Shown here: piece by piece, positions 1 through 64,000 of the stretch
Layout: every line of letters begins with the position of its first letter
How positions within the stretch are numbered: position 1 is the first letter of the stretch
From: Lingula anatina
Lineage: Eukaryota; Animalia; Brachiopoda
Assembly (NCBI GenBank): GCA_051362555.1
Contig: CM120649.1
Location: 16,258,567-16,322,566 of the forward strand
Length of the DNA: 64,000 bases
Direction of reading: 5' to 3'
The notes under the pieces: model-generated
What the model saw: only the letters and a program-made list of their open reading frames with translations
Told to the model about the DNA's origin: nothing
Database searches by the model: none
Program-made: the position numbers and the translations under genes

Positions 1-2813
1 ATACTTGATGCTGTTCAGTTGTCCGTCTAAAATAAAATTCATCATATTTAATAATTATATACATACAGGGTGCATAATCAAAAGCTAAATGCAGCTCCAA
101 CACTTCACAGAGGGGAAAATTCATACATAAAGCCTCCTCAATGCACTCCTACTCCATAGCTTTCTGACTTAATTTCACAAGTCTTGGTGAAATCGCAAAA
201 TTATATACACTTACCCATGCACCCTTCCTTCATCTCCATCAGCCTTAAATCCTTCCATTAATGCAATGGACTCCAGGTGATTACTGCTACCTGAAATATA
301 ACACACTGACGTATTTCAAAACTTTTTATCTTGTTAAATTTTTAATAAAAAACTTCCAGACATTTTGTCTAGAGTTTCAAGTCTCTAATCTTGGGTTTTC
401 AAAACTGCACAAAAAGACTGATGTGTAAAAAAAAGAATGAGGCATTTAACTGTAAAGTTAAAACTGCAGCAAAATAAATATGATTTGTTTAATCAAGTGA
501 ACATAATATACCTGGCTTTTTGGACTCCCTATACCCCAAATCCTGGGGAAACCCCTGATTTCTAGGTACCAAATGTATGCAAGCATACTATACCTGTAAA
601 CAGCCCAGAATCCATCCTAGTCTGGTAGTCATGTATACACTGTAGTAGTAATATTAGAGTACAGTACAACAGCTGTCTGTGCAGGCCACTGTGATCTGAC
701 TGCTGACACTTGTTATGAAGGAGGAGAATTTCTTGCCACTGGGCTTCTCGACTGAAAATAAAATTAGGAAATGATCAGATATGATCTTTTCAGTTTTAAA
801 TAACAGAGGCATTAAGTAGAATACAGAAAAGCTGGTGATTTCAAGAATATGTTGAAAACACGGAAGGTGTGTCATTCAGTTCAGCTGATTGCACTCAGCG
901 ACAGTCTCTGCTGAGTTGGATTAATCTTTGTAGACAGATGGTGCCTATGGGGATGGGGTCTAAGATGGTCACAATATTTATGACCCAAGCCACTGCAGGG
1001 TCTGGGACAGGTGTGGGGGGGGGGGCAGGGGGGGGCAGGGGGGGGGCAGGGGAGGCAGAAGCGAGTGTGACAGTCTCTGGGAGGTTCCTTACCTGGTCTT
1101 CATAAAGAAATCCCCAATCTCCCACCCCAGCTGTTGCCCTGTTGCCGTGACGATGTCAAACAAAGTCTGCCAGGGACGTGGAATGTGACTGTCCTTCTCA
1201 GCAAGTCCTTGGATGGCTTGGAGACGCTTGCCAGAGAAGGACATTGTTAGTTTCTTTGTTGGAGACATCATATCTGAAAAGGCAAAAGAAAAAACAATAT
1301 TTAACTTAATATTTTATAACATCCATAAAAGTTACTTATTAATTCAAAATTAATTCTTATTCATAACTGATCATAAATTTGTCTAACTTAGTGCTAATGA
1401 TTAATTTTTTAATCTCTTTATCAATCAAAAGAATATACTACACAGCTTAAAGGGAAAAATTCAAAAACAAAAAAGACAAGTAACATTTATGCAGATTTAC
1501 CTACAAATAAAACTTTAAAATCCCCTGACCATAAATCATATATTAAATTAACTTGCTGGTTCAATTAAAAACTATACACAGCTATGCCAAGTAGAGTTTT
1601 GCCTGAAAAGTACCACCCAGCACCAAAAGATGGCAGCAGTGTTGACCTCAATATCCTACCTGGAGAAGATAACCCAGCATCCAGAGGAGGGGGCTGCGTT
1701 ATATAGGAGATGTAAAACTCGATGCTTTTCTGCAGCCACTTGTAGAGCTGTTTGTGTGCCAGGCTGGCCTCCTTGCAGTTCAGCATGATGGGAAGCAGGT
1801 CATGAACTGAAGAGGAAAATGGGTGGAAAATATCAGAAATAAAATGTTTTAAATAAACAGGGTTGGTTGAGCATTTAGCAAATTAGGTTGTACTTTGGGG
1901 CTTAAAATGTGTTTTTGGTGAGTTTTTGTGCCTACTTTGACTTCACACAGGATGAGATCATGTCATATTAAGCTCAAAGTGTGGAGTTTCTTTCCAATTT
2001 AAAACAAAATTTATATTCCTAAGGGGTTGATTTGTAAAGCAAAAAAGAAAGTCTCAAAAATCTCACAGAGAAGCAAGGAGACTACCAGTACCATTTTAAT
2101 GAAAGCATTTCAGTGTGGCCCAATGGAGTATTGAATCCAGAACCTACAGATCTGGACGCCATGAGTGCAATTCTATTGTTGACAGTTGTCATACAATTCT
2201 TACCCAAGTATTTCCTATAGCAGTTGAGTGCAGTGTGGAAGTGAGCATGTTTCTCTGCTGATAGAAGACTCTCAGCCAAGTTCACCTAGAGACAGACATT
2301 AATGAATATGTAAACCTATATCTAAATATGTATGCACAGCTAGCCTTCTGGCAGCTTTTTTCTTCCTTCATGTGAAATCATGAATTCCTGTGCTACTTTT
2401 TTTCATAATATAAATTGACCATAAAATTTATGACAATGTAGCCTGGATTTCTGAGGAGAAATATTATGACAAAAATCTATCCTATCTATCCTGTCATCAG
2501 ATTGCCAGTTTTAAAAACAAAGCAAATGAGGAAAAAATCAATTCAGGTTTTTCATTCTCTCATGTGTAAAAGGTGATTAGAAAAAGCAAATTTTCTCAAA
2601 AGAGACAAAATTTTTTTAACTAGATTCCATTTGTTCCGATTTCTCACCCCTGTGTCCGGAACAAGATCTGGAAATCTTCTCAATATCAATAATGTGGCTT
2701 TACACTGGTGGAGGACATCTTGTTTCTGACTGATCACAGACAGTAGCATCTGGCGCTGGGTCTCAGCAGGCAGCGCACTGAATATATCTGCGATAGTGGT
2801 GTCAGTATACAAT

Positions 2814-2870
<57 letters not shown>

Positions 2871-4223
2871 ACAAATAAACATGATCTTGCACATCGTCTG
2901 GCCATTTATAGGTGATGACAAATATAGCTGAACAATAAATCTTAAAGACATTCTGAAGCTATCTCTTTAATTTCTTTTTTTTTTTCAAAAGGCAAAGAAA
3001 TACTACTGTTTCAAGGTTAAATTGTATGCACACTTATAATTATAACTACAGATGAACAGAACTAAAACATTATATATACAGAGCTTTCATTCATCAGCTA
3101 CAGTAAAATTAATAAATCAGTCTCAAAATGAAACAGAAACCTTTATACAGTGCTGTCTTGGGATCAGCGCCCTCTGCCTGTAAAGCATCAGAGACAGCCT
3201 GGAGTTCCTGGTTCAGGCGAGGCTCTTCTTTGAAACTACTCAACCTGGACAAAAAGGAATGGCTTTTCTTGACATTGGAAATTATTATTTCAATTCAGTA
3301 TGAATTTTAAATGATAAATACACAACCCTGACTGTTTCCTATTTGTGTAAATTACAGTGTAAGAATCTTATTTTATTTATGGAAACTTACATGTACATGT
3401 ATCTGAGCCATGGCAGTCATCAGAACAAAGACACTTCATGAGCAACAAAAGAGAAACATATTTGCTACAGAAATTTTTTTAAAAAAGAAAATCTCAGAAA
3501 GGTAAATCTAAGAAGAGTTTCTGGAAAATCTAAAATGTGTGATTCCTATTGAAATACAAACCACATACATTTCCTGTAAGTCTTTTGCAGCAAGTTTGAT
3601 ATTCCTGGCATTCTTTTCTACTTCATAGGCTTCAAACTGAAAACAGGGAGTATGTACAAGCATTTTAAGAGCCAAATACCAGTAGGTGCAAAAGGATGTC
3701 ATAACACTGTGAATTTTTGTGCAGAATCATTATCAGAACAGCGGTTGTGTACAGGTATTCTGGGCAATAAATAAATAATAAACAGTTAGATAAAATTATA
3801 TTCACACGGTTGCAGCTAAGATATTTTATTTTTTATCAAATGTGTCACTTTAATGGGACGTAACCCGGTCCCATGATTTAAAGGTAAATGTAAAGATTCG
3901 AGTTTATTTTTAGACTGGGTTGCTTTATTTGCCATTCCAAATGTGATCCAATTCCTTGGAAAAGCAGAGTAAGTAAGGCTCGTACTGTGTTACTGAGACC
4001 GACTAGAGTTTTGCATCTTAACGATGCTGAATTCTATGCCGATATCTGGCTTATAGACATTTCTCTGTACCTTTATATCAAAATTTTGTGGGAACAAAGT
4101 ACGGGCTGTGATGAGCCATGCTTTTGCAGCGCACCCATCTGTTTTCAAGCAGCTTTTTGCACGATGAATTAACCAACTTTCTGGTCGTAAGGAAGTCACG
4201 TCCTCTTCCATGGAGGCTGCCAT
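1..4223 (-). CDS. INTS10: Integrator complex subunit 10 (5' part; continues beyond window start)
   Basis: N-terminus 'WLIHRAKSCLKTDGCAAKAWLITARTLFPQNFDIK' and later 'LLILRRFP', 'NCYRKYL', 'LYKWLQKSIEFYISYIT' match INTS10 motifs. Phase-consistent GT-AG exons: 4223-4071, 3636-3569, 3244-3141, 2787-2648, 2285-2204, 1806-1660, 1273-1093, 751-594, 290-215, 26-<1. Confidence 0.93.
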
Positions 4224-4462
4224 TACTGTAAATAACCTGCGTAGATCTATATGCGCAGATGTTACTTCCCCATTTCACGCACTGTTTTTAGAGGTAATTA
4301 GAAAATACACAAGAGCAAAAGATGAACGCATTTTCATAAATATTTCATCAGAATCGCTCAGGTTATTCAGTGGACAGACTATTGCGTTATCTACTGTAGA
4401 AACGTAGATATAACAAAAAGTAAACCGGAAACTGCACTGAGGATTGTGGGTTGGCGGCATCA
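4224..4462. promoter_or_regulatory. Putative bidirectional promoter/5'UTR region between INTS10 and PCBD
   Basis: Divergent ATGs only ~240 bp apart (4223 minus, 4463 plus); ETS-like ACCGGAA at ~4424-4430. Confidence 0.6.
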
Positions 4463-6447
4463 ATGCGACTCATCTTCAGACAAGTGCGACAGTTTGGGAA
4501 AATGGTAAGATTTATGTTGCTGTCATGCAACTAATTACCTTTTAATAGCAGCTGCAGGCGTTGATTTATTTACAAGTATAGACTGTGGCATCATATGTTG
4601 TTTCAGAAGTCTACAGGATAGCAGGTTTTTATGCCTAAATCTAGATGTCTTTTCGTCGTCTCTTGAATAAATAGTGAGAACAGCCATTTATTTCAACTGT
4701 CCTAAGATAAGATGTGACGCCAAACATATCTGACATACTTATCAACCTCTCAACATCTGGTTTTATCTTGCCTCTGTTATTGCTGTCATTATTATTATTG
4801 TTCTTATTATTAGTAATAGTACTAGTACGCTATGGGCATGATGTTGACATATATTATAATTCAGTTTGCTTTTTGTGCAAGATGGTGATGATTGATAATT
4901 CACTTATGTTGTCTAAAGTTCTTGGTTTTTCTTATTAATTTATTGTATTATTTGTTTGTTAAATGTTTGGTTTGAACAATAAATAGATTTCTGAAAATAA
5001 TAAAACAATGGAAGGAAATAACATTGCACTAAAAATCAATCATGTTTTCAAAGGCATCAGAGGCAAAGAGAGCCAAGCTAACCGCAGAGGAGAGAGACTC
5101 TGTCCTCTCACCTCTAAAATCAGCTGGCTGGGTCATGGTGGATGGGAGAGATGCCATTTACAAAGAATTCATGTTCAAGAATTTCAACCAGGTTAGAATT
5201 AAAGTGTTCCTTAATGAGGCTGAATTCAGTTCTTCATTAACATTTTTCTTTGGACAGCAGTTATAGAGTATTATACAATTTAATTTCTATTTTGTCATAT
5301 AGTGGTGACTGAAAAGTTCATAAATATTTTTATATAATATATCTTAAATAAAATCAATACAGTGTGTTTAGATAATTTCGTTCAGTGCAAATGTCAAGTA
5401 ATTTTTCATTTTTCTTATTTATAAATTTATTTATTTATTTATTTTTTTGGCAGTGGAATTAAGAATAAAACAAATGAACAAAGAATAAAGCAACCAAATG
5501 CCCTTGATGTACTTAAATTCAAAGAGAATTACCTAATACATTTTCAGTGCAGTTAATGCAATAATAGATAAAGTTACAGATGCTGGGTTATCCTTACTAA
5601 ATAATCCTCAGATTTAAGTGGTTAAAATAACGTTTCAGAAGATGAAATTTTTGCTTAAGTAACCAAGCTTTCATGACACAATTGATCATTCCATAAACAT
5701 ATTTTATTGTATTAATTCCCAGGCCTTTGGTTTTATGACCAGAGTGGCCCTCCTGGCAGAAAAGATGGACCACCATCCAGAGTGGTTCAATGTCTACAAT
5801 AAGGTAAGGAATACCACCTATCAAATCATCATCATCATGAAGGAGAACTTAACTTTTTGCTCATTGTTCTTTAACCAGTCTACCTTTGATCCACCTTTCT
5901 TGATCCTTTCCATATAATTTCTCCTTTCCTTATAAACCTGTAACATTCTGGGAAAACTAGAAACTTACGCTGACATGATGGTTTTCACTACCCCCCCCCC
6001 CCCCCCAACCTCAGTCACCCACTGGCTTATGCACACCATAAATCTCATGAAATAAGTGGTAAATTGGATTATTTTTGTGACATTAATTCATGGCATTTAT
6101 CTGTTAAAACATTATCCAAAAGTGTTGCTTGTCCTCAAAGTTCAGGAAAGAGTGTTTTATTCACTTAACATTTGTTTAACTTTTAAATTGTAGTACACTT
6201 TCATTTTAATACTGTTTACATTTTATTTCAACTTATTTGATGTATATTGAACCACACTCATCCAAATTATATACTAGTACATTTGGAAGAAAATAAATTA
6301 TTGTCATTGGCAAATTTGAATCACATTTCTGAACAATTACTTTTTCCCCAGGTTCAGATAACACTGAGCACTCATGATGTCAGTGGTCTGTCGGACAAAG
6401 ATGTGAAGCTGGCCAACTTCATTGAAAAGGCAGCCCAAGTCCAGTAA
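4463..6447 (+). CDS. PCBD: Pterin-4-alpha-carbinolamine dehydratase (PCBD1/2, DCoH family)
   Basis: Exons 4463-4504, 5054-5191, 5723-5803, 6352-6447, all phase 0. Product contains '[52 protein letters not shown]', including the diagnostic DHHPEW motif. Confidence 0.96.
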
Positions 6448-6489
6448 CCATTGATACATGTAACCATGGGTACAAGTTGCCATGGAAAC
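6444..6489. promoter_or_regulatory. Three tandem RFX X-box-like 14-bp near-palindromes (16-bp period) at the PCBD stop codon/3'UTR
   Basis: GTAACCATTGATAC (6444-6457), GTAACCATGGGTAC (6460-6473), GTTGCCATGGAAAC (6476-6489). Confidence 0.4.
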
Positions 6490-6849
6490 ATGGTAACTAA
6501 TTTCATTCCACTCAACAGCATAATAGCAGTGCATTTTTGATTGTGTTCATCTACTAGTATTAAAATGTATTTAAGAAGTGTCATTTTTTGTGATTGCTAA
6601 GGTATCATGTAAGTGCTTCATGCTCTTTTCAAAACATCTTTTGAAGCAACACAAATGGGATCCTCTAAGTTTTCATCAATATTAAAATAAAAGAATGTAT
6701 TATGAAGCTTAAAATATTTGAATAGTGTCCTTTTTGGCAATTCGGTAACTTAAACAATATCTCCACAGTTTTATATTGATATTTTTTTCAATGAGTATGA
6801 ATTCATGCATTAACATGTTATCTGGCTGATCAATATTTAAGTGACCGGG

Positions 6850-7158
6850 GGCCCTGTTTAACAAAAGCAATTTAGATGAAAAAATTGGTCTAAACTTTTT
6901 ATCTATCCATATAGGTTGTCCACTTCACTCCCATTTGCTTTCAAATTGTTGACTAATGATTTAATAGGGTTATTATACCTTGACACCAGATATAGTCCAC
7001 ATAAAAGTTTTAGTAATAGAACCATGAACTTTGTTAGAGATCAATACTTGAGTGAATTACTCTGAATTTATCTCACTGACACTGAAGTAGACCAAGTTCT
7101 TGTGTTCTAAAAGTTTAGACCAATTTTTGGGCTAATGTTCTTTTGTTAAAACAGCCCT
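6850..7158. mobile_element. MITE-like element with ~50-bp imperfect terminal inverted repeats
   Basis: Left '..ctgtttaacaaaagcaatttagatgaaaaaattggtctaaactttt' is the near reverse complement of right 'aaaagtttagaccaatttttgggctaatgttcttttgttaaaacagccc'. Confidence 0.65.
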
Positions 7159-8095
7159 GTTGTTAGCTTTTATTTAGCTTTAATTTAGAGATATATAGCT
7201 ATTTGGTATAAATATTTTGATGTGTTAAAACACATTAGGACACTGATTTATGGAATTAACTTTTTGTCTTGTTCAGAAGAGTCAGTTTAGGGGATCTTTC
7301 TAAATATGTGTTTTTCATGTGCCCCCCCCCCCCCCCCCCCCCACCCCGATTTGCTGCATTCTCACCTCTTTCCTATGGAACTTCTGTGCAATTATGTAAG
7401 AAATGATGTAAGAACCCCTTGACGCAATCATGTTGTGAAATTATGACAGAATATTCCAATATCTACTGACATCAAGAAATCTATGCATATAGTATGCTGT
7501 GGGTTGAAAAAAAAATATTCAGTTTTGTATCTTTCTAGTTATGTGAATTAATATGCATTGTGAATCTGGAAATCAGCATTATAAACCTTATAATTGGAAG
7601 ATCAAGGAAGTAAGAACAAAATGCACCCACTTTTTATTTATGTACTTGTGTATATTTATGTTGGTTTTGTTTTTATCTCTTACGAAATGAGGCGATTTTC
7701 AGCAGCCATTCGAAAGAAGCTTCACTCATCATTTTGTTATAATAGAAAAGGGAATTCGGGAGCCACCTTTGTTAATCATTTTACTTTTATATTACGTAGC
7801 ACAGTAGAAGCAGTTAATAGCTCGGCACCTGTTTTAAAGTACTTTTGAGTACTTCACTTGCTAACACTTGTTAAGTCTAAGATATAATGAAGTTTTTTTT
7901 TATAATCAAAAGGCGCCCTCTACCAGGGCCACAGGTTGATCTGTCTCTAGATATTCACATATTTGTCTCTGGTTAATTACTGTTGATAAACTTTCTGCAT
8001 TGTGAACTTGTTTATAGAATTGAGGTTATCACTCAGCTGACATCTGAATCAAAATGAGTGTTTCTAAGATGAAGCAATATCCCACCTAACCGTTG

Positions 8096-8126
<31 letters not shown>

Positions 8127-8348
8127 GTGCAATTTCTTTGGCATTTGATTCGTTTATGATAAAGGCAATATTATACTCTGAAAGCGCACAAAGTGGAAAC
8201 AGTAATTGCAACGAAGTAATTTTAAAGACTTTGCGTTATGAAACAGTTTCAAAATTAGAATGAAGATTTTTAATACTGTTAGGTACGCGAGAAAGAACTG
8301 CAAATAGAATTTGATATAGATAATGAGAAATACACTACTCCAACAGCA

Positions 8349-8413
<65 letters not shown>

Positions 8414-9562
8414 GTTGCAGAATACTTGTGTTAATCATTCACAGAGATTTTCAAGATTTCAGTAATCAAATGTGTAACGTATAGGCTCTGCTGAGAGACT
8501 CCTAAAATGTGAAAGGATGCAACAAAAAAGGCATCGGCTTAGCTGAGAGACTACTAAGGTTGTGAAAGGGTGTAACAGAGAAAGACTCTATATAAAAATA
8601 TATAAAATAGTATTAACAGAAACGCGCGGATCAGAAAAAAATGTACAATCCAAAAGAAAATTTTAAAACATTTATATGTGCCTTAAGCATAAGATATAGA
8701 ATTTTCCACATAAATGTTAGGTAAAAAATAAATAAGTAAATGCATACCATATTTGACGACAGAAAGTTATTTTCTGATCCTTGCGTTTTTAATGATGTTA
8801 AGTAATTATATCAGCGAGCTTCCCTTTTACAATGTACTGGCTAATAATGCATATATCCATTAAACGTCTTCTCACCTTATTAATGTTTAATTAGAATATA
8901 TCAGCCCTAGAGATGCCGGTCACATTCTCAGGTATATTGAACACCAGGTATCATATTTGTTTTAATACCTGTAAATATTTAAACAGCGCCATGGTAACGG
9001 TCTATTTTTTATCTTGCTTCTTCATGATAATGTAACTATGTAGGCGTGACGTGAACTTGGTACTTATATGAAAATAAAGACCTCCCGTGCTGATCAAGGT
9101 ACTTTTGGTTTCTTCTGTTTTGTATAATAGTCTTTTCCGGTTTTGGCAATTATTTATTTTTTATTAAGTTTATTACCTTCAAGTTACATATTGCAATGAT
9201 AATGTCTTCTAATCTATAATGAAGACACGAAGGCACTTGCATTAGACAACTAGCAATACTGGTAGTTCTAAGTAAAGCGCGGTACGAATGTGGTTGGTTT
9301 ATCGTCAAAGGAGGTCAGTACCTTGATAAAAATGTTTTTATTTTCAAAGGTAAAATTTTTTGACCAAAATACAAACACGGTTTTCCATTTTCTCAACACT
9401 GAATATCGAAAAAAAATCCCGAACAACGATCTTTTATTTTAAGGAAATTTACTTTTGCAAAAACGTAATTTCGCTATGATTTTAACAAAAGATGAGATCA
9501 GAGATATTTAAACTCGATCGTTTATATATAAAAGTGTACAACACCGCAGATAATATCACTTA

Positions 9563-9810
9563 AGCCTAGGTCCCAACTACGTTTTGGACGCACGGTTTTT
9601 AGGTTCCTTGCGTCCGGCTAGGACGTAGCTAGATCGCAGGGAAGGAATCAAGTAATTGGTGAAAAGTTTCTACGTGCTCTTTGCGTCCTCCAAAAGTCGC
9701 ACGATGGACGTGCTCCTCACGCACAAACTTCCACGTTTTCCCCATTTTTTTTTTTTTTTTTGGCCGTAGACCTCACGTAGCAGCCCGTACGGTCGGTTGG
9801 GACCTAGGCT
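9563..9810. mobile_element. PIF/Harbinger (Tourist)-type MITE, 248 bp
   Basis: Perfect 15-bp TIR AGCCTAGGTCCCAAC / GTTGGGACCTAGGCT flanked by a TTA target-site duplication (9560-9562, 9811-9813). Confidence 0.8.
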
Positions 9811-10168
9811 TTACTGGAATATCTACCCCCCCCCCCCCCACATCCATATTCACGTTTTAACGAAACAAAATTAAATCCCCATACGTAGTGCTGAAATACC
9901 AAAGCCGACTTGAATTAACATAAATTCTTTCTCACCTCGGCAGTAAGTACCAATTTACTAACCTAAAATGTGTCACACTGACTTTGATAAAACTTGAGCC
10001 AAGCTTTCCACGTTTGTTACCTCTGCTAGCTTGCAAATAGTCCAACAGAGCGTGAAAGATAATGTTCGTTGAAAATGGAGCAAAGGGACGCCATCTTTAT
10101 TGGAGTTTTATATTATATATAGATTGCATATGCGTGCTTCTCTAACCCGTAGGTTGACTTAATGCAGG

Positions 10169-11409
10169 ATGAAGAAGTGCCCAATGGCTTCGCTGGCAAA
10201 AGCACTGTTTTACTGCTTGCTGGCGTCCCTGTTTATGTTTATTGTTCTTCACTGCTTTGCAAGCTCAGGTAAGAGCCGTCACGTGGGGGTCTGTCTACTT
10301 CACATTTTTATGAGCGTCTCATTTTGGTATTTCTGATGTCTGTGTAATTTCAAGTGTCTGTCGTAATATATTGCTTTTCCAAGCCGAGATAAAAATCAAG
10401 TTGCTCATTTTCCTCCCCAACCTCTCTCTCTCTCTCTCTCAGACACACGCATACACGTTTTTTTTTTCATTTAATCATACTTCTTATGGTTCGCGCAGGT
10501 CCCTGGTTATTGCGCTTACGCCAACCGAACGTCTACAAGAAAAGAGCTGAGAGAGTAAAAGAGGTCTGCGATCAACTCTATGGCAAAGATGGCCGCCCAG
10601 ATTTCTTCCAAGCTCTCAAGAACATTACACTTCCGATTCAGTTCCTCATCGAGAATCAGTTCCGCGTTCTCTTCTGCCAGGTCTTCAAGGCAGGATCAAC
10701 CAATATAAAAAGGATATTTATGCAGGCTCGAGACTCCAACAGCGAGGTGCTCAACCTCGCTGAGCAGGACCCCAAGGAAGCTTGGCAAGAGGGGCTGGAC
10801 ACTTACAAATACCTCACGCGAAAGACGGACCCCAGAAACGCATCTCGTATCGTTTCTTCGTACAAGAAGCTTCTCATAGTGAGGCACCCGTTCGAACGTC
10901 TGGTGTCCTATTACAGAATGTCATTTGAGTTGCACATATTTGAGAACGACGATGTGACCGGGGCAAGCTGGCAAGTATACAGTTCTATAAGAAAGTTATA
11001 TAAACTACCTCCTCTACGCAGACCAAAACCCTTGAATTTCACTGCCCTGATTCCATTCAAGTCTTACGTACAGTTTATTATTGACTACGACTACCACACA
11101 AAGCTCGGGGACTGGAAGCCAATATTTTTCAAGGCCAACCACTGGCTTCCCATCTCGAGCCAGTGTGCCCCTTGTGCGTTGACCTATGACCTGATTGGGA
11201 AGGTAGAAACCTTGGACGACGACATCGAAGCCATTACGAAGATGCTGAACCTTAGCAGAACGATTCGCTACCCTGATAAGTTAAAAAGAAAGACGAAGGG
11301 CCATGTGAGAGAATATTTTAAACTTTTGACTGCAGAGCAAAAGGACCGGTTAAAGGACATATATGATCTTGACTTGAAATTATTTGGCTACGATTTTTAT
11401 CCTGATTAA
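10169..11409 (+). CDS. Golgi carbohydrate sulfotransferase (Sulfotransfer_2; HNK-1ST/CHST11-like)
   Basis: Exon 10169-10268 encodes a type II anchor (MKKCPMASLAKALFYCLLASLFMFIVLHCF). Exon 10499-11409 has 5'-PSB 'FCQVFKAGSTNIKR', 3'-PB 'VRHPFERLVSYY', 'HWLPISSQCAPC', 'IGKVETLDDD' and 'YDLDLKLFGY'. Confidence 0.9.
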
Positions 11410-11853
11410 ATACACCTGACCTGATAATATATGAGTGTCTGATCGTGTTTTTTCCTTTTTTCTTCTTTATTCCTTTTTAGCTATGCCCCCACAATAAATA
11501 AATAAATAAATAAACAAATAAATAAATAAATCCAAGTTCCTGAATACTAAATGCATCAAGTTTGTCAAAAAGAACACAAACTGGTTATCCAAATACAATT
11601 ATTTTAAAAACATGCATTAAAACGTGTTGCCGATAATGAGCGAAGTAATGGCGGACACATTTCCAAGCAGTGACTAATTTATCATCAGTTAAGCAAGAAA
11701 TTACTTGGGGAAACGACACCCCGTCGTTATTCGAAATAAATAGTATGATTATTGGTAGTTAAGGCCATTACAGACATTGCACGGTATCCTAGGATACCTA
11801 GACTATAAGTATTCCAAACTACTCTGCCTCTTAAGATGTCTCCTTCTTGCAAA

Positions 11854-12269
11854 ATGAAGCGGTGCAGGTACGTTGTAGCACAGAGTGCGTGGTTCTCTTG
11901 CTTTTTCTGTTTTTCTTTTTCTTTTTTTTCTTTCTCTCGTTTCAAAGATGTAGAAAATATTCACCGTGTCTTTTAATCGGTTTGATTTTTTTGTGTTTGG
12001 TAAGGTACGGAGAAGGCCCCTTAACAAGGTACATTGAGTAGTAGCAGGGTTTAATTATTCATCCAGATAATTTTATCTTGAATATTCGATTTTTAGATAA
12101 AGTAAAATCAAATTAACTTGCTTCGCAGAAAAGAAAGTCGGACCGCCGTCTTTGTAGCATCGCAGATTCTCAGCCTGGAATCATATCATACAATGCAACA
12201 GGATTATGTTACAAACGTATGTCTTTGCAGTCATACATGTATACAGCACTTACAAAGACAAAGACACTT

Positions 12270-12344
<75 letters not shown>

Positions 12345-14543
12345 TCATGTACATTATTATTATTATTATTATTTTGCATGTGGTCCAACCATCATCTGCA
12401 CAGTATTATATTACAGTCTACATGTAGTTCAGTTTGGTCGTTCCATGACGTCATCTAGACTATAACCGCTTAAAAGCATAATTTGCCACTGGATGTACAG
12501 TGTATATAATCTCGCCGTGTTAGCAGTGTCATGTACTTTACTCGTATACAGACATTGACATGCTGAAATAAGATTCACAGTGACGCTTTGCGTTAATGAC
12601 AGCAAAAAATTTAAATGTAGTCTGAATGGATGTTTTATTTGAGGTTAAGAGTGATTTTGACCTGAAATGGGGGGGGGGGGGGGGGGGTACTGTATAGCTT
12701 AATGGGAATTGCAATGCCCTGTTGTGGAGGAGCCTTCATGCCTACTGTGTGACCTCTTAGGAGCCGTTAATGGACATTTTTTTTATTTGGATTTGCCTGA
12801 CTTTTGAAACTTTTCCTCGACAGATTTTAGCAAGCGTTTTATGTCATCTGTTTCACTGGTGCATGTGGCATACCATCCTAGCTGCTGACTCAATTCATAA
12901 TTCAATATTTCTCGTGTAAATATATTGCAATATTCTTATTCAAGTGTTTTCCCTTAAAACATGCACTTGTTTCTATTTTCACTTTATCTTTATACTCTCG
13001 ATATCAGCCCTATTATATTCTTTGGAAAGAATGGAAACAAGCCCTGACATTAAAAAAAGACATATATCAACATTTTTACGCTACTGTGTAGTGCTGTTTT
13101 GATGAAATTCTTATTTTATTATTTTTTTTATTTTATTATTTTTTTTTGTCAGTGTATTTCTTCTACATTTTTACACTATTTTCCAGATTGGCATGTATTA
13201 AATCACTAACATGGACATTGCTGGTCATCGTGGTATTTCTCGTCAGTCTGAAGTATGGGGGACAGTTGATATATAGATCTAAAAGCAGAATACATAAACC
13301 AGGTACGGTTTGAGACACACGCCTGTATTGCTAGTGCTATTGATGATCGTAAAAATCATAAACAAGCAGCGTTATTAAAATAATATATTAAACCTAACTG
13401 ATTAGTGTTGCAGCTGACTTAAAAAAGTGTTGCATCAAAAAATTTCTTTATATTGTCGTTTCTGTTACGAATAGAGTCTGTTCGTGACAGAATTATAATT
13501 ATGGTTTCTCTTTCATTTCACTAGCAAAAGAAACGTGTCGGAAAACGGTGAGAAGGGCAGAGAACGAGGGCTACTTTAAGATTGTTGGCTATAACTGGAC
13601 AATGACACCGTATTGCCCAGAATTTGGAGCTTGCTTATTAAACAAGGGCAGGGTGCCCGTTAAAACTGCAGTGCAGGCAGAATTTGAAGAGAGGATATCT
13701 TTGGAGGACGCAGTCACTGTGATAATAAAAACTGCCAATAGACTCGGAGTAACTAAGCGTCTGGTGGAAAGCATCTTTCAATTTTATGAAAATCTCAAAA
13801 TTATTGTAGTCGATGAGGCAAATCCAGATCTACTGAGTAGGAATGAAAGTTTTCGGAAAGAGTACGACGAATGGCGCCATTACACGTCGACGACACGCGG
13901 CAAGGTATATTACATACGAGTTCAGAAAGACGCTGGAATATCACACGGTAGAAATGTCGGCCTGTTTATTGTTCGAACCAAGTACTTCTTACTCTTGGAC
14001 GATGACATGATATTCGACAAGGAAACAAACATTCGAAAACTGAAGGAGCTTCTAGATCACACTAATTTAGTAGTTGTCGGGGGTTTCATTAGAGAAAACA
14101 GGATCAAGTTGGCTATCAATGGGATATTTCGCGTGCATGCCGACCAGTTTAACGTACTCAGGACATACATTAACGAGTATCAACTCATGGCGTATGAACG
14201 CGTAAGATGCTATCCGGAGTGCTACGTGGTTGACGCAATCTCGAACTTTTTCCTCGCGAGAACGGACGCCATTTTGGATGTTGGTGGGTGGGACGTTAAG
14301 TTACGCGTTGGTGAACACAGGGATTTCATGTTGACGCTAAGGAAAAATAATTACCCGGTTGCTGTGTGCACTGATGTCATTATTGAGCATTTCCCGCCAA
14401 ATTTAGACTTGAGAAAGAAAGCCCAAAAAGTTATAAAGGATGTGTACAAAGACATGTTTTTACACAAATGGAATATAAGTAACTCGTTTGCATGTAGGTC
14501 TATTAGGTCCAAGGCGTATTACGAGTACAGATGTAAGCCTTAA
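11854..14543 (+). CDS. Glycosyltransferase family 2, beta-1,4-N-acetylgalactosaminyltransferase (B4GALNT1/2)-like
   Basis: Exons 11854-11867 (MKRCR), 13187-13302 (TM 'WTLLVIVVFLVSL') and 13525-14543 are phase-consistent. Motifs 'VTVIIKTANR', 'IIVVDE', 'GISHGRN', 'TKYFLLLDDD' (DxD), 'NFFLART', 'GGWD..L..GEH.DF'. Confidence 0.88.
12272..12371. repeat. (ATT)n microsatellite
   Basis: Long TTA trinucleotide runs; they generate spurious poly-Y/I/L ORFs. Confidence 0.95.
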
Positions 14544-15174
14544 TTTGAATTGCCAGAATTAGCTCGCTGCTAATATACATGTACAGATGTTATGTATTAA
14601 TTTATATATTTTTTATAGAGTTGTGTCTTTATTTTAAGATGGGACAAAATTTATGTCACTCGTCAGATAAAATAAATTATCAAATATTCCAAAGCGTTTT
14701 AGTTTGGAAGATTTTCCTTTGCTAATAATTTTCTCTTGGTCTGAAAATAAACATTTTTTTTCTGGAATTCATTGCTTGATCTCTTTTTCATTCACTTATC
14801 TGAAACCTCTTTAAATTTTTATTTATTTATTTTCGACATGCCAGTAATCATTTCGCATAAATACAAAATACATTTAGACGAAAATAACATTTATATCACA
14901 ATACGAGCGTAAAAAGACCCAAACAATGAGTCTCTGGTCTTCGTCGATGAAAATCATATTCTCTTTGCTTCTCTTTACAAATGTGACTTCACACAATTTC
15001 TCTCTTGTTCCTCAGCCATCTTATCTCAAGATCCAACACTTTCTTCAAATTCCGAGTACCAAGGTGCATGCAAGTACACTGCTACAGTGTATAATGATAC
15101 ATGCAATATTTCAATGTTTTCACAGCAGTAGTCAGTGTACAAAATATATCTACAAGACGTTTCGTTACGTTTCG

Positions 15175-15889
15175 TCACTTTTTCTTTTTCTTCTTTCCCT
15201 TTTTGACTCCGAGTGGGTCTGACATGGACAGAATCTTCACAGGTGGCCGTGGTAGAGAGAACATGCGAGGAGTACTCGAGCCTATGATAGGCTTACTTCC
15301 ACTGCGGGTTGTCTTGGGTGAATAACCTCGGTCTGGGAGACCCGCGCTCATTGGACGAAGCTCTGGAGGGGGCGGGGATTCTGGGGGCAGGTCCGGTTCC
15401 TCTGCGCCCAGGATTTTGTCATGGTAGTCTCTCAGTTTCTTTTTCTTTGCAGCAGCTTTTGATTTTTCCATGCGTTCTTGTCTTTTTTGTTCTTTTACAC
15501 CCTGTGACAGTTTGCTGAAAAAATTAAAAGAGACGTTTGTAAACAATTCCCCTGAATTCAAGCTCAATAAAGATAAGGGATTCATGACGTCACGTATATG
15601 TACTGTACACTTACGTATTTCCAAGGGGTTACAACTGTTGTAACTTCTTGGTATTTTATATATTAACATTTTGGCGATGACACGACGACTGAAATTGAAA
15701 TCTATCCGCCCTTTCCAAGCTTAAACATCAAGGATAGTCTAATAGTTTGCCACTCTGTGGTATTATCATTACATCTTACCACTGATATATATATAAAAAA
15801 CTCCCAAAAGATGACTTGACAGGAATCATCATTTCAGCACGTTTAAAAGAAAGGGCTACATGCACAAACAAACATGCATGCATGACACG

Positions 15890-15930
<41 letters not shown>

Positions 15931-18900
15931 GCAGGGCCACGAAGCTCAGCACAAGAAAACAGAGGACTACATATATTTTGCCCGCAGAGGCGATTCAATC
16001 ACCATACTTACACAAAGTTCAGATTGCCCTCCTCTCCGAACTCTGACCCTGCCTTGTTCTCCATCAGGTTAATCACTTCCTGGAGTTCTCCACGTGTCAG
16101 GAACATCTCGTTTTTCTAAAAATTACAAGATAATATTGCACATGATGTATATTATATTATATTATATTATATTATATTATATTATATTATATTATATTAT
16201 ATTGTGATCACCAGAAACTTTTTGTAAATCTTTTTTATATTAAATATCATATTTTATGATTTATTTAAAACTTAAAGAGGGGTGGTACAATTATAAACAC
16301 TGAAATTTTAATTCTATAATTCTAAGAAAGACGCAAATGGCGTCATAATTTATTCTAAATTTTATTTTCTGCTTTAAAACTGAAAGACATAAATGTACAG
16401 TGTAAGTGACGAAATAATAAATATACTGAGAAGTGGACAGTGTCCAGGAAAAAAGAGTCCCTGAAGTCCTCAGTTCTAAGATTCGACACGTTACCTTCAT
16501 TTCATCTTTGAGTTTATTCTTGAAGCCACCGTGCCCCATCATAAACAGTCCCTCTTTGTCGAAATTCTTGAACATCTCCAGAGGCCGCAGCTTGTGTTTG
16601 GTCATCATCTCTATCACCTTCCGCATGGGGTCCACTGGTTTAGCTGTATAAGACAATTTTCTCCATTAATATTGTTGAAAAGAATTTGAAAGCAGTACTG
16701 CTTGCAGGAGGTTTGATGGAACGATGTTGGTACTAAACGCGTCACCTCCCCCCTCCCCCCGACTAAATATTCTTTTGCCTTGTGTCTTCAATAATGCTGA
16801 CCTTTGAATTCATTGTTGTGGTATGGCTTACAATCACGTCTTTGTTGTGTCTGCATGATTGAGCAGGCAATATTTTTATAATTCTTCGATATGCAAATGC
16901 TATCCTTTATTCAACCAACAGCAGACCTTTAAAAAGTAACCAAAAACAAACATCTGGTACAACATACCGAGTCTCTCCCCGAGAGGGTCAGGGAAGAGGA
17001 CAATGGCGCCGTGAATACACCTGAATCCTGGTCGACTTTGCTTCAGAGTAGAGGACATGAAGTCAAACTCTCCGATGACTGGCACGCCCTGCACAACAAA
17101 TTTGTATTTTTGTTAATTTAAAAAAAGGTAAAAAAATTCATATATATAAATATTTAGATAAAATAGGATCGTGAAATTTATAACAAGATGTAATCAAGTG
17201 TATTTTGTTTATCATAACATCTCACAAAATCGGTTAAGACATGTAACTAATCTAAATATTTGACCAAAGAATATTTTTAAATCAATGGTACACACGATGA
17301 CGTCATATACGCCATTCGATCCTGTGTGACGTCACAACGCACCTTCATGTCCAGCAGCGTTATGTTACATTTGTCCTTTGCGACGGCCTCCAGGATGTCC
17401 AAGGCACCCGTTGTACTGATAGGGTTCAGGCCAATCTGGATGAGAGAGACATAAATATCAGAAATTTTCGAATTTTCTTAAAAATGTGGGATCTGTTGAA
17501 CTCAAGGAGTACAAACGTGAACGTGTATTTTACACACGAACATTGTCATTCAAAAAAAAAAAAAAAAAAAAAAAACGAGATAGAGAGAAGGAGAGAGAGA
17601 GAAAAATATACATAATAATGTTAGATTTTTCTTTCCATCAACTTTCTTCATTTGCGATAAATAGGACTTGAATTGGAAAAGGAATGGGGTATATTGTGTT
17701 TTCATGCTTACGTCGCGATGGTCATTACTAGGTTTTTTAAAAGAACAGATGATAATGGTGGGAAAATGTATAACATTTTCCCAATCATTGCTAGAGGTGA
17801 AATTATAATTTTGCACAAAAAGGAACCAAGAATCGCGTCGGGGCGTCCAGTCCGTACTTGTTAGTCGTCAAGTACACACCAACCCCGTTTGTAAGTATAT
17901 ACATAAAATTCAAATGACATTCATGTGTATCTCCTTGTGGATTTTATACGAAAATATCTTATGTCATTTGTCTAGGTAGGTCCTGTCTCTAAAATTCTCC
18001 CACTTCTTTTAGCACACCTTTCCAAATTTCATTATAGAGCTTCAGCTGCTGTCCCGCCCACTTTCACCAAGCATTGCGTCACGGGCCGCTTAGCACATCT
18101 GACGCTTCATCTCTGCATATTGAGTTGGGTTGTTTTGAAACGTATCCTAAATACTAATCAGATTTTCTGTAGACTTAAACAGACAGGATAACCAATTTTA
18201 ATATATATCTCTACCGTACAAATCAAGCGTATTTTATTTTATTTTAACTTTTTTGATAAAACACAAAATTTACTATGCACCCCTCAAGTGGTCCTTTTAT
18301 GTGATTTTGCTATTCTACATTTGCATGAACAGAGGTCTACTCATCATTTTCTTTCAGACGCAGCGACCCGTGGCCAGTAAACAGCACATCCCAAAAACCA
18401 TGAGAAGCAGTGCTGAATAGGAAAGCACGTTATAAGTGATATACGGTCACTGCGCGGAACGAGCGATCGCGCTGTTTGGCCTACTTTACCAAGGGAACTT
18501 GGTGTTGGACAGGCGACCATATGGACTTTTATATATTGTATGTACATACTAAGGCTGTTTATACAAAATGGAGACCAAAACGAAGCTTTGCATAGGTGTT
18601 TTCCCCGTACTGTGCGCCGTAGCTTGGATCTACCTGCCGTTCACCCGTAATCCGAGCTTGGACCCGCCGTATACTTCTACAGAGGTTCATCTTAACACCG
18701 AAACAACTCCCAGCGGTGAAACGCCCTTGCCGAGGGGGCACATGCAGCGGTTTGGGCTCCACGTAGAAAAGGAGACGGAGATCGTTGAGCTCGACCACCT
18801 TCCGGACCCAGAAACGTTTTATAAAGACTATGTATATCCGTCTGTTCCCGTGATCGTGCGAGGCGGACTAAAACACTGGCCAGCCATGGAGAAGTGGAAG

Positions 18901-19167
18901 AATGAAGAGTACTTAAAGGAGAAGTTTGGTCATTGTCTGTATACCATTAGAAAAAAGGTTGTAGATGAACACCATCCAGCAGAAATGTTGATGTCCTTGG
19001 CGGACTTTCTTGAGTAAGGGCTGTGTGCCGATGTAGATGAAAGTTTTAACAGACAGCTAAGCATATTTAAAAAGAAAAAAAAAGTATAGTTCTGTAGTCA
19101 CTCACACTATATTTGTAAGCATTAAGATATCTCACAAACCTTTGATCATCATCATCATCATCACCAT

Positions 19168-19199
<32 letters not shown>

Positions 19200-20811
19200 T
19201 TATTGTTAGTTTACATAATTATTAACATATTTTAGTCCCATAACGTGCCACAATAGAACATATATTGTACATGCACATTAAGAAACATTAGGCCTCTCAG
19301 TGGAGCGCTCATCGTCCAAAAATGGCCAATTGTTCATTTCTGTGATAAAAAGCACGAAAATATCTATTGCATTTATTTAATATTTCAGTGCATATCGGAA
19401 AGAAAAACTCTATTTGACAGCATACATATGCCCCGAGATGACCCAAGACTTCTCCATGCCTAGCTGCATTGGCTGTGACGCCTATGTTAAGATGGTAGGA
19501 TTTTGTTAATACAGGAGTATATTACTCAATCGTTTTGCAATGATTGGACTTGTATGTTGTAGCGTAAAAAAATTGTAAAACAATTTTTTGTTGATATTTT
19601 CTATGCAAGGTGTTATTCATATTATTAGGAAAAAAAACACATGTAATAGAGTTAATGGTGTGATTTTATAAATCATAAGCATAAGCCCTGTGAGGTGGTT
19701 GCACGCGTGCGTCACTCGCAAGCTAGAATGGCCGTTCTCCGTAGCAGACGACGAGATACCATACATTTCATGCACTCTAGCTGAGCAACAGAAAAATTGA
19801 TTTTTTTTTCAACAGGTGATTTCACCCCTTTACATATCATGAAATTTTCATTTGAGCAGATATGTTGAGGTATAAACATAAAGGTTCCTTTCTTTAAAAA
19901 TGAATGTGTTGTTGTTGGCTGCGCCACGAAATATTGACGAAATTTTTCTTAGGGCTGTATGTTATTTCTCGACATCTGGTCTCGCCTTGCCGACCAATCG
20001 GGTCGAGAATAGTACATGTTCCTGACGTCCCGAACCATCCACATAAACGATAGTGTGTCTGCAAAGCAGCTTGGAAGCATACACATACATAAGTAGTAAC
20101 ACAATAATTGTGAAATAAGGCTTTTCTCCTCACCACCAAGCGTGTAATTGCATGTCATCGATCAACTGTTTGGACGACCGTAATTATAATCAGCACTGTC
20201 CTAGCATTTCTTAAGAGTACTCAAGATGAATGAATGTTTTTAGACACCCACAATTACTTGATCATCCTTCTTCTAATGATACGTATTATTAATGCAGCCC
20301 TTTATGTTAAGCATGCTCCGTTCATACACTCCCATTGTGTTATTAATATGTCTGGTGTGATGTCTCTGTCTTTCCGCCCAAGCAGAATCTCACGGTGTTT
20401 ATTCTATTTTTTTTTTTAGTCTTACCACAGAATTTTGCTAGTTTTTATATTTTGATTGTATGCTTGAGTTTACCATTACGAGAATCATTAAAAGTTATGG
20501 TAGCTTTACCTATTATATGAAGCTATGGAAGCACATAAACCTCCTCCAACACCTCAAATAAACTCAAATTACAATGTTATAATTATGATAGTTGATGATC
20601 GTGTGATCTCTTTTGCCAGATTCTCGACATGATTCTTTTCTTTAACACTGGATGGACCAACACAGAAGTTCACATCGACCCCTATGAGATTTTCTATACC
20701 CAAATAAGGGGCAAACGCCAATGGATTTTGACACCGCCCAGTGATGGAAAATACCTCCACACAGAAGAGTTCCCGTACCATGCAGGTATGAAATGAATTC
20801 TCTCTTTCTCT

Positions 20812-20851
<40 letters not shown>

Positions 20852-21595
20852 TCCCTCTCACACACACACACACGCACACACACACACACACACACGTACA
20901 GTCAGCCCATATCCCATACCAAGTACTAGTATATGAAAGACTATGCGACGAACTAAAATGTCAGCTTATTGACGTATGCTGTAACTCACTTAAAATAAGG
21001 CGGATGTGGAGAACAAAAAACACAGACTTGTTGTAAAGACATGTTACTTAGCACGGGTAACCATGCAGAACCCTGACTAACCTTGGCTGTAAATTTCACG
21101 TAGCCTTTATAAGTAAAAAGAGGGGTGCGGAGCTTTACACCATAAGGGTTTCAAATTTAGTTACAAAATTGAAAAAAATTGACTGCATCATGTAAAGCCT
21201 TGAAGTGGCCATGACATTAGATATTGTAAAGTGCAGCCTTGATATTTCATTACCCTTTCCACAGGTATGTGTCCCGCAGACGTCGATGCCGTAGACCTTA
21301 TCAAATATCCCAATATTTCGAAGGCCGCCATCTACAACGTCACAATAAACGAAGGAGACATGCTCTACGTCCCGGAGGCGTGGTTTCACCAGGTCCGCAC
21401 CACGGAGGGAGACACTAACATGGGGCTAGCTCTTTATCTGAATCACACTTCGTGTATCACCAGGTGCCCAGATACGGATGATATAGAGTTTTTAGAAAAC
21501 TGCATGGAAGCCAGGAAACAAACCCCAAAAGGTGGGTGATTCTGCTGGTGATCATTTGAAAGTGACTTGCTGTATTTGGCAGACAATTTGCACAC

Positions 21596-21666
<71 letters not shown>

Positions 21667-22307
21667 AAAGAAGGATCATTAATGAAGTGAAAAAATATTT
21701 AAACTCGTTAGATAAAAACCGTCAACTTCAGTTCAAATATTATGGGGAAAAACGTAAGTGAAGAGGACCGTTTGTGGTATGTAAGCCCTCTCATACCCAC
21801 TCTCAGTGACTCTTGGGCACGCCTAACAACTTATTTTTGATATATTTAAAGTTCATTAATTTCTTTTAAAAACCCGTCATTTATCAATATATTCCAGAGA
21901 TAACTTGCAACGAAAGAACTGACAACATTCCATACAGCGCAGTGGTGGAGAAGTACAAAGACATCTATCCCCGACTTCTGATTCATGAAGAAAAACAGAC
22001 AGAGATGAAAACATCGGTCACGACGCTGTTACAGAGTGGACATAGCAGTACGTGAACATATAAACTTACTGTTTTTGGTATACAAGAGCAAAGCAAAGAC
22101 GACTTGTTCAGGGTGGTAGGCTTCGGGAAGGGAGTTTAAAAATCATTTTTATGATGTCTTTATTAGATTTTATGCTTTCCTTTTCAATTATTAGAAGCCA
22201 TCTGTCTGTATTAGATTTTATGCTTTCCTTTTGCTTTCCTTGCTGTCGATCACTCGCTGTCCTTTCAGTCAGCGATTAGATGAGTACCACAGGAGGACTA
22301 AATAACC

Positions 22308-22364
<57 letters not shown>

Positions 22365-23831
22365 GCTGCCCTAAGTATTTTCACAGCCAGTGACTTTGAT
22401 GTTTTGTATGTTATCAACATATTGTGTAGATACATTTCATGTGCAGCCCTATTTTATCAGAAGATAGCAGACAATAATGTTGTAAACATCATAAGAAAGT
22501 CACTATTTCCTCGGTGTGGTCGCTTCTTTGTATGAGTGTACGTATGTGTGCACTTTTATCCCCATCAAACTCGTAGATTTGAGATTATCATGTATTTCCC
22601 CCAAAATGAGATGTTTAATTTTTATCTATTCCACAGTGCCGGTCCAGGGTTTAAGCCTCACGAGGCTAGGTAAAGAACAGTTAGGGACGACTGTACGGCA
22701 CGCCTTGCTGCTCGGATACAGGTAAGGCGGATAATTCATCACCTTTTGAAAATATGATTATCACCAAATGCCTTAAACTATCTCGTGTGCGTTAATTTAC
22801 TCTGCTTATATTTATGGATTTTTTTTACCCCAAACCAAGACATATAAAGGTGATATGTCCGCCGAAGACGGTTGCTTTACGTTCTAAATTTTATCCTGTA
22901 AAATGTTTTTTTATATTGATTGGTTTTTGTTTCATTTAAAAAATCTTTTTGACTTAGATTTTGTCATGTTTTTTCCAATCTCCAGACTTTTCCTCACGGA
23001 CCCAGACGACGACAGCGAAGACGCTTTGGGGTCAATTTTAGCTGATAACCAACACTGCAAACGTGAAGACGTTTTCGTAGTTGTCAAACTTGACTCCACT
23101 TTGGAAGGAGACGCCGTTAGAAAATCGATCAAAAGATCAATGGAGAGACTAAAGACAGACTACGTGGATTTGGTTCTTTTTCGAGCGCCGATATGTGACA
23201 AAGATCAGGAAGGATGTGAAGCGCGCCCAGGTGGTTGGGAAATATTAGAAGAACTTCACGACGCTGGAACTATTCGTTCTCTTGGGCTTAGCGGTTTTAA
23301 GATTTCACAAGTACAACGGCTGGTTGCTTCGGCCAAAATCCGGGTTTCAGTTGTCCACGCTAAGTTCGATATTACTTATCGCAACACGGAGTTGAGGGAT
23401 TTCTGCAACCAGCACGGCATGCGTTTCATGGCGCGCAACTTCTTCGGTCCCCAAAAATTAAAAGAACTCGTTCTGAGCAGTGAAATGATTAAAATTGCTG
23501 CGAGGCTGTTCCGCACAGACACATCTACGACAATAATCAGATGGGCCTTGAATAAAAACATTACTGTAATCACCCCAGCAACTGACCTTCGACAGATGGC
23601 TTTTAATAGGCGTGCGTTGTTTTTTGACGTAGCGCCAGGGTCTTACCTGGACGACTTGGATAATTTTCCTCATAAAGCGTGATGAACGCATATTAATTCA
23701 ATTATAACTCAGTGGCGGGTACCTATTTTTAACTATATGTGAATTATAATTCAGAAATGTATATATTGCATATAATTATTATACAGAATTAAATTTGTCG
23801 TTTATGTACAAGGAAATTAACTTGTTCGGCT

Positions 23832-23862
<31 letters not shown>

Positions 23863-25532
23863 GACGGTTCACCAGGTCATTCTGGCAGCCACTCACCCTG
23901 AGCGTCTCCAAGGTTTCGTTCTTCTTAATGCCGTTGGCCAGGAACTGCGCCCCGGCCCAGTTGATCCTGTTATTGGTGATATCCAGCTCTTTCATATACT
24001 TGTTCCGCTTCAGGGCTTGACCCAGAGCCAAAGCACCTTCGTAACCGAACCCATTCCACGAGAGATCCACGTGGGTCAGATTTTTGTTTGACTGAAGAAT
24101 GTAGAGATAAATACATTTTGTCAGTTTTATTAAGAAATTTGAGTATGCTTCATTTTTTACTTTATTCCAAATTATTCCATCTACCATTTATTATTTTATT
24201 TATATATTCAACATTCTTCTTATTAATTTTTTGAGTTAGTGTGCCGTGCGTGTACCACATTGAATTTCATTAACAGTCCCATTCATTTATTTGCTTTCAT
24301 CTACCACTTTTTCTTAATATTCAACATCTTTACCCCACCAAACCCACTCCTCTATATTTACTTATATCACTACCGTTACTTAATAAATGCATTTGATATC
24401 TTAACCCCTTCCCTCCTAGCCCGGTCAGTGTCACTAAAGCATTTGGATCAACAAGCAGTACGTGTAAGTCTACGTGTCCAACAGTTATATTACTGCGCCA
24501 TCTCACCTGTAACGCACGCGCAATAATAACAGCACCTTTTCTCCTGATATGATTCCAACTGAGGTTGAGCGTTTCTATTGAGCGATTTTCCACTGAAATA
24601 ACAAAAAGCATGACATGTATTTAAAGACGAAGTAAGTTAATCTACACTGTCAAATTTAAATGAATTTTGAAAAGTGGCTCTACTCCACAATGTTATAAAA
24701 CTTGTTAATTTTTAAGATGACGCGAGCGAATTTTACGCTATCAAACGTGACTAGCTCTTCCTAAAGCAATCCGACTGCCCTACCATATAGAATAAATGTT
24801 CTTTTAAGAAAATCTATTCACAAAAACCCGTGCTGCATACAAAGAATAGTATTCTATGTTTCAAGTCTTAATTTAAGTTTTAACTTAAAAAAAAATCAAA
24901 TCATAACTTACTGAGCGCTTTTCCAATATACTGAGCGCCGCCTTCCTCGAAGTCATTATGGCTGAGGTTTAAATGCGATATTCTAAAGTTTCCCTGAAAG
25001 ATTCAAAAAGAAATGTTTTGATGGAATTTCAGAAAAGATGCTTTCTGACAAAGGGTAGAAGATATAATTGCTTCGTGTTGTAATTGATAATTATTCCGTA
25101 TTTACCACACAAAAATTCAGAATGTCTCCATTTAACACTGCATCTATTTGCAACAAATAATAAAGTTCTTAGATTATATGTCAGTGATGTTGAAAAAACA
25201 ATATATGTTCTTTTGTGCTCTCTTTCGCTTTTATGATGACAATATCCCCACTATCTCCAATAGATGAAATGTATTTGAGATAAAAGGCATTTCCACAAAA
25301 AAGATATATTAACTTGCACAAAAACAACGTACTTTGACAACAGGCTAAATAATAAATGTATTGACATGCAATGCACCGCTTTGTCAGGACGTCATATATA
25401 AATTACAACGGAATATCTTCATTTGTATCGATTCATTCACGTTGGGTGGTCGTTGGGTGCTTAACAATTTACAATGCTTTGACTTTTTTCATCATATTTG
25501 CGTAGAAAGTGTTTGTGACAGAGAAAGTGTGC

Positions 25533-25611
<79 letters not shown>

Positions 25612-25724
25612 GCCCGTAGCCAGCAATTTCAAAAGGGAGAGTTATTTTACCCAGAGGGGACCTTTTCCCAGCAAAAAAGGGGGCTTCTTTCGAACCTCCC
25701 GAACCCCTTGGCTACGGGCCTGGC

Positions 25725-25780
<56 letters not shown>

Positions 25781-28700
25781 GTGGGGTGAAGGAACAGTGA
25801 GACCCAAGTCACATCTCATCTCTCATATCATTATATCCACTGCAGTACTAGTTCTATACACACCTCCATCCCAAACGCTATAAACATGGCGTCGTTCTCG
25901 GTGAGGTCGTTATAGGAGAGATCCAGATGGGTGAGGGTGTTGTTCTTTCTCATCATATCACTGATATAGTATGGACCATTGAGCAGGGAATGCCGACTGC
26001 CAAGACGGTTTCGACTCAAGTTCTGAAAAAAAGTAAAACTTCTTTTCTTAATAATTGCGACAACAAGTGGAGTGAATGATTGAACATAGGCACTGGGGTG
26101 TTCACACACAGACACACGCACACGCACATGCATGCACGCGCGTACGCACACACACGCGCACACACACTTACACACACACAATTTCGTTTAGGGTCGACTG
26201 TGCAAGGTAAGCCTATGTGTAAAACGGGGATATAAATGTTGTAAATACCGTACATGTACATGTAGAATGAAATAAAATTATATATTTTGCCGCAATTATT
26301 TTTGTTCGATAAATCTTTATCAGCCTTCTGTCATTGCATTCATTTGTAAAAGACCACGTCAGTGATACAATCCCGCTGTTATTAACACAGCCAGCCTGTG
26401 ACTTATGGAAACACACGTGTTGCACAAAAGCGATAGAAATTAAAATAGTCTTTCCATAAATATTTTAATCCAGTTGTCACGTATATTGAATATGTCAAGT
26501 GCTTCGGTAGACCAAATTGCATGAAACATATTGACAACTTTATTCTTTTCGTTTTTATCGATATTTGTTGTTACTGATATTTTTCCGCCTCATTCGAAAC
26601 AGTCATCGAAAGTAATTGAAGCTCAATTAAAACATATCCGAACCGAAATTTACCCCTATAATTTGTGTTTTCAATAATAACAGGGTGTTTTTTAAACTGG
26701 GATTAATGCACTCTTGATTGCATAAACTGAAATCTTGCCCACCTCCAACAATGCCCTACCTTCAGTTAATCAATTAGTATTGAATTCTAAATGTTTACTT
26801 AACGCTACTGTTCTTCTTAATAAAAAGGCATTGGTCTCATATTGTTCTACAGTTTGGCAAAGGTTACGTCTATACGGCATGCATTTTTTATGAAATATGG
26901 ATTTAATGATTCGATCAGCAAACATGGCCATCTTTTCACTTTTGTTATTACATAGACATACACCTCATCTAAACAATGAGCCAAATGCATATCTAATTCT
27001 AAAGAAAAATATGATAGAGAAAAGAGTGAAGGCTACGGATTTAAATCTCTAAACGTATGCTCCTTTTTTGGGGCTAGACGATGAATTATTATTTTTTCTT
27101 ATTCATGGTTCCAGGAGAGTGAAACTTTGACACAAACTTCTTCATGAGGAACCCAGAAATAATCAAACACAGTGCAATCTGTGCACTAAATATTTTAAGA
27201 CGTGCCTATAAACCCATTTGCACCTCTATATTGGGTTTGGTATTACATGACTTATAACTCGACAATTTCGTGTACTGACCACTTCCGTGATAAAGTCGTT
27301 TTCTGTGAGCATCTCGCAGACTTCCTGGATCCCCTCGCCTTCCATAGTGTTCCCCTCTAATATCAGCACCTGGACGGTCGTGTTTTTCTAAAACAGGAGG
27401 AAGAAGATTATTAAGAATAAGAAACAAAATATGGAAATCTTACAATTAATAGAGCTAAAATGCATTTTCTGATGAACTTTAACTCCTAGCCCCTCAAAAA
27501 ACAAGTAAAATCAAATATGGAAAATGAAAGAAAGAAATAATATCACAGCGCCCTTTTTTCCGAAGGTATATTTAAGAAAATTTAAAAATAACGTAGCAGT
27601 AGAAGGACCAAAGTGATAGAGACAGCGTGAATGATGGTTACCATGTTTAGATTTTTTGTTTTGTTTTGTTTTCTGAAATAATGTTAATTGTGATTATGTA
27701 CATGCCGCATCTAAAAAAAATTCCAGAAAGATGTCAGGTATTTCGATTATAATTTTTGTAACGGATTGACCTATGACTACTCTTTTCCAATAAAGACCGT
27801 GAGTACTTCAATTAGATGTGACCCTTTTTGCAACAGGTGTTTACATGTCAAATCGTGTTTACGCTCGTTAATGTAATTGGTATATCGAAAACACTACTTC
27901 TTAATATCATCACAATGGTCGATCAGTCGTAAACAAGAAGATTTTTATGTTTATCAGGGCTGCAAATGATTTGTGCTCAAAACAACCGCTTTATCATGAG
28001 TATCGTACTGATACAAGAGGAATTTAAAATGAGTACAGTATACAGTGGCGGATTTAGGGGGTGTCAGGGGAGTCCTGACCCCCCCCCCCCTTCGATTTCT
28101 GAAAAAAAATCACACCAATGGTCCCCTCTTGAAATTAGAATTTTGACTAACTGAACAGAGTTCAAAACTGCACCAAATGACACCCTTCGCCCTCAAAAAT
28201 GCGATGTCAAGGGGGGGGGGAAGGTTTCACATCCGTGGATCCCCCCCCCTTCATATTATCCTGGATCCGCCCCTGGTATAGCCTAATCTGATGCAGTGAG
28301 TAGATTTTATGAAAAGCGGCTGTATAAAACTGTGCCATTGTTCAGAAAACATATAAATAATTTCTGATTTCGAATATTTCCTTTTTGGACAGCTGTTATG
28401 ACTGCACTTATTACCGTTATCACTAGTGTGCACTGTATGAAAGATCATCGACTTTTTTTTAAAAAAAAGTATTCAGTATTTTTACAGCGATTAGGGCGTA
28501 TGTGGACTTTTTGTATCCAGAGTGTTTTCATGGCTTCTACATCAACCTTTGAGTGACAGTTATGACAAAAGCCTTCCAGTTTACCTGTTAAGTGTGCTTA
28601 TAAATAATGCATTTCATCAACGTAATATCCATTAGGCAAACTGATGAAATGGATTAAAAACTAACATCAGAATGAAGATGATTGTTTATAGATCTTGACA

Positions 28701-29829
28701 TACAATCTAAGGTAAACATGTTGAAAGAAATAGGCAAAGAGATTTAAACAACGGTCCCAAATTTGATACGACACGTTAAAGGGGGAATTTGAAATATTAA
28801 TCAACGCGCACTTGTCGGCCTATTTGTCTTGAAAAGTAAAACAACATGGCGGTTTATCAGTGATCGTCTGTTTGTTCTTAGGGCAAAATGGTGATACGCA
28901 AGTGAATAGATGGGAGCGAAATTGTGAAATAATTTCCTATCTAAAGATTTGTAAACTTAAGACTCAATTCCAATGTCAGGCCTATAATTCTTACCAGAAA
29001 TAAAAAAGGGATGCATGGAAATTCATGGAAATATAATTTTCTAAAAAATAAGAATCGACTCCAGTGGTAGGGCTCCAGTAAAAACAGAAAAGATATAAAA
29101 TCTTTAGATTTAGCAAATAAAACTTGATTTAACTGATAATCCTTCCAAAGAATATCTTATCAGTCTTCGTCTCTTTATGTGTTTACTATTAAAGCAGCTT
29201 AAATTATTTTTGTACGTGTTTGAGAGTAGTTAGAGAGATGAAATGCGCCTGTTTGCGCGTGCGTCTGCTTAAACACACTTGAAAGCTTTTTACCCACCTT
29301 CAGCGCCTCTGCTAACGCCTTGATATGCTTGGACCCCAGGGTGCGGTTCCGTATGTTTATTACCGTCCCAGGGAGGCTGTCCAGTATCTTGGATTGAGGT
29401 ATGATCTCGTGGAACTTACATGCTGCCGTGTACCTGCTGGCTCCGATATAGGAGTCGTCTACCTTGGGAATTTCTGTAAAAAAGGTGGCAAAATTCGAGA
29501 TATTAGATACGCGTAGTGTGTAAGTTGGAAAGACGAGTGTTTTATTTTCATCCATAGTTTGACCAAAATCAAAATGCTTCCCCCACCCCTTCGAAGATAC
29601 CATTTTTGCACTTGAGCTTTTCTATAAATCATGGCACAGTCGCTTTTTAATATTTTTAGGGCAGTTTTCAGAAAGAACACCCTCCACGCGTGTACATACC
29701 TTGTTCAGCCAGCACGTGCTCAGTGTCAAGGTCGGTGTCATACTGTTCATCATCTCCGAAGTACACGTTGACGGGCAGTTCCCGCAGACTCCTGTACGCC
29801 TGGTGCTTAGCGGCCACCGCAGCCGCCAT
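15175..29829 (-). CDS. LRRC74: Leucine-rich repeat protein, LRRC74A/B-like (~580 aa; RI-like LRRs, EF-hand-like region, basic tail)
   Basis: 12 phase-consistent exons: 29829-29700, 29473-29298, 27387-27280, 26022-25864, 24993-24912, 24592-24507, 24091-23897, 17435-17343, 17088-16968, 16643-16495, 16115-16012, 15514-15175. N-terminal 'YDTDL..' and 'Y..AC....IIP' plus repeats such as 'LTHLDLSYNDL', 'LNLSWNHIRRKGA', 'VDLSWNGFGYEGA'. An in-frame TGA lies just upstream of the ATG at 29829. Confidence 0.85.
18568..23682 (+). CDS. Nested gene: signal anchor + JmjC/cupin_8 2OG-Fe(II) oxygenase + degenerate aldo-keto reductase fusion (~638 aa)
   Basis: Exons 18568-19013, 19389-19494, 20620-20785, 21265-21531, 21898-22047, 22637-22721, 22986-23682 join in frame (1917 nt). 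JmjC motifs 'PVIVRGGLKHWPAMEKW', 'TEVHIDPYE', 'GDMLYVPEAWFHQV'. AKR motifs 'LQSGHSMPVQGL', 'ALLLGYR', 'REDVFVVVKL', 'SMERLKTDYVDLVL', 'GTIRSLGLSGF'. Confidence 0.85.
25609..25722. mobile_element. Short non-autonomous TIR element (114 bp) inserted in a (TG)n/(GA)n microsatellite
   Basis: Perfect 14-bp TIR CAGGCCCGTAGCCA / TGGCTACGGGCCTG. Confidence 0.75.
28043..28275. mobile_element. Non-autonomous DNA transposon (CAG-terminal TIR family)
   Basis: TIR CAGTGGCGGATTTAGG / CCTGGATCCGCCCCTG, with GTATA on both flanks (possible TSD); related ends at 54889-55055. Confidence 0.72.
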
Positions 29830-32144
29830 CGAGATTCACGGGAGACGTGGCTGAGGAAAATAAAAGAGGAAAATTATACAAAAAAAATTATAAAACAATT
29901 CGTAAATTTCGCCTGCCCGTACCCGTAGCGTGGATGGTATCGTGACCAGTGTAATAAAACAGCAATAAGAAAAGCAATAATCGTAACCATTATTAACAGA
30001 AATTGTAATGGAAAATATTTGATAATATTAAATAAATTAATAACATTGGGAGCTGACCACACGTGCTTGGCTTTTGTATTAAGTGTCAGAGAATCTAGGA
30101 AACCCTTCCCCAGAAACAAGCTAGGACACTTTAGGTATTTTAAGAGCAAAACAGAAAAAAAACGTAGATAGGAATCGCTTGATAAAATGTGTGAATGCTT
30201 TTTATCTGTGTGTATTTGAAAAATGTAAAAGCGTTCTCGAATCAATATAAAAAATGAAATAGAAAGAATATCCGGTTCAAAATTATTTAGGCACAAAACT
30301 AATACAAGAAAAGATGCAATAAGGAAAAAGTGAATTATAGATAAAACGAACTATAAAAATGAACAAACATCTATATTTAAAGAAAATTAAATGTCTTTGA
30401 TTGTCAGTTTACTTTGTTGTAAGGAACTGGCGTTTTGTTTTCCCTTAATATACGATATTTCTGACAAATTTCTGATAATTATCAGTTTAAAGTGACTGCG
30501 AAACTAAATACGTACTACACAGTACGAAATTCGTCTAAAATCAATAGTAAGACCTTTACTAATGTAACCAACGAGAAGTTGTGTTGCCACGAAATTGTAT
30601 TGAAGAATTATCACACAAATGCTACCAAAAAAGAAGCTTACCGTTTAGTTCAAGGTATGGAATACATAATTCCTAATCTCCCGACTGTAATCCCTGTCCT
30701 ACTGAGCGGTTCGAACTACACAAGCGGGACGGTAGCTAGTCACATTGATTTTTTTCTTTATTGGAGTATCCATAACGCTAACAAAACAAGGGAGCGTGTC
30801 AGATGTAGTTTATGCTTTTCAAAGGGAAATATCGCTTCATGCAGTCGGTCTCCGAATTGTCGCCTCGATCTAGGAATAATAAACGTAAATAATGAAAACA
30901 TAACTGACTGAAAGTGAGATTTATGAGCAGGAAAGAAAATGAGTTGGTGACGGGGAAAATGAAATAGATAAAAGTGTGTAATGTCCAAATGAAAAGGGGG
31001 CAATTATCGCAGCAATACATTTTGTCAATTATAACTTAAAAGATATTACATTATTGATCTCATCATCCATTATTATGAATAAATAAATTAATTAATTAAT
31101 AATTCTCTCACTTAATAAGTATACTTTTATTACTAATAACCCTATTACTTTGTTTGGATAAATACTGACTAGTACATGATGTATATATATTTAAGATCAT
31201 ATCATATGTAATTACTATAATTTTTATATTTTGAAATGGTCCCCACCAGTAGCCGGTATCAGCGGTATATCAATACCATACCGCTTCTGAATCGGCATCT
31301 ACCGATTTCTTTTAATTATTAAACCGCCAGCATAATATCATTAATTGTAATGCCAATAAATCCTTTGTTTGGAATCAACTTGACAAATCTGATTATTCCG
31401 AAAGAAATGCCACCAAAGCTGAGCGAATAGACCGAGACTTTGGATATATTAATAGTTAATATTGTGTACACAGTAGAAATATGGTGGTGTGAAGCTTGCT
31501 ATAAGGTCGCTTCTTTAAGTAAAAACTTTCGACCTTTAAGTGACCTGGGATAGTTTGCTCAGATACAATAGGTCTAAACGGTAATGGCTGTGTTTGTGAG
31601 GGTAAAAAAAGAAAGATTAATGGAAGCAATATAATGTCAAATTTGAAGATATGAGGAAAGAAAGAAAAAACAAAAACAATTCATATAAAGAAAAAGTACA
31701 AATTGTCACAAATCAATACTGTTGGGGAATAAACCACAAACCTGCACATCATAAATGATAAATCTCTTCTATAAGAGAAGAAGAAACTAGGACAAGAATA
31801 ATACAAATGTTAGTATTCAGATTCCCATCATACAACCCTTTACATTACTGCATGAAAGCCTCACTACAAACACCTTTTACAATGAGAAGAGGTCTATCTG
31901 TTATGTGCAGATCTCATTCGTACCTCGATCAATCTCCCACAGGAAGGCAGTTCATTACCTGTGACTTCCACTACCGTGGTAGGTAGCCTGTCTTTGATTG
32001 CGATATATATCGATGTATCGATTTCTTATGTCAATACATTGTATCGACAGCCGTGTCGGAGTGACCGGAGAGATTATTGGAGGTCGAGTAAGGGTCAGGT
32101 ATTTTTAGATATTCACTCGTGGTTATTTTATATTTTCTTCTTCT

Positions 32145-32204
<60 letters not shown>

Positions 32205-34323
32205 GTTCATCAAGATGGGAAATATTGCAGGGAATTGAGACTAAGAACCCGTTGTCGACATACTCTGTAACCCCCCCCCTTTCCCCCCCCCCCAAATCCT
32301 AACATCCGGGATCTGGTTATATTACTGATAGTCAGTGTGACAAGTGCGTTAGCTGAGAAATGCAGTGTCATTGTCTTTAAAAATTATTCACATCCTTTAT
32401 ACCGCAACCCGTGTAAACAGTCGAAATAGATGTTCAACATCCGTGAACAGGGGTATCTCACAATATGTCAACCACTGATTAAATTTCACACAAAAAAAAA
32501 AAAAAAAAAAAAAAAAGAAAAAAAAACGCACTACATAATAGACACCGTGCAAGTCATGTCTTCATACCTGGAGCAAATCTGATGCACATTTTGTCTTGAG
32601 TATTAGCTGAAATAAGTGTAAACATTACCTAGCACGTAGTTTTGGGTTACTCAAACTTTCATACTTTTCGGGATCAAATTTATGCGAATTCTGGTGTAGC
32701 TGCTGTGATTTTATGCACTGTAGCCCTAGCACATACATGTACCGAGGTTATTCAACGTTCATTAGCAGGTAAATTTTATCACAGCAAAACTGAAACTACA
32801 TGTTAGGTGTCTGCGTTTTAGGACAGATCATCCCACGTCGTTTGACCCCGGTCATAAAGAACAACACAATTTCCAGACAATCGGCGTTAAAGGGATGATT
32901 GGGACAAACAAGTTAATCTTTAAAAATGCAGAGTCAGCCCGGAGTTAATCATACTTTTTTCGTCGATAAATGAGGTACTAGCGTACGTGACTAAATGTCA
33001 TCACCAGTGTACACTGCGATGGTGATCACGATAATTCATCACGATCTTTAGAGTTATGATTATGACAAGAAACTTCTCGCTGGTCCATAAAAGGGCAATT
33101 GCACCGAACATCAATGGTCACAGTCACGCAGTGCATTGTCCATGGGTGAGCGATTTCACAGCTACTGAACTGACCTGAGTCATCGTAAGACTAGACTGAT
33201 AAAACAGCTTAAAACATGGAGACAAAAAAGACCTGCAGTGTATGTGATAGTCTGATGACGAAGCTTAGCCCGATTTTCGGTATAAAATGGACGGGGTCTA
33301 GCCACACCCTGGTATTTACGTCACGTCTTTACGTCACATGTTTGCCTTCGTAGGCGGCATATCCATATACGGCGTAAGATATCTATACAGTTAACGTGGC
33401 TTGACACATGCACCTGTATGAAACAATTTTGATTGAAGAGGGTTGAAAAGATCGTTGTACGTGGTGATAAATAATAAGTCATCATGACGAAATAAAAGCA
33501 AAATAAAAGCGTGGGCTTTTGACGTTCTAGGGAGTACGCATACATGTACATTGTAACACCCTTCGCGTGCACCCTGCCGATGACGGGTTAAGATAACAAA
33601 CGATAGAGACGCGTGTTGCAGTATCGCGTAGACTATCAAAACAAAATGACGCTAGTAGGAAATAAAACATCCTACAAGAATGGGAGAGAAATGCCCATGT
33701 GTGCCGATGCAGTTACAGATTTTTTTAGTTTATCTGTGTGATCTATGCTAGCAAAATAAAAATATTTTTGTAAAAGAATGCTACAATGCTCTTTTAATTA
33801 TTTGTCCGTATTTCTATATATGCATTCTAACCAAATGCTTGTTTCAAATCTGAACCTATCAAAATATTTTTTAAAAAACATGCACTAGCACCTCATGAAA
33901 TTGTCGAATTTTATGCTAACGTTTTATGTTATTTTAAGTTTATTTAACTTTTAAATGGCGTTCGTTGACGGTGGAAATACAGACGGTGTGTTTTCCATTA
34001 TTAGCTTCCTAGTCGTGAATTTAATTCTTACCAAACTAATGTTGAAATTGCGTAAAAGATAGTGGTAGGATCAATCTAGTTAAGATATTGTCCAAGTGCA
34101 GCATAAATTTAAGACCTGCACGACCGCCCAGAATTTTTTTATTACCACACTTATTACATCATCAGTTTTGCGAGCGTCTGCACACTGCTCTATACCGGAA
34201 ACACGAAGTGATTGGACCGTGATTACTCACGCACGTGCAAGTGGTTTATTTCCTCCCACTCCACGGCTGCCAGTAATTTGGGGGAATAAACTGCAAACTC
34301 ATGCCTGGCAGCTGAGCGAGCAG

Positions 34324-34330
34324 TATAAAA
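34324..34330 (+). promoter_or_regulatory. TATA box upstream of peptidase-ShKT gene A
   Basis: TATAAAA ~70 bp upstream of the ATG at 34396; an equivalent TATAAAA lies at 39224, ~60 bp before the gene B ATG. Confidence 0.55.
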
Positions 34331-34395
34331 GACGGTCAGCCCTGCTGGACAGCAGATTATTGCCGTTGTTGAAGAGTAACCACCGGGTTTTAAAG

Positions 34396-37300
34396 ATGAG
34401 GATGGCCGGTGGTTGCATGAAGCTGTTTGTCGCTTTTATTTTGGTGTCTTGTGCAAAACGTGAGTACTTCCATATTAAATTATTAAAGAACGTATTATAT
34501 ATAACAATGGCTATTTAAAACTTTATTTTATTTCATTTACACGTTGCAACAGGGAATGTAACTACTAAGTCCAATTATTGACATGTGTGACGCACCTGTG
34601 TTTCAATTTTGTACCTTGTTATGCATTCCATAGGTCTAGAAACAAACTGCCAATAAATTTAGAAGTAAAAAGGCTAGCACAGTTCGGTAATGAAACTAAA
34701 AAACTTTTTTTGCTTGCAACAAAACAAATGTTGCTACTTCACCATATAGATAAGGAATAATGCACTATACGGACGCCTAACTAACTAAATAAATAAATAA
34801 ATAGATAAATTATTAAATAAATATTATTCAGGTTCAGTCCAGCAGGAGGACGCCGTAGTTACCCAAGCACCAATTAACGACATTAATTCTACCTACTTGT
34901 ACCTCAAGTTATATGGTAAGTGTTATACTCTTATACAGTATGCCTTTATTTATCACTATTTGATATGTTGGCACAAAATCAGTTTTCTGAATTCTTGGAT
35001 TGTCGCTGTTACGGATTGATAGGCTGTATGCACACTTGTCGTTTTCCCCCTCTCCCTACATCCCAAACCTCTGCGTGTAATGCGCAATCTCCGCAGCCAG
35101 GCCTTTTGCATATTTCAATTGTAGACAATAATTGCAATTACCACCAGAAGTGATTTTCAAATTGGCGTTTCTGCTTTGTTAGAATCTAATCTCCTCTTTA
35201 AATCAATTTTAATAAAACTATAATGTGATCATTATCTTCAGGAAAAGATCATGTTTATTCGATGCGTTCATATTTTCCAGTTGAAGAATACAATGAGACG
35301 ATGATGGAGGGTGTAATGGCGGCAGGGGGGCGCCCTGGTCAAGCCAGCAATACCCACAGTTGTGACTCCATCCGGGGAGTTCCGCAGAGTCTGCGCAGTA
35401 GAACTAACATGTATCCCAATGGACTGGGATACTTTTATCAAAAATATACAGAGGCGTACGGCATCCCGGTCTTAGGTAGGTTTCCGCCTCTATTTGTTTT
35501 CGGCTGGTACTTTGTTAATGTTTTTGTCTTTCTGCCTTTTTTCCCTGTCCATCTCCCTGTTTTATTTTTATTCTTTGTGTAACTCATTTCTTTTATTTCT
35601 GATTGCTTATTTTACTCCTTAACTTATTCTTTCTTTCTTTTTCTCTTTTTTCTTTTGTCTCACTTTTTTATAAGTTTTTTCTCCTCCCCTTCTTCAGCTG
35701 TTTCTATTTCATTCACGACTGACCAATATGAAGCAAATAAATGAAAATCGCGTCAGCAATTCTAAATTGTTTACATTTTCATGATATTGGAATTCTCGTA
35801 AGTTTCTCTGTTTGATCACCGTAGGGTCTCGTTACCTTAGCGACGACGCACTGAAGCGGGCGTGCTACACTGTGAGGTTCTTACTGGCTGACAGATATGA
35901 CGTCCGTAACTCGTACTACAAGCGTTACGGACGGTTTGCCATCATGGGACGAAGAGAGGTAAAGACTTATATATATTTTTTTTCATGTTTCATCTTTTTT
36001 TCTTTAAGAAAGCTAGTGTATAATAAATCCTTCCTTTTGATGCTAAATTACGTACGTTAATAAAAATTGCGTGTTGAGATTTAAACATTATCCAGAAGTT
36101 AACCTTGATGTTATTGACCTTCAGGTAACCACCAATATCCCAGAACACTCTTTCCTGGAACCCGGGTTCTGGAACCAAAGAGCACGTGGCCTAGGAGCTA
36201 CTGAGTCTGCGCCAGTTTCGACGGGAGCGGAAGAGAACGTGCTGTGCGAGACTGGCGACCGGTACCGTGAGGACATTGCTCTCCACGAGTTCTCTCACGG
36301 CGTCCATATTCTGGGAGCCAAGTACGCCATTAGAGGTTTCGAGAGGAGGTTGGCGGGTCTGTACAGCAGCGCACGTAGCCGAGGACTCTGGAGGGGTACA
36401 TACTCTCTGAGCACGAAGGAGGAATACTGGGTGAGTGGGTTTATCTAAGACTGGGTTCCCACACTTAGATCGATCCATCTGGATGGATCGACCAACTCCT
36501 TGGGGGTTCACGCTAAATTACTACCAGCTCAAGAGGCTTAAATGTCTGTCACGCCTACCGAATCAGCTAGGGTAAAGATAATTACCCCCTAACAGCTTTA
36601 CTATATAGGCGTGACAGACATTTAAGCCGGTTGAGTTGATTGCAATTTAGTGAGACTCCCCAGGGAGATAGATCGATCCAAAAATCTGTGGGAATGGTAT
36701 CTAAGCGCAGTTATTAAGAAAATCCAGCTTGGCTTTTTTTTCAATATGAAACAATTTAAAATTATTATTGAGTGAGTATAATAACTAGTTACTATACTCT
36801 TATCTTTAGAGATTCGTTTAAGAATATAGTTCTTTGTCACATCATAGCTCATATCGGTACACTTTTGTGTCCCTTTCACTGTTATTTATCACATAACACC
36901 ATATTTATGTGTTACGAACTATTTTAACAGGCGGAAGGGGTCCAAAGTTACTTTAACGTCAACGACTTCTCCGCGACCCCCAATGGCGTCCATGGTCCCA
37001 TTAACACGAGGTCTAAGCTCCAGAATTACGATCCGGCCCTTTATAATATCATCAAGGAGGTGTACCCATGTGGCAACACGTACATCAAACGGTGCGGGAA
37101 CAGACAGGAAATATATGGTGAGTTTTCATAGAAATAAACGCAGTGCATTTACAGCAACGAGAAACACCCAAACTGTTTTAAAACAACACACGTTCGGACT
37201 TAAGGCAATTAAACTGCTACACGAATTAGTGCTGATGTAAACCACTGGAAATATCTAAAGTAACTCTTTGGCACAAAACGTTACCAGTACGTGCACATTC

Positions 37301-38643
37301 CTTTTGTTATTACTTCTGCTGTTGTTGCTTCTATAGTAAATCTGGCAAGGGGACACCTCTGTCAAAAAGAAATTGTGAAGTAATCTGCAGGATAGTAGAA
37401 TTTTAGTCATGTATTCAGCATTTTTCTGTGATCAGATATCCATTTAAAATATTTGAGTAAATCACGGCAGTAGATCCTAATAGCTTATTATTTACAGGAG
37501 CACATTTGCTTTTTATATTGCAATCACATTTCACAGCCTTTTTCATTTTACAGCAAAAGAAAGAGCACAGCAACTTCGTTTAAATTGTGATTCAAACGGA
37601 GGCGGAGGGACTGGTGGTGGAACCGGTGGTGGAACTGGAGGGGGAACCGGTGGGGGGACCGGAGGTGGAACCGGTGGGGGAACCGGAGGTGGAACTGGAG
37701 GGGGAACCGGTGGGGGAACCGGAGGAGGAACTGGCGGAGGCAGTAAGTGTGGTTTAAAATACATGCATTTGTGTGTATTTTTTTCTTCAGGTTTGTTATG
37801 GCCAACGAAAAGGATATATTAATTTTACATGTAGATCTACATATACGGTACTTTTATGTCACTTTTTGTTTGTGCAGTTACATTTACCTGATTGTCTGGC
37901 AACGTTAAGTACAGTTATCAAATGCCGCCAAAGTCGATACACCTACAGTAGTATTTGACCATGTATCATTCCAGACTGTACGGACAATGACAACCGCTGT
38001 GCTGGCTGGGCGGGAAGAGGAGAGTGCGACAAGAACCCGAGGTACATGCTGGTCAACTGCCGGAAGAGCTGTCGCCAGTGTTCAGGTAAATATTCAGCTG
38101 GTAATAAAAGCATATTTTCTTATTATACTCTCTGCCATGTGCAGTAAATCCAGTGACCCACCCTCCATTAAATTCATACAGGTAAGGGTAAGCGTGATCA
38201 AATTTTAGGGCGGTTTATCTGCACATACTGGTAATTATGGGAACAGGGCCTTGTATTACAGGAGTTCTTTTTATATAATGGCGGTACTGGCACTATAGCT
38301 TATGCCGGATTGTAATTTTGGGTTGAACGTTAGGTGAAGACTACACGTTTTCGCTATCTGTCTACATACTTAATATAAGCACCTGTCACTGCTTCTAAAG
38401 TATATCAACACTTAATGGACCAATTTCCTGTGACATTTGAACAACTGTGTTCGATATATGCATGTATAAAAATTAACATTTTTTTCTTGAATTCCTGTTC
38501 TTCCAGGAGGAGGCGGCGGAGGAGGAGGCACCAACTGTGTGGACAGGAACATGTTCTGTGCATCCTGGTCCAGACGCGGGGAGTGTACACGCAACCCTAG
38601 GTACATGCTGACCAACTGTAGGAGAAGCTGCCGGCAATGCTGA
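34396..38643 (+). CDS. Secreted HEXXH zinc metallopeptidase (lethal-factor/zincin-like) + (GGGT)n linker + 2 ShKT domains, paralog A (~468 aa)
   Basis: Exons 34396-34459, 34832-34915, 35281-35475, 35825-35958, 36125-36430, 36931-37117, 37554-37742, 37975-38085, 38507-38643. Signal peptide; 'EDIALHEFSHGVH'...'STKEEYWAEGVQSYF'; ShKT 'CTDNDNRCAGWAGRGECDKNPRYMLVNCRKSCRQC'. Confidence 0.88.
36446..36704. mobile_element. Foldback (near whole-length palindromic) MITE, copy 1
   Basis: Arms pair along their length: ttcccaca/tgtgggaa, gatcgatc, ggggttcacgctaaatt/aatttagtgagactcccc, ggcttaaatgtctgtcacgccta/taggcgtgacagacatttaagcc. Second copy at ~56789-57023. Confidence 0.8.
37598..37742 (+). repeat. 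Coding 12-bp tandem repeat encoding the (GGGT)n linker
   Basis: ~11-12 units of GGN GGN GGN ACN inside exon 7 of gene A. Confidence 0.9.
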
Positions 38644-39286
38644 TGACAATCTTCCCGATATAAAGTTCAGTTTCTGTAATTTATAAAGTTTAGATCTACC
38701 TTCTTTGATTACGTGACTGTTGATGTAGGAGCGTGGTCACAGCGGTTTTCACGGTTCTCAACGGTTCTGTCTGGTAGTTGATGGACAGTGTTTTAGTAGC
38801 CTGGTACATAATTAAAATTGGAACAGCATTTTCCAAATTTTGCCAAGTGGGCACGTGACGTAATTTGTAGAAAAAATCAACTTAAAAACGTCGAATGTGA
38901 AGGCCGAATACGTTAGGGACATTCAAAGCCGTTGTTTTTTAATTCTCGCCTGGCTTGAATATTTTCAAATGTACTTGCAATTGTAAAGTAATGCACACAT
39001 TTTGTCATGTATCAAGAATGTGAATAAAAGTAAAAAGTGAATAAAAGTTTGTGTGGTATTAATATTTCTAGCTTTTTGATCCTTTAGTTACGACCTAATT
39101 TGTGACACACGATCTTACCGTGGCAGACGTTAAGAACGTGTGAGAAAAATGTCATATGGGGTGGTACGTAGCTAACGGAGAGACCGTAGACGACGGTGGA
39201 TTTAGATTACCCGTGTGTTTCTGTATAAAAGAGCTCTGGTGTCCAGAAAGAACACCTAAAGGGTCAGTGGAGGAATAAACGACACC

Positions 39287-42200
39287 ATGGCATGGTTCTT
39301 GACATCGCTGGCATGCTTGCTGCTGAGTGTCGTGGGTGAGTGGATATCGATAATTCACAAAAAATTACTTCATTTCTTAGCCTTAAACACGCGAAACAGT
39401 TCAAAAGAGGGCAGAAGAGATCTGAAATATCCCTTTTGTTAGTTTTCAATATTCATTGAAGACTTTCGGTTACGGCTAAATTGTCGTAGACATAAAAAGC
39501 GCGCCGACTCTAGACTAAAGTTTCATTATGAAACGGAACCATATTCTGCTTCCAATATTTCATGAAATGTGTTAAGAAGTGACGGTGCAGTTCTTGTCGC
39601 AACTGTTTTGAAAATCGTTAGTGTAATCTTGTCGCCGATTTGTAAAGGTGTGAGGAAACACGAGTCCATTGAAGACACGGGTTTCATTGCATGTGGGCCG
39701 TGTCATGTGCCCATTCTGTTATTATAAATACTTACATTTTTATTTATTTTTAAACTATTACTCTAAACATCAACCCTCCTTCTTATCCTTGAGTAATAAC
39801 AAGAGCAAAGCAAATGTCTTTACAATATGTACTATAAATGAGTATAAATGAATATTGTTTTTAATTCCATTAATTATTGTTTTTGATTCCATTAATATTG
39901 TTTTTAATTCCATTAATTAAAGTTCTCTCGTCGTTATCCCCCTATAACGTGCAAGTGTCCTACGTGGGCAGCCCACGTTCCCTCATCAATAATTTTATTC
40001 AACCTCATTGGGTCTAAGGTAGGAATGATGCATTTAGTTTCACTGTGTGTAGATATATAGATACAAAGCATATCTTTGCGTGCCCAAATGAGATCAAGTA
40101 GGCAAAATAATAGCTAAACACGGTCATCAAACAAACCCTGGATCAAAGCAAAATCAAACTTTTCCTTCATCATTATTGACTCACATTATTTTCCAATGTT
40201 ATCACCTAGCTGTACCAGTATCTTCGTCTGTGTTCATGAGAATGCTGACGTCACGAGGCAGCGAAAGGCCTGGGTCCCCCACGAATTCCCACAGCTGTTG
40301 GAGCGTTCGATCTGTCCCCAATGACCTCCGCAGTGCAGCCATTATGGGCCCTAACGGCCTTAGCACGTACTATCAGAAGTACACTGAGGCGTACGGGATA
40401 CCAATATTAGGTAGGGAGTTGAACATTGTATGTTATTGTTCCTAATTGTTTTGATGGACGATACAATTTTATGATTAAAATTTTTGAAAAATAGACTCCT
40501 TGTTTTTATAGTTCACAACTTTTAGATATTTTGAGAATCAGATTTTCACAATGAATTTTTACCCTGCATTTGTGATTATATGATTTTTACCCTGCTTTGG
40601 CATTATAAACGATAAGTTTGTTGTATTAAAGGTACACTCCATCCGATTTACCTGCCGAGACTGATTTTCCCGGGAAAACGAGCAATTTTCTGGTACTTAC
40701 GAATCATTTACCAACCCTGCCTGCAGTTGGCTCCCACCTTTGATAAAGTTTATAAAGGTTGACTAACTTTACTTTTCCATTTTACAAAACAATGCGTATA
40801 CATGTATTTCCTTTTGATAAAACAGCTTCATGCTGCTCTAATCCTGGCAGGTTCTGTGCATGTGCCGGAAGATGCGGTCAAACGCGCATGTTATGTCGTA
40901 AGATTCTTGTTCGCCGACAGACAAGACGTCCGTCGCTCCTACTACAAACACTTCGGTCGTTTCGCCGTGTATGGCCAGAACGAAGTCACCCGAAGTATCC
41001 CTGAGCATGCGTACTTGGATCCATTTTGGGACACTCGAGCACGTGGCCTCGGCGCCACTTTGACGGCACCCGTTGCGACCTGCGCGGAAGAAAACGCTCT
41101 CTGTTACTCCACCGACACCTACGACCCCAACGAGGACATTGCCCTGCACGAGTACTCCCATGCCCTGCAGAGTCTCGGGGCATACTTTGCTGTGCCAGGG
41201 TTTGAGGCTCGCTTGAAGAGCGCGTACAGCAGTGCCATATCACGTGGTCTGTGGGCCAACACGTATGCCGGTACTGACGAGGTCGAGTACTGGGTAGGTA
41301 TCAGTATCCACTGAGTTAGACAATTATGTAGGCGATCATGTTGGCGTCTCCTATGCAAGTGACGCTTTCTAAATGTCTATTATCAAAATTAAGGTGAATC
41401 CTATTATGATGATGATGATGATGATACCACAGCGATTATTGTAACTATATTAAACATCCAACAACCAAGATTTTCTAGGACAGTACCATTTATATATAAT
41501 TGGCTTTTTCCCTTCTGCAAAGGCTGAGGCCGTACAAAGTTATTTCAACGCCAACACCCACCGAGACACTGTGAACGGCATCCACGGTCCTGTCAGCACA
41601 AGAGACAAGCTGAGGGCCTACGATCCCGCCATATATGCCCTGATCCAGGAAATCTTCCCCTGTAACAACAACTACATTACCAGATGCGGCAATAGCCAAA
41701 CTCTACGTTGTAGGTGTCTTGTTGCTGTACTGTTTTCATTTCTTTACTGTGAAGGTTTTATAAATTCGTTTGTCTAATTAGTTATCTGTTTGTCGTATGT
41801 TTGTTTGCATTGGTTCGTTTCTCTTTGTCTCTTTTTCTCTCTATATATGTAAGTTTATTCATCTAAGGTTTTTCAGATTTAAGCGTTTGTCCCTTTTTTT
41901 CAATTTTTGCGTATTTTTATTTACTTGTTTATTCATTTTTCTATATCTTTTCCCTTATTATGCCAACTGATCAAGGATTAACGCAACATCCCTTGACTGT
42001 TTTAAACCTTCACTTTCTATCCCGACATAACTGCATGGTTATTCACCATATTCCGCATCTAAATAATTTCTGGAACACAATTTATTTGATCGCATTTCAG
42101 CTCAGGAGCATGCTCAGCAGTTGAGAATGAATTGTGCCGGGTCAGGAGGGGCTGGAACTGGAACAGGAACCGGAACCGGAACCAACACCGGAACTGGGAC

Positions 42201-42616
42201 TGGAACAGGTACAACTTTAAGTTTTATTTTCAGTAGAAACAACAAAGACATGTATCTTGGTGTAACGTATTGTCTGCCAATGCGTTTGCTGCAAGAAAGT
42301 TGGTTAGAGTTTGGAAAATAAAACCATAAGAAGCGCTCTATTTTAATTTTTAATACCTATATGTAAGTACCCCACCCCCCGGTATATACATAGGTAATTC
42401 TCTGAAGAATAAAATTACAATGAATAAACCGTGCTATTTGTGTTGATTAGGGACCGGTACAGGGGGCAGCTGTGTGGACAAGAGTGAGAATTGCCAGTAC
42501 TGGTCTCAGACCGGAGAGTGTTCCAAAAACCAAGCCTACATGTCTCAGAACTGCAAGAAGAGTTGTAATCTCTGCTCAGCTGGAGGCCAGGGTAATTAGA
42601 AGCACGCACGCGCGCG

Positions 42617-42657
<41 letters not shown>

Positions 42658-43741
42658 GACAATTGCACTACATTGCTTGGCATCGTTTTACAGCTACAGT
42701 AGTCGGCATCCATCTTTAAAGGACAAATTGGTAGACCCGTACCCCTTTCAAAAATAAAATAATTCCCCCTGCAGTACCAATAATCGACGTTTTTTAACTA
42801 TATTTTCTCGATATTTCCATTTCCATTTCTATTTTTTTTTCTATTTCTATTTTTGTTCATAGATTTATTATTCACTAAGTAGACTGAATGCATTCGTTTT
42901 TATAGGGCTCAATCTGTGCGTGTTTAGAGTCAATGTGTTTGTGTTTAAGGAGTCAATATATGTTTGTGTTTATAGACTCGATGTGTTTGTGTTTGGCGAC
43001 TGCATGTGTTTGTGAGTAGGGAATCAATGCATTTGTGATTAGGGACTCGATATGTTTGTGTTTATTAGGAGTCGATATGTTTGTGTTTAGAGGGTTTGTG
43101 TTTTTGTGTTTAGGGACTCGATGTGTTGCGTTTAGGGACTGAGTATGCTTGTGTTTAGAGAATCATTGTGTTTAGAGAGTCATTGTGTTTAGGGACTCAA
43201 TCTGGCAGCTGCTCAGACCAGAGCCAACACTGCAAGTACTGGTCAGAGACAGGGCAGTGCACTCAGAACGCCGCCTATATGCTGAAGAACTGCAAGAAAA
43301 GCTGCAACCAATGTTCAGGTACAGGTAGGATCATTTGTGTCAGCAATATTATCATTATTTGTGTAACCAACCCGGGATCATCGCCCAGAATTTCGGAGAT
43401 AAATGTATAAACGTACCTTTATTATCAGTAGATGTCTCTGCTTTTCTCACTCTGTAATTTTTATTAATCTTAAAAGAGACAAGGCCACAGCCACCATATT
43501 CAAAACTGTATACTTCTGTTTAGACCTTCCTAATTCCTTTTCCCTTTAGTGCATGCTAAGTTCATGCATTTATTTGTTAGGTTAATTTAATACATGTGTT
43601 TATTCGTCAGGTACGGTAGGACACACAGGAAGTTGCGCAGACCAAAGCACAAACTGTCAGTACTGGTCAGATACTGGAGAGTGCACCAGGAACTACACCT
43701 ACATGTCCCAGAACTGCAAGAAAAGCTGCCGCCTCTGTTGA
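39287..43741 (+). CDS. Secreted HEXXH zinc metallopeptidase + (GT)n linker + 3 ShKT domains, paralog B (~463 aa)
   Basis: Exons 39287-39335, 40210-40410, 40851-41293, 41523-41709, 42101-42208, 42451-42591, 43193-43324, 43611-43741. Signal peptide; 'EDIALHEYSHALQ'...'DEVEYWAEAVQSYF'; three ShKT modules 'C.D....C.YWS.TG.C..N..YM..NCKKSC..C'. Confidence 0.88.
42895..43200 (+). repeat. Degenerate ~20-23-bp intronic minisatellite (tgtgtttagggactcgatgtgtt-like)
   Basis: About 13 diverged units ending at, and including, the real splice acceptor 'gtgtttag|ggactcaa' at 43192/43193. Confidence 0.8.
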
Positions 43742-45005
43742 CCGCCAACGTGTCAATCAACATGTAGTAACTCGGTATATCTCTTGGAAAGAACTGAGGT
43801 TTTAGATTAACCGCGGTAATACTTAAGAAATAAAATAATACCTCACTTGCATGACGTGTCTTTTGTTACTTTCTATCAATATGATAAATTTATGTACATA
43901 GCATGTAGCATTAATATGGTAGTTTTATTGTATCCGGTATTTATTGCGAGTGACGTTTACATAGATAATAATACTGTTTTCTGGAAATAAGGAAATAACA
44001 TCGTGTGTATGTGAACCTGCAAAGGGACATGTGAATAAATTATCGGCGACACGCGGCCTTCTGGACTTAACATCAAAAAATAAAATAAAACGCGCCTATA
44101 TACAGTCACCCATATTTAGCCCTCTCCTTCAGGAGTAGAAGCTTTTGAACTAAAAAACAACGCATTTAAGCCTTGCAATTGTGAAAGGTTAAAGGATATC
44201 GAATGTCGGTTGACAAAGTAAATCGTGTTGGAGTTGAAAAATACATCATCATATACCCTTTATGTTAGGAACAAATGTGAAGGTATGCATTTTCTCGGGT
44301 ATATCATGTCCATGAATAACGGTCTCTGAAAGATTCTCTGTTAAATAAAAGTAAAATTACTGCGCATTTTGCTTTTCCATAGTCAAACTTGTGGTAAAAG
44401 TTTTAAAATAAGGAAGAGCAAACGCTAAATGTATAATGAAATATGTCTTAAAGGTAAATACCAACCGTTGCTCCCCTCCCCCAATACGCCGAAGTTTGAT
44501 TTTATTCACCTATATGAAAGTAACAGACGAGATGTGATAGGATATATGCAATTTATGATTTATTCACTTATCAGATGATAATCTGTCGTAAATGCATTGC
44601 TATAAAAAAAACACAAGTAACGTGTAAAGGTATGAACTTAGTATGGCTTTTGCTTAATATATTGTGACCATTACTGAAGCTATATATCATTTAAAAAAAA
44701 AACTTTGGTAGCACGGTAAAAAAGAATATCACTAAAACTGTATTTTTTCCTTATAATTTTTATCATACCCTCTTTGGTTTCAGCACTTCTTTAGAATCTG
44801 ATTATTTTCCATTATGTGTATGCGCATACTAACAGTGCCTTTCGGCAGTTATATAACACATAACTGAAATATAAATACCATTGTTATTTCCAAAATAAAA
44901 AAGTGTAAAACTTGTACCTGTACATTACTTGTGAAATAATTCAAAACCATTTGATTTTTTGTGTGTAGGGGTAAATTTGATTTTAACATAAAAAACACGG
45001 GTTAC

Positions 45006-47954
45006 TCAACAGACGTCGCCATTCACTGTGACACAGTCCCATTCAGGGTGAGACGACTTGACCAGATAGTTGAACAAACCGTCCGACATGGTATGGCGTC
45101 TCCCAATGAACTCTCTAGCAGCCGGTACGGCATTGCAGTCCCCGCCCGCCATGTCCAGCAAATCTACCAAGTCATTACGTATTTCGAACAGCTTGTCTGT
45201 TGTCGGGACTGTATAGGTAGGGTGGCTGGCCCCAGACCGCGCAAAGCTCAGCGGATAGATGAGGTAGCACTTCTGGTGCGGGAAAAGTCCAGATATCATG
45301 CGCAGAGCGTCGGTTGTCGTGAAGCTGCTGTCCAGAGGACTGACGCGGCTTAATATGGCATCGAGGGTGGAGTTGACCTTCATCAGTTTGACGATCCTGT
45401 CGGCAATCCCAATCAGTTTCGGTAGCTGTTCCTTGGTAAAAGGACCCAAGATGTCTTCCAGAGCGCCGTTGACCTTGTTATGGAAATCGGTGTTCAGGTA
45501 ATTTTTCAAGCCCCGCAGGGCAGAGGATATGCCTGAGACTCTTTGTTTGGAGTAAGGGCCAGACAAACCGTGGTTGTCTTCCAAGCATTTTTGGGTCTGA
45601 GCAAACTGAAGGGAGAGGGCAAAGTTTGAAAGTGGTTGGAGTCTTCCTCCTGGTTGTGGCTTAAAGGACGCTGCTAGCCTACTAAGGTCTGGTAGGCGTT
45701 TAAGTCCGGAGCGAATTTTGTTTCGGATTAGATCGGCGATGCTTCTCTTGCTTCGCGTACACATTTTGTTACGGAGGTCACTTAACTGTACCTTCAAGCC
45801 GGGAAAGGCGTTGCCAAGATCGACCGTGACCTTAAAGACGTTACGGAAGGCAGTGGTAACGCGTTTCTGCAGTTCCGGCCAAGCCGATTGGATCTTTGCG
45901 CAGTCGGCCTCAATGCGACGCAAACTGTGATCAACCATCTTTTTAGCTTCTTCCAAAGTCGATTTGGCGGACTTTAACTTGTTTTCGTACTCGCGCTGTT
46001 TTCTCTTGTTGCTCCCAATGCCGAGGAGGTCCAGGATATCGCCCCCGGAGAAAGGCACGGGTACGGGCAGCGTCGACAGAAGATTTTCCACCTCTCTCTC
46101 CAAGAGCTGGTTCACTATTCCTTCCAGACCCGTGTCCACCTTGTTCTTTATGTCGTCTAGCTCAGTTTTAAGAACTTCAAGATCTTTTATGTCAATTGTC
46201 TGGTTTACACCTAATTAAAGATAACAAAATAAAAGAGTGAAATAGGATAACGTTAAAGTCGTTGCTTAGATAAATATAACAGTGTAAATGATACTTAAAG
46301 CTTTGTAAGATTAGTACGTGTTTATCAAATAAATTGCTCATTTTGCGCCTATGAAAGACAAATTGTCCTAATATAATCCATTTAACGTAAAGCACATTTA
46401 CATAAATCAAAAATAATAAGTGGGAATGAGGATAATTTCTTTTGTTTGTGAATCTGTAAAAGGGACATCTGCACAGAATTCCCAAGACACGCCCTCCTGG
46501 TGCCACGTCATAAAACACCCCCACCTGCCTCCACCCATACCAAACGCCACCTACCGGAGAAAGAACCATAGGAAGACCTCAGCCTTGCAATGGTGAGGAG
46601 TTGGTATACTTCAAATGTCAGCTCCTTGAAAGCATCGGCGACTGCGGCCACATCAGACTGGAGGCTGACCAGCCTGTTCCGCATGTCCTTGCAATTGTTG
46701 TATACAGAGCTCCTCTTCGCCGCGAGGGAGCTGGAAATAATACGTTATTATTATTATTATTATTATTATATTCTGATACAATGGCCGAGATATAACAATA
46801 CAATACAAGGTGATTATATATTTACAGTTATTTTGTAACGATAACAAATTGATAATGATGAATGCCTTGGTTTTAAACATTTGAGCTACGCTGTATTATG
46901 ACATCAGGATATACTTATAATCAAATAATACCCCTGTCATCTTAAAAAGATATTTTTGGTATCCCACGTTTTGTTTTAAAAAAAGTCCCCTAGCAATAGA
47001 GTTAACATGTTTTTAATTTAATTTAATTGTTTAATACAACGACGACATATTAATTGCTAAGCTTAAATTAGTTTAGTTTAAATCTGCGTGTACCATAATG
47101 TTAGTCACAAGTGCAATTAAAATACTCACTTAACCTCGCGCTGTAGACGCTGGACTTGCGGTTTCAGGTCACATATCTGAAGACAAGAATAAAGCGATGC
47201 TTTTCTTTACTTCATTTTGTGTTTCATGTAGAAATAAAAAAAAGAAATACAAATTCTTTTATTTAAAAAGCAAATAAAAATATATAATAAAAAGTAGCTA
47301 TCCATTACTACAGCGTGCACATTCCTACTAATCCATGAGTTGAATCACTTTGATAATTGATGGAGAGAGAGAGAGAGAGAGAGAGAGTGAGAGACAGAGA
47401 GAGAGAGAGAGGTCACTTACGTCTGGATAATCAGGATAGTCCGGACATTTTGATAAAAATTTGTCTACGATGATGTCAATGATACCACCGCTTCCTAGAA
47501 CTGAATATCATAATGCACATTGAATATTATAATGCTTAAAACACCCTAAAATTTGTATAAATGTCCATTTTCACCGTTACGAGTAAAACGCTTCCGTCTC
47601 AATCTCCATTATGAGGGTGATGTAAAAATTAGAAACTTAGAACCCAAAAGGAAGTTTATAGGTACATTAGGTACATTGTACATGCAGTAATTCTGTGAAC
47701 GGCTTTAAAATCTATGTACCTTGTTCATTCACAAAAGCAGATTATTCTCCAATGTTTTGTTTGCAACTTATATGCTGCTGTAGGAGGGGTACATGTAGTT
47801 GGAAATTTCAAGTAAATCAATTTAAACTGCACAATTATCTAGCAATATTCTCGGGTCTTTAAGATAACAATTACAACTCACATCCCGATACGGGGCCGGC
47901 AGTGGAGAGTATTAAGAGTAGCGCCAGTCCAAACACATTCGCCACAGCAACCAT
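45006..47954 (-). CDS. Secreted, predominantly alpha-helical protein of unknown function (~526 aa)
   Basis: Exons 47954-47882 (signal peptide MVAVANVFGLALLLILSTAGPVSG), 47500-47421, 47176-47130, 46730-46555, 46210-45006; phases consistent (1581 nt). Heptad-like helices; RSKR site at ~45744-45755. Confidence 0.82.
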
Positions 47955-49497
47955 GATGACGGCGGTGTCTTAGCTTCTACTTGTTTGTATTTGTTCACCC
48001 GGATTTCCGATAAAACCACTGCCCCGCGTCTTACCTTTAAAAAAATTAAAATTAAGATGGCGTTGTTTTAGTTCAACGAGAGTGATCTCCAGCAAATAGC
48101 AGAGTTGAAAATGTATTAAATCGCTTGGAGCCCCGTCCCTTTATAAGGTAGTCACCTTTGCTTACACGGCCATAACAAAACTTGGATCTATGTAGTTTCA
48201 ATGTTTCTATATGAATGAGCCCTAAGACCACCCCCTGAAACTACTTTATCCCTAAAACAGATCTGTGGGAAGTTGGCACGGCAAGTGTCCCGTCAGCCTT
48301 AACCTACCAGTAGCTACGGCCGTGAATGCAAACTATGCAACGCAATGCAATTTCCATAAAAACGACATAAAACGAGTCGCCGTAATTAACCTTCAGTAAA
48401 TTTGGCACTAGTATTCCATTTAATACAGACCCAGTGGATGAAATAGCTAGTTATAAATGTTCGGACCATCTCTCCAAAAAGACCTTATGCTAGCTACTAT
48501 AGATACAATTCAACATCCAGTTTCTTTCTTTATACGTATACTGCGTTGTAACGTCGTTATTTGCCTATATCATAGGACATCACACTGGTTTGAGTTAACA
48601 GAATCCCAACCTACCTTCAAGTTCAGTTTTGACTATATGTTCAGCACTGTGGAGTTTGATGCACTAAACCGCATATAGTTGGCTTTTATACGATTGACTA
48701 CCGGCTTCGCAGCATATATTTAGAATGATATATAATAGGATATTAATTCAATGCCGCCAGGAAGCGGATCTAAAAAGGGGATGGGTCTTCCTACGTCAAT
48801 TTAAAACTTGTTTAATCGTTCAGTTGTCAGGGTCCCGTTGATGTTAGCTATAATGTGCCTTACTTTTACTTAATTAGTATCCAAAGTTTAAAACAAGACT
48901 GTAAGGTAAATACATATACATACGTTTTGCGCCTTCCCTTTTGACCAAGAAAATATACCATTTCTAACCCTTGCATCTTCTTTTTATTTTTTTTAAATTT
49001 TTTTATTTTTATTTCATTTTTATTTTATTTTCCTTTTTTGTTTGTATTCCATATATATATACATGTAACATCTAGTTTATGCAAAGAAGTATAAGCAACA
49101 TATAATTTATAGAAACAACTTGTACCTTGTACGTATTTTAATTGAAAAATGCAGTTGCTTGAGTCATTTACTACACATGTAGGCACTGAACTTAGATTAC
49201 ATTAATCTATAGGTTCCGGAATATCTCAAACATTTCGCATGTCAAAACAACATAACAAAGTGAGATGCCACTGTCGGGGAAGTGCTAGATGTTTATATTA
49301 ATGCCCGTAGCTGTTTTCAACATAAAGCGATATTAGTTTAGGAAATGGAAAATAATGGATTGACAGAGCAAATTCTCATAAAGGAGGGTTAGGAAATTGA
49401 TATTTTCGAATGGGAAGAGGGTGCTATAGCAATTTAGCTGTCACTTCCGTATTTGATAGACATAGTGCATTGTTTATTTGTCTTGTGTTCATTTAGC

Positions 49498-49532
<35 letters not shown>

Positions 49533-50197
49533 TTGAGGTTTACAGCAAATGAATAGATGACCCACAGAAAATAAGTAAATGAATGGACCACGAAACGAGC
49601 ATATAAACTTACAATCAAATCAAATTAATATTTATTTTCCATTATCTTACTACATGTATCCTTATCTGTTTATTTTATTTATTTGTATCATGACTGTCGC
49701 ATTTCATTACCCATGCATGACTGTCGCATTTCATTACCCATGGGTAAATTCTTCTTAAGTGCTCAAAGCAACAAATTAAAGCAATTTTGGGCTACATTTC
49801 TATTGCAGTGTGCATTACATAAGAAGTATATGTCGTTTTAATTGTATACATTAGAACAAAGGGATGATCTGGTCACAAAAGAACACTTTCTCTGACCACT
49901 GAAGGACATTCCTACTGACCATTGTCAAACATCTTGACCATTAGGATGGGCAAAATGTGTTTAAAGTGGGGCAAATCGACTAAGGCAGAGAGGTGGTTAA
50001 GTGAAATTTCGTGACCCGGAATATAAGTATTAATTCTGTTGACGATAGATACGCCTACATACTACGACTAAGAAAGGTAGGTACGCCTACATGGCACGAG
50101 TCAGGGAACTAATGTGATGTTTTGACCCACCGTTCAGCTTTTGACATATTTCATAAGTGAATGTTAAATGCGTGTACGCACGCTCGGGTGTGTGTGT

Positions 50198-50246
<49 letters not shown>

Positions 50247-51180
50247 AAGGGCCCACCAGAATATTGAATCAATGATTTCCAGTTGCTGAACAGCGTAAAA
50301 ACAAAAAAACATCTGCATCGAGACCCGCAAAAAAATCTTAGTGTTAACGATTGCACCTTTTGAGCAGATAAAAAAAGAGGAAAAACGACCTCGAACCCCC
50401 ACGGGAAGTCACACCTGTTAGTGAAGTGTTCCTTGGTCACGTGCAATGCATTGTATCATGACGTATTTGGCCCATTAAAATTCGACCGCATCATCACGAA
50501 ATGTCAGTGACCCTACATGTATATATTTATAGGTGCATTTATGTACAGTATATAAGGTAACATGTGTCATTTGTGCTGGATCCTCGCTCAAGACAAATTA
50601 GCAATTTAATGTAGTAACTTTTTAAAGATTTTATTTTTGCCCTTGTGTGTCACTATTTCAATTAAGAAAAGGGCTCAGATATTAAAATCTTAGCTCGCTA
50701 CGCCTGTATTTTACACTACACAGGCCGCGGTACAAGACACCATGCCATTTCTTGTGTGAAAAACTAGGTCCTGTCCTGAGAAGATCAGTTATGGTAGATT
50801 TTGTTTAGTATGACTCGCCAGTCATTTACAACTAAGGTATTGAATTCAAAATTGAATAAAATAGTGCAATGATTCGCGAGTAAAAAAAGATATGCTCTTT
50901 ACCCCGTTAATTTATATTTATAATATCTATGGATGTTGTTTAGTTGATGCCGTTGATGGTCGATATCGGTCGATATGATTGATTGATTGATTGATTGATT
51001 TAGCTCAGGAAAATTTATGGCGGGTTAATCCCGCAGAGAGCACCTAATAAATGATTAATGGCTTAATTCAAGAAATGCTATTTCAATGAAACGGAAATTT
51101 ACCTATACACCTAGTGATCGTATAATATTTAAATTTTATTCATTCAAATCCAAGTGAAAACCTACCACATAATGTATAAC

Positions 51181-51215
<35 letters not shown>

Positions 51216-51432
51216 CCATTTTGATTGAACCATATGGCTTAACCAGCAGTACAGGACTAATGATATCCCCAAAAACATAAGTCAGAATTAATTTGTGACT
51301 TGTTTGTAATGAAAACTTATCCTCTTATTTTTAATATAGCTTGCTACATTAAGATTTATATAACTAGATGGCACTGAGGACTGTCTTTACCACGGAACAG
51401 GAAAAAATATCCTTTCTGTGCCTATATAAGAA

Positions 51433-54400
51433 TCACTGGCGGTGTCCGCTTTGTTCGTCCTGCTTCAGAAAGTTTATATTTACAAAATGCACCTCCATGC
51501 ACATATAAACAGTGCGCTTTGTTAGTCGCGATTTTGCTCGATTATAGAAGTTCCTTTTGGTGTAGAATATCCTAAACCCGAGCTCGTACAGTTTGTTGAT
51601 GATATCGACATCTGCTTGTTTCTTAGGGATGTCATGAAACTCTAAAGCAAACTGTTTGACTTGGGATAACACACCCTCGCGGTACATTGCCTGTAAACTT
51701 GGCCATTCGCTCAATTCAACGTCCATTTTCAGGTAGTCCAGTGTCACCTTAAATAAATATATAGCTAACAAGTATCATCTAAAATAAAGAAAGAAAGAAA
51801 TGGACAAGATAGATGTACACATACAGAAGGAGAATGCAACAGATTGTTTACATACACAACAAGGCGAGTGAATCGTCCCTCAAACCACAAAACCCCTTTA
51901 GCATCGGTATTAACACCCCCTTCCTCTAATAATAGAAAGTCTGAAACAATTTTACCAGTATGTGACGTACGTTCTCATGTCCAAGAAGTCGCTTTATGGA
52001 TCCAAGCGTATAAAGTTGCCACATGTTTTCATTGGTTCCGTTGCTTCCAGATATACCCAGATTGTGGAAATATATGTTTCGGGAACGCTTAAAGTCCTTT
52101 TTTCCTATACTGGAAACAAGTTAAGAGAGAAAACTGTGATACTTTTTCGCGTGTTATGCTCAGTGAGGCTTGTTAAAGAATTAATCATCTATCCTATACT
52201 GAAAAAAAATTAAATGGGGATATTCATGTGTCAATGAGACAATGATATGAAGGGATGGTTAAGTATCGTCCGAAAATACGAATGAAAAAGTTATGAGTCA
52301 AAAAGCAAATATTCACTGCTCGCATGTCTGACTTGTTATTTGTTATCGTTTTTTATTGGGGGAGGGGGTGTTACATTCCTTAGGGGGTGTTACATTCCTC
52401 AGAAGCGAAGAAATAGAATATGCCTATTTTACGCCCTCCGATAAATTCGTCGCTGCTTATGAACAAAAGGTACCAATATTTTGCTTATTTCGAATAGTGC
52501 TTACCTTGGATCGAAACAGTGCACTGTACAATTTTTGGCCTTGCCCATGTAGTCGTCAAAAGACCAGTTGTCAGCGATGCTGGATACGAAATAACAAATA
52601 TTTACATCTGCGTTAGTATCATTTTTGCACCGTATTTAACTTACTTTAAGTCATTTTCACATCAAACGCTATATCCAACGGGTGCCTTACCTTCCGAACA
52701 TAAAATACTGATGAGGGTGGAGTAACAAGTATACTGGTATGGGGGATTTGACTGTGTTGTTCGAGTGAAAAAAAAAGCTGTAACACCAATATCATATAGT
52801 AGTTAAGTGGCTGCCTTACACGCTAATACCCCCTTTATACCCCCTTTACACTGGACGGCGTCCTTTCTGCGACCATGAAATTTGGCATCGCTGTGGTCTT
52901 AATAAAGAGACACGAACATTGATTTTGTATCAGAATGAATGCTCAATGATCGGCTAGTTGTCGGCAAGTAAAGCAATATAATTTTTTACCTCTCAAATGG
53001 GGCCGTACTGCTGGACGCAGAAAAAACGCCGTCCAGTGTAAAGGGGGCTTTACCAACATACATGCACGACGGACTTCCGAAGTTATTATTATTATTTTTA
53101 TTTTTATCATATCTATAGCTTACTATACATCGACAGGACTTCATAATGGGCGGACATAAATTACTGACATGGGTGTAGCAGAAATAAAAATCCAGAAGTA
53201 ACACAAGTCCTACCCATATCTACTTACCCAAAGGAGTATACTAAACATTTTCCCCGTTTCATATTGTATGGCGGGTCCAGGCACACCTCCCAGCCGCCGT
53301 CTTCTCTTTCTCTGGTGCCTGCTCTTATCCGGTTTCGGCAGTCGAACTGTAACTTATGAAGATATCTGGAAATTGAAAAAGGAGCCAAACTATTGCATTT
53401 ATTGAGGGATCACTTGGGAGAAATTAGTTCAGCCAGACCAAAGAGCAGATAGACAACTTTTAAATAGGCAAAGGATTTTCCTCAAATAATGTTAATAATT
53501 TATCAATTGTACATTACACAGAAACTTATGTAAAGCTTGGATTTTAAGAAATAAATATTTTATTATATTTCATTCAATTTTACGATATTATTTTAAAGAC
53601 GCTTAAATTGTAAGTGAATGCACGTATGTAAGCAGTTAAATACAAACAACGTGCGATAAACCTTTTAAACAGCATTGTTTTGTTGGAAATGCTCTTCTCA
53701 AAGATAGGAAAGATGTTCTTGGAGATCCAGACCCTGGATATTTCCTTGGCATCTTCTTTTGCTGGTCTCAGTTTAAGATAGTGAGTGCTTCCCGCTTCAT
53801 ACGCGTAGAACAAAGATTTAACATCCATCCTTTTTAATACTTTAAAGATATTCACCTTTTGGTTGCTTGAGGTTGGAATAATTCCGATTCTTCCTTATAA
53901 ATACTCATAGCCCAAATTTCTCACCAGAAGTGGACTTGTTGGCCCATTTTGCCTCTAAAAACACTTGTTCCTCTAGATCGAGTTTTCCAAAAAATTTATT
54001 TTTTACCCTACCCTATTTTGAGTTATATATTTTTTTTCAAACCTATCCTTTAACACTAGTCCAACGCAAGCTGCCTGCATTTAAGCTTTATTTTGTTTCA
54101 CGGGAATATTTCATTGTGTGTACCTGAAATAGTCCAGCTCAATCTTATCTGATATTGCACCAGCCCCCGACAGTCTCGGAACGGCTTCTCTTGAATACTC
54201 AATGTCGTCTGCTAGATTGTAGAACGTTTTCAGTGGAGTAGGTTTTATGGTTGATGCTTTTGTAACTTGGAGTTTCTCCAACGCCTGGAAAAAGATGAAA
54301 ACTAAGTCATCCGTTCCAATCGTATTTTGAATAAACGTTTTTATGTAACTCCAGGCTGATCATGGTTTTACTGTGCCACTGAAAGTTACATTTGTTACTA

Positions 54401-55134
54401 CTGTTCCTAGAATCAAACTTAAACACTTTCAGGAGATAAATGCCTCGTGCTCGTATGTGTATTCATATAACACTGAACAACACGAGTCTCCTGCATATCA
54501 AAGGGATAACAACTACTGTATTCATATAAGTTCCACAATAAATACATTGTAAACAGCACCTAGAAATAAAAAAAAACCTCCACAAAAAATGCGGTTATTG
54601 CAATTGTTCCAAAATAGGTGCTTGCCATTGGACCGGGAGGACCTTCATAGATGGTTTCCCTCCGTAATAATCTCTTAAGAGATGATTACAAGTAAAAAAA
54701 CGTCTAACTTTGAATGTCGGAACGGATATATTAACCATGGGCAGGTTTGAATGCGTCTTAGTTTTCCCCAGGGAAATCCGTTTCATGGCACTTTCCCTGC
54801 CAAAATGAAGAGTTGTTATCCCTTAAAACGCGACACAAAATTATAAATGGGACACGAAGGGCCCGGGAATGCCTTATGGACACATTAAATGGGGTGGATT
54901 TAGGCCGTCTTCTGAGTCTTCCGGAAGACGGTCAGATTTTCAAGTTTACATTGACGGGTATCTAATTTTTCTGTCGGAAGACGGTCAAAAGTGGAGGATG
55001 GATCAATAAAGATAATTCGGAAGCCTGTCAGAAAATATCTCTGGATCCGCCCCTGCATTTTAACTCGTTCATCTTTGTACTTTCATACAAGAACACAAAT
55101 ATATTGTTAACGGCGGTTGTGGCAGGGTCCTCCT

Positions 55135-55171
<37 letters not shown>

Positions 55172-55497
55172 AACGAAGGAGAATTCCTTCTCAGAACGGT
55201 GCTTACCAATTGCAGATCTGACCTACTGCTATTTAAGGTTCTCAATGCAGATCTAAGGATGGACACCTCATTTGCTAAATAATAAAAGTTAGACAATTAA
55301 TCTTGAATGTTTTTGTAATTGATTCTATTTCGCTTATGTATCGATCTTACTTAAGACAAAATATATGATTGCCAACATGTTTTCATTAGAAATCTGTGGA
55401 AAAAAAACACACCTTCACGCATCCAGAGGACGGAAAGTCCCACCAGCAAAACGACTAGGAAAAACGACAAGAGTTTCCACATTCTCCGCCCGGTCAT
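51433..55497 (-). CDS. METTL24-like (Methyltransf_22/FkbM-related) type II membrane methyltransferase, copy 1 (~326 aa)
   Basis: Exons 55497-55413 (TM 'WKLLSFFLVVLLVGLSVLWM'), 55274-55207, 54284-54124, 53365-53228, 52579-52505, 52109-51971, 51747-51433. Motifs 'DGGWEVC', 'CLVYSFGI..NWSFD', 'C.VH.FDPS', 'LDYLKMDVE.SEW', 'VKQFALEFH'. Confidence 0.88.
52838..53049. mobile_element. Harbinger-type MITE in an intron of METTL24-like copy 1
   Basis: TIR CCCCCTTTACACTGGACGGCG / CGCCGTCCAGTGTAAAGGGGG with TTA on both flanks; not present in the paralogous intron 61678-62011. Confidence 0.75.
54889..55055. mobile_element. Short TIR element inserted in copy 1 only
   Basis: Ends GGGGTGGATTTAGG ... CTGGATCCGCCCCTG (same family as 28043-28275); the paralogous site at ~63285 'gacacatttaacccattc' is empty. 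Confidence 0.72.
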
Positions 55498-56788
55498 AGT
55501 TTTTAATTCTACGAAAGAAAAATGTAAAAATGTTTACAGATAAAACAATTATAACTACTATCTGTAGCATGGCAATATTCATTTATGGATCCCTTGGTTC
55601 AAAAAGGTAACCCCTTTAAGGTACTCACTAGATTTTCTTTATTCCCCCTCCTCCCCCCATTCAAAACAACAACTACAAAACACGGTATAAAAAAAACGAA
55701 GAAGCACAAAACACAACAAAACAAAGACAATTTACACCCCCATTTTAGTAAAAATACCTATCATTGACTACCGTTCAGAATATTTTAACTTGCCCCCCCC
55801 CCCCTCCCCCTTTAGTTAAATCCTGGAGCCACGATTGATATGGCAGTCATATATGGAACCCTATTTGTCTGGAATCTGTTTTCAAATTGATGCTATTCAT
55901 CTGAAATCAAGATAACATTTGTTGCCTAAACCTCAGCCCACTAATCTCTCTCTCCCCCTCCTCCTCGGTTTACCTTCTTGTGTTTGTCTGTAAAAAGCAC
56001 TACAAGAGCACTGATATCTAGCAGAGAAAAATTGCATTTACTAAAAGACATAACAGAAAAAAACATTTTGAAATTCGTAATCAGTATATTTCCCCTCGTG
56101 AGCATCTGCTTGTCTTGAAATATTAAATAAACATTGCGAAGACATACACACAAATATACAAAGCATCGACGATGAAAATATATATGCCCCCCTACCCTCA
56201 TCGAATCAAAAGATGGAGGTCAAGTAGATCTTTCATACACTGCATATACCAAACCATCTGATCTTTGAACCGCTAAGATTAATACAATTCCAAAAAAATT
56301 CAACCATTACAATAAATTGAGGCGTCCACGACTATTTCCGCATCACCGTATGTCTGAATTGAAATTAACTTAACCTTACTTACCCTTACAACTGGTTATA
56401 AAGAATCTTCCAAATACTTCGCAACCAACCCCTTGGATTTATTATACCTATACTCGCAATGGTGATCCGCAACTTAACGTTATAACTTAAAGTAATTTAT
56501 AACATGCAGTATCGAAGATGCAGCCTCCTTATAATAATATTTTCACGTAGCTAATCATACCAAAAGTTCTGAATTAATGAATGTTTGATATTATATAATG
56601 AATATTTGATATCATGGTGTCTTCACCGTATACCACTGGATGTAAACTCTATTCATAAAACATTTGAGGTTACCAGTAGATTGAAGAAGAATCCAACTTT
56701 GTGCACGGATTTTATATAACCCTTATATTATACATGAACTGACAGGAGTGAAGACAGAAGCAAACTTTTGGCCCGAAATATTCAGCTC

Positions 56789-57023
56789 TAAGAGTGCATT
56801 CCCTGATCGAGATTTAGATCGATCCAGAGATTTAGATTTAGATCGACCTTACACCCTGGGGCTTCACGCTAAATTGCAGTCAGCCGAGCGCGCACCATAG
56901 TTAATTACCCCCTTACAGCTTTTAGTAGGCGGGACAGACGCTTAAGCCGGCTAAGCTGACAGTAATCTAGTGAGACTCCCCACAGGGATAGATCGATCTA
57001 AAATCTTTGGGAATGGGGTCTAA
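56789..57023. mobile_element. Foldback MITE, copy 2 (homologous to 36446-36704)
   Basis: Shares 'ggggcttcacgctaaatt', 'taggcgggacagac..ttaagccgg', 'tagtgagactcccc', 'atagatcgatc.aaaatct.tgggaatgg'; TAA flanks. Confidence 0.75.
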
Positions 57024-58477
57024 ATCAAATCCGATCTACTTTAATTACGTAAAGAGATGCAGCGCTTGATAAGTTTTCTCAGATAAAGTTTATTACCAGT
57101 GTCAAAGCTAACTAGAACCTCAAAACCATTTATTCAGTAGATCTAAGCTTTGACTGAAAGAATGTCTGTGATTTCATGATATCAGGTCAGTTTTCAAACT
57201 ATGAGTGTTTCAGACATGGTAGGTGCTAGTGGTTATTTTGTAAATTGGGATATCTTTGGTAATTTAACCCATATCAAGAACTTGAGACACATTTCTGTTT
57301 AAGGGAGGCTATCGGATCATGTTGTCTGCGCATGCGCATCTGTAGTGTAGTTTCAGTTTCTTACCAGTAGGTATAACAAACAGGCTAGGGAAAGCGTTAT
57401 ATCTCTTTACGTTACTATTAATAGCTAAGTAATAAAATGAGGATATGAAATGAAAAGCTGCTTCAATGGATATACAACACGTCGGTACTTGGTGGGTTAA
57501 GAAGATTCCTGCCACCCCCCTCCCCCGTCTGCAGCCTTAAGGTTGATCTAAGAGCAGTTATATTTACTCTGGCCAATCTAATAAAATTGAAACGTGTAAA
57601 GCACCTCTACAATGACAGTAGGCCTACGCATATAATAAATCCATACGACTCATACGAATGCTTGAAAAGCACGTAAACCACAAAAAGGGGCGGTGTCTAG
57701 CAGAAAGCAGAACGCCAGCGAATTCCGATCTCCTACTACAAAAGAATGCCTAGGGCAATGAAGTGTGGTTGGAAAATTAACCACAGGCGTACTTTTTTCT
57801 TTGAGAACATGTCTTTAGGAATTGTGTTTGTAGCAGCACACAGTGCTGATTTCTATTCTTTTTTCACTTTCTAAAGTTGTTGGGCGTGAAAAGGGGTCTC
57901 ATCACCTTCACGTGATTCATTTTCTAGGTAATGAATTTATATCACATTAATCTTCGAACAATAGGCCTACATGTAGGCTACAGAATATCTTAAACTTTTT
58001 GCATGTCAAAACAACATTTTAGATATAAAGTGAGATGTCACCATCACTAACGATAGCAGTGTAGGAAATGGATAATCCAGACTGAAATCTGGGGAAGTTA
58101 GGGAATTAAATTTTTTGGATGGGAAGTGGGTATGTTGGCTGTCTAATTGTGACAGCCGTATTTGACATAGACATACATGTACGTACATGTCTGTATTGTC
58201 TCTCTTGTTAAGTGACCAATTATACATGATCTAAAGAAGAAAAACAATAACATGTACTTATATATCTAATGAACATATATCACTGTATCCATTTTCGTGA
58301 ACTTACATTTCTTATTTATTTATTTATTTATTTATTTATGTATATGGCCCACAGGATTTTTTTATATGCCCCACTGGTGACTTCTTCATTTATTTATCGT
58401 GAGAAAATTTACAACAAATGCTTCCAACGTATTCGAACTGTATTTGTACCGTATTTGCAGCGTATTGTACGTGTGAG

Positions 58478-58574
58478 ATAATACACTGTCACCCGAGCGA
58501 TATATGTCATAACACCTCGAGCGGCAGCGAGAGGTGTTCATGGCATATATCGCGAGAGGGTGGCAGTGTATTAT
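58478..58574. repeat. ~97-bp inverted repeat/hairpin
   Basis: ataatacactgtcacc..gcgatatatgtcataacacctc pairs with gaggtgttcatggcatatatcgc..ggtggcagtgtattat. Confidence 0.8.
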
Positions 58575-59108
58575 TTGACATACATACCGAGAACAAATAA
58601 ATTCATTTCACCCTAAAACACCCCTAAAACTGAATAAAGTGACCCTATATCATGCTCTAGAGATGTTATATGGAATGAACCCGTCCACGTGCGCTGGTCA
58701 CCTTCCGCCAAATTCTTATGTAATGTCTGACCACTTTGATCAATTTTTCCTAAATACTTGTCGTGGACGTTCAACTGGCTTGAAAAGTATTTAATCAACC
58801 GTCGACACTGACCATGCGCGTCTCAGCTGAGCCACACCTACCCCTGTAGCTGGGACTGCTGCGGGAAAAGGTCCCAAGGCAAAACCTCTACTTTTTAGTG
58901 ATATTTCTGATAAGCTAGGAGCGTCGGACCAGAATATAGTGAAACTAATTTTTCACAAGTGCGAAGAAGAAAGAAATTTACAGTTTGGTGATATATCTGA
59001 CAAGGAGGCAGTTTTGGAATATAGTCAAAGTCACACGGATGTTTATTACAAGTTCACGGGAGTAATAATTCTAGTTTTATTGTTATTTCTGACGACGAGG
59101 CGGTTACG

Positions 59109-59110
<2 letters not shown>

Positions 59111-59177
<67 letters not shown>
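59111..59177. repeat. (AT)n microsatellite
   Basis: Pure AT dinucleotide run; others at ~8364-8410 and ~22312-22361. Confidence 0.95.
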
Positions 59178-59180
<3 letters not shown>

Positions 59181-60402
59181 AAAATCAAACGGAGGTTTAT
59201 TTCAAGTCCACAGGAGTAATAAGTCTACGTTTTGGTGACATCTTTTACTACGAGGCGGTTTCGGAATATACACGTGCTGGTTTTCAGAGCATTCATGTGC
59301 TACATGTAATTACAAGTTCAAAGGGGGAATAGATTTGATTTTTACCGATATATCTGATAAAGAGGAAGAATGAACAGCTTAAAAACAAAAGGTAAATTAC
59401 ATAACACTCGTTAAAAAGTTATAGATTTTCAAATAATTTGTATGCACGCGTTGCTTAAATGTAAACTAATTCCCGTTTTCAAACCACACCATATGATATG
59501 ACTTTGTGAAATAAAATTATAAAGAATAATTGTTAAACGTGAAAAGTTTGTTAATTTTTTAAGAGTGTGAAAGATTTTTAATTTGTCAACTGGTAGGTAT
59601 ATATAACGCAAGTAAAGTCACTATTCTCTTAATGCCAAGAAGGTCACATGATCACCGTCTTCGGCTTTCAGCATTTAAGAGACCTCGACTGATTTAACCA
59701 AGATGTAGTCGTGAAATTCTAGACTACATCGAGGTTAAATCCGAGTTTTCCGAGAGACGCTACGCAGAAATGTCGAGTGAAGCGAGATATTTTTGGGTAG
59801 CGGCTCGAGGTTGCCCTCGATCTTCACTGGAGCTTGACTAAATGGACAGGCTTCAGTGATCAGCATATCGCCACGGTCATATAACATCCCTAGGTATGTA
59901 TATATTTGTAGCGTATTTGCACTGTATTTGAACCGTATTTGCAGCGTATTTGTACATATTTGTAGCGTATTCGTACTGAATTTGCACAAGGCAGAGGTGT
60001 TGATTTCTCTATCCCAGTGCGCAGTGCATGCACGTTGGGTTATAACGTAGCCAGACATGTCAAAGCTAGGCGGGCAAGTGAGTTACTAGTGACATTTCTT
60101 CTTTTCTTCTTTTCGTCTGAAAATCCGGGCCATCAATTGAAGCACATTCTTATGTGGAGTTTCGCCTCGGACCTTTTTTTCCTCTTATTGGGCTCTAGTC
60201 GTCAGGGATTGTGCATTTTTTTAGTTTGATATTGCATAACTGTCAACATATGTTGTGCCTGGTCGAGTATGAATTGTAGCATGGAAAAATAATAAAAGTA
60301 ACCATTTTAGTTCATGATATAGCAACAAGCAATAATATTCAAATACGCGGAATGTATTCAGCGGATAGCAACTATTCGCGACCTGTGTGCAGTGTTAATG
60401 AA

Positions 60403-60726
60403 TCAATGGCGGTGTCCGCTTTTTCCGACCTGCTTCAGAAAGTTGATGTTAACAAAATGCACCTCCATGCACATATAAACAGTGCGCTTTGTTAGTCTCG
60501 AGTTTGATCGATTATAGAAGTTCCTTTTGGTGTAGAATATCCTAAACCCGAGCTCGTACAGTCTGTTGATAATATCGACATCTGCCTTTTTTTTAGGGAT
60601 GCCATGAAACTCTAAAGCAAACTGTTTGACTTGGGATAACACACCCTCGCGATACATTGCCTGTAAACTTAGCCATTCGCTCCATTCAACGTCTATTTTC
60701 AGGTAGTCCAGTGTCACCTTAGAAAA

Positions 60727-60757
<31 letters not shown>

Positions 60758-63745
60758 ATAGGGCACGAGGCCTGAATGGAATTTAGATATACCGGGTATT
60801 TGCAGACCAGTAGATTGTTAACGTGCACACTAACACGTGCTCGGCTCCTCCCCCCAAATTTCGCGCCTGCTCTCTGCCGTTTGTCCAAACCCTGGATGCC
60901 TCAGTCTGATGTGCTAGGTGAGATTAAAACAGAATAAACCGTAAAACCGTAAAATATGACATATATTATATCCCTGAACCTTATATGACGTTTTACATGT
61001 AGACCTCGGTATGACCGTCAAATTTAAAATGGAGAGCAAAAACCTTATGGCGCTGAAATACGTAAGAAAGCAGTTTATTATGACTTTAAAAGCTAACAGT
61101 TTTATGCTGGACTTCCAAAACCTCAAGATAATGACAATGAATATTCAGACTACATTATAAATTTTAAAAGAATATTTTTGGTAAATCGTTTCCGTTCTTT
61201 GTGGTAAACAATATGCGGGGCATTTATAACAGTAAGCGACTTACGTTCTCGTGTCCTAGAAGTCGCATTATGGATCCTAGAGTGTATAGATTCCACTTTT
61301 TATAATTGGTTTCGTTGCGTCCAGATATGCCCAGGTTGTGGAAGTATATGTTTGGGGTACGGTTAAAGTCCTTGTATCCCATACTTGAAACAAGTTGAAG
61401 GAGAAAATTATGATTTACGTCCTGAAATCAAAGAGCGCCCACAGCGCTCGAAAGCAGAACATGTGAAACATTTTTTAATCATCTATATAGTAATAGCATA
61501 TCAGCCGAAGTCTTATTTTCACGTTTTTCTCCCCAAAACGATGTTGACAACTGACAAGCTATAGCTAGAGGGGGGGGGGGGGGGGGGGGGGGGTTTACTT
61601 GCCTTGGATCAAAACTGTGCACTGTACAATTCCAGGTTTTGTCCATGAAGTCGTCAAAGGACCATTCGTAACTGATGCTGGAAACAAACAAAATGTTTAT
61701 ATATATTCTCATCTGTGTTGATGTCATTTATGTAACTACATTATACTTGAAGGCTTCCATAAGGCGATTCTCACTCGAGTGGTACATTTTACAAAGCCAT
61801 TCTAATTTAAGAGATTGGGAATTTAACAGCCCGACTAGATGACGCGCAAAATACACCTCAGCGAATCCCCCCCTCCCCCACCCCCGCGGTCAACTAAAAT
61901 ACATGTACATAAAAAGGTCTTTTAAAAAGAATCGATCCTCCCCCATCAAAGTATTTTCAACTTCTGGTTATTCTCAGATATAATGGGAGGCATATCTTAT
62001 CACCTTCTTACCCAAAGGAGTAGACTAAACATTTCCCCGGCTTCATATTGTATGGTCGGTCAAGGCACACCTCCCAACCGCCATCTTTCAATTCGTTGAA
62101 ACCAGCTCTGACCCGGCGGCGGCAGTCAAATTGTAGTTTCTGAAGATATCTTGATATTGAAAAGCATCATTTTACCATTTTTAAAGATAAAAATGCAAGT
62201 TGAAAGAATGATCATTTTAAAGAGTAATAAAAAGATGGAGAAATCAATACAAAAATATTTTTTCCAAAAACTATTACATATTTATTAACTGTACTTTATA
62301 TAGAGCGTTGAAACACATGGACAGTGAGGTTATACAAAATTAATAGTGTTATTATTATCAGTCGTGTTACGATAGAAGTAAATAGTTGCCCAGAGTTGCC
62401 TTTTATTTAAGATTTTTATGCGTGGGAATATTTCGTCGGGTGTACCTGAAATAGTCGAGTTCAATCTCATCTGCTATTGCATCATCCCTTGACAGTGTCG
62501 GAACTGCTTCTCTTGAGAAGTCAATGTCGTCTGCTAGATTGTAGAAAGATCGCAGCGTAGTAGGTTTTATCGTTGTTGCATTTTTAAATTGGGATCTCTC
62601 TCCTGCCTTGAAAAATAAATTCTGATATTGTAAGTACAGACGGAGCATGGTTTTATTGCTCCTTTGAAAGTTACATCCGTAACCGCTGTTCTTAGAATCA
62701 ATCTTAAACACTTGCAAGAGATAAATGCTTCTTGCGCGCATGTTTATTCATATACATTGAACTCTATTAAATAAGATCAAGAGATACCGCAGTGAAATAC
62801 TGTAGATTATTATAGATTTTTCTACGGTGCCCATATCATACTCGAGGGCTTTTTATTTCTCATATCAAAAGGATAACAACTCTTCACGTGAAATTAAGAA
62901 TTTCACAATAAATACATTGTAAACAACGCACAGAAATATAAAAAATTCCATTTTACCAAAAAAAAAATTTTTTAATTATTCCGATATCTCTGTTTGCCAT
63001 TGGGTCATATTGACCTTCATAGATGGTTACCCTCCGTAATAATATCTTATGGCATTATTAAAAAAAAACAAAAAAAAACAACAACAACAACAACAACAAT
63101 AGACTAGCTAACTTTGAATGTCCGAACGCATTTATTAAACATTGGCAAGTATGGGAACATCTTCAAATACCCGGGAAAATCCGTTTCTTGGCACTTTCCC
63201 TGACAAAACGAAGAGTTGTTTTCCCTTATACGCAGCATAAAGTTTGAAATTGGGACACGAAGAGCCCAAGAGTGACATATTGACACATTTAACCCATTCA
63301 CCTGTGCACTTACATTGTACATACTTGTAAGTAGACAAAACAAATGTAATATTTCGGTAACGGCGGTAAAAACAGGTCTTCATGAAAGAGAGAGAGAGAG
63401 AGAGAGAGAGAATTAACGAAAGAGAATTTCTGCAGGAAAAGATGCCTACCAATTTCAAATCTAACCGACTGCTAATGAGGGTGCCATTTTTCAATGTCGA
63501 TCTAAGGATGCCCACGTCATTTGCTAAATTATAAAAGTTAGACAATTATTCTTGCATGTTTTTGTAATTGATTCTATGTCGCGTATGTATTAATCTTACT
63601 TAAAACAAAATATATGATTGCCAAAATGTTTTCATTAGAAATCTGTTTAAAAAAACGCACCTTCACGCATCCAGAGGACGGAAAGTCCCACCAGCAAAAC
63701 GACTAGGAAAAACGCCAAGAGTTTCCACATTCTCCGTCCGGACAT
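60403..63745 (-). CDS. METTL24-like type II membrane methyltransferase, copy 2 (~328 aa)
   Basis: Exons 63745-63661, 63523-63450, 62606-62446, 62149-62012, 61677-61603 (GC donor), 61383-61245, 60717-60403. Same motifs as copy 1; exon sizes identical except exon 2 (+6 nt). Confidence 0.87.
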
Positions 63746-64000
63746 AGTTTTTAATTCTACGACAGAAAAATGTGAAAATGTTTACAGAGAAAACAATTAT
63801 AACTACTATCTGTGCCTTGGCAATATTCAATTATGAATCCCTTGGTTCAAACTGTGGGGGTACTCACTGGATTTTCTTTATTCCCCCTCCTCCCCCCCCC
63901 CCCCCCCCCCCCCCCCCAAACACAACACCAACAACATCAAAAACACGGTATGAAAAAAGAAAAGAAGAAAACACAACAAAACAAAGACAATTTACACCCC
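62440..64000. repeat. Segmental duplication block matching ~54120-55745
   Basis: Introns and 5' flank align between copies (e.g. 'tgtttttgtaattgattctat', 'catccagaggacggaaagtcccaccagcaaaacgactagg', 'acacaacaaaacaaagacaatttacacccc'). Confidence 0.9.

Follow-up and report, generated by a model that had tools for sequence, protein, structure and literature searches.

In the genome of the brachiopod Lingula anatina, one expressed gene joins a JmjC dioxygenase domain and an aldo-keto reductase (AKR) barrel in a single protein, which is likely luminal in the ER or Golgi. The reading that we hold to be slightly better than even is that its JmjC domain is a predicted working hydroxylase and that its barrel is probably dead and has been kept as a structural or docking domain. 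The first-pass annotation of the window (the whole stretch of 64,000 nucleotides that was analysed) had proposed the same core, a luminal JmjC hydroxylase carrying a pseudo-AKR, and as a prediction it held; separate or truncated JmjC and AKR transcripts, which would speak against it, were sought in the RNA reads and did not appear.

Luminal 2-oxoglutarate (2OG) hydroxylases, such as the collagen prolyl and lysyl hydroxylases, shape animal matrices, and AKRs are classically cytosolic. A JmjC-AKR gene retained from choanoflagellates to amphioxus points to unrecognised secretory-pathway redox chemistry. The secreted JMJD5-like JmjC family was already known as a prediction made in 2010; its ancient fusion with an AKR and the pseudo-AKR of Lingula are apparently new.

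Gene structure and transcript

The seven exons (Table 1) are separated by introns that are all GT-AG, and they splice in frame on the + strand into an ORF of 638 amino acids plus a stop, as the annotation had stated. The NCBI Lingula anatina protein P0001 (LOC106152915) has equal length and is identical to this ORF at 636 of 638 residues, with two differing. Pfam recognised Cupin_8 at residues 82-288 (E 1e-35) and Aldo_ket_red (PF00248) at 396-568 (E 3e-27; 95.7 bits against a cut-off of 24). The motifs first quoted for the protein are all in place (H202, D204, H281, I208, R217, L410-D415, R473).

Reads from RNA runs chosen by species label back four of the six junctions. Exons 3 and 4 are joined by 46, 39 and 40 reads in runs X1, X2 and X3, exons 4 and 5 by 41, 48 and 53 reads in the same runs, exons 5 and 6 by 52 reads in X1, and exons 6 and 7 by 51 reads in X1 and 1 in X4. 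Reads cross all three junctions singled out earlier for checking (21531/21898, 22047/22637 and 22721/22986). Read depth was zero in the intron bins examined; over exon 4 it was steady at 55-84, with clean splicing, in three runs. Because reads join exons 3-4-5-6-7, the JmjC and AKR parts are encoded by one transcript, and the gene is confirmed as real and expressed.

That the fusion is an annotation artefact, two adjacent genes taken as one, has next to no probability. No single short read covers all exons, and for junctions 1-2 and 2-3 the evidence comes from the NCBI protein and from alignment with the paralogs. However, among the listed loose read ends those behind exon 4 all run into exon 5 and those before exon 6 all come from exon 5, and the identical domain order recurs in nine Lingula genes and in six other named species.

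Table 1. Features of the JmjC-AKR gene, in positions of the window.
Feature	Position	Strand	Content
Exon 1, aa 1-149	18568..19013	+	Initiation codon; hydrophobic segment, either a signal or a type II anchor; stem of low confidence; GHxxxhG motif; first part of JmjC
N-terminal hydrophobic segment, aa 7-23	18586..18636	+	Highest hydrophobicity of any 19-residue window in the protein (KD 2.18)
GHxxxhG motif, aa 57-63	18736..18756	+	Defining motif of the secreted JMJD5-like family
Exon 2, aa 149-184	19389..19494	+	Tyr157 (= JMJD5 Tyr272, 2OG binding), Cys178
Exon 3, aa 185-240	20620..20785	+	Thr199, iron ligands His202 (20671-20673) and Asp204 (20677-20679), Ile208, Arg217 (20716-20718)
Exon 4, aa 240-329	21265..21531	+	Distal iron ligand His281 (21387-21389), end of JmjC barrel, Cys303/Cys319 pair
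Exon 5, aa 329-379	21898..22047	+	Linker with Cys332, start of AKR N-terminal hairpin; transcript bridge from JmjC to AKR, read ends match on both sides
Exon 6, aa 379-407	22637..22721	+	First strand and helix of AKR barrel
Exon 7, aa 407-638 and stop	22986..23682	+	Remainder of pseudo-AKR barrel
3' untranslated region	23683..23830	+	Read depth declines from ~20 to 2; a large number of molecules have their start at 23718

The probably luminal JmjC domain and the AKR barrel

The protein is very probably luminal, likely in the ER or Golgi, either anchored there or passing through. What points to this is the hydrophobic N-terminus, which full-length homologues have in similar form, four N-glycan sequons, the conserved and putatively disulfide-bonding Cys pairs 178/332 and 477/484, and KDEL-type ends in relatives. 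In a 21-row alignment Cys178, Cys332 and Cys477 are each conserved in 20 of 20 aligned rows and Cys484 in 19, and Cys303 and Cys319 are both present in 10 of 20. A C-terminal K/H/RDEL closes 26 of the 120 JmjC-only relatives, and KDEL is also the terminus of P0011, the fusion from Branchiostoma.

The JmjC domain is a member of the secreted JMJD5-like family, which Iyer et al. 2010 (PMC2938197) predicted to hydroxylate cell-surface proteins and described as confined to animals. It shares with that family the N-terminal hydrophobic segment, the GHxxxhG motif (present in 105 of 141 JmjC relatives), conserved cysteines, a JMJD5-type fold and an invertebrate lineage-specific expansion. It differs in its full AKR barrel, in having Ile for the conserved Asn and Arg for the 2OG Lys, and in the fact that a choanoflagellate transcript, P0018, groups within the fusion clade. 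The word "reductase" is absent from the main text of that article. In the literature searched, which did not extend to its supplement, we found no description of a JmjC-AKR fusion and no tested member of the secreted JMJD5-like family.

An AlphaFold2 model built with 55 sequences (pLDDT 89.3, pTM 0.82) replaced an earlier run with 8 sequences, in which the JmjC core was poor (pLDDT 71.6). The best structural match of the JmjC part was human JMJD5 (6f4n; Z 23.0, rmsd 2.7, 224 aligned), with JMJD7 (7yxg; Z 22.4) tied within 1, followed by TYW5 (3al5; 21.1) and FIH (2y0i; 21.0); identity to all four is just 20-26% in the structural alignments. The fold (Z 21-23), the His-x-Asp...His triad and the Tyr plus Ser/Thr on the 2OG carboxylate are common to these enzymes and our protein, whereas the four enzymes bind 2OG through a Lys and lack an AKR domain. 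JMJD5, JMJD7, FIH and TYW5 are intracellular.

The iron triad is intact (H202, D204 and H281), and the C5-carboxylate set of Arg217, Tyr157 and Thr199 maps onto K336, Y272 and S318 of JMJD5. Triad and set have both been kept although paralog identity is only 50-55%. His202, Asp204 and His281 would hold the iron, and Tyr157, Thr199 and Arg217 would hold the 2OG carboxylate, as Tyr, Ser and Lys do in JMJD5 and Arg does in YcfD. At the start of strand 3, Ile208 replaces the Asn of FIH and JMJD5, a residue called highly conserved in the yW-hydroxylase/FIH/JMJD5 clade (Iyer et al., PMC2938197). Asn stands at this position in 7 of 7 intact-type fusions (those with both sites intact), in 98 of 120 JmjC-only relatives and in 1 of 9 Lingula copies. 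By the tree, Asn-to-Ile is a secondary change inside the clade, which makes this copy a derived variant and not a typical member.

The annotation had noted Asn-to-Ile and Lys-to-Arg in the JmjC domain. These changes do not mark a broken 2OG site: the active YcfD of Rhodothermus marinus (PMC5862935) has Val and Arg at these positions, the Arg lying 15 residues after the first His in both proteins (H133/R148 there, H202/R217 here). YcfD belongs to another JmjC clade and is a cytosolic bacterial ribosomal arginyl hydroxylase with a ribosomal substrate, and the role of its Arg is given in that article as predicted. Since the two changes mirror an active enzyme, the JmjC domain is likely still a hydroxylase, and with reasonable confidence we predict a working Fe(II)/2-oxoglutarate enzyme. 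We take PDB 4csw to be the Rhodothermus marinus YcfD, which also matches in residue spacing. By analogy with JMJD5, JMJD7 and FIH, the favoured target would be an amino-acid side chain in a protein that is secreted or sits on the cell surface; the chance that the substrate is a protein is about even.

The AKR part has the (beta/alpha)8 fold (Z 32.1, rmsd 2.3, 266 aligned) and keeps one of the four tetrad residues, Lys441. The annotation, which had read "no Tyr, Asp displaced, His to Arg", was right on Tyr and His (Arg473); what it called a displaced Asp is a substitution, with Leu410 at the position of the catalytic Asp and Asp415 at that of the Tyr. Two of ten scored NADP(H)-contact positions are kept. 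Eight of the ten match a published contact list, and the remaining two, the Pro and Ser that flank the Lys, we presume to be contacts as well. Replacements in the cofactor site are Gly510 for Asn, His531 for Gln, Arg557-Asn558 for aromatic-Ser and Thr-Pro-Ala 603-605 for Pro-Lys-Ser, and the Asp, Asn, Gln, nicotinamide-stacking ring and Pro-Lys-Ser motif are all absent. With Asp, Tyr and His lost together with eight of ten NADP contacts, the barrel probably neither catalyses a reaction nor binds the cofactor. That it is non-catalytic in this copy seems to us very probable, and it is likely a structural or substrate-docking domain. Of the uses proposed earlier, binding of substrate or nucleotide or a scaffold, nucleotide binding is unlikely in this copy and plausible in several paralogs. 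A complex prediction for the JmjC and AKR parts, run without use of the alignment, scored 0.02, which we take as evidence in neither direction.

Origin of the fusion and the Lingula copies

Among the 150 best-scoring of 9562 matches in a full HMMER search there were JmjC-AKR fusions from Stephanoeca, two sponges, Nematostella, Glandiceps and Branchiostoma, in which a beta-propeller frequently follows at the C-terminus. These species set a minimum for the distribution of the fusion, and from this selection nothing follows about absence from vertebrates, molluscs or annelids. The distant fusions escaped word-indexed searches, whose matches were Lingula proteins and a single bacterial AKR. Matches with several AKR domains, among them P0009, P0016 and P0019, were set aside as tandem AKRs without JmjC. 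In the ESM Atlas one feature match, at 0.77, was an AKR/beta-propeller cluster of 65 members, which provides no more than a lead.

In the JmjC tree the fusions form one clade (100/99), with bilaterians apart from cnidarians, sponges and the choanoflagellate. In the AKR tree the fused AKRs also fall into one clade (100/99), together with two signal-bearing stand-alone AKRs. The quick JmjC tree held 137 of 141 rows and the careful one 44 of 141, most JmjC-only rows being left out; the AKR tree held 42 of 60 domains. Otherwise rows were omitted as fragments, isoforms or redundant copies of tandem AKRs. These clades suggest a single ancient origin, and judging from them the fusion is ancient, an orthologous gene retained from choanoflagellates to amphioxus. 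The architecture had at first been described as not recognised; no characterised JmjC-AKR protein was found in the literature searched, but it is not a one-off, and outside the Lingula clade Asp, Tyr, Lys and His are kept in 11 of 11 fused AKR domains.

Lingula has at least nine copies of the fusion, all with identical domain order. Tyr and His are lost from the AKR of all nine, the catalytic Asp position is Asp in eight, and the His position is Lys in seven; the Lingula copies have in common an acidic loop and, in place of the His, a basic residue. The NADP contacts are complete (10/10) in four paralogs and number eight of ten in three. Both trees suggest an ancestor of the order signal-JmjC-AKR-beta-propeller, one gene with two working redox sites. 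In the Lingula lineage the propeller would have been lost, the 2OG Lys changed to Arg, the AKR Tyr and His lost and the gene expanded; the present copy would have gone one step further and lost its cofactor site.

Two relatives, P0022 and P0038, have lost the HxD motif of their JmjC domain, and their AKRs are live by residues. The result is a natural pseudoenzyme series: both sites intact, a dead JmjC with a live AKR, an AKR whose catalytic residues are gone while its cofactor site remains (four Lingula copies), and an AKR with neither (this gene). Along such a series the function of each domain lends itself to direct tests.

Known systems and alternative explanations

The opium poppy P450-AKR fusion REPI (reticuline epimerase; PMC11522673) likewise has an oxygenase N-terminal to an AKR with a non-canonical tetrad, and its oxidise-then-reduce logic, with expected channelling, may serve as a model of how the intact-type fusions work. 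It differs in its haem P450, alkaloid substrate, unrelated origin and active AKR with Asp and Tyr, in contrast to the barrel of this gene, which lacks the cofactor site. Two working redox sites on one substrate are not found here, the barrel being dead by its residues; seven intact-type fusions are residue-compatible with such a scheme. AKR folds reused for ligand binding or structure include SmbA (Z 23.4), Chlamydomonas RSP5 (a radial-spoke chain was among the structural matches, Z 21.4) and Kv-beta, none of which is luminal or fused to a dioxygenase. RSP5 is non-catalytic, and Kv-beta keeps bound NADPH.

A bolder and rather doubtful idea is that an unrecognised ER/Golgi oxidise-then-reduce enzyme of choanoflagellates and many marine animals, made of a JmjC dioxygenase, a luminal disulfide-bearing AKR and a beta-propeller, modifies secreted molecules in a novel way, in two steps. 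In Lingula, where the gene expanded, its two active sites would have been rewired jointly, the 2OG Lys becoming Arg while the AKR lost its Tyr and exchanged its His for Lys. The outcome would be a novel chemistry or a hydroxylase gated by NADP(H), perhaps serving the matrix of the shell or body wall, and this copy would be an end point whose barrel is purely a docking domain. A shell role was considered and had no support in this analysis; "cupin" and "aldo" are absent from the main text and one supplement of the Lingula genome paper and from the main text of a 2026 lophotrochozoan biomineral proteomics paper.

With the same anatomy, the hydroxylase might instead act on a Golgi glycan, lipid or small molecule, the dead barrel forming a sugar or metabolite pocket. 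We consider this unlikely, though it agrees with several facts: the closest structures and models to the AKR part are reductases of sugar acids and carbonyls, the acidic loop and basic residue are shared by the Lingula copies, SmbA gives a precedent, and the two nearest upstream same-strand ORFs are a Sulfotransfer_2 and a GT2 glycosyltransferase. Gene adjacency, however, is weak evidence in animal genomes, Lingula has 30 carbohydrate sulfotransferase genes, and among characterised JmjC folds the closest have proteins (JMJD5, JMJD7, FIH) or tRNA (TYW5) as their substrates. Decay of both domains, through relaxed selection or conversion to a non-catalytic binding protein with activity held by other Lingula paralogs, is quite unlikely. 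The end branch of this copy exceeds those of all other Lingula copies in both trees (0.56 for JmjC, 0.81 for AKR), which indicates that decay is not confined to the barrel, and its Asn-to-Ile change points the same way. The AKR exons carry 17 non-synonymous and 10 synonymous codon variants, a ratio of ~0.5 not significantly different from neutral (p 0.067), and one nonsense variant occurs in 4 of 61 X1 reads. Against this, all four read variants of JmjC exons 3-4 are synonymous (the contrast with the AKR is not significant, p 0.23), the ORF is intact, steadily covered over exon 4 and cleanly spliced, the iron triad and the Tyr/Thr/Arg set persist amid the paralog divergence, and the dead JmjC domains of P0022 and P0038 look different.

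The barrel might also have been rewired into an NADP(H) sensor, or into an imine or iminium reductase that needs no Tyr acid and acts on the JmjC product. AKRs with unusual tetrads can be active, and to that extent speak against a dead barrel: poppy DRR, with a DYMP tetrad and fused to an oxygenase, is an active iminium reductase, and its authors argue that iminium reduction may need no extra titratable residues. Yet DRR keeps Asp and Tyr, and this copy has 2 of 10 contacts left, so for this gene we judge rewiring improbable. It fits P0002, P0003, P0004 and P0007 far better, where its chance comes somewhat short of even: the seven paralogs that hold eight or ten of the NADP contacts all do so without Tyr and His.

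Transcript, neighbourhood and compartment

The seven exons of the gene studied, joined at GT..AG boundaries, give the single reading frame that the first-pass annotation had proposed, which is 1917 bases long and codes for 638 residues followed by one stop. When the exons were queried separately, exons 1, 3 and 4 matched Cupin_8 (Pfam) and exon 7 matched Aldo_ket_red (Pfam) above the cut-off. The sole protein returned for exon 7 was P0001 (638 aa, NCBI LOC106152915, Lingula anatina), and the window model differs from it at two residues, both within exon 1.

Nine RNA runs carried the species label, and seven were aligned to two stretches, 22400-23830 and 20905-21575. Over 22400-23830, X1 contributed 364 reads, of which 51 crossed the exon 6-7 joint, with zero depth in the intron bins; runs X4, X7 and X8 gave 22, 21 and 32 reads. 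The 52 loose ends of X1 before exon 6 have a consensus that agrees with the final 30 bases of exon 5 at 29/30. On 20905-21575, the loose ends behind exon 4 (41, 48 and 53 in X1, X2 and X3) have in each run a consensus that reproduces the opening 30 bases of exon 5 exactly, and those before exon 4 (46, 39 and 40) match the closing bases of exon 3, present as two alleles. Here depth past 21548 was zero, X5 gave 0 reads, and among the reads listed none ran through the exon 4 donor, where read-through would meet a premature stop and leave a protein with the JmjC part alone. Because the loose-end consensus matches the adjoining exons, four of six junctions are supported by reads, and the iron-binding exon is joined to the AKR exons via a chain of short reads. 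The reads thus agree with the single transcript proposed earlier and not with separate or truncated ones, and against this chain an artefactual fusion is extremely improbable.

Features of the window around the JmjC-AKR gene
Feature	Coordinates	Strand	Remarks
Integrator subunit 10-like exon	3993-4274	-	E 4e-6, just under cut-off
Sulfotransfer_2 ORF, 338 codons	10393-11406	+	Pfam E 2e-39; Golgi carbohydrate sulfotransferase type
Glycos_transf_2 ORF, 351 codons	13488-14540	+	Pfam E 7e-13
JmjC-AKR gene, seven exons	18568-23682	+	
Convergent-gene exon, leucine-rich-repeat-like	23865-24095	-	label by eye from translation
Multi-exon gene, Gly-Thr-rich linkers, repeated exons	37500-43750	+	
ShK-like domain, one exon of the preceding gene	43159-43407	+	E 2e-7
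GC-rich open frame, 402 codons	45009-46214	-	no Pfam match above cut-off
Degenerate duplication, several kilobases	51400-55750 and 60400-64000		70-93% identity in blocks

The nearest recognised upstream neighbour is the Glycos_transf_2 frame, and the Sulfotransfer_2 frame lies on the same strand; three likely secretory modifying enzymes are consecutive here, which may be chance. The convergent exon ends about 180 bases past the stop codon.

The most hydrophobic stretch of the protein lies at its N-terminus, as had been noted, and there are four sequons. Cys178/Cys332 and Cys477/Cys484, the latter pair within the AKR, are nearly invariant over 20 aligned rows. From such features we infer placement in the secretory pathway. 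A K/H/RDEL end occurs in 26 of 120 JmjC-only relatives, and xxEL or xxEF in 54; its absence from the Lingula proteins suggests that they are membrane-anchored or secreted.

The iron site and the AKR barrel

The iron triad of the JmjC domain (His202, Asp204, His281) is in place, in agreement with the first reading. Mapped through protein P0020, Tyr157, Thr199, Ile208 and Arg217 correspond to JMJD5 Tyr272, Ser318, Asn327 and Lys336, so both predicted substitutions, Asn to Ile and Lys to Arg, are present. In JMJD5, Lys336, Ser318 and Tyr272 bind the 2OG C5 carboxylate (PMC9712658). Arg stands at the Lys336 position in all 10 Lingula rows and in P0013, and Lys in the seven intact-type fusions (JmjC-AKR proteins outside Lingula with the AKR tetrad kept) and in 114/120 JmjC proteins without an AKR. 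PDB chain 4csw has Val at the Asn and Arg at the Lys position in our alignment; from the matching residue spacing, we take it to be YcfD of Rhodothermus. For this enzyme, with H133, D135 and R148, arginine hydroxylation has been shown (PMC5862935). Its spacing of these residues equals that of His202, Asp204 and Arg217, and because active YcfD has Val and Arg there, loss of JmjC activity does not follow from the two changes alone. The AlphaFold2 model (pLDDT 89.3, pTM 0.82), built on 55 aligned rows, matched JMJD5, JMJD7, TYW5 and FIH with Z from 23.0 to 21.0.

Compared with solved AKRs and the family, the tetrad has Asp replaced by Leu, Tyr by Asp and His by Arg, with Lys kept. The degenerate barrel, lacking Tyr and His, was rightly recognised earlier; the catalytic Asp is lost rather than displaced, since Leu stands there and an Asp occupies the Tyr position. 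Ten NADP-contact positions, in aldose reductase numbering, were scored, two of them on general AKR background. The other eight are listed for codeinone reductase (PMC8524200). The gene studied retains 2/10 and is the most decayed of nine Lingula copies; paralogs P0002, P0003, P0004 and P0007 have 10/10, P0005, P0006 and P0008 have 8/10, P0158 has 6/10, and P0013 has 5/10. Across the nine copies Tyr and His are found in none, Asp in eight and Lys in all. In the 11 fused AKR domains outside the Lingula and P0013 clade, all four residues are present (Tyr 5 to 8 residues past Asp, at the canonical +5 in seven) with 6 to 10 contacts. Since Tyr and His are gone in every Lingula copy and contacts are graded from 10 to 2, AKR decay is a two-step process, with catalysis lost first and the cofactor site later.

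Relatives and age of the fusion

One homologue search gave eight two-domain Lingula proteins, and a HMMER search gave a ninth gene, P0158 (short isoform P0010); identity to P0001 is 43-46%. P0194, also from Lingula, is recorded with an AKR alone and shares the altered motifs. Compared with seven paralogs (alignment A1), P0001 has 50-55% identity in the JmjC and 43-46% in the AKR; the linker, at 21-33%, is less alike.

Among the best 150 of 9562 hits of the full HMMER search, single alignments spanned both domains in unnamed records and in six named proteins: P0011 (Branchiostoma; two AKR domains, KDEL end), P0012 (Glandiceps), P0014 (Oscarella), P0015 (Nematostella), P0017 (Sycon) and P0018 (the choanoflagellate Stephanoeca; a single transcript, contamination possible). 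Four of the six end in a PQQ-repeat-like beta-propeller. Other combinations are JmjC-propeller (Hydractinia P0183; P0092, P0108), AKR-propeller (Branchiostoma P0153), an AKR with a signal and no other domain (P0142, P0149), and an intact AKR joined to a JmjC that lacks the iron ligands (P0022, P0038). The last two are mirror-image pseudoenzymes, with a full AKR tetrad and 10/10 NADP contacts. P0142, P0149 and P0153 have hydrophobic N-termini and fall in the same AKR clade, P0153 also having KDEL and a beta-propeller; they probably represent an AKR subfamily of the secretory pathway that is wider than the fusion proteins.

In the careful JmjC tree (44 of 141 domains), 15/15 fused domains form one 26-row clade (100/99), in which Lingula adjoins deuterostomes (98/91); the sponge, cnidarian and choanoflagellate rows branch outside these two. 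The AKR tree (42 of 60 domains) places 21/21 fused domains in one 25-row clade (100/99), and Lingula with P0013 makes up a starred clade in both trees. The simplest reading is a single ancient fusion.

The JmjC and AKR folds are both textbook. The JmjC family was predicted already in 2010 (Iyer et al., PMC2938197), and for these two reasons the system is not new in kind. In the open-access literature we did not find the fusion, its age, a luminal AKR or the decay series; the supplement and figure of Iyer et al. might show the architecture.

Possible function

Residues 57-63 fit the GHxxxhG motif defining the 'secreted JMJD5-like family', which is stated to be lost from vertebrates, arthropods and nematodes and is predicted to hydroxylate cell-surface proteins (PMC2938197). 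We lean towards a JmjC Fe(II)/2OG hydroxylase that would act in the lumen on a secreted or surface protein, its AKR barrel being retained for folding or substrate docking. A glycan or small molecule as substrate seems unlikely. The AKR could instead be rewired or sensing: poppy DRR is active despite a DYMP tetrad (PMC11522673), so by analogy paralogs retaining the cofactor site may be rewired rather than dead, and for those with full sites this is a serious possibility, if short of even. For the gene studied, with so few NADP contacts left, it is very doubtful. For intact-type orthologues the best analogy is REPI, a P450-AKR fusion with an oxidise-then-reduce sequence; alternatively, their AKR might regenerate a reductant, e.g. 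ascorbate, for the iron site. That two-step luminal chemistry is real we regard as improbable.

Decay of both domains is less likely again than a glycan or small-molecule substrate for the hydroxylase we prefer, although the end branches of the gene studied are the longest among Lingula copies in both domain trees. Read variants in exons 6-7 affect 17 codons non-synonymously (one nonsense) and 10 codons synonymously, a ratio of about 0.5 (test against neutrality, p 0.067); exon 5 has one further non-synonymous variant, and exons 3-4 show four, every one synonymous. Within X1 the JmjC-AKR contrast gives p 0.23, and these counts neither prove nor exclude relaxation. X7 and X8 reads, which are 95-99% alike, may stem from a different population or from a closely related paralog. 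At 22645, a C-to-T change in 4/61 X1 reads (2 start points) turns codon 382 into a stop and would truncate the product to its JmjC part; it may be an error or a rare allele.

Follow-up and report, generated by a model that had tools for sequence, protein, structure and literature searches.

Tandem Lingula anatina genes for likely secreted zinc peptidases with a predicted Pro-Pro-endopeptidase fold and ShK domains

Two neighbouring genes of Lingula anatina, tandem paralogues that we call A and B, encode likely secreted zinc endopeptidases, judging from their sequence, with a catalytic domain whose predicted fold is that of the bacterial Pro-Pro-endopeptidases (PPEPs) and a tail of ShK domains. 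Both genes are ordinary members of an old inherited family common to jellyfish, mussels, starfish and many bacteria. We give about even weight to the fuller reading, in which these secreted PPEP-fold enzymes of the old family cut proline- or hydroxyproline-rich extracellular proteins; the candidate substrates would be collagen or mucin-like chains and the role digestion or matrix turnover, with bacterial gene context and the fold together suggesting the proline preference.

Two spliced genes in tandem

Within the window, the whole stretch of 64,000 nucleotides analysed here, gene A (positions 34396-38643) consists of 9 exons encoding 468 amino acids (1407 nt) and gene B (39287-43741) of 8 exons encoding 461 (1386 nt), both on the forward strand. 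The proteins are 55% identical across 406 aligned residues, and no further paralogue was found within the 64-kb window. All 15 introns have GT-AG borders, and the reading frames contain no internal stops. In RNA runs picked by their species label (Lingula anatina), reads crossed the joints between exons 2-3 (4 reads, 34915 to about 35281), 6-7, 7-8 and 8-9 in gene A and between exons 4 and 5 in gene B (3 reads, 41709 to 42101). Splicing of both genes is thus confirmed by RNA reads, in agreement with a preliminary description of the locus as intron-containing. Expression was low in the runs read, gene A being present in some and absent from others, and 32 of the 37 codons that differ between RNA and window are synonymous; the listed changes reflect purifying selection.

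TATA-like boxes of putative function lie upstream of gene A (34324-34329) and gene B (39224-39229). The first exons (34396-34459 and 39287-39335) carry the start codon and a hydrophobic stretch resembling a signal peptide (mean hydropathy 3.0 over 9 residues, hydropathy being the sole criterion applied). Exon 2 of gene A (34832-34915, the last position being that from which the RNA joint leaves) encodes an N-terminal extension, possibly a pro-segment. A dibasic furin-type site was seen in 3 of 7 proteins surveyed (out of 19) and was not used as evidence. The conserved domain begins, with RPG..HSC, in exon 3 of gene A (35281-35475; a second in-frame acceptor lies upstream, at 35242) and exon 2 of gene B (40210-40410). 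In gene A the peptidase domain continues through exon 4 (35825-35958), whose 3' intron has no counterpart in gene B, into exon 5 (36125-36430), which carries WNQRARGLG, HEFSH (36284-36298), a Tyr (36401-36403) and the predicted third-ligand Glu (36422-36424); in gene B, WDTRARGLG, HEYSH (41147-41161), Tyr (41264-41266) and Glu (41285-41287) share exon 3 (40851-41293). The domain ends in exon 6 of gene A (36931-37117, AEGVQSYF...YDP...YPC) and exon 4 of gene B (41523-41709, donor GTAGGT, read-joined to 42101), and the following exon supplies a final Cys and a linker, (GGGT)n in gene A (exon 7, 37554-37742) and (GT)n in gene B (exon 5, 42101-42208).

The preliminary description had recorded two paralogues with a set of peptidase motifs, flexible linkers and two or three ShKT domains, and every one of these elements is present: LHEFSHGVH and LHEYSHALQ, EYWAEGVQSYF and EYWAEAVQSYF (a phase-0 intron follows the Trp in each gene), TRSKLQNYDPALY and TRDKLRAYDPAIY. 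In both proteins the Glu lies 42 residues beyond the second His and 7 beyond the Tyr, and in an alignment with PPEP-1 this Tyr and Glu are in register with residues whose roles are taken from PMC12828418. The predicted site has zinc bound by the two HExxH His and the downstream Glu, water activated by the HExxH Glu, the oxyanion stabilised by the Tyr, and a substrate-binding edge formed by the W..RARGLG segment. HExxH is kept in 384 of 421 family domains, its His are invariant in the family alignments, and active-site motifs hardly differ between bacteria and animals, W..R.RG being present in 38 of 43 rows from animals and 59 of 61 from bacteria. Three disulphides would be specific to the animal members.

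Two ShK domains follow in gene A (exon 8, 37975-38085, Pfam PF01549, 34.2 bits; exon 9, 38507-38643, also a Pfam match, ending in the stop) and three in gene B (exon 6, 42451-42591, 41.4 bits; exon 7, 43193-43318, 33.9 bits; exon 8, 43611-43741, 36.7 bits, then the stop). Reads suggest an acceptor for exon 9 of gene A up to 6 bases further downstream. All five exceed the Pfam cut-off (33.9-41.4 against 20.9 bits) and have the six-Cys ShKT pattern; a ShK exon has its closest solved structures in the ShK domains of a nematode metalloprotease and of MMP23. The Lys-Tyr channel-blocking dyad occurs in none of the five, the residues at its position, placed by Cys spacing, being RY, RY, AY, AY and TY, with Arg-Tyr in the domains of gene A. 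This dyad is neither necessary nor sufficient for channel block, and in MMP23 an Arg at the same place still permits channel modulation (PMC6409789). The ShK domains would act as tethered binding modules rather than free channel blockers.

Comparison with known zinc peptidases

The fold was compared using models of two relatives, from Mytilus and a sea spider, whose domains have 68-69% identity to that of gene A; neither is a window protein itself. Over about 170 aligned residues these models match the PPEP/M34-group fold of an alpha/beta N-domain and a helical C-domain. Foldseek, a search proposed in the preliminary description, returned PPEP-2 as the best match (E 2.6e-4). For the Mytilus and sea-spider models, respectively, Z was 11.9 and 12.8 against PPEP-2 (rmsd 3.4 for both, 170 and 171 residues aligned), 11.6 and 12.5 against PPEP-3, and 9.7 and 10.2 against anthrax lethal factor; all of the best eight fold matches are bacterial proteins. 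The predicted fold of both gene products is of the Pro-Pro-endopeptidase type, with PPEPs closer than lethal factor. The earlier placement among enzymes of PPEP or lethal-factor type is thus borne out by the relatives' models; the label 'lethal-factor-like' captures a kinship of fold but overstates it, because PPEPs resemble the models more and neither group shows significant similarity in sequence.

Like PPEP-1, -2 and -3 (M34 group, EC 3.4.24.89), the best fold matches, the proteins are predicted to be secreted and to combine HExxH with a Glu ligand and an oxyanion Tyr, and ahead of the active-site helix a Trp and a GLG segment can also be aligned. They differ in identity (13-17%, with a profile E of about 0.4) and in the Cys pairs, introns and ShK domains added in animal proteins. 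The PPEP S-loop, which helps to hold the prolines, is apparently shorter in the family, its Lys101/Trp103 falling in a gap of 6-7 residues within a weak, 0.6-bit alignment. PPEPs have been described only from Clostridiales and Bacillales, and membership was defined by BLAST E<=1e-25 to PPEP-1 or -2 (PMC8610288), a value of which our 90-sequence profile, at E 0.43, falls far short. Among solved structures, profiles found no significant match (E 0.24-0.54), and the single-exon search gave one unrelated match only.

The lethal factor catalytic domain (Pfam ATLF, PF07737) shares the fold and the metal-ligand arrangement, and a few bacterial family members pass the ATLF cut-off. The single window exons scanned matched neither ATLF nor M90 (PF06167), and the animal relatives scanned score below the curated cut-offs. 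In contrast to lethal factor, A and B lack the protective-antigen-binding delivery domain, the conserved domain being preceded by only about 35-70 residues with no Pfam match. Likeness to MtfA/peptidase M90 consists of low-scoring Pfam matches among relatives, of which one exceeds the cut-off, and of a fold match to 3dl1, which we take to be MtfA, at Z 7.4-8.1, below PPEPs and lethal factor. MtfA itself is a bacterial protein of the cytoplasm.

Signal peptide, zinc peptidase, linker and ShK repeats are also combined in astacin-ShKT proteins (M12A) and MMP23 (PMC6409789), but in the catalytic domain of A and B the ligand is a Glu and HExxHxxGxxH is missing. As the preliminary description had maintained in separating the pair from astacins, this pattern is found in neither gene and in 0 of 421 family domains, and neither of two wide fold searches lists a catalytic domain of an astacin or MMP among its best 50 matches, a listing that does not by itself exclude either family. 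The non-ShK exon translations scanned (n=9) matched no Pfam family at E<=1, and no NCBIfam model for the domain was found with 13 proteins scanned. A literature search, with subscription papers and supplementary tables (which could mention the family) outside its scope, yielded no description of it. The family thus has its own model in neither Pfam nor NCBIfam; we tentatively propose, as one part of a wider reading given below, that it is sister to PPEPs and lethal factor.

Distribution and origin of the family

The family comprises about 4,700 sequence clusters. Bacterial members come from at least nine phyla, with relatives at 45-48% identity, and the animal branch includes cnidarians, molluscs, annelids, nemerteans, a sea spider, echinoderms, hemichordates and amphioxus. 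The ShK tail is frequent among animal members, the layout of A and B recurring in mussels, amphioxus, acorn worms and sea cucumbers; the domain is also fused to ZP, TSP1, Ig, EGF/LDLa, fibrinogen, discoidin and adhesion GPCR modules. Mussels, amphioxus and echinoderms have multiple copies.

In the unrooted tree the animal-type rows make up one side (support 100/99), and genes A and B lie inside three animal-only sets starred in it; gene B pairs with a protein from a nemertean (98/87, long branch). Recent transfer is rejected, since both genes nest inside the animal branch, which extends from cnidarians to amphioxus. In a careful 60-row tree, the AU test rejected grouping A and B with bacteria (p-AU 0.024), the constraint moving the pair no further than the base of the animal branch. 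In a larger, quick tree the same grouping was not rejected (p 0.727), because the free search there ended 24 log units below the constrained tree. The phylogeny with bacterial and metazoan matches that the preliminary description had advised thus places A and B within animals. Its suggestion of bacterial derivation keeps the support of the close bacterial relatives and loses any lineage-specific form: as the family is inherited from cnidarians to amphioxus, a bacterial origin must be ancient. That inheritance also supplies half of what it had set against such an origin, a broad, vertically inherited eukaryotic family.

The family was probably taken from bacteria before the cnidarian/bilaterian split, in what would be a single transfer into animals. 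An appreciable, though lesser, chance goes to a family that is ancestral to eukaryotes or moved from animals to bacteria, so that no bacteria-to-animal transfer is required: the tree, being unrooted, does not give the direction, its midpoint separates animals from bacteria in two of three trees, and other eukaryotes may hide among the matches. This alternative is opposed by the absence of any named non-animal eukaryote among the family matches listed, by the number of bacterial phyla and by the uniformly bacterial top fold matches.

Bacterial gene context and candidate functions

A proline-handling enzyme is fused to the domain or encoded within about 4 kb at 33 of 80 bacterial loci, against 1.64 expected, a comparison that uses a partner list compiled after data inspection and related, non-independent genomes. 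The partners are cyclophilin (16 fusions, one nearby gene), DPP-IV (2 fusions, 10 neighbours), Xaa-Pro peptidase (3 neighbours) and proline racemase (one operon); they are spread over about six separate lineages and occur in both main bacterial groups. In another bacterial relative the fusion partner is proline iminopeptidase (475.9 bits against a cut-off of 400). This proline context is a new observation. Such an enzyme is absent from the other 47 loci. The bacterial rows scoring highest to the animal domain (L001-L004, L002, L007) and those of Chloroflexota and Deinococcota show no proline partner. GH127 neighbours (5 loci) did not count towards the proline evidence: one of them was checked, and its best NCBIfam match was aceric acid hydrolase, below cut-off.

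Fold and bacterial context together point to a family of proline-directed endopeptidases; carrying this to animals is a step, because the best-scoring bacterial rows have no proline partner. It is conceivable, at well under even weight, that an undescribed proline-directed family, thousands strong, serves bacteria in the breakdown of collagen and hydroxyproline-rich proteins, that animals captured it once and then fitted it with disulphides, introns and ShK, ZP, TSP1 or adhesion-GPCR modules, and that it provides collagen or mucin cutting independent of MMPs and astacins. Slightly less probable is that fold and history are the same and specificity in animals is broad or different, serving general digestion or protein processing, with proline preference limited to some bacterial branches. 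The partnerless bacterial rows nearest by score, the seemingly absent S-loop (in a weak alignment) and the varied fusion partners, which suggest varied uses, favour this, whereas the near-identical active-site motifs and the presence of proline partners in both main bacterial groups argue against it.

We think it unlikely that the proteins are mucus or immune defence proteases that clip bacterial surface adhesins while ShK domains anchor them in mucus: PPEP-1 and -2 do cut bacterial adhesion proteins (PMC8610288), the family is multi-copy in several groups, some members carry fibrinogen or discoidin domains, and gene A appears in only some RNA runs, but expression is low and the codon changes indicate purifying selection. 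A venom effector, with a lethal-factor-like protease directed by toxin-like ShK domains, as the preliminary description had entertained, is very improbable despite the fold kinship, the nemertean affinity of gene B and the Arg-Tyr of gene A, because the same layout occurs in filter feeders such as mussels and amphioxus, no ShK domain has Lys-Tyr and there is no room for a delivery domain.

For proline-directed cutting, bacterial gene context offers a direct, cheap handle on the substrate for the whole family, and proline-cutting endopeptidases also serve as reagents. The PPEP/lethal-factor fold has so far been described from bacteria, and the animal version is kept across at least eight phyla. 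The family is a candidate case of very early gene capture from bacteria and, if intact in animals, would represent a class of secreted protease new to invertebrate biology.

Structure and expression of the tandem pair

Both genes lie on the + strand with 643 bases between them: gene A (34396-38643) comprises 9 exons (1407 nt, 468 aa), and gene B (39287-43741) comprises 8 (1386 nt, 461 aa). Every intron is bounded by GT-AG, the reading frames are open, both proteins begin with a hydrophobic N-terminus, and a TATA-like box is located 63-72 bases 5' of each start codon. Five ShK exons scored above the Pfam cut-off, and the remaining 9 exon translations scanned matched no Pfam family. The tandem zinc peptidase-ShK genes proposed in the preliminary description are real. 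The two proteins are 55% identical across 406 residues, and most intron positions within the peptidase domain, including that of the intron separating EYW from AE, are common to both genes; judging from the sequences, the duplication therefore postdates intron gain. No third copy was found within the 64-kb window.

RNA evidence came from 7 of the 9 runs bearing the same species label, compared with the window. Runs X7, X8 and X9 gave low-depth coverage of gene A exons, and reads joined exons 2-3, 6-7, 7-8 and 8-9; X5 contained a trace on exons, and X1, X2 and X4 next to nothing. Gene B attracted few reads, chiefly from X8, and three reads linking exon 4 to exon 5 place the donor at 41709. Reads and window disagree at several percent of sites; among the coding differences listed for gene A (39, with more existing and seven mixed or single-run rows excluded), 33 affect third positions, and of the 37 codons, 32 are synonymous. 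Hundreds of partly matching RNA reads were attracted by an intronic element resembling a MITE-type dispersed repeat (36440-36700; 62-nt inverted arms at 36496-36557 and 36606-36667, 82%), and thousands from another abundant transcript match a short intronic stretch of gene B (41413-41492).

A degenerate 23-nt minisatellite (42904-43200) extends as far as the exon 7 acceptor of gene B. Beside gene B, on the - strand and facing it, is a 402-aa open frame (45006-46214); part of it resembles a coiled coil, and no Pfam family scored above the cut-off. The regions 10393-23682 and 51433-60900 contain ordinary animal neighbours, namely sulfotransferase, GT2 glycosyltransferase, cupin, aldo-keto reductase, LRR exons, an Integrator subunit 10-like exon and two similar methyltransferase exons.

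Fold, extent and history of the family

The structural search of the catalytic domain was run on models of relatives from Mytilus (pLDDT 81.7) and Pycnogonum (73.9). These matched the Pro-Pro endopeptidases PPEP-2 (Z 11.9 and 12.8, respectively; rmsd 3.4, ~170 residues) and PPEP-3 (11.6 and 12.5), lethal factor (9.7 and 10.2), Certhrax (8.6 and 9.6) and 3dl1 (7.4 and 8.1), with concordant Foldseek results (E 2.6e-4). The lethal factor/PPEP-type fold originally suggested was correctly read. At the sequence level, the link is faint (profile E 0.24-0.54). A weak alignment places the His pair, Tyr and Glu of the family in register with PPEP-1, in which Tyr178 is assigned to the oxyanion hole and Glu185 to zinc binding (PMC12828418). 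Both genes have a His2-to-Glu spacing of 42, shared by 309 of the 361 domains with the Glu motif, and a Tyr-to-Glu spacing of 7. The PPEP S-loop falls opposite a gap in the family alignment, itself weak, and the family lies outside the sequence criterion used to define PPEPs (PMC8610288). Genes A and B very probably encode zinc endopeptidases of the PPEP/lethal-factor fold, and the predicted enzyme would work like a PPEP/M34 gluzincin, yet outside the PPEP family.

A single-exon search yielded 14 longer relatives and a profile search 2,433; at E<=0.001, the profile search gave 4,728 clusters (50% identity). The top full-length matches, from Mytilus (60% across 428 aa) and Haliotis (53%), have the same linker and ShK tail. 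Among the matches listed, named relatives include cnidarians (Hydractinia, Clytia, Rhopilema, Actinostola, Xenia), molluscs, Owenia, Lineus, Pycnogonum, echinoderms, hemichordates and amphioxus, and none from sponges, insects, nematodes, vertebrates or non-animal eukaryotes. Animal-type members also bear ZP, TSP1, Ig, EGF/LDLa, fibrinogen or discoidin domains; in an Acanthaster planci protein (P0167), the peptidase domain, with intact HExxH, forms the N-terminal ectodomain of an adhesion GPCR that also has GPS and 7TM domains. Five animal-type members (P0098, P0115, P0137, P0164, P0217), recorded whole from long ENA contigs, are perhaps intronless copies. Tandem two-domain forms (P0017-P0083, including two named Bacteroidales) often lack HExxH in the first domain. 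Bacterial genomes contained 575 relatives in 600 stretches. Identity of the gene A domain is 66-69% with its closest animal relatives and 45-48% with the best bacterial matches.

In a 279-row tree, animal-type sequences formed one branch (support 100). A more careful 60-row tree, derived from a 115-row set by dropping 12 animal and 43 other rows, comprised 31 animal-type sequences (5 labels assigned in this analysis), 24 named bacteria and 5 others. Here, the animal branch had support of 100/99, and genes A and B were placed within three starred sets made up of animals alone, close to Pycnogonum, Owenia and Lineus. Forcing them to the bacterial side was rejected (p-AU 0.024), whereas the same constraint was not rejected on the 115-row quick tree (p-AU 0.727), for which the free search was suboptimal. 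Cys motifs common to animal rows are missing from bacteria, [FYW]PC being present in 42 of 43 animal and 0 of 61 bacterial rows. The animal branch, the nested placement and these motifs indicate, at the level of sequence, that genes A and B have been inherited since at least the cnidarian-bilaterian ancestor. The possible bacterial derivation initially proposed thus does not apply to an event after that ancestor. Given the wider diversity among bacteria and the bacterial identity of the best fold matches, a single older bacteria-to-animal transfer is likely, though the trees are unrooted; overall, the balance tips modestly towards an ancient bacterial origin of the family.

Proline-handling partners of bacterial relatives

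Neighbours were typed at 80 loci retained from the 575 bacterial relatives, using Pfam scans of selected ORFs (56, 83 and 51) and tblastn across all loci with named neighbours as queries. A proline-handling enzyme was fused or nearby at 33 of 80 loci, against 1.64 expected from cyclophilin, DPP-IV and M24 match counts (70 in 30.8 Mb, five of these genomes), although the 33 represent about six lineages, not independent events, and the partner list was compiled after data inspection. They include in-frame cyclophilin fusions (16 loci), DPP-IV fused (2) or neighbouring (10), neighbouring Xaa-Pro peptidase (3), downstream proline racemase (1) and cyclophilin at 2 kb (1). Such partners are missing at 47 of 80 loci, among them those of the bacterial sequences with the highest scores to the animal domain. 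L018 carries consecutive genes for DPP-IV, Xaa-Pro aminopeptidase and the peptidase, and L042 and L060 extend into a non-DapA aldolase-family gene accompanied by a racemase or FAD oxidoreductase, a set resembling hydroxyproline catabolism. In one family protein, the peptidase is joined to a proline iminopeptidase that scores above the NCBIfam cut-off.

At seven loci (L015, L032, L040, L050, L061, L071, L080), the peptidase is fused to a VHL beta domain; the DPP-IV of L018 also bears one. Human VHL binds hydroxyproline, and the bacterial domains are possible hydroxyproline-peptide binders. A proline preference is a reasonably confident prediction for bacterial members and an even bet for genes A and B. 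In two Bacteroidota genomes, the gene immediately upstream of the peptidase encodes a thiol-activated cytolysin C-terminal domain (L025:2073-3815, L026:2210-3898).

ShK domains and significance

The nearest solved structures to the window ShK domains are those of a nematode metalloprotease and MMP23, and the domains, as read from sequence, are most likely tethered binding modules. The venom role suggested earlier is highly improbable. At the position of the Lys-Tyr dyad of ShK, the five domains have RY, RY, AY, AY and TY, and none Lys-Tyr; this dyad is neither required nor sufficient to block channels, and ShK modules are frequent on non-toxic metalloproteases (PMC6409789). Among fetched relatives, 7 of 155 ShK domains have the dyad. 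As binding modules, the ShK domains, freed by the linker, may anchor the protease on matrix, mucus or food; the exported protein would fold with three additional disulphides, hold zinc by His, His and Glu, and cleave extended proline-rich chains.

No paper treating this family was found among the article texts searched, although supplements could list such proteins. One paper mentions lethal-factor-like transcripts of a myxozoan with no detail (PMC11792419), and another, on nemerteans, deals with ShK domains solely on CAP proteins (PMC10674772). In an automatic, mostly molluscan Atlas cluster, 17% of members carry the lethal factor label ATLF, and database labels thus already touch the family. 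Genes A and B are unexceptional representatives of an old family, shared by animals and bacteria and apparently undescribed, whose interest lies in its testable proline-directed function and possible early transfer.

What the first reader, a model, noticed from the sequence alone, without database searches (positions are those of the whole stretch)
45006..47954. Orphan secreted helical protein with cytolysin-like layout, convergent on the peptidase-ShKT pair
Seen: signal peptide; predicted mature N-terminus FLGSGGIIDIIVDKFLSK (amphipathic helix); long heptad-like helices flanking a single Pro/Gly-rich hydrophobic segment 'LLSTLPVPVPFSGGDILDLLGIG' (~46014-46085); a furin-type RSKR site; and a Cys-containing C-terminal region. 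Known: ClyA/Hbl/Nhe-type alpha pore-forming toxins have helical bundles with a hydrophobic tongue. Inference: a possible novel pore-forming or lytic effector. Its tail-to-tail adjacency (~1.3 kb) to lethal-factor-like proteases suggests a two-component 'pore + enzyme' module; this is speculative.
Basis: inference. Interest (0 to 1): 0.7.

Follow-up and report, generated by a model that had tools for sequence, protein, structure and literature searches.

The report
Brachiopod secreted pore-former-like protein family
An expressed, conserved lamp-shell (brachiopod) gene encodes a protein predicted to be secreted and helical, from a small unnamed family that likely damages membranes as a defence, but it matched no known toxin fold and showed no sign of working with the neighbouring protease genes.

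Summary
The gene is real: five exons, 526 codons, - strand, in Lingula anatina (LOC106152896; RefSeq lacks its first 82 residues). It is transcribed in 3 of 4 RNA runs laid and shows 13 silent to 3 replacement differences. It is not an orphan: three Lingula paralogs and about 20 unnamed, apparently spliced relatives share a signal peptide, eight cysteines, long helices and a central proline-kinked hydrophobic hairpin. Two AlphaFold models of relatives (pTM 0.50, 0.57) give the helix order of ClyA-type toxins, but three Foldseek, four VIA and two profile-profile comparisons gave no significant ClyA/Hbl match; only a sub-threshold language-model lead points there. The RSKR site lies in a roughly 60-residue insert, between two extra cysteines, that the four full-length relatives examined lack. 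This copy has the weakest hairpin of the family. The 'pore + enzyme' idea is not supported: the adjacent peptidase had almost no reads in all four runs, both peptidases carry their own signal peptides, and 'lethal-factor-like' was not confirmed. Best reading: a membrane-inserting defence protein that works like an alpha pore former (about 0.4), not a shown ClyA member.

The parts
47882..47954 (-). Exon 1: start codon and predicted signal peptide (24 codons)
   Evidence: KD19 2.24; joint to exon 2 in 3 reads of X7 (table 5c); paralogs P0003 and P0015 begin with a like hydrophobic stretch
47421..47500 (-). Exon 2: predicted mature N-terminal helix and Cys43
   Evidence: AG/GT borders; tblastn with P0003 and P0015; family HMM E 1e-4
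47130..47176 (-). Exon 3: Cys53 and start of the first long helix
   Evidence: AG/GT borders; tblastn with P0003; family HMM E 0.0018; joints not shown
46555..46730 (-). Exon 4: rest of the first long helix, Cys80; RefSeq model starts inside it
   Evidence: joint to exon 5
45006..46210 (-). Exon 5: 401 whole codons incl. stop; second helix, hairpin, third and fourth long helices, insert, C-terminal domain
   Evidence: 98% to XP_013382090.1; RNA depth up to about 33 in X7
46014..46082 (-). Proline-kinked hydrophobic segment (tongue/hairpin), weakest of the family
   Evidence: KD19 1.12, longest uncharged run 15; aligns with the hairpin of relatives; low pLDDT in both models
45585..45761 (-). 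Paralog-specific insert from Cys276 to Cys334, inferred disulfide-closed loop
   Evidence: about 60 residues absent from P0003, P0015, P0004, P0007; both Cys unique to this gene
45744..45755 (-). RSKR furin-type motif, two residues after Cys276
   Evidence: kept in the RefSeq allele; absent from 4 of 4 full-length relatives
45009..45374 (-). C-terminal small helical domain with four conserved Cys and the family's best conserved motif (C-Y-x-x-Y-P ... R ... H-x-x-Y); border approximate
   Evidence: invariant columns; helices 339-444 of the P0003 model; not folded or searched alone
39287..43741 (+). Neighbour: peptidase 2, spliced, signal peptide, HExxH, Gly/Thr linker, three ShK-type domains; convergent
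   Evidence: sequence read directly; ShK PF01549 E 5.7e-9 for the last domain; almost no RNA depth in 4 of 4 runs
34396..38643 (+). Neighbour: peptidase 1, same build with two ShK-type domains
   Evidence: sequence read directly; low RNA depth with a GT..AG joint in X7

Best explanation
This expressed Lingula gene encodes a member of a small unnamed protein family that is predicted to be a secreted, disulfide-stapled helical rod and likely damages target membranes the way alpha pore-forming toxins do, probably as an innate defence. Shown: gene structure, transcription, purifying selection on part of exon 5, the family, conserved cysteines and the central hydrophobic segment. Predicted: an up-down bundle of four long helices, a short N-terminal helix and a small C-terminal domain, with the hairpin between the second and third long helices. 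Inferred: the C-terminal domain binds the target, the hairpin anchors in the bilayer, the N-terminal helix swings out and copies assemble into a pore. In this copy the hairpin is short and charged, so it would more likely be an anchoring or partner subunit working with its paralogs; the Cys276-Cys334 insert would be a loop that a proprotein convertase can nick while the chain stays tied. The neighbouring peptidases are not part of it.
For: Family-wide hairpin with KD19 1.63-1.86 in 4 of 4 full-length relatives, near ClyA 1.93 and an HBL-family protein 2.01, conserved in 8 further fragments, in proteins that have a hydrophobic N-terminus (3 of 4; P0007 lacks its start) and no C-terminal anchor. 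N-terminal amphipathic helix in 3 of 3 relatives that have it (moment 0.45-0.51; ClyA 0.48). Both models give short N-helix, two long helices, disordered tongue, two long helices, the order described for the ClyA family (PMC7979752, passages). Atlas features of P0004: the best three of 30 hits carry Bacillus_HBL on 60%, 14% and 33% of members, rank 6 is HlyE, 9 of the ten best share a family or clan (a lead only). Multi-copy and divergent in Lingula (30-58% between paralogs). 13 silent to 3 replacement differences, pN/pS 0.07. Animals do carry secreted HlyE-like defence proteins (PMC11731912, abstract and section 21).
Against: No Foldseek match at E <= 0.001 for either model; the ClyA pore chain 6mrt ranks 27th with E 0.14 and TM 0.20. 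Profile-profile probabilities 1.4% (ClyA) and 0.1% (one HBL-family protein); the family HMM scores ClyA and the HBL protein no better than their reversed sequences. Atlas scores 0.79-0.81 and 146-152 shared features are within what shuffled proteins reach, and the window's own product gave no usable hit. The weak HBL, MakE and XaxB HMM hits (E 0.05-0.6) cover one coiled-coil helix and appear out of register. This copy has the weakest hairpin (1.12) and N-helix moment (0.29). Models are of relatives, with middling confidence. No activity data.
Confidence: 0.42

Rival explanations
1. A secreted, non-lytic lipid- or membrane-binding protein (carrier, surface coat or opsonin): the hairpin would bind lipid or tether the rod to a membrane without forming a pore.
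For: Same anatomy explains it; fold hits are generic bundles incl. BAR domains and trypanosome surface receptors at Z 8-11; this copy's segment is too short and charged to cross a bilayer; Perilipin E 0.2 (not significant).
Against: No lipid-carrier family or fold stands out; a hairpin long enough for two passes in P0004 and P0007 (KD11 > 1 over about 35-42 residues) is not a feature of exchangeable apolipoproteins (own knowledge).
Confidence: 0.3
2. A structural or adhesive extracellular coiled-coil protein (shell, mucus, setae, egg coat).
For: Long heptad helices; only coiled-coil hits in Pfam, NCBIfam and PDB sequence searches; Lingula has lineage-specific helical matrix proteins (PMC4595640, passages).
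Against: None of the four named Lingula family members is in the supplement holding the Lingula shell-matrix list of PMC13425148 (a control accession was found 18 times); the models fold back into a compact bundle rather than an extended fibre; no low-complexity repeats.
Confidence: 0.12
3. A gamete-interaction protein (acrosomal lysin or fusogen type) that uses the amphipathic helix and hairpin on egg membranes.
For: Secreted-type, basic (net +11 to +38 in 4 of 5 members), helical, multi-copy; expression differs strongly between runs.
Against: pN/pS 0.07 on the stretch tested, whereas such proteins usually evolve fast (own knowledge); no class I fusogen anatomy (no C-terminal anchor); no viral fold match.
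Confidence: 0.07
4. One reading: this protein forms a pore that delivers the neighbouring HExxH-ShK peptidases into cells.
For: Convergent genes 1264 bp apart; peptidase 1 is detected at low depth in X7, the run with most reads on this gene; HExxH followed by E-Y-W-A-E resembles the lethal-factor motif (recalled, no call).
Against: Peptidase 2, the adjacent gene, has depth 0-0.11 over its largest exon in 4 of 4 runs, and 0 in X7 and X4 where this gene has about 25-33 and 2-3.5; peptidase 1 has 0 over bin 35048-35521 in X4. Both peptidases have their own signal peptide and ShK tails, as extracellular proteases do. No lethal-factor match from single exons. ClyA-type pores are lytic, and convergent animal genes do not form operons (own knowledge).
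Confidence: 0.04

Closest known systems
ClyA family alpha pore-forming toxins (ClyA/HlyE PF06109; Hbl/Nhe/Ahl/Smh/Mak, Bacillus_HBL PF05791; XaxAB/YaxAB; Cry6Aa)
   Same: All-helical rod; N-terminal amphipathic helix; one central hydrophobic tongue between long helices; about 300-residue core; several paralogs of unequal hydrophobicity, as in bi- and tripartite members (PMC7979752, passages).
   Different: No significant sequence, profile or fold match; eukaryotic signal peptide; four conserved inferred disulfides; an extra 120-residue C-terminal domain; the helix before the tongue is about 36-41 residues against about 70 for its neighbours; no beta strands in either model.
Drosophila hemolysin E-like proteins (PMC11731912)
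   Same: Animal, multi-copy, intron-bearing, partly signal-peptide-bearing proteins of similar size proposed as humoral defence factors.
   Different: Those carry a recognisable HlyE domain and were traced to bacteria; this family has no Pfam domain and no prokaryotic relative was found in the searches made.
Cry6Aa (PMC5004264, passages)
   Same: Helical core whose C-terminal piece stays disulfide-tied after proteolytic removal of an internal loop, a precedent for the Cys276-Cys334 insert reading.
   Different: No match detected; the insert here lies inside the core between two long helices and exists in one paralog only.
Anthrax-type A-B toxins (lethal factor with protective antigen)
   Same: Only a recalled likeness of the neighbours' HExxH...E motif and a furin-type site.
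   Different: Translocase there is a beta-barrel (own knowledge); no co-expression with the adjacent peptidase; ShK tails and signal peptides on the enzymes.

Membership tests
ClyA family alpha-PFT | Five-helix tail bundle superposable on ClyA/Hbl/Nhe/Cry6 structures | tested here: inconclusive
   Helix order compatible; no Foldseek E <= 0.001, 6mrt E 0.14 TM 0.20; VIA lists led by generic bundles, best Z 14.4, rmsd 2.8, 164 aligned to gp41-5; models pTM 0.50 and 0.57, of relatives
ClyA family alpha-PFT | Hydrophobic tongue or helix-turn-helix between the long helices (family level) | tested here: met
   KD19 1.63-1.86 in 4 of 4 full-length relatives against ClyA 1.93 and HBL-family 2.01; position between helices in both models
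ClyA family alpha-PFT | Hydrophobic tongue in the window's own protein | tested here: inconclusive
   KD19 1.12, uncharged run 15, 5 acidic residues around the turn: enough for a one-leaflet anchor at most
ClyA family alpha-PFT | Amphipathic helix able to span the membrane and line the pore | tested here: inconclusive
   18-mer moment 0.45-0.51 in 3 relatives, ClyA 0.48, window copy 0.29; helix only about 15 residues in the models
ClyA family alpha-PFT | Match to HlyE (PF06109) or Bacillus_HBL (PF05791) above the curated cut-off | tested here: not met
   0 of 7 proteins scanned pass; best PF05791 12 bits against 29.1; hhalign 1.4% and 0.1%. Known members can lack mutual sequence similarity, so this lowers 'is a member', not 'works like'
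ClyA family alpha-PFT | Oligomeric pore and lytic activity | not testable with these tools
   needs a bench assay or a structure
A-B toxin (pore plus enzyme) | Pore and enzyme expressed together | tested here: not met
   adjacent peptidase 2 near zero in 4 of 4 runs incl. the 3 that express this gene; peptidase 1 low in X7, 0 over bin 35048-35521 in X4 (4 of 9 listed runs, tissues unknown, 90% likeness cut)
A-B toxin (pore plus enzyme) | Enzyme is a lethal-factor-type (ATLF) protease with a translocase-binding domain | tested here: inconclusive
   single exons only; no Pfam, NCBIfam or PDB hit; whole spliced enzymes not scanned
A-B toxin (pore plus enzyme) | Conserved linkage of the two genes in relatives | not testable with these tools
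   no genome held for the window; no DNA around the relatives was obtained
Furin-activated protoxin | Conserved R-X-[KR]-R site | tested here: not met
   0 of 4 full-length relatives; 451 of 2000 shuffles have one; kept in the two alleles of this gene compared
Lingula shell matrix proteins | Detected in the shell proteome | tested here: not met
   0 hits for the four named members in the one supplementary file of PMC13425148, control accession found; supplements of PMC4595640 not read

The most novel reading that the evidence does not exclude
A new animal family of disulfide-stapled alpha pore formers with ClyA-like logic but its own fold and C-terminal targeting domain, shared by a brachiopod and other marine eukaryotes, acting as a multi-component pore built from paralogs, in which this gene is the anchoring subunit gated by a convertase-cut, disulfide-closed loop.
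Probability: 0.15. Interest if true: 0.75.

Novelty: new variant of a known kind. Interest (0 to 1): 0.42.

Why it matters
Animal pore-forming effectors described so far are mostly of other folds (MACPF, aerolysin, actinoporin, gasdermin; own knowledge), and the animal HlyE-like case read here is a recognisable bacterial import. If this family makes pores, it is an animal helical pore former that domain and fold searches miss, and a first candidate lytic effector of this type for brachiopod immunity; the paralogs of graded hydrophobicity make a direct test of multi-component assembly possible. If it does not, it remains an unannotated secreted family with a corrected gene model.

Tried and rejected
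No ClyA-family chain (judged by entry titles) is among the 50 rows shown in any of four VIA runs (lowest Z shown 7.5, 8.2, 8.3, 5.5); this is an absence from lists of generic bundles, not proof of a different fold. Viral Foldseek: 0 at E <= 0.001; class I fusogen reading dropped (no C-terminal anchor). PDB sequence searches with exon 5 and two alignments: nothing under E 0.02, coiled coils only. PADLOC: one weak coiled-coil hit of 5 proteins. Five of the 11 hits were dropped as unrelated: P0006, P0009, P0011, P0012 (read by me as bacterial sensor kinases) and P0010 (fungal repeat protein). No related loci in viral contigs or JGI metagenome contigs; family profile found 0 of 401 genomes of one bacterial phylum (no positive control). 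PF05791 search gave only 1 of 400 genomes, so the HBL side of the profile test is a single sequence. No RNA holder was listed by index; raw-read runs of the same species label were laid instead. A second read-laying was not obtained, so introns 2 and 3 lack read joints and five listed runs were not examined. No whole genome is held, so synteny is untested. The read peaks at 36470-36943 and 41210-41683 were rejected as expression: they lie on a palindromic repeat and a GAT run with loose ends. Earlier-finding look-ups returned nothing. Paper searches for the accessions found 0 papers; searches showed no paper on this family in their listings.

Full report
Source and gene. The window is animal DNA with introns. 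Exon 5 found 1 protein among 7997 candidates scored, XP_013382090.1 / LOC106152896 of the brachiopod Lingula anatina, 98% identical; 7 of 400 residues differ, so the window is another allele or assembly. The model is 47954-47882, 47500-47421, 47176-47130, 46730-46555, 46210-45006 on the - strand, all introns GT-AG, 1581 nt, 526 aa, no internal stop. The RefSeq protein starts inside exon 4. Exons 2-4 are hit in order by paralogs, and a family HMM hit only the four frames of exons 2-5 among 2131 six-frame segments.

Expression and selection. Four of nine listed RNA runs were laid, 6-25% of each read. Exon 5 bins have depth about 25-33 in X7, 2-3.5 in X4, 0.5-0.9 in X5 and 0 in X1; in X4 and X5 all first mates there lie on +, which fits a - strand RNA. 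Intron 4 is a CT..AC joint in 22 reads; intron 1 is bridged by 3 reads; joints for introns 2 and 3 are not among the rows shown. Of the 16 X7 differences shown inside the coding sequence (45022-45423; the table shows 40 of 339 rows), 13 are silent and 3 replace a residue, pN/pS 0.07, binomial p 2e-6. This is a partial list, but it marks a working gene.

Family. A search of 1.84 billion representatives gave 11 hits; 6 are family (P0002-P0005, P0007, P0008) and 5 were dropped as unrelated coiled-coil or repeat matches. Profile searches added P0015 and 15 fragments (17 of 661 candidates). Named members are all Lingula: LOC106164095, LOC106166697, LOC106152897. P0004 (517 aa), P0007 (389 aa) and 18 fragments have no name. 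Seven of 8 hairpin fragments stop matching P0004 at residue 288, three others at 375-377 and five at 439-447; shared ends in independent records suggest exon borders, hence spliced eukaryotic genes (inference; no DNA seen). No prokaryotic relative turned up (limited).

Anatomy. Eight Cys align across P0003, P0015 and P0004; the window protein has these (43, 53, 80, 229, 440, 484, 518, 526) plus 276 and 334 (the first three placed through, as P0002 lacks them). P0007 keeps the partners of 80, 229, 440 and 526 and has lost those of 484 and 518 together, which suggests the pairs 80-229, 440-526, 484-518 (inference). The two extra Cys bound an insert of about 60 residues missing from the four full-length relatives examined; RSKR sits at its start. 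No relative has an R-X-[KR]-R (0 of 4) and 451 of 2000 shuffles do, so the site is not a family feature; its place in an inferred disulfide loop is the only point in its favour. The central segment is a Pro-kinked hairpin: KD19 1.86, 1.63, 1.86, 1.68 in P0003, P0015, P0004, P0007, but 1.12 in the window copy; ClyA scores 1.93 and one HBL-family protein 2.01. The N-terminal helix moment is 0.45-0.51 in three relatives, 0.48 in ClyA and 0.29 here.

Structure. The window's own full-length product was not folded. P0003 (6 rows; pLDDT 69, pTM 0.50) gives helices 21-36, 47-117, 125-160, a low-confidence 150-184 tongue, 185-252, 278-334 and a small helical domain 339-444. P0004 residues 66-377 (20 rows; pLDDT 70, pTM 0.57) gives the same order. 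That is the order of the ClyA family, whose shared features are a five-helix tail, a short hydrophobic anchor, a membrane-spanning helix and a hydrophilic lining (PMC7979752, passages). But Foldseek found nothing at E <= 0.001 in the PDB or the viral library; the ClyA pore chain is rank 27, E 0.14, TM 0.20. VIA's best rows are generic bundles: gp41-5 Z 14.4, rmsd 2.8, 164 aligned; a designed filament Z 12.9; She2p, lyases, BAR domains at Z 9-11, within what the tool calls a common arrangement. Profile comparisons with four ClyA rows and one HBL-family protein gave 1.4% and 0.1%; the family HMM did not separate them from their reversals. Weak hits to Bacillus_HBL (E 0.18), MakE (0.046) and XaxB (0.57) cover the helix after the hairpin and, for MakE, profile positions 123-173 of 352, which by analogy with the HBL protein's hydrophobic peak at 179 of 365 lie before the tongue: out of register (inference). 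The Atlas gave no usable hit for P0002; for P0004 its listed rows were HBL- and HlyE-type clusters at 0.79-0.81, 9 of the ten best in one family or clan, below the 0.9 bar and with low recognition. The C-terminal domain was barely tested.

The neighbours. Peptidase 1 (34396-38643) and 2 (39287-43741) each show a hydrophobic N-terminus, HExxH, an E-Y-W-A-E motif split by an intron, a Gly/Thr linker and ShK-type domains (PF01549 E 5.7e-9 for the one domain scanned). Single catalytic exons matched nothing in Pfam, NCBIfam or the PDB, so 'lethal-factor-like' rests on a recalled motif. Peptidase 2 ends 1264 bp from this gene yet has depth 0-0.11 over its largest exon in 4 of 4 runs, and 0 in X7 and X4; peptidase 1 has about 5 in X7 and 0 in X4 over bin 35048-35521. 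Caveats: tissues unknown, few runs, and a diverged allele could fall under the 90% cut. Synteny could not be tested.

Mechanism. Shown: gene, RNA, selection, family, hairpin, Cys pattern. Predicted: secretion and the helical rod. Inferred: target binding by the C-terminal domain, anchoring by the hairpin, release of the N-terminal helix, assembly into a pore, use in defence; for this copy, an anchoring or partner role beside more hydrophobic paralogs and an optional convertase nick in the Cys276-Cys334 loop. Precedents read: secreted HlyE-like defence proteins in Drosophila (PMC11731912, abstract and section 21) and a disulfide-tied, protease-trimmed Cry6Aa (PMC5004264, passages). I give this 0.42, a non-lytic lipid or membrane binder 0.30, a matrix protein 0.12, a gamete protein 0.07 and pore-plus-peptidase 0.04. 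None of the four named members appears in the supplementary file of PMC13425148 that holds the Lingula shell-matrix list (supplement searches only; control found); the supplements of PMC4595640 (passages of main text only), with its own shell and expression tables, were not read and may bear on the matrix rival.

Novelty. The accessions occur in 0 papers of the library, and the listings of searches showed nothing on this family; subscription papers are not covered. It works, if at all, like a ClyA-type alpha pore former; it is not filed as a member, since the profile test was not met and the fold test was inconclusive. Verdict: real gene, uncharacterised family, plausible but unproven lytic effector; the two-component module is not supported. 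Interest 0.42.

Noticed in passing
window 51430-55740 and 60400-64000, - strand: Tandem duplicate of a spliced Methyltransf_22-type gene, pieces 70-93% alike.
   Followed up: partly
window 36450-36700, copy at 56899-57023: Palindromic repeat in an intron of peptidase 1; many RNA reads with strand-switch joints and loose ends lie on it in all four runs; looks like a MITE carried in many transcripts.
   Followed up: partly
window 34396-38643 and 39287-43741, + strand: Tandem secreted HExxH peptidases with Gly/Thr linkers and two or three ShK-type domains; the catalytic exons have no Pfam, NCBIfam or PDB hit, so the family is unassigned here.
   Followed up: partly
window 47954-46685: RefSeq XP_013382090.1 starts inside exon 4 and lacks the first 82 residues with the signal peptide; the public model is truncated.
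   Followed up: yes
window 47490-47495: Three reads of X7 across intron 1 carry 5 of the 11 letters expected, i.e. an allele two codons shorter at the mature N-terminus (table 5c).
   Followed up: no
P0015 (LOC106152897): Paralog with the next locus number, on a contig of the same length (182,606) as LOC106152896, yet no second family gene lies in this 64-kb window.
   Followed up: partly
P0004 residues 21-68: Extra acidic stretch (12 D/E, 6 K/R) between signal peptide and N-terminal helix, with a KR at 49-50; could be a masking propeptide.
   Followed up: no
window 10486-11409, 13548-14543, 18568-19017, 22903-23682: Ordinary neighbours: sulfotransferase, family 2 glycosyltransferase, cupin-like and aldo/keto reductase exons.
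   Followed up: no
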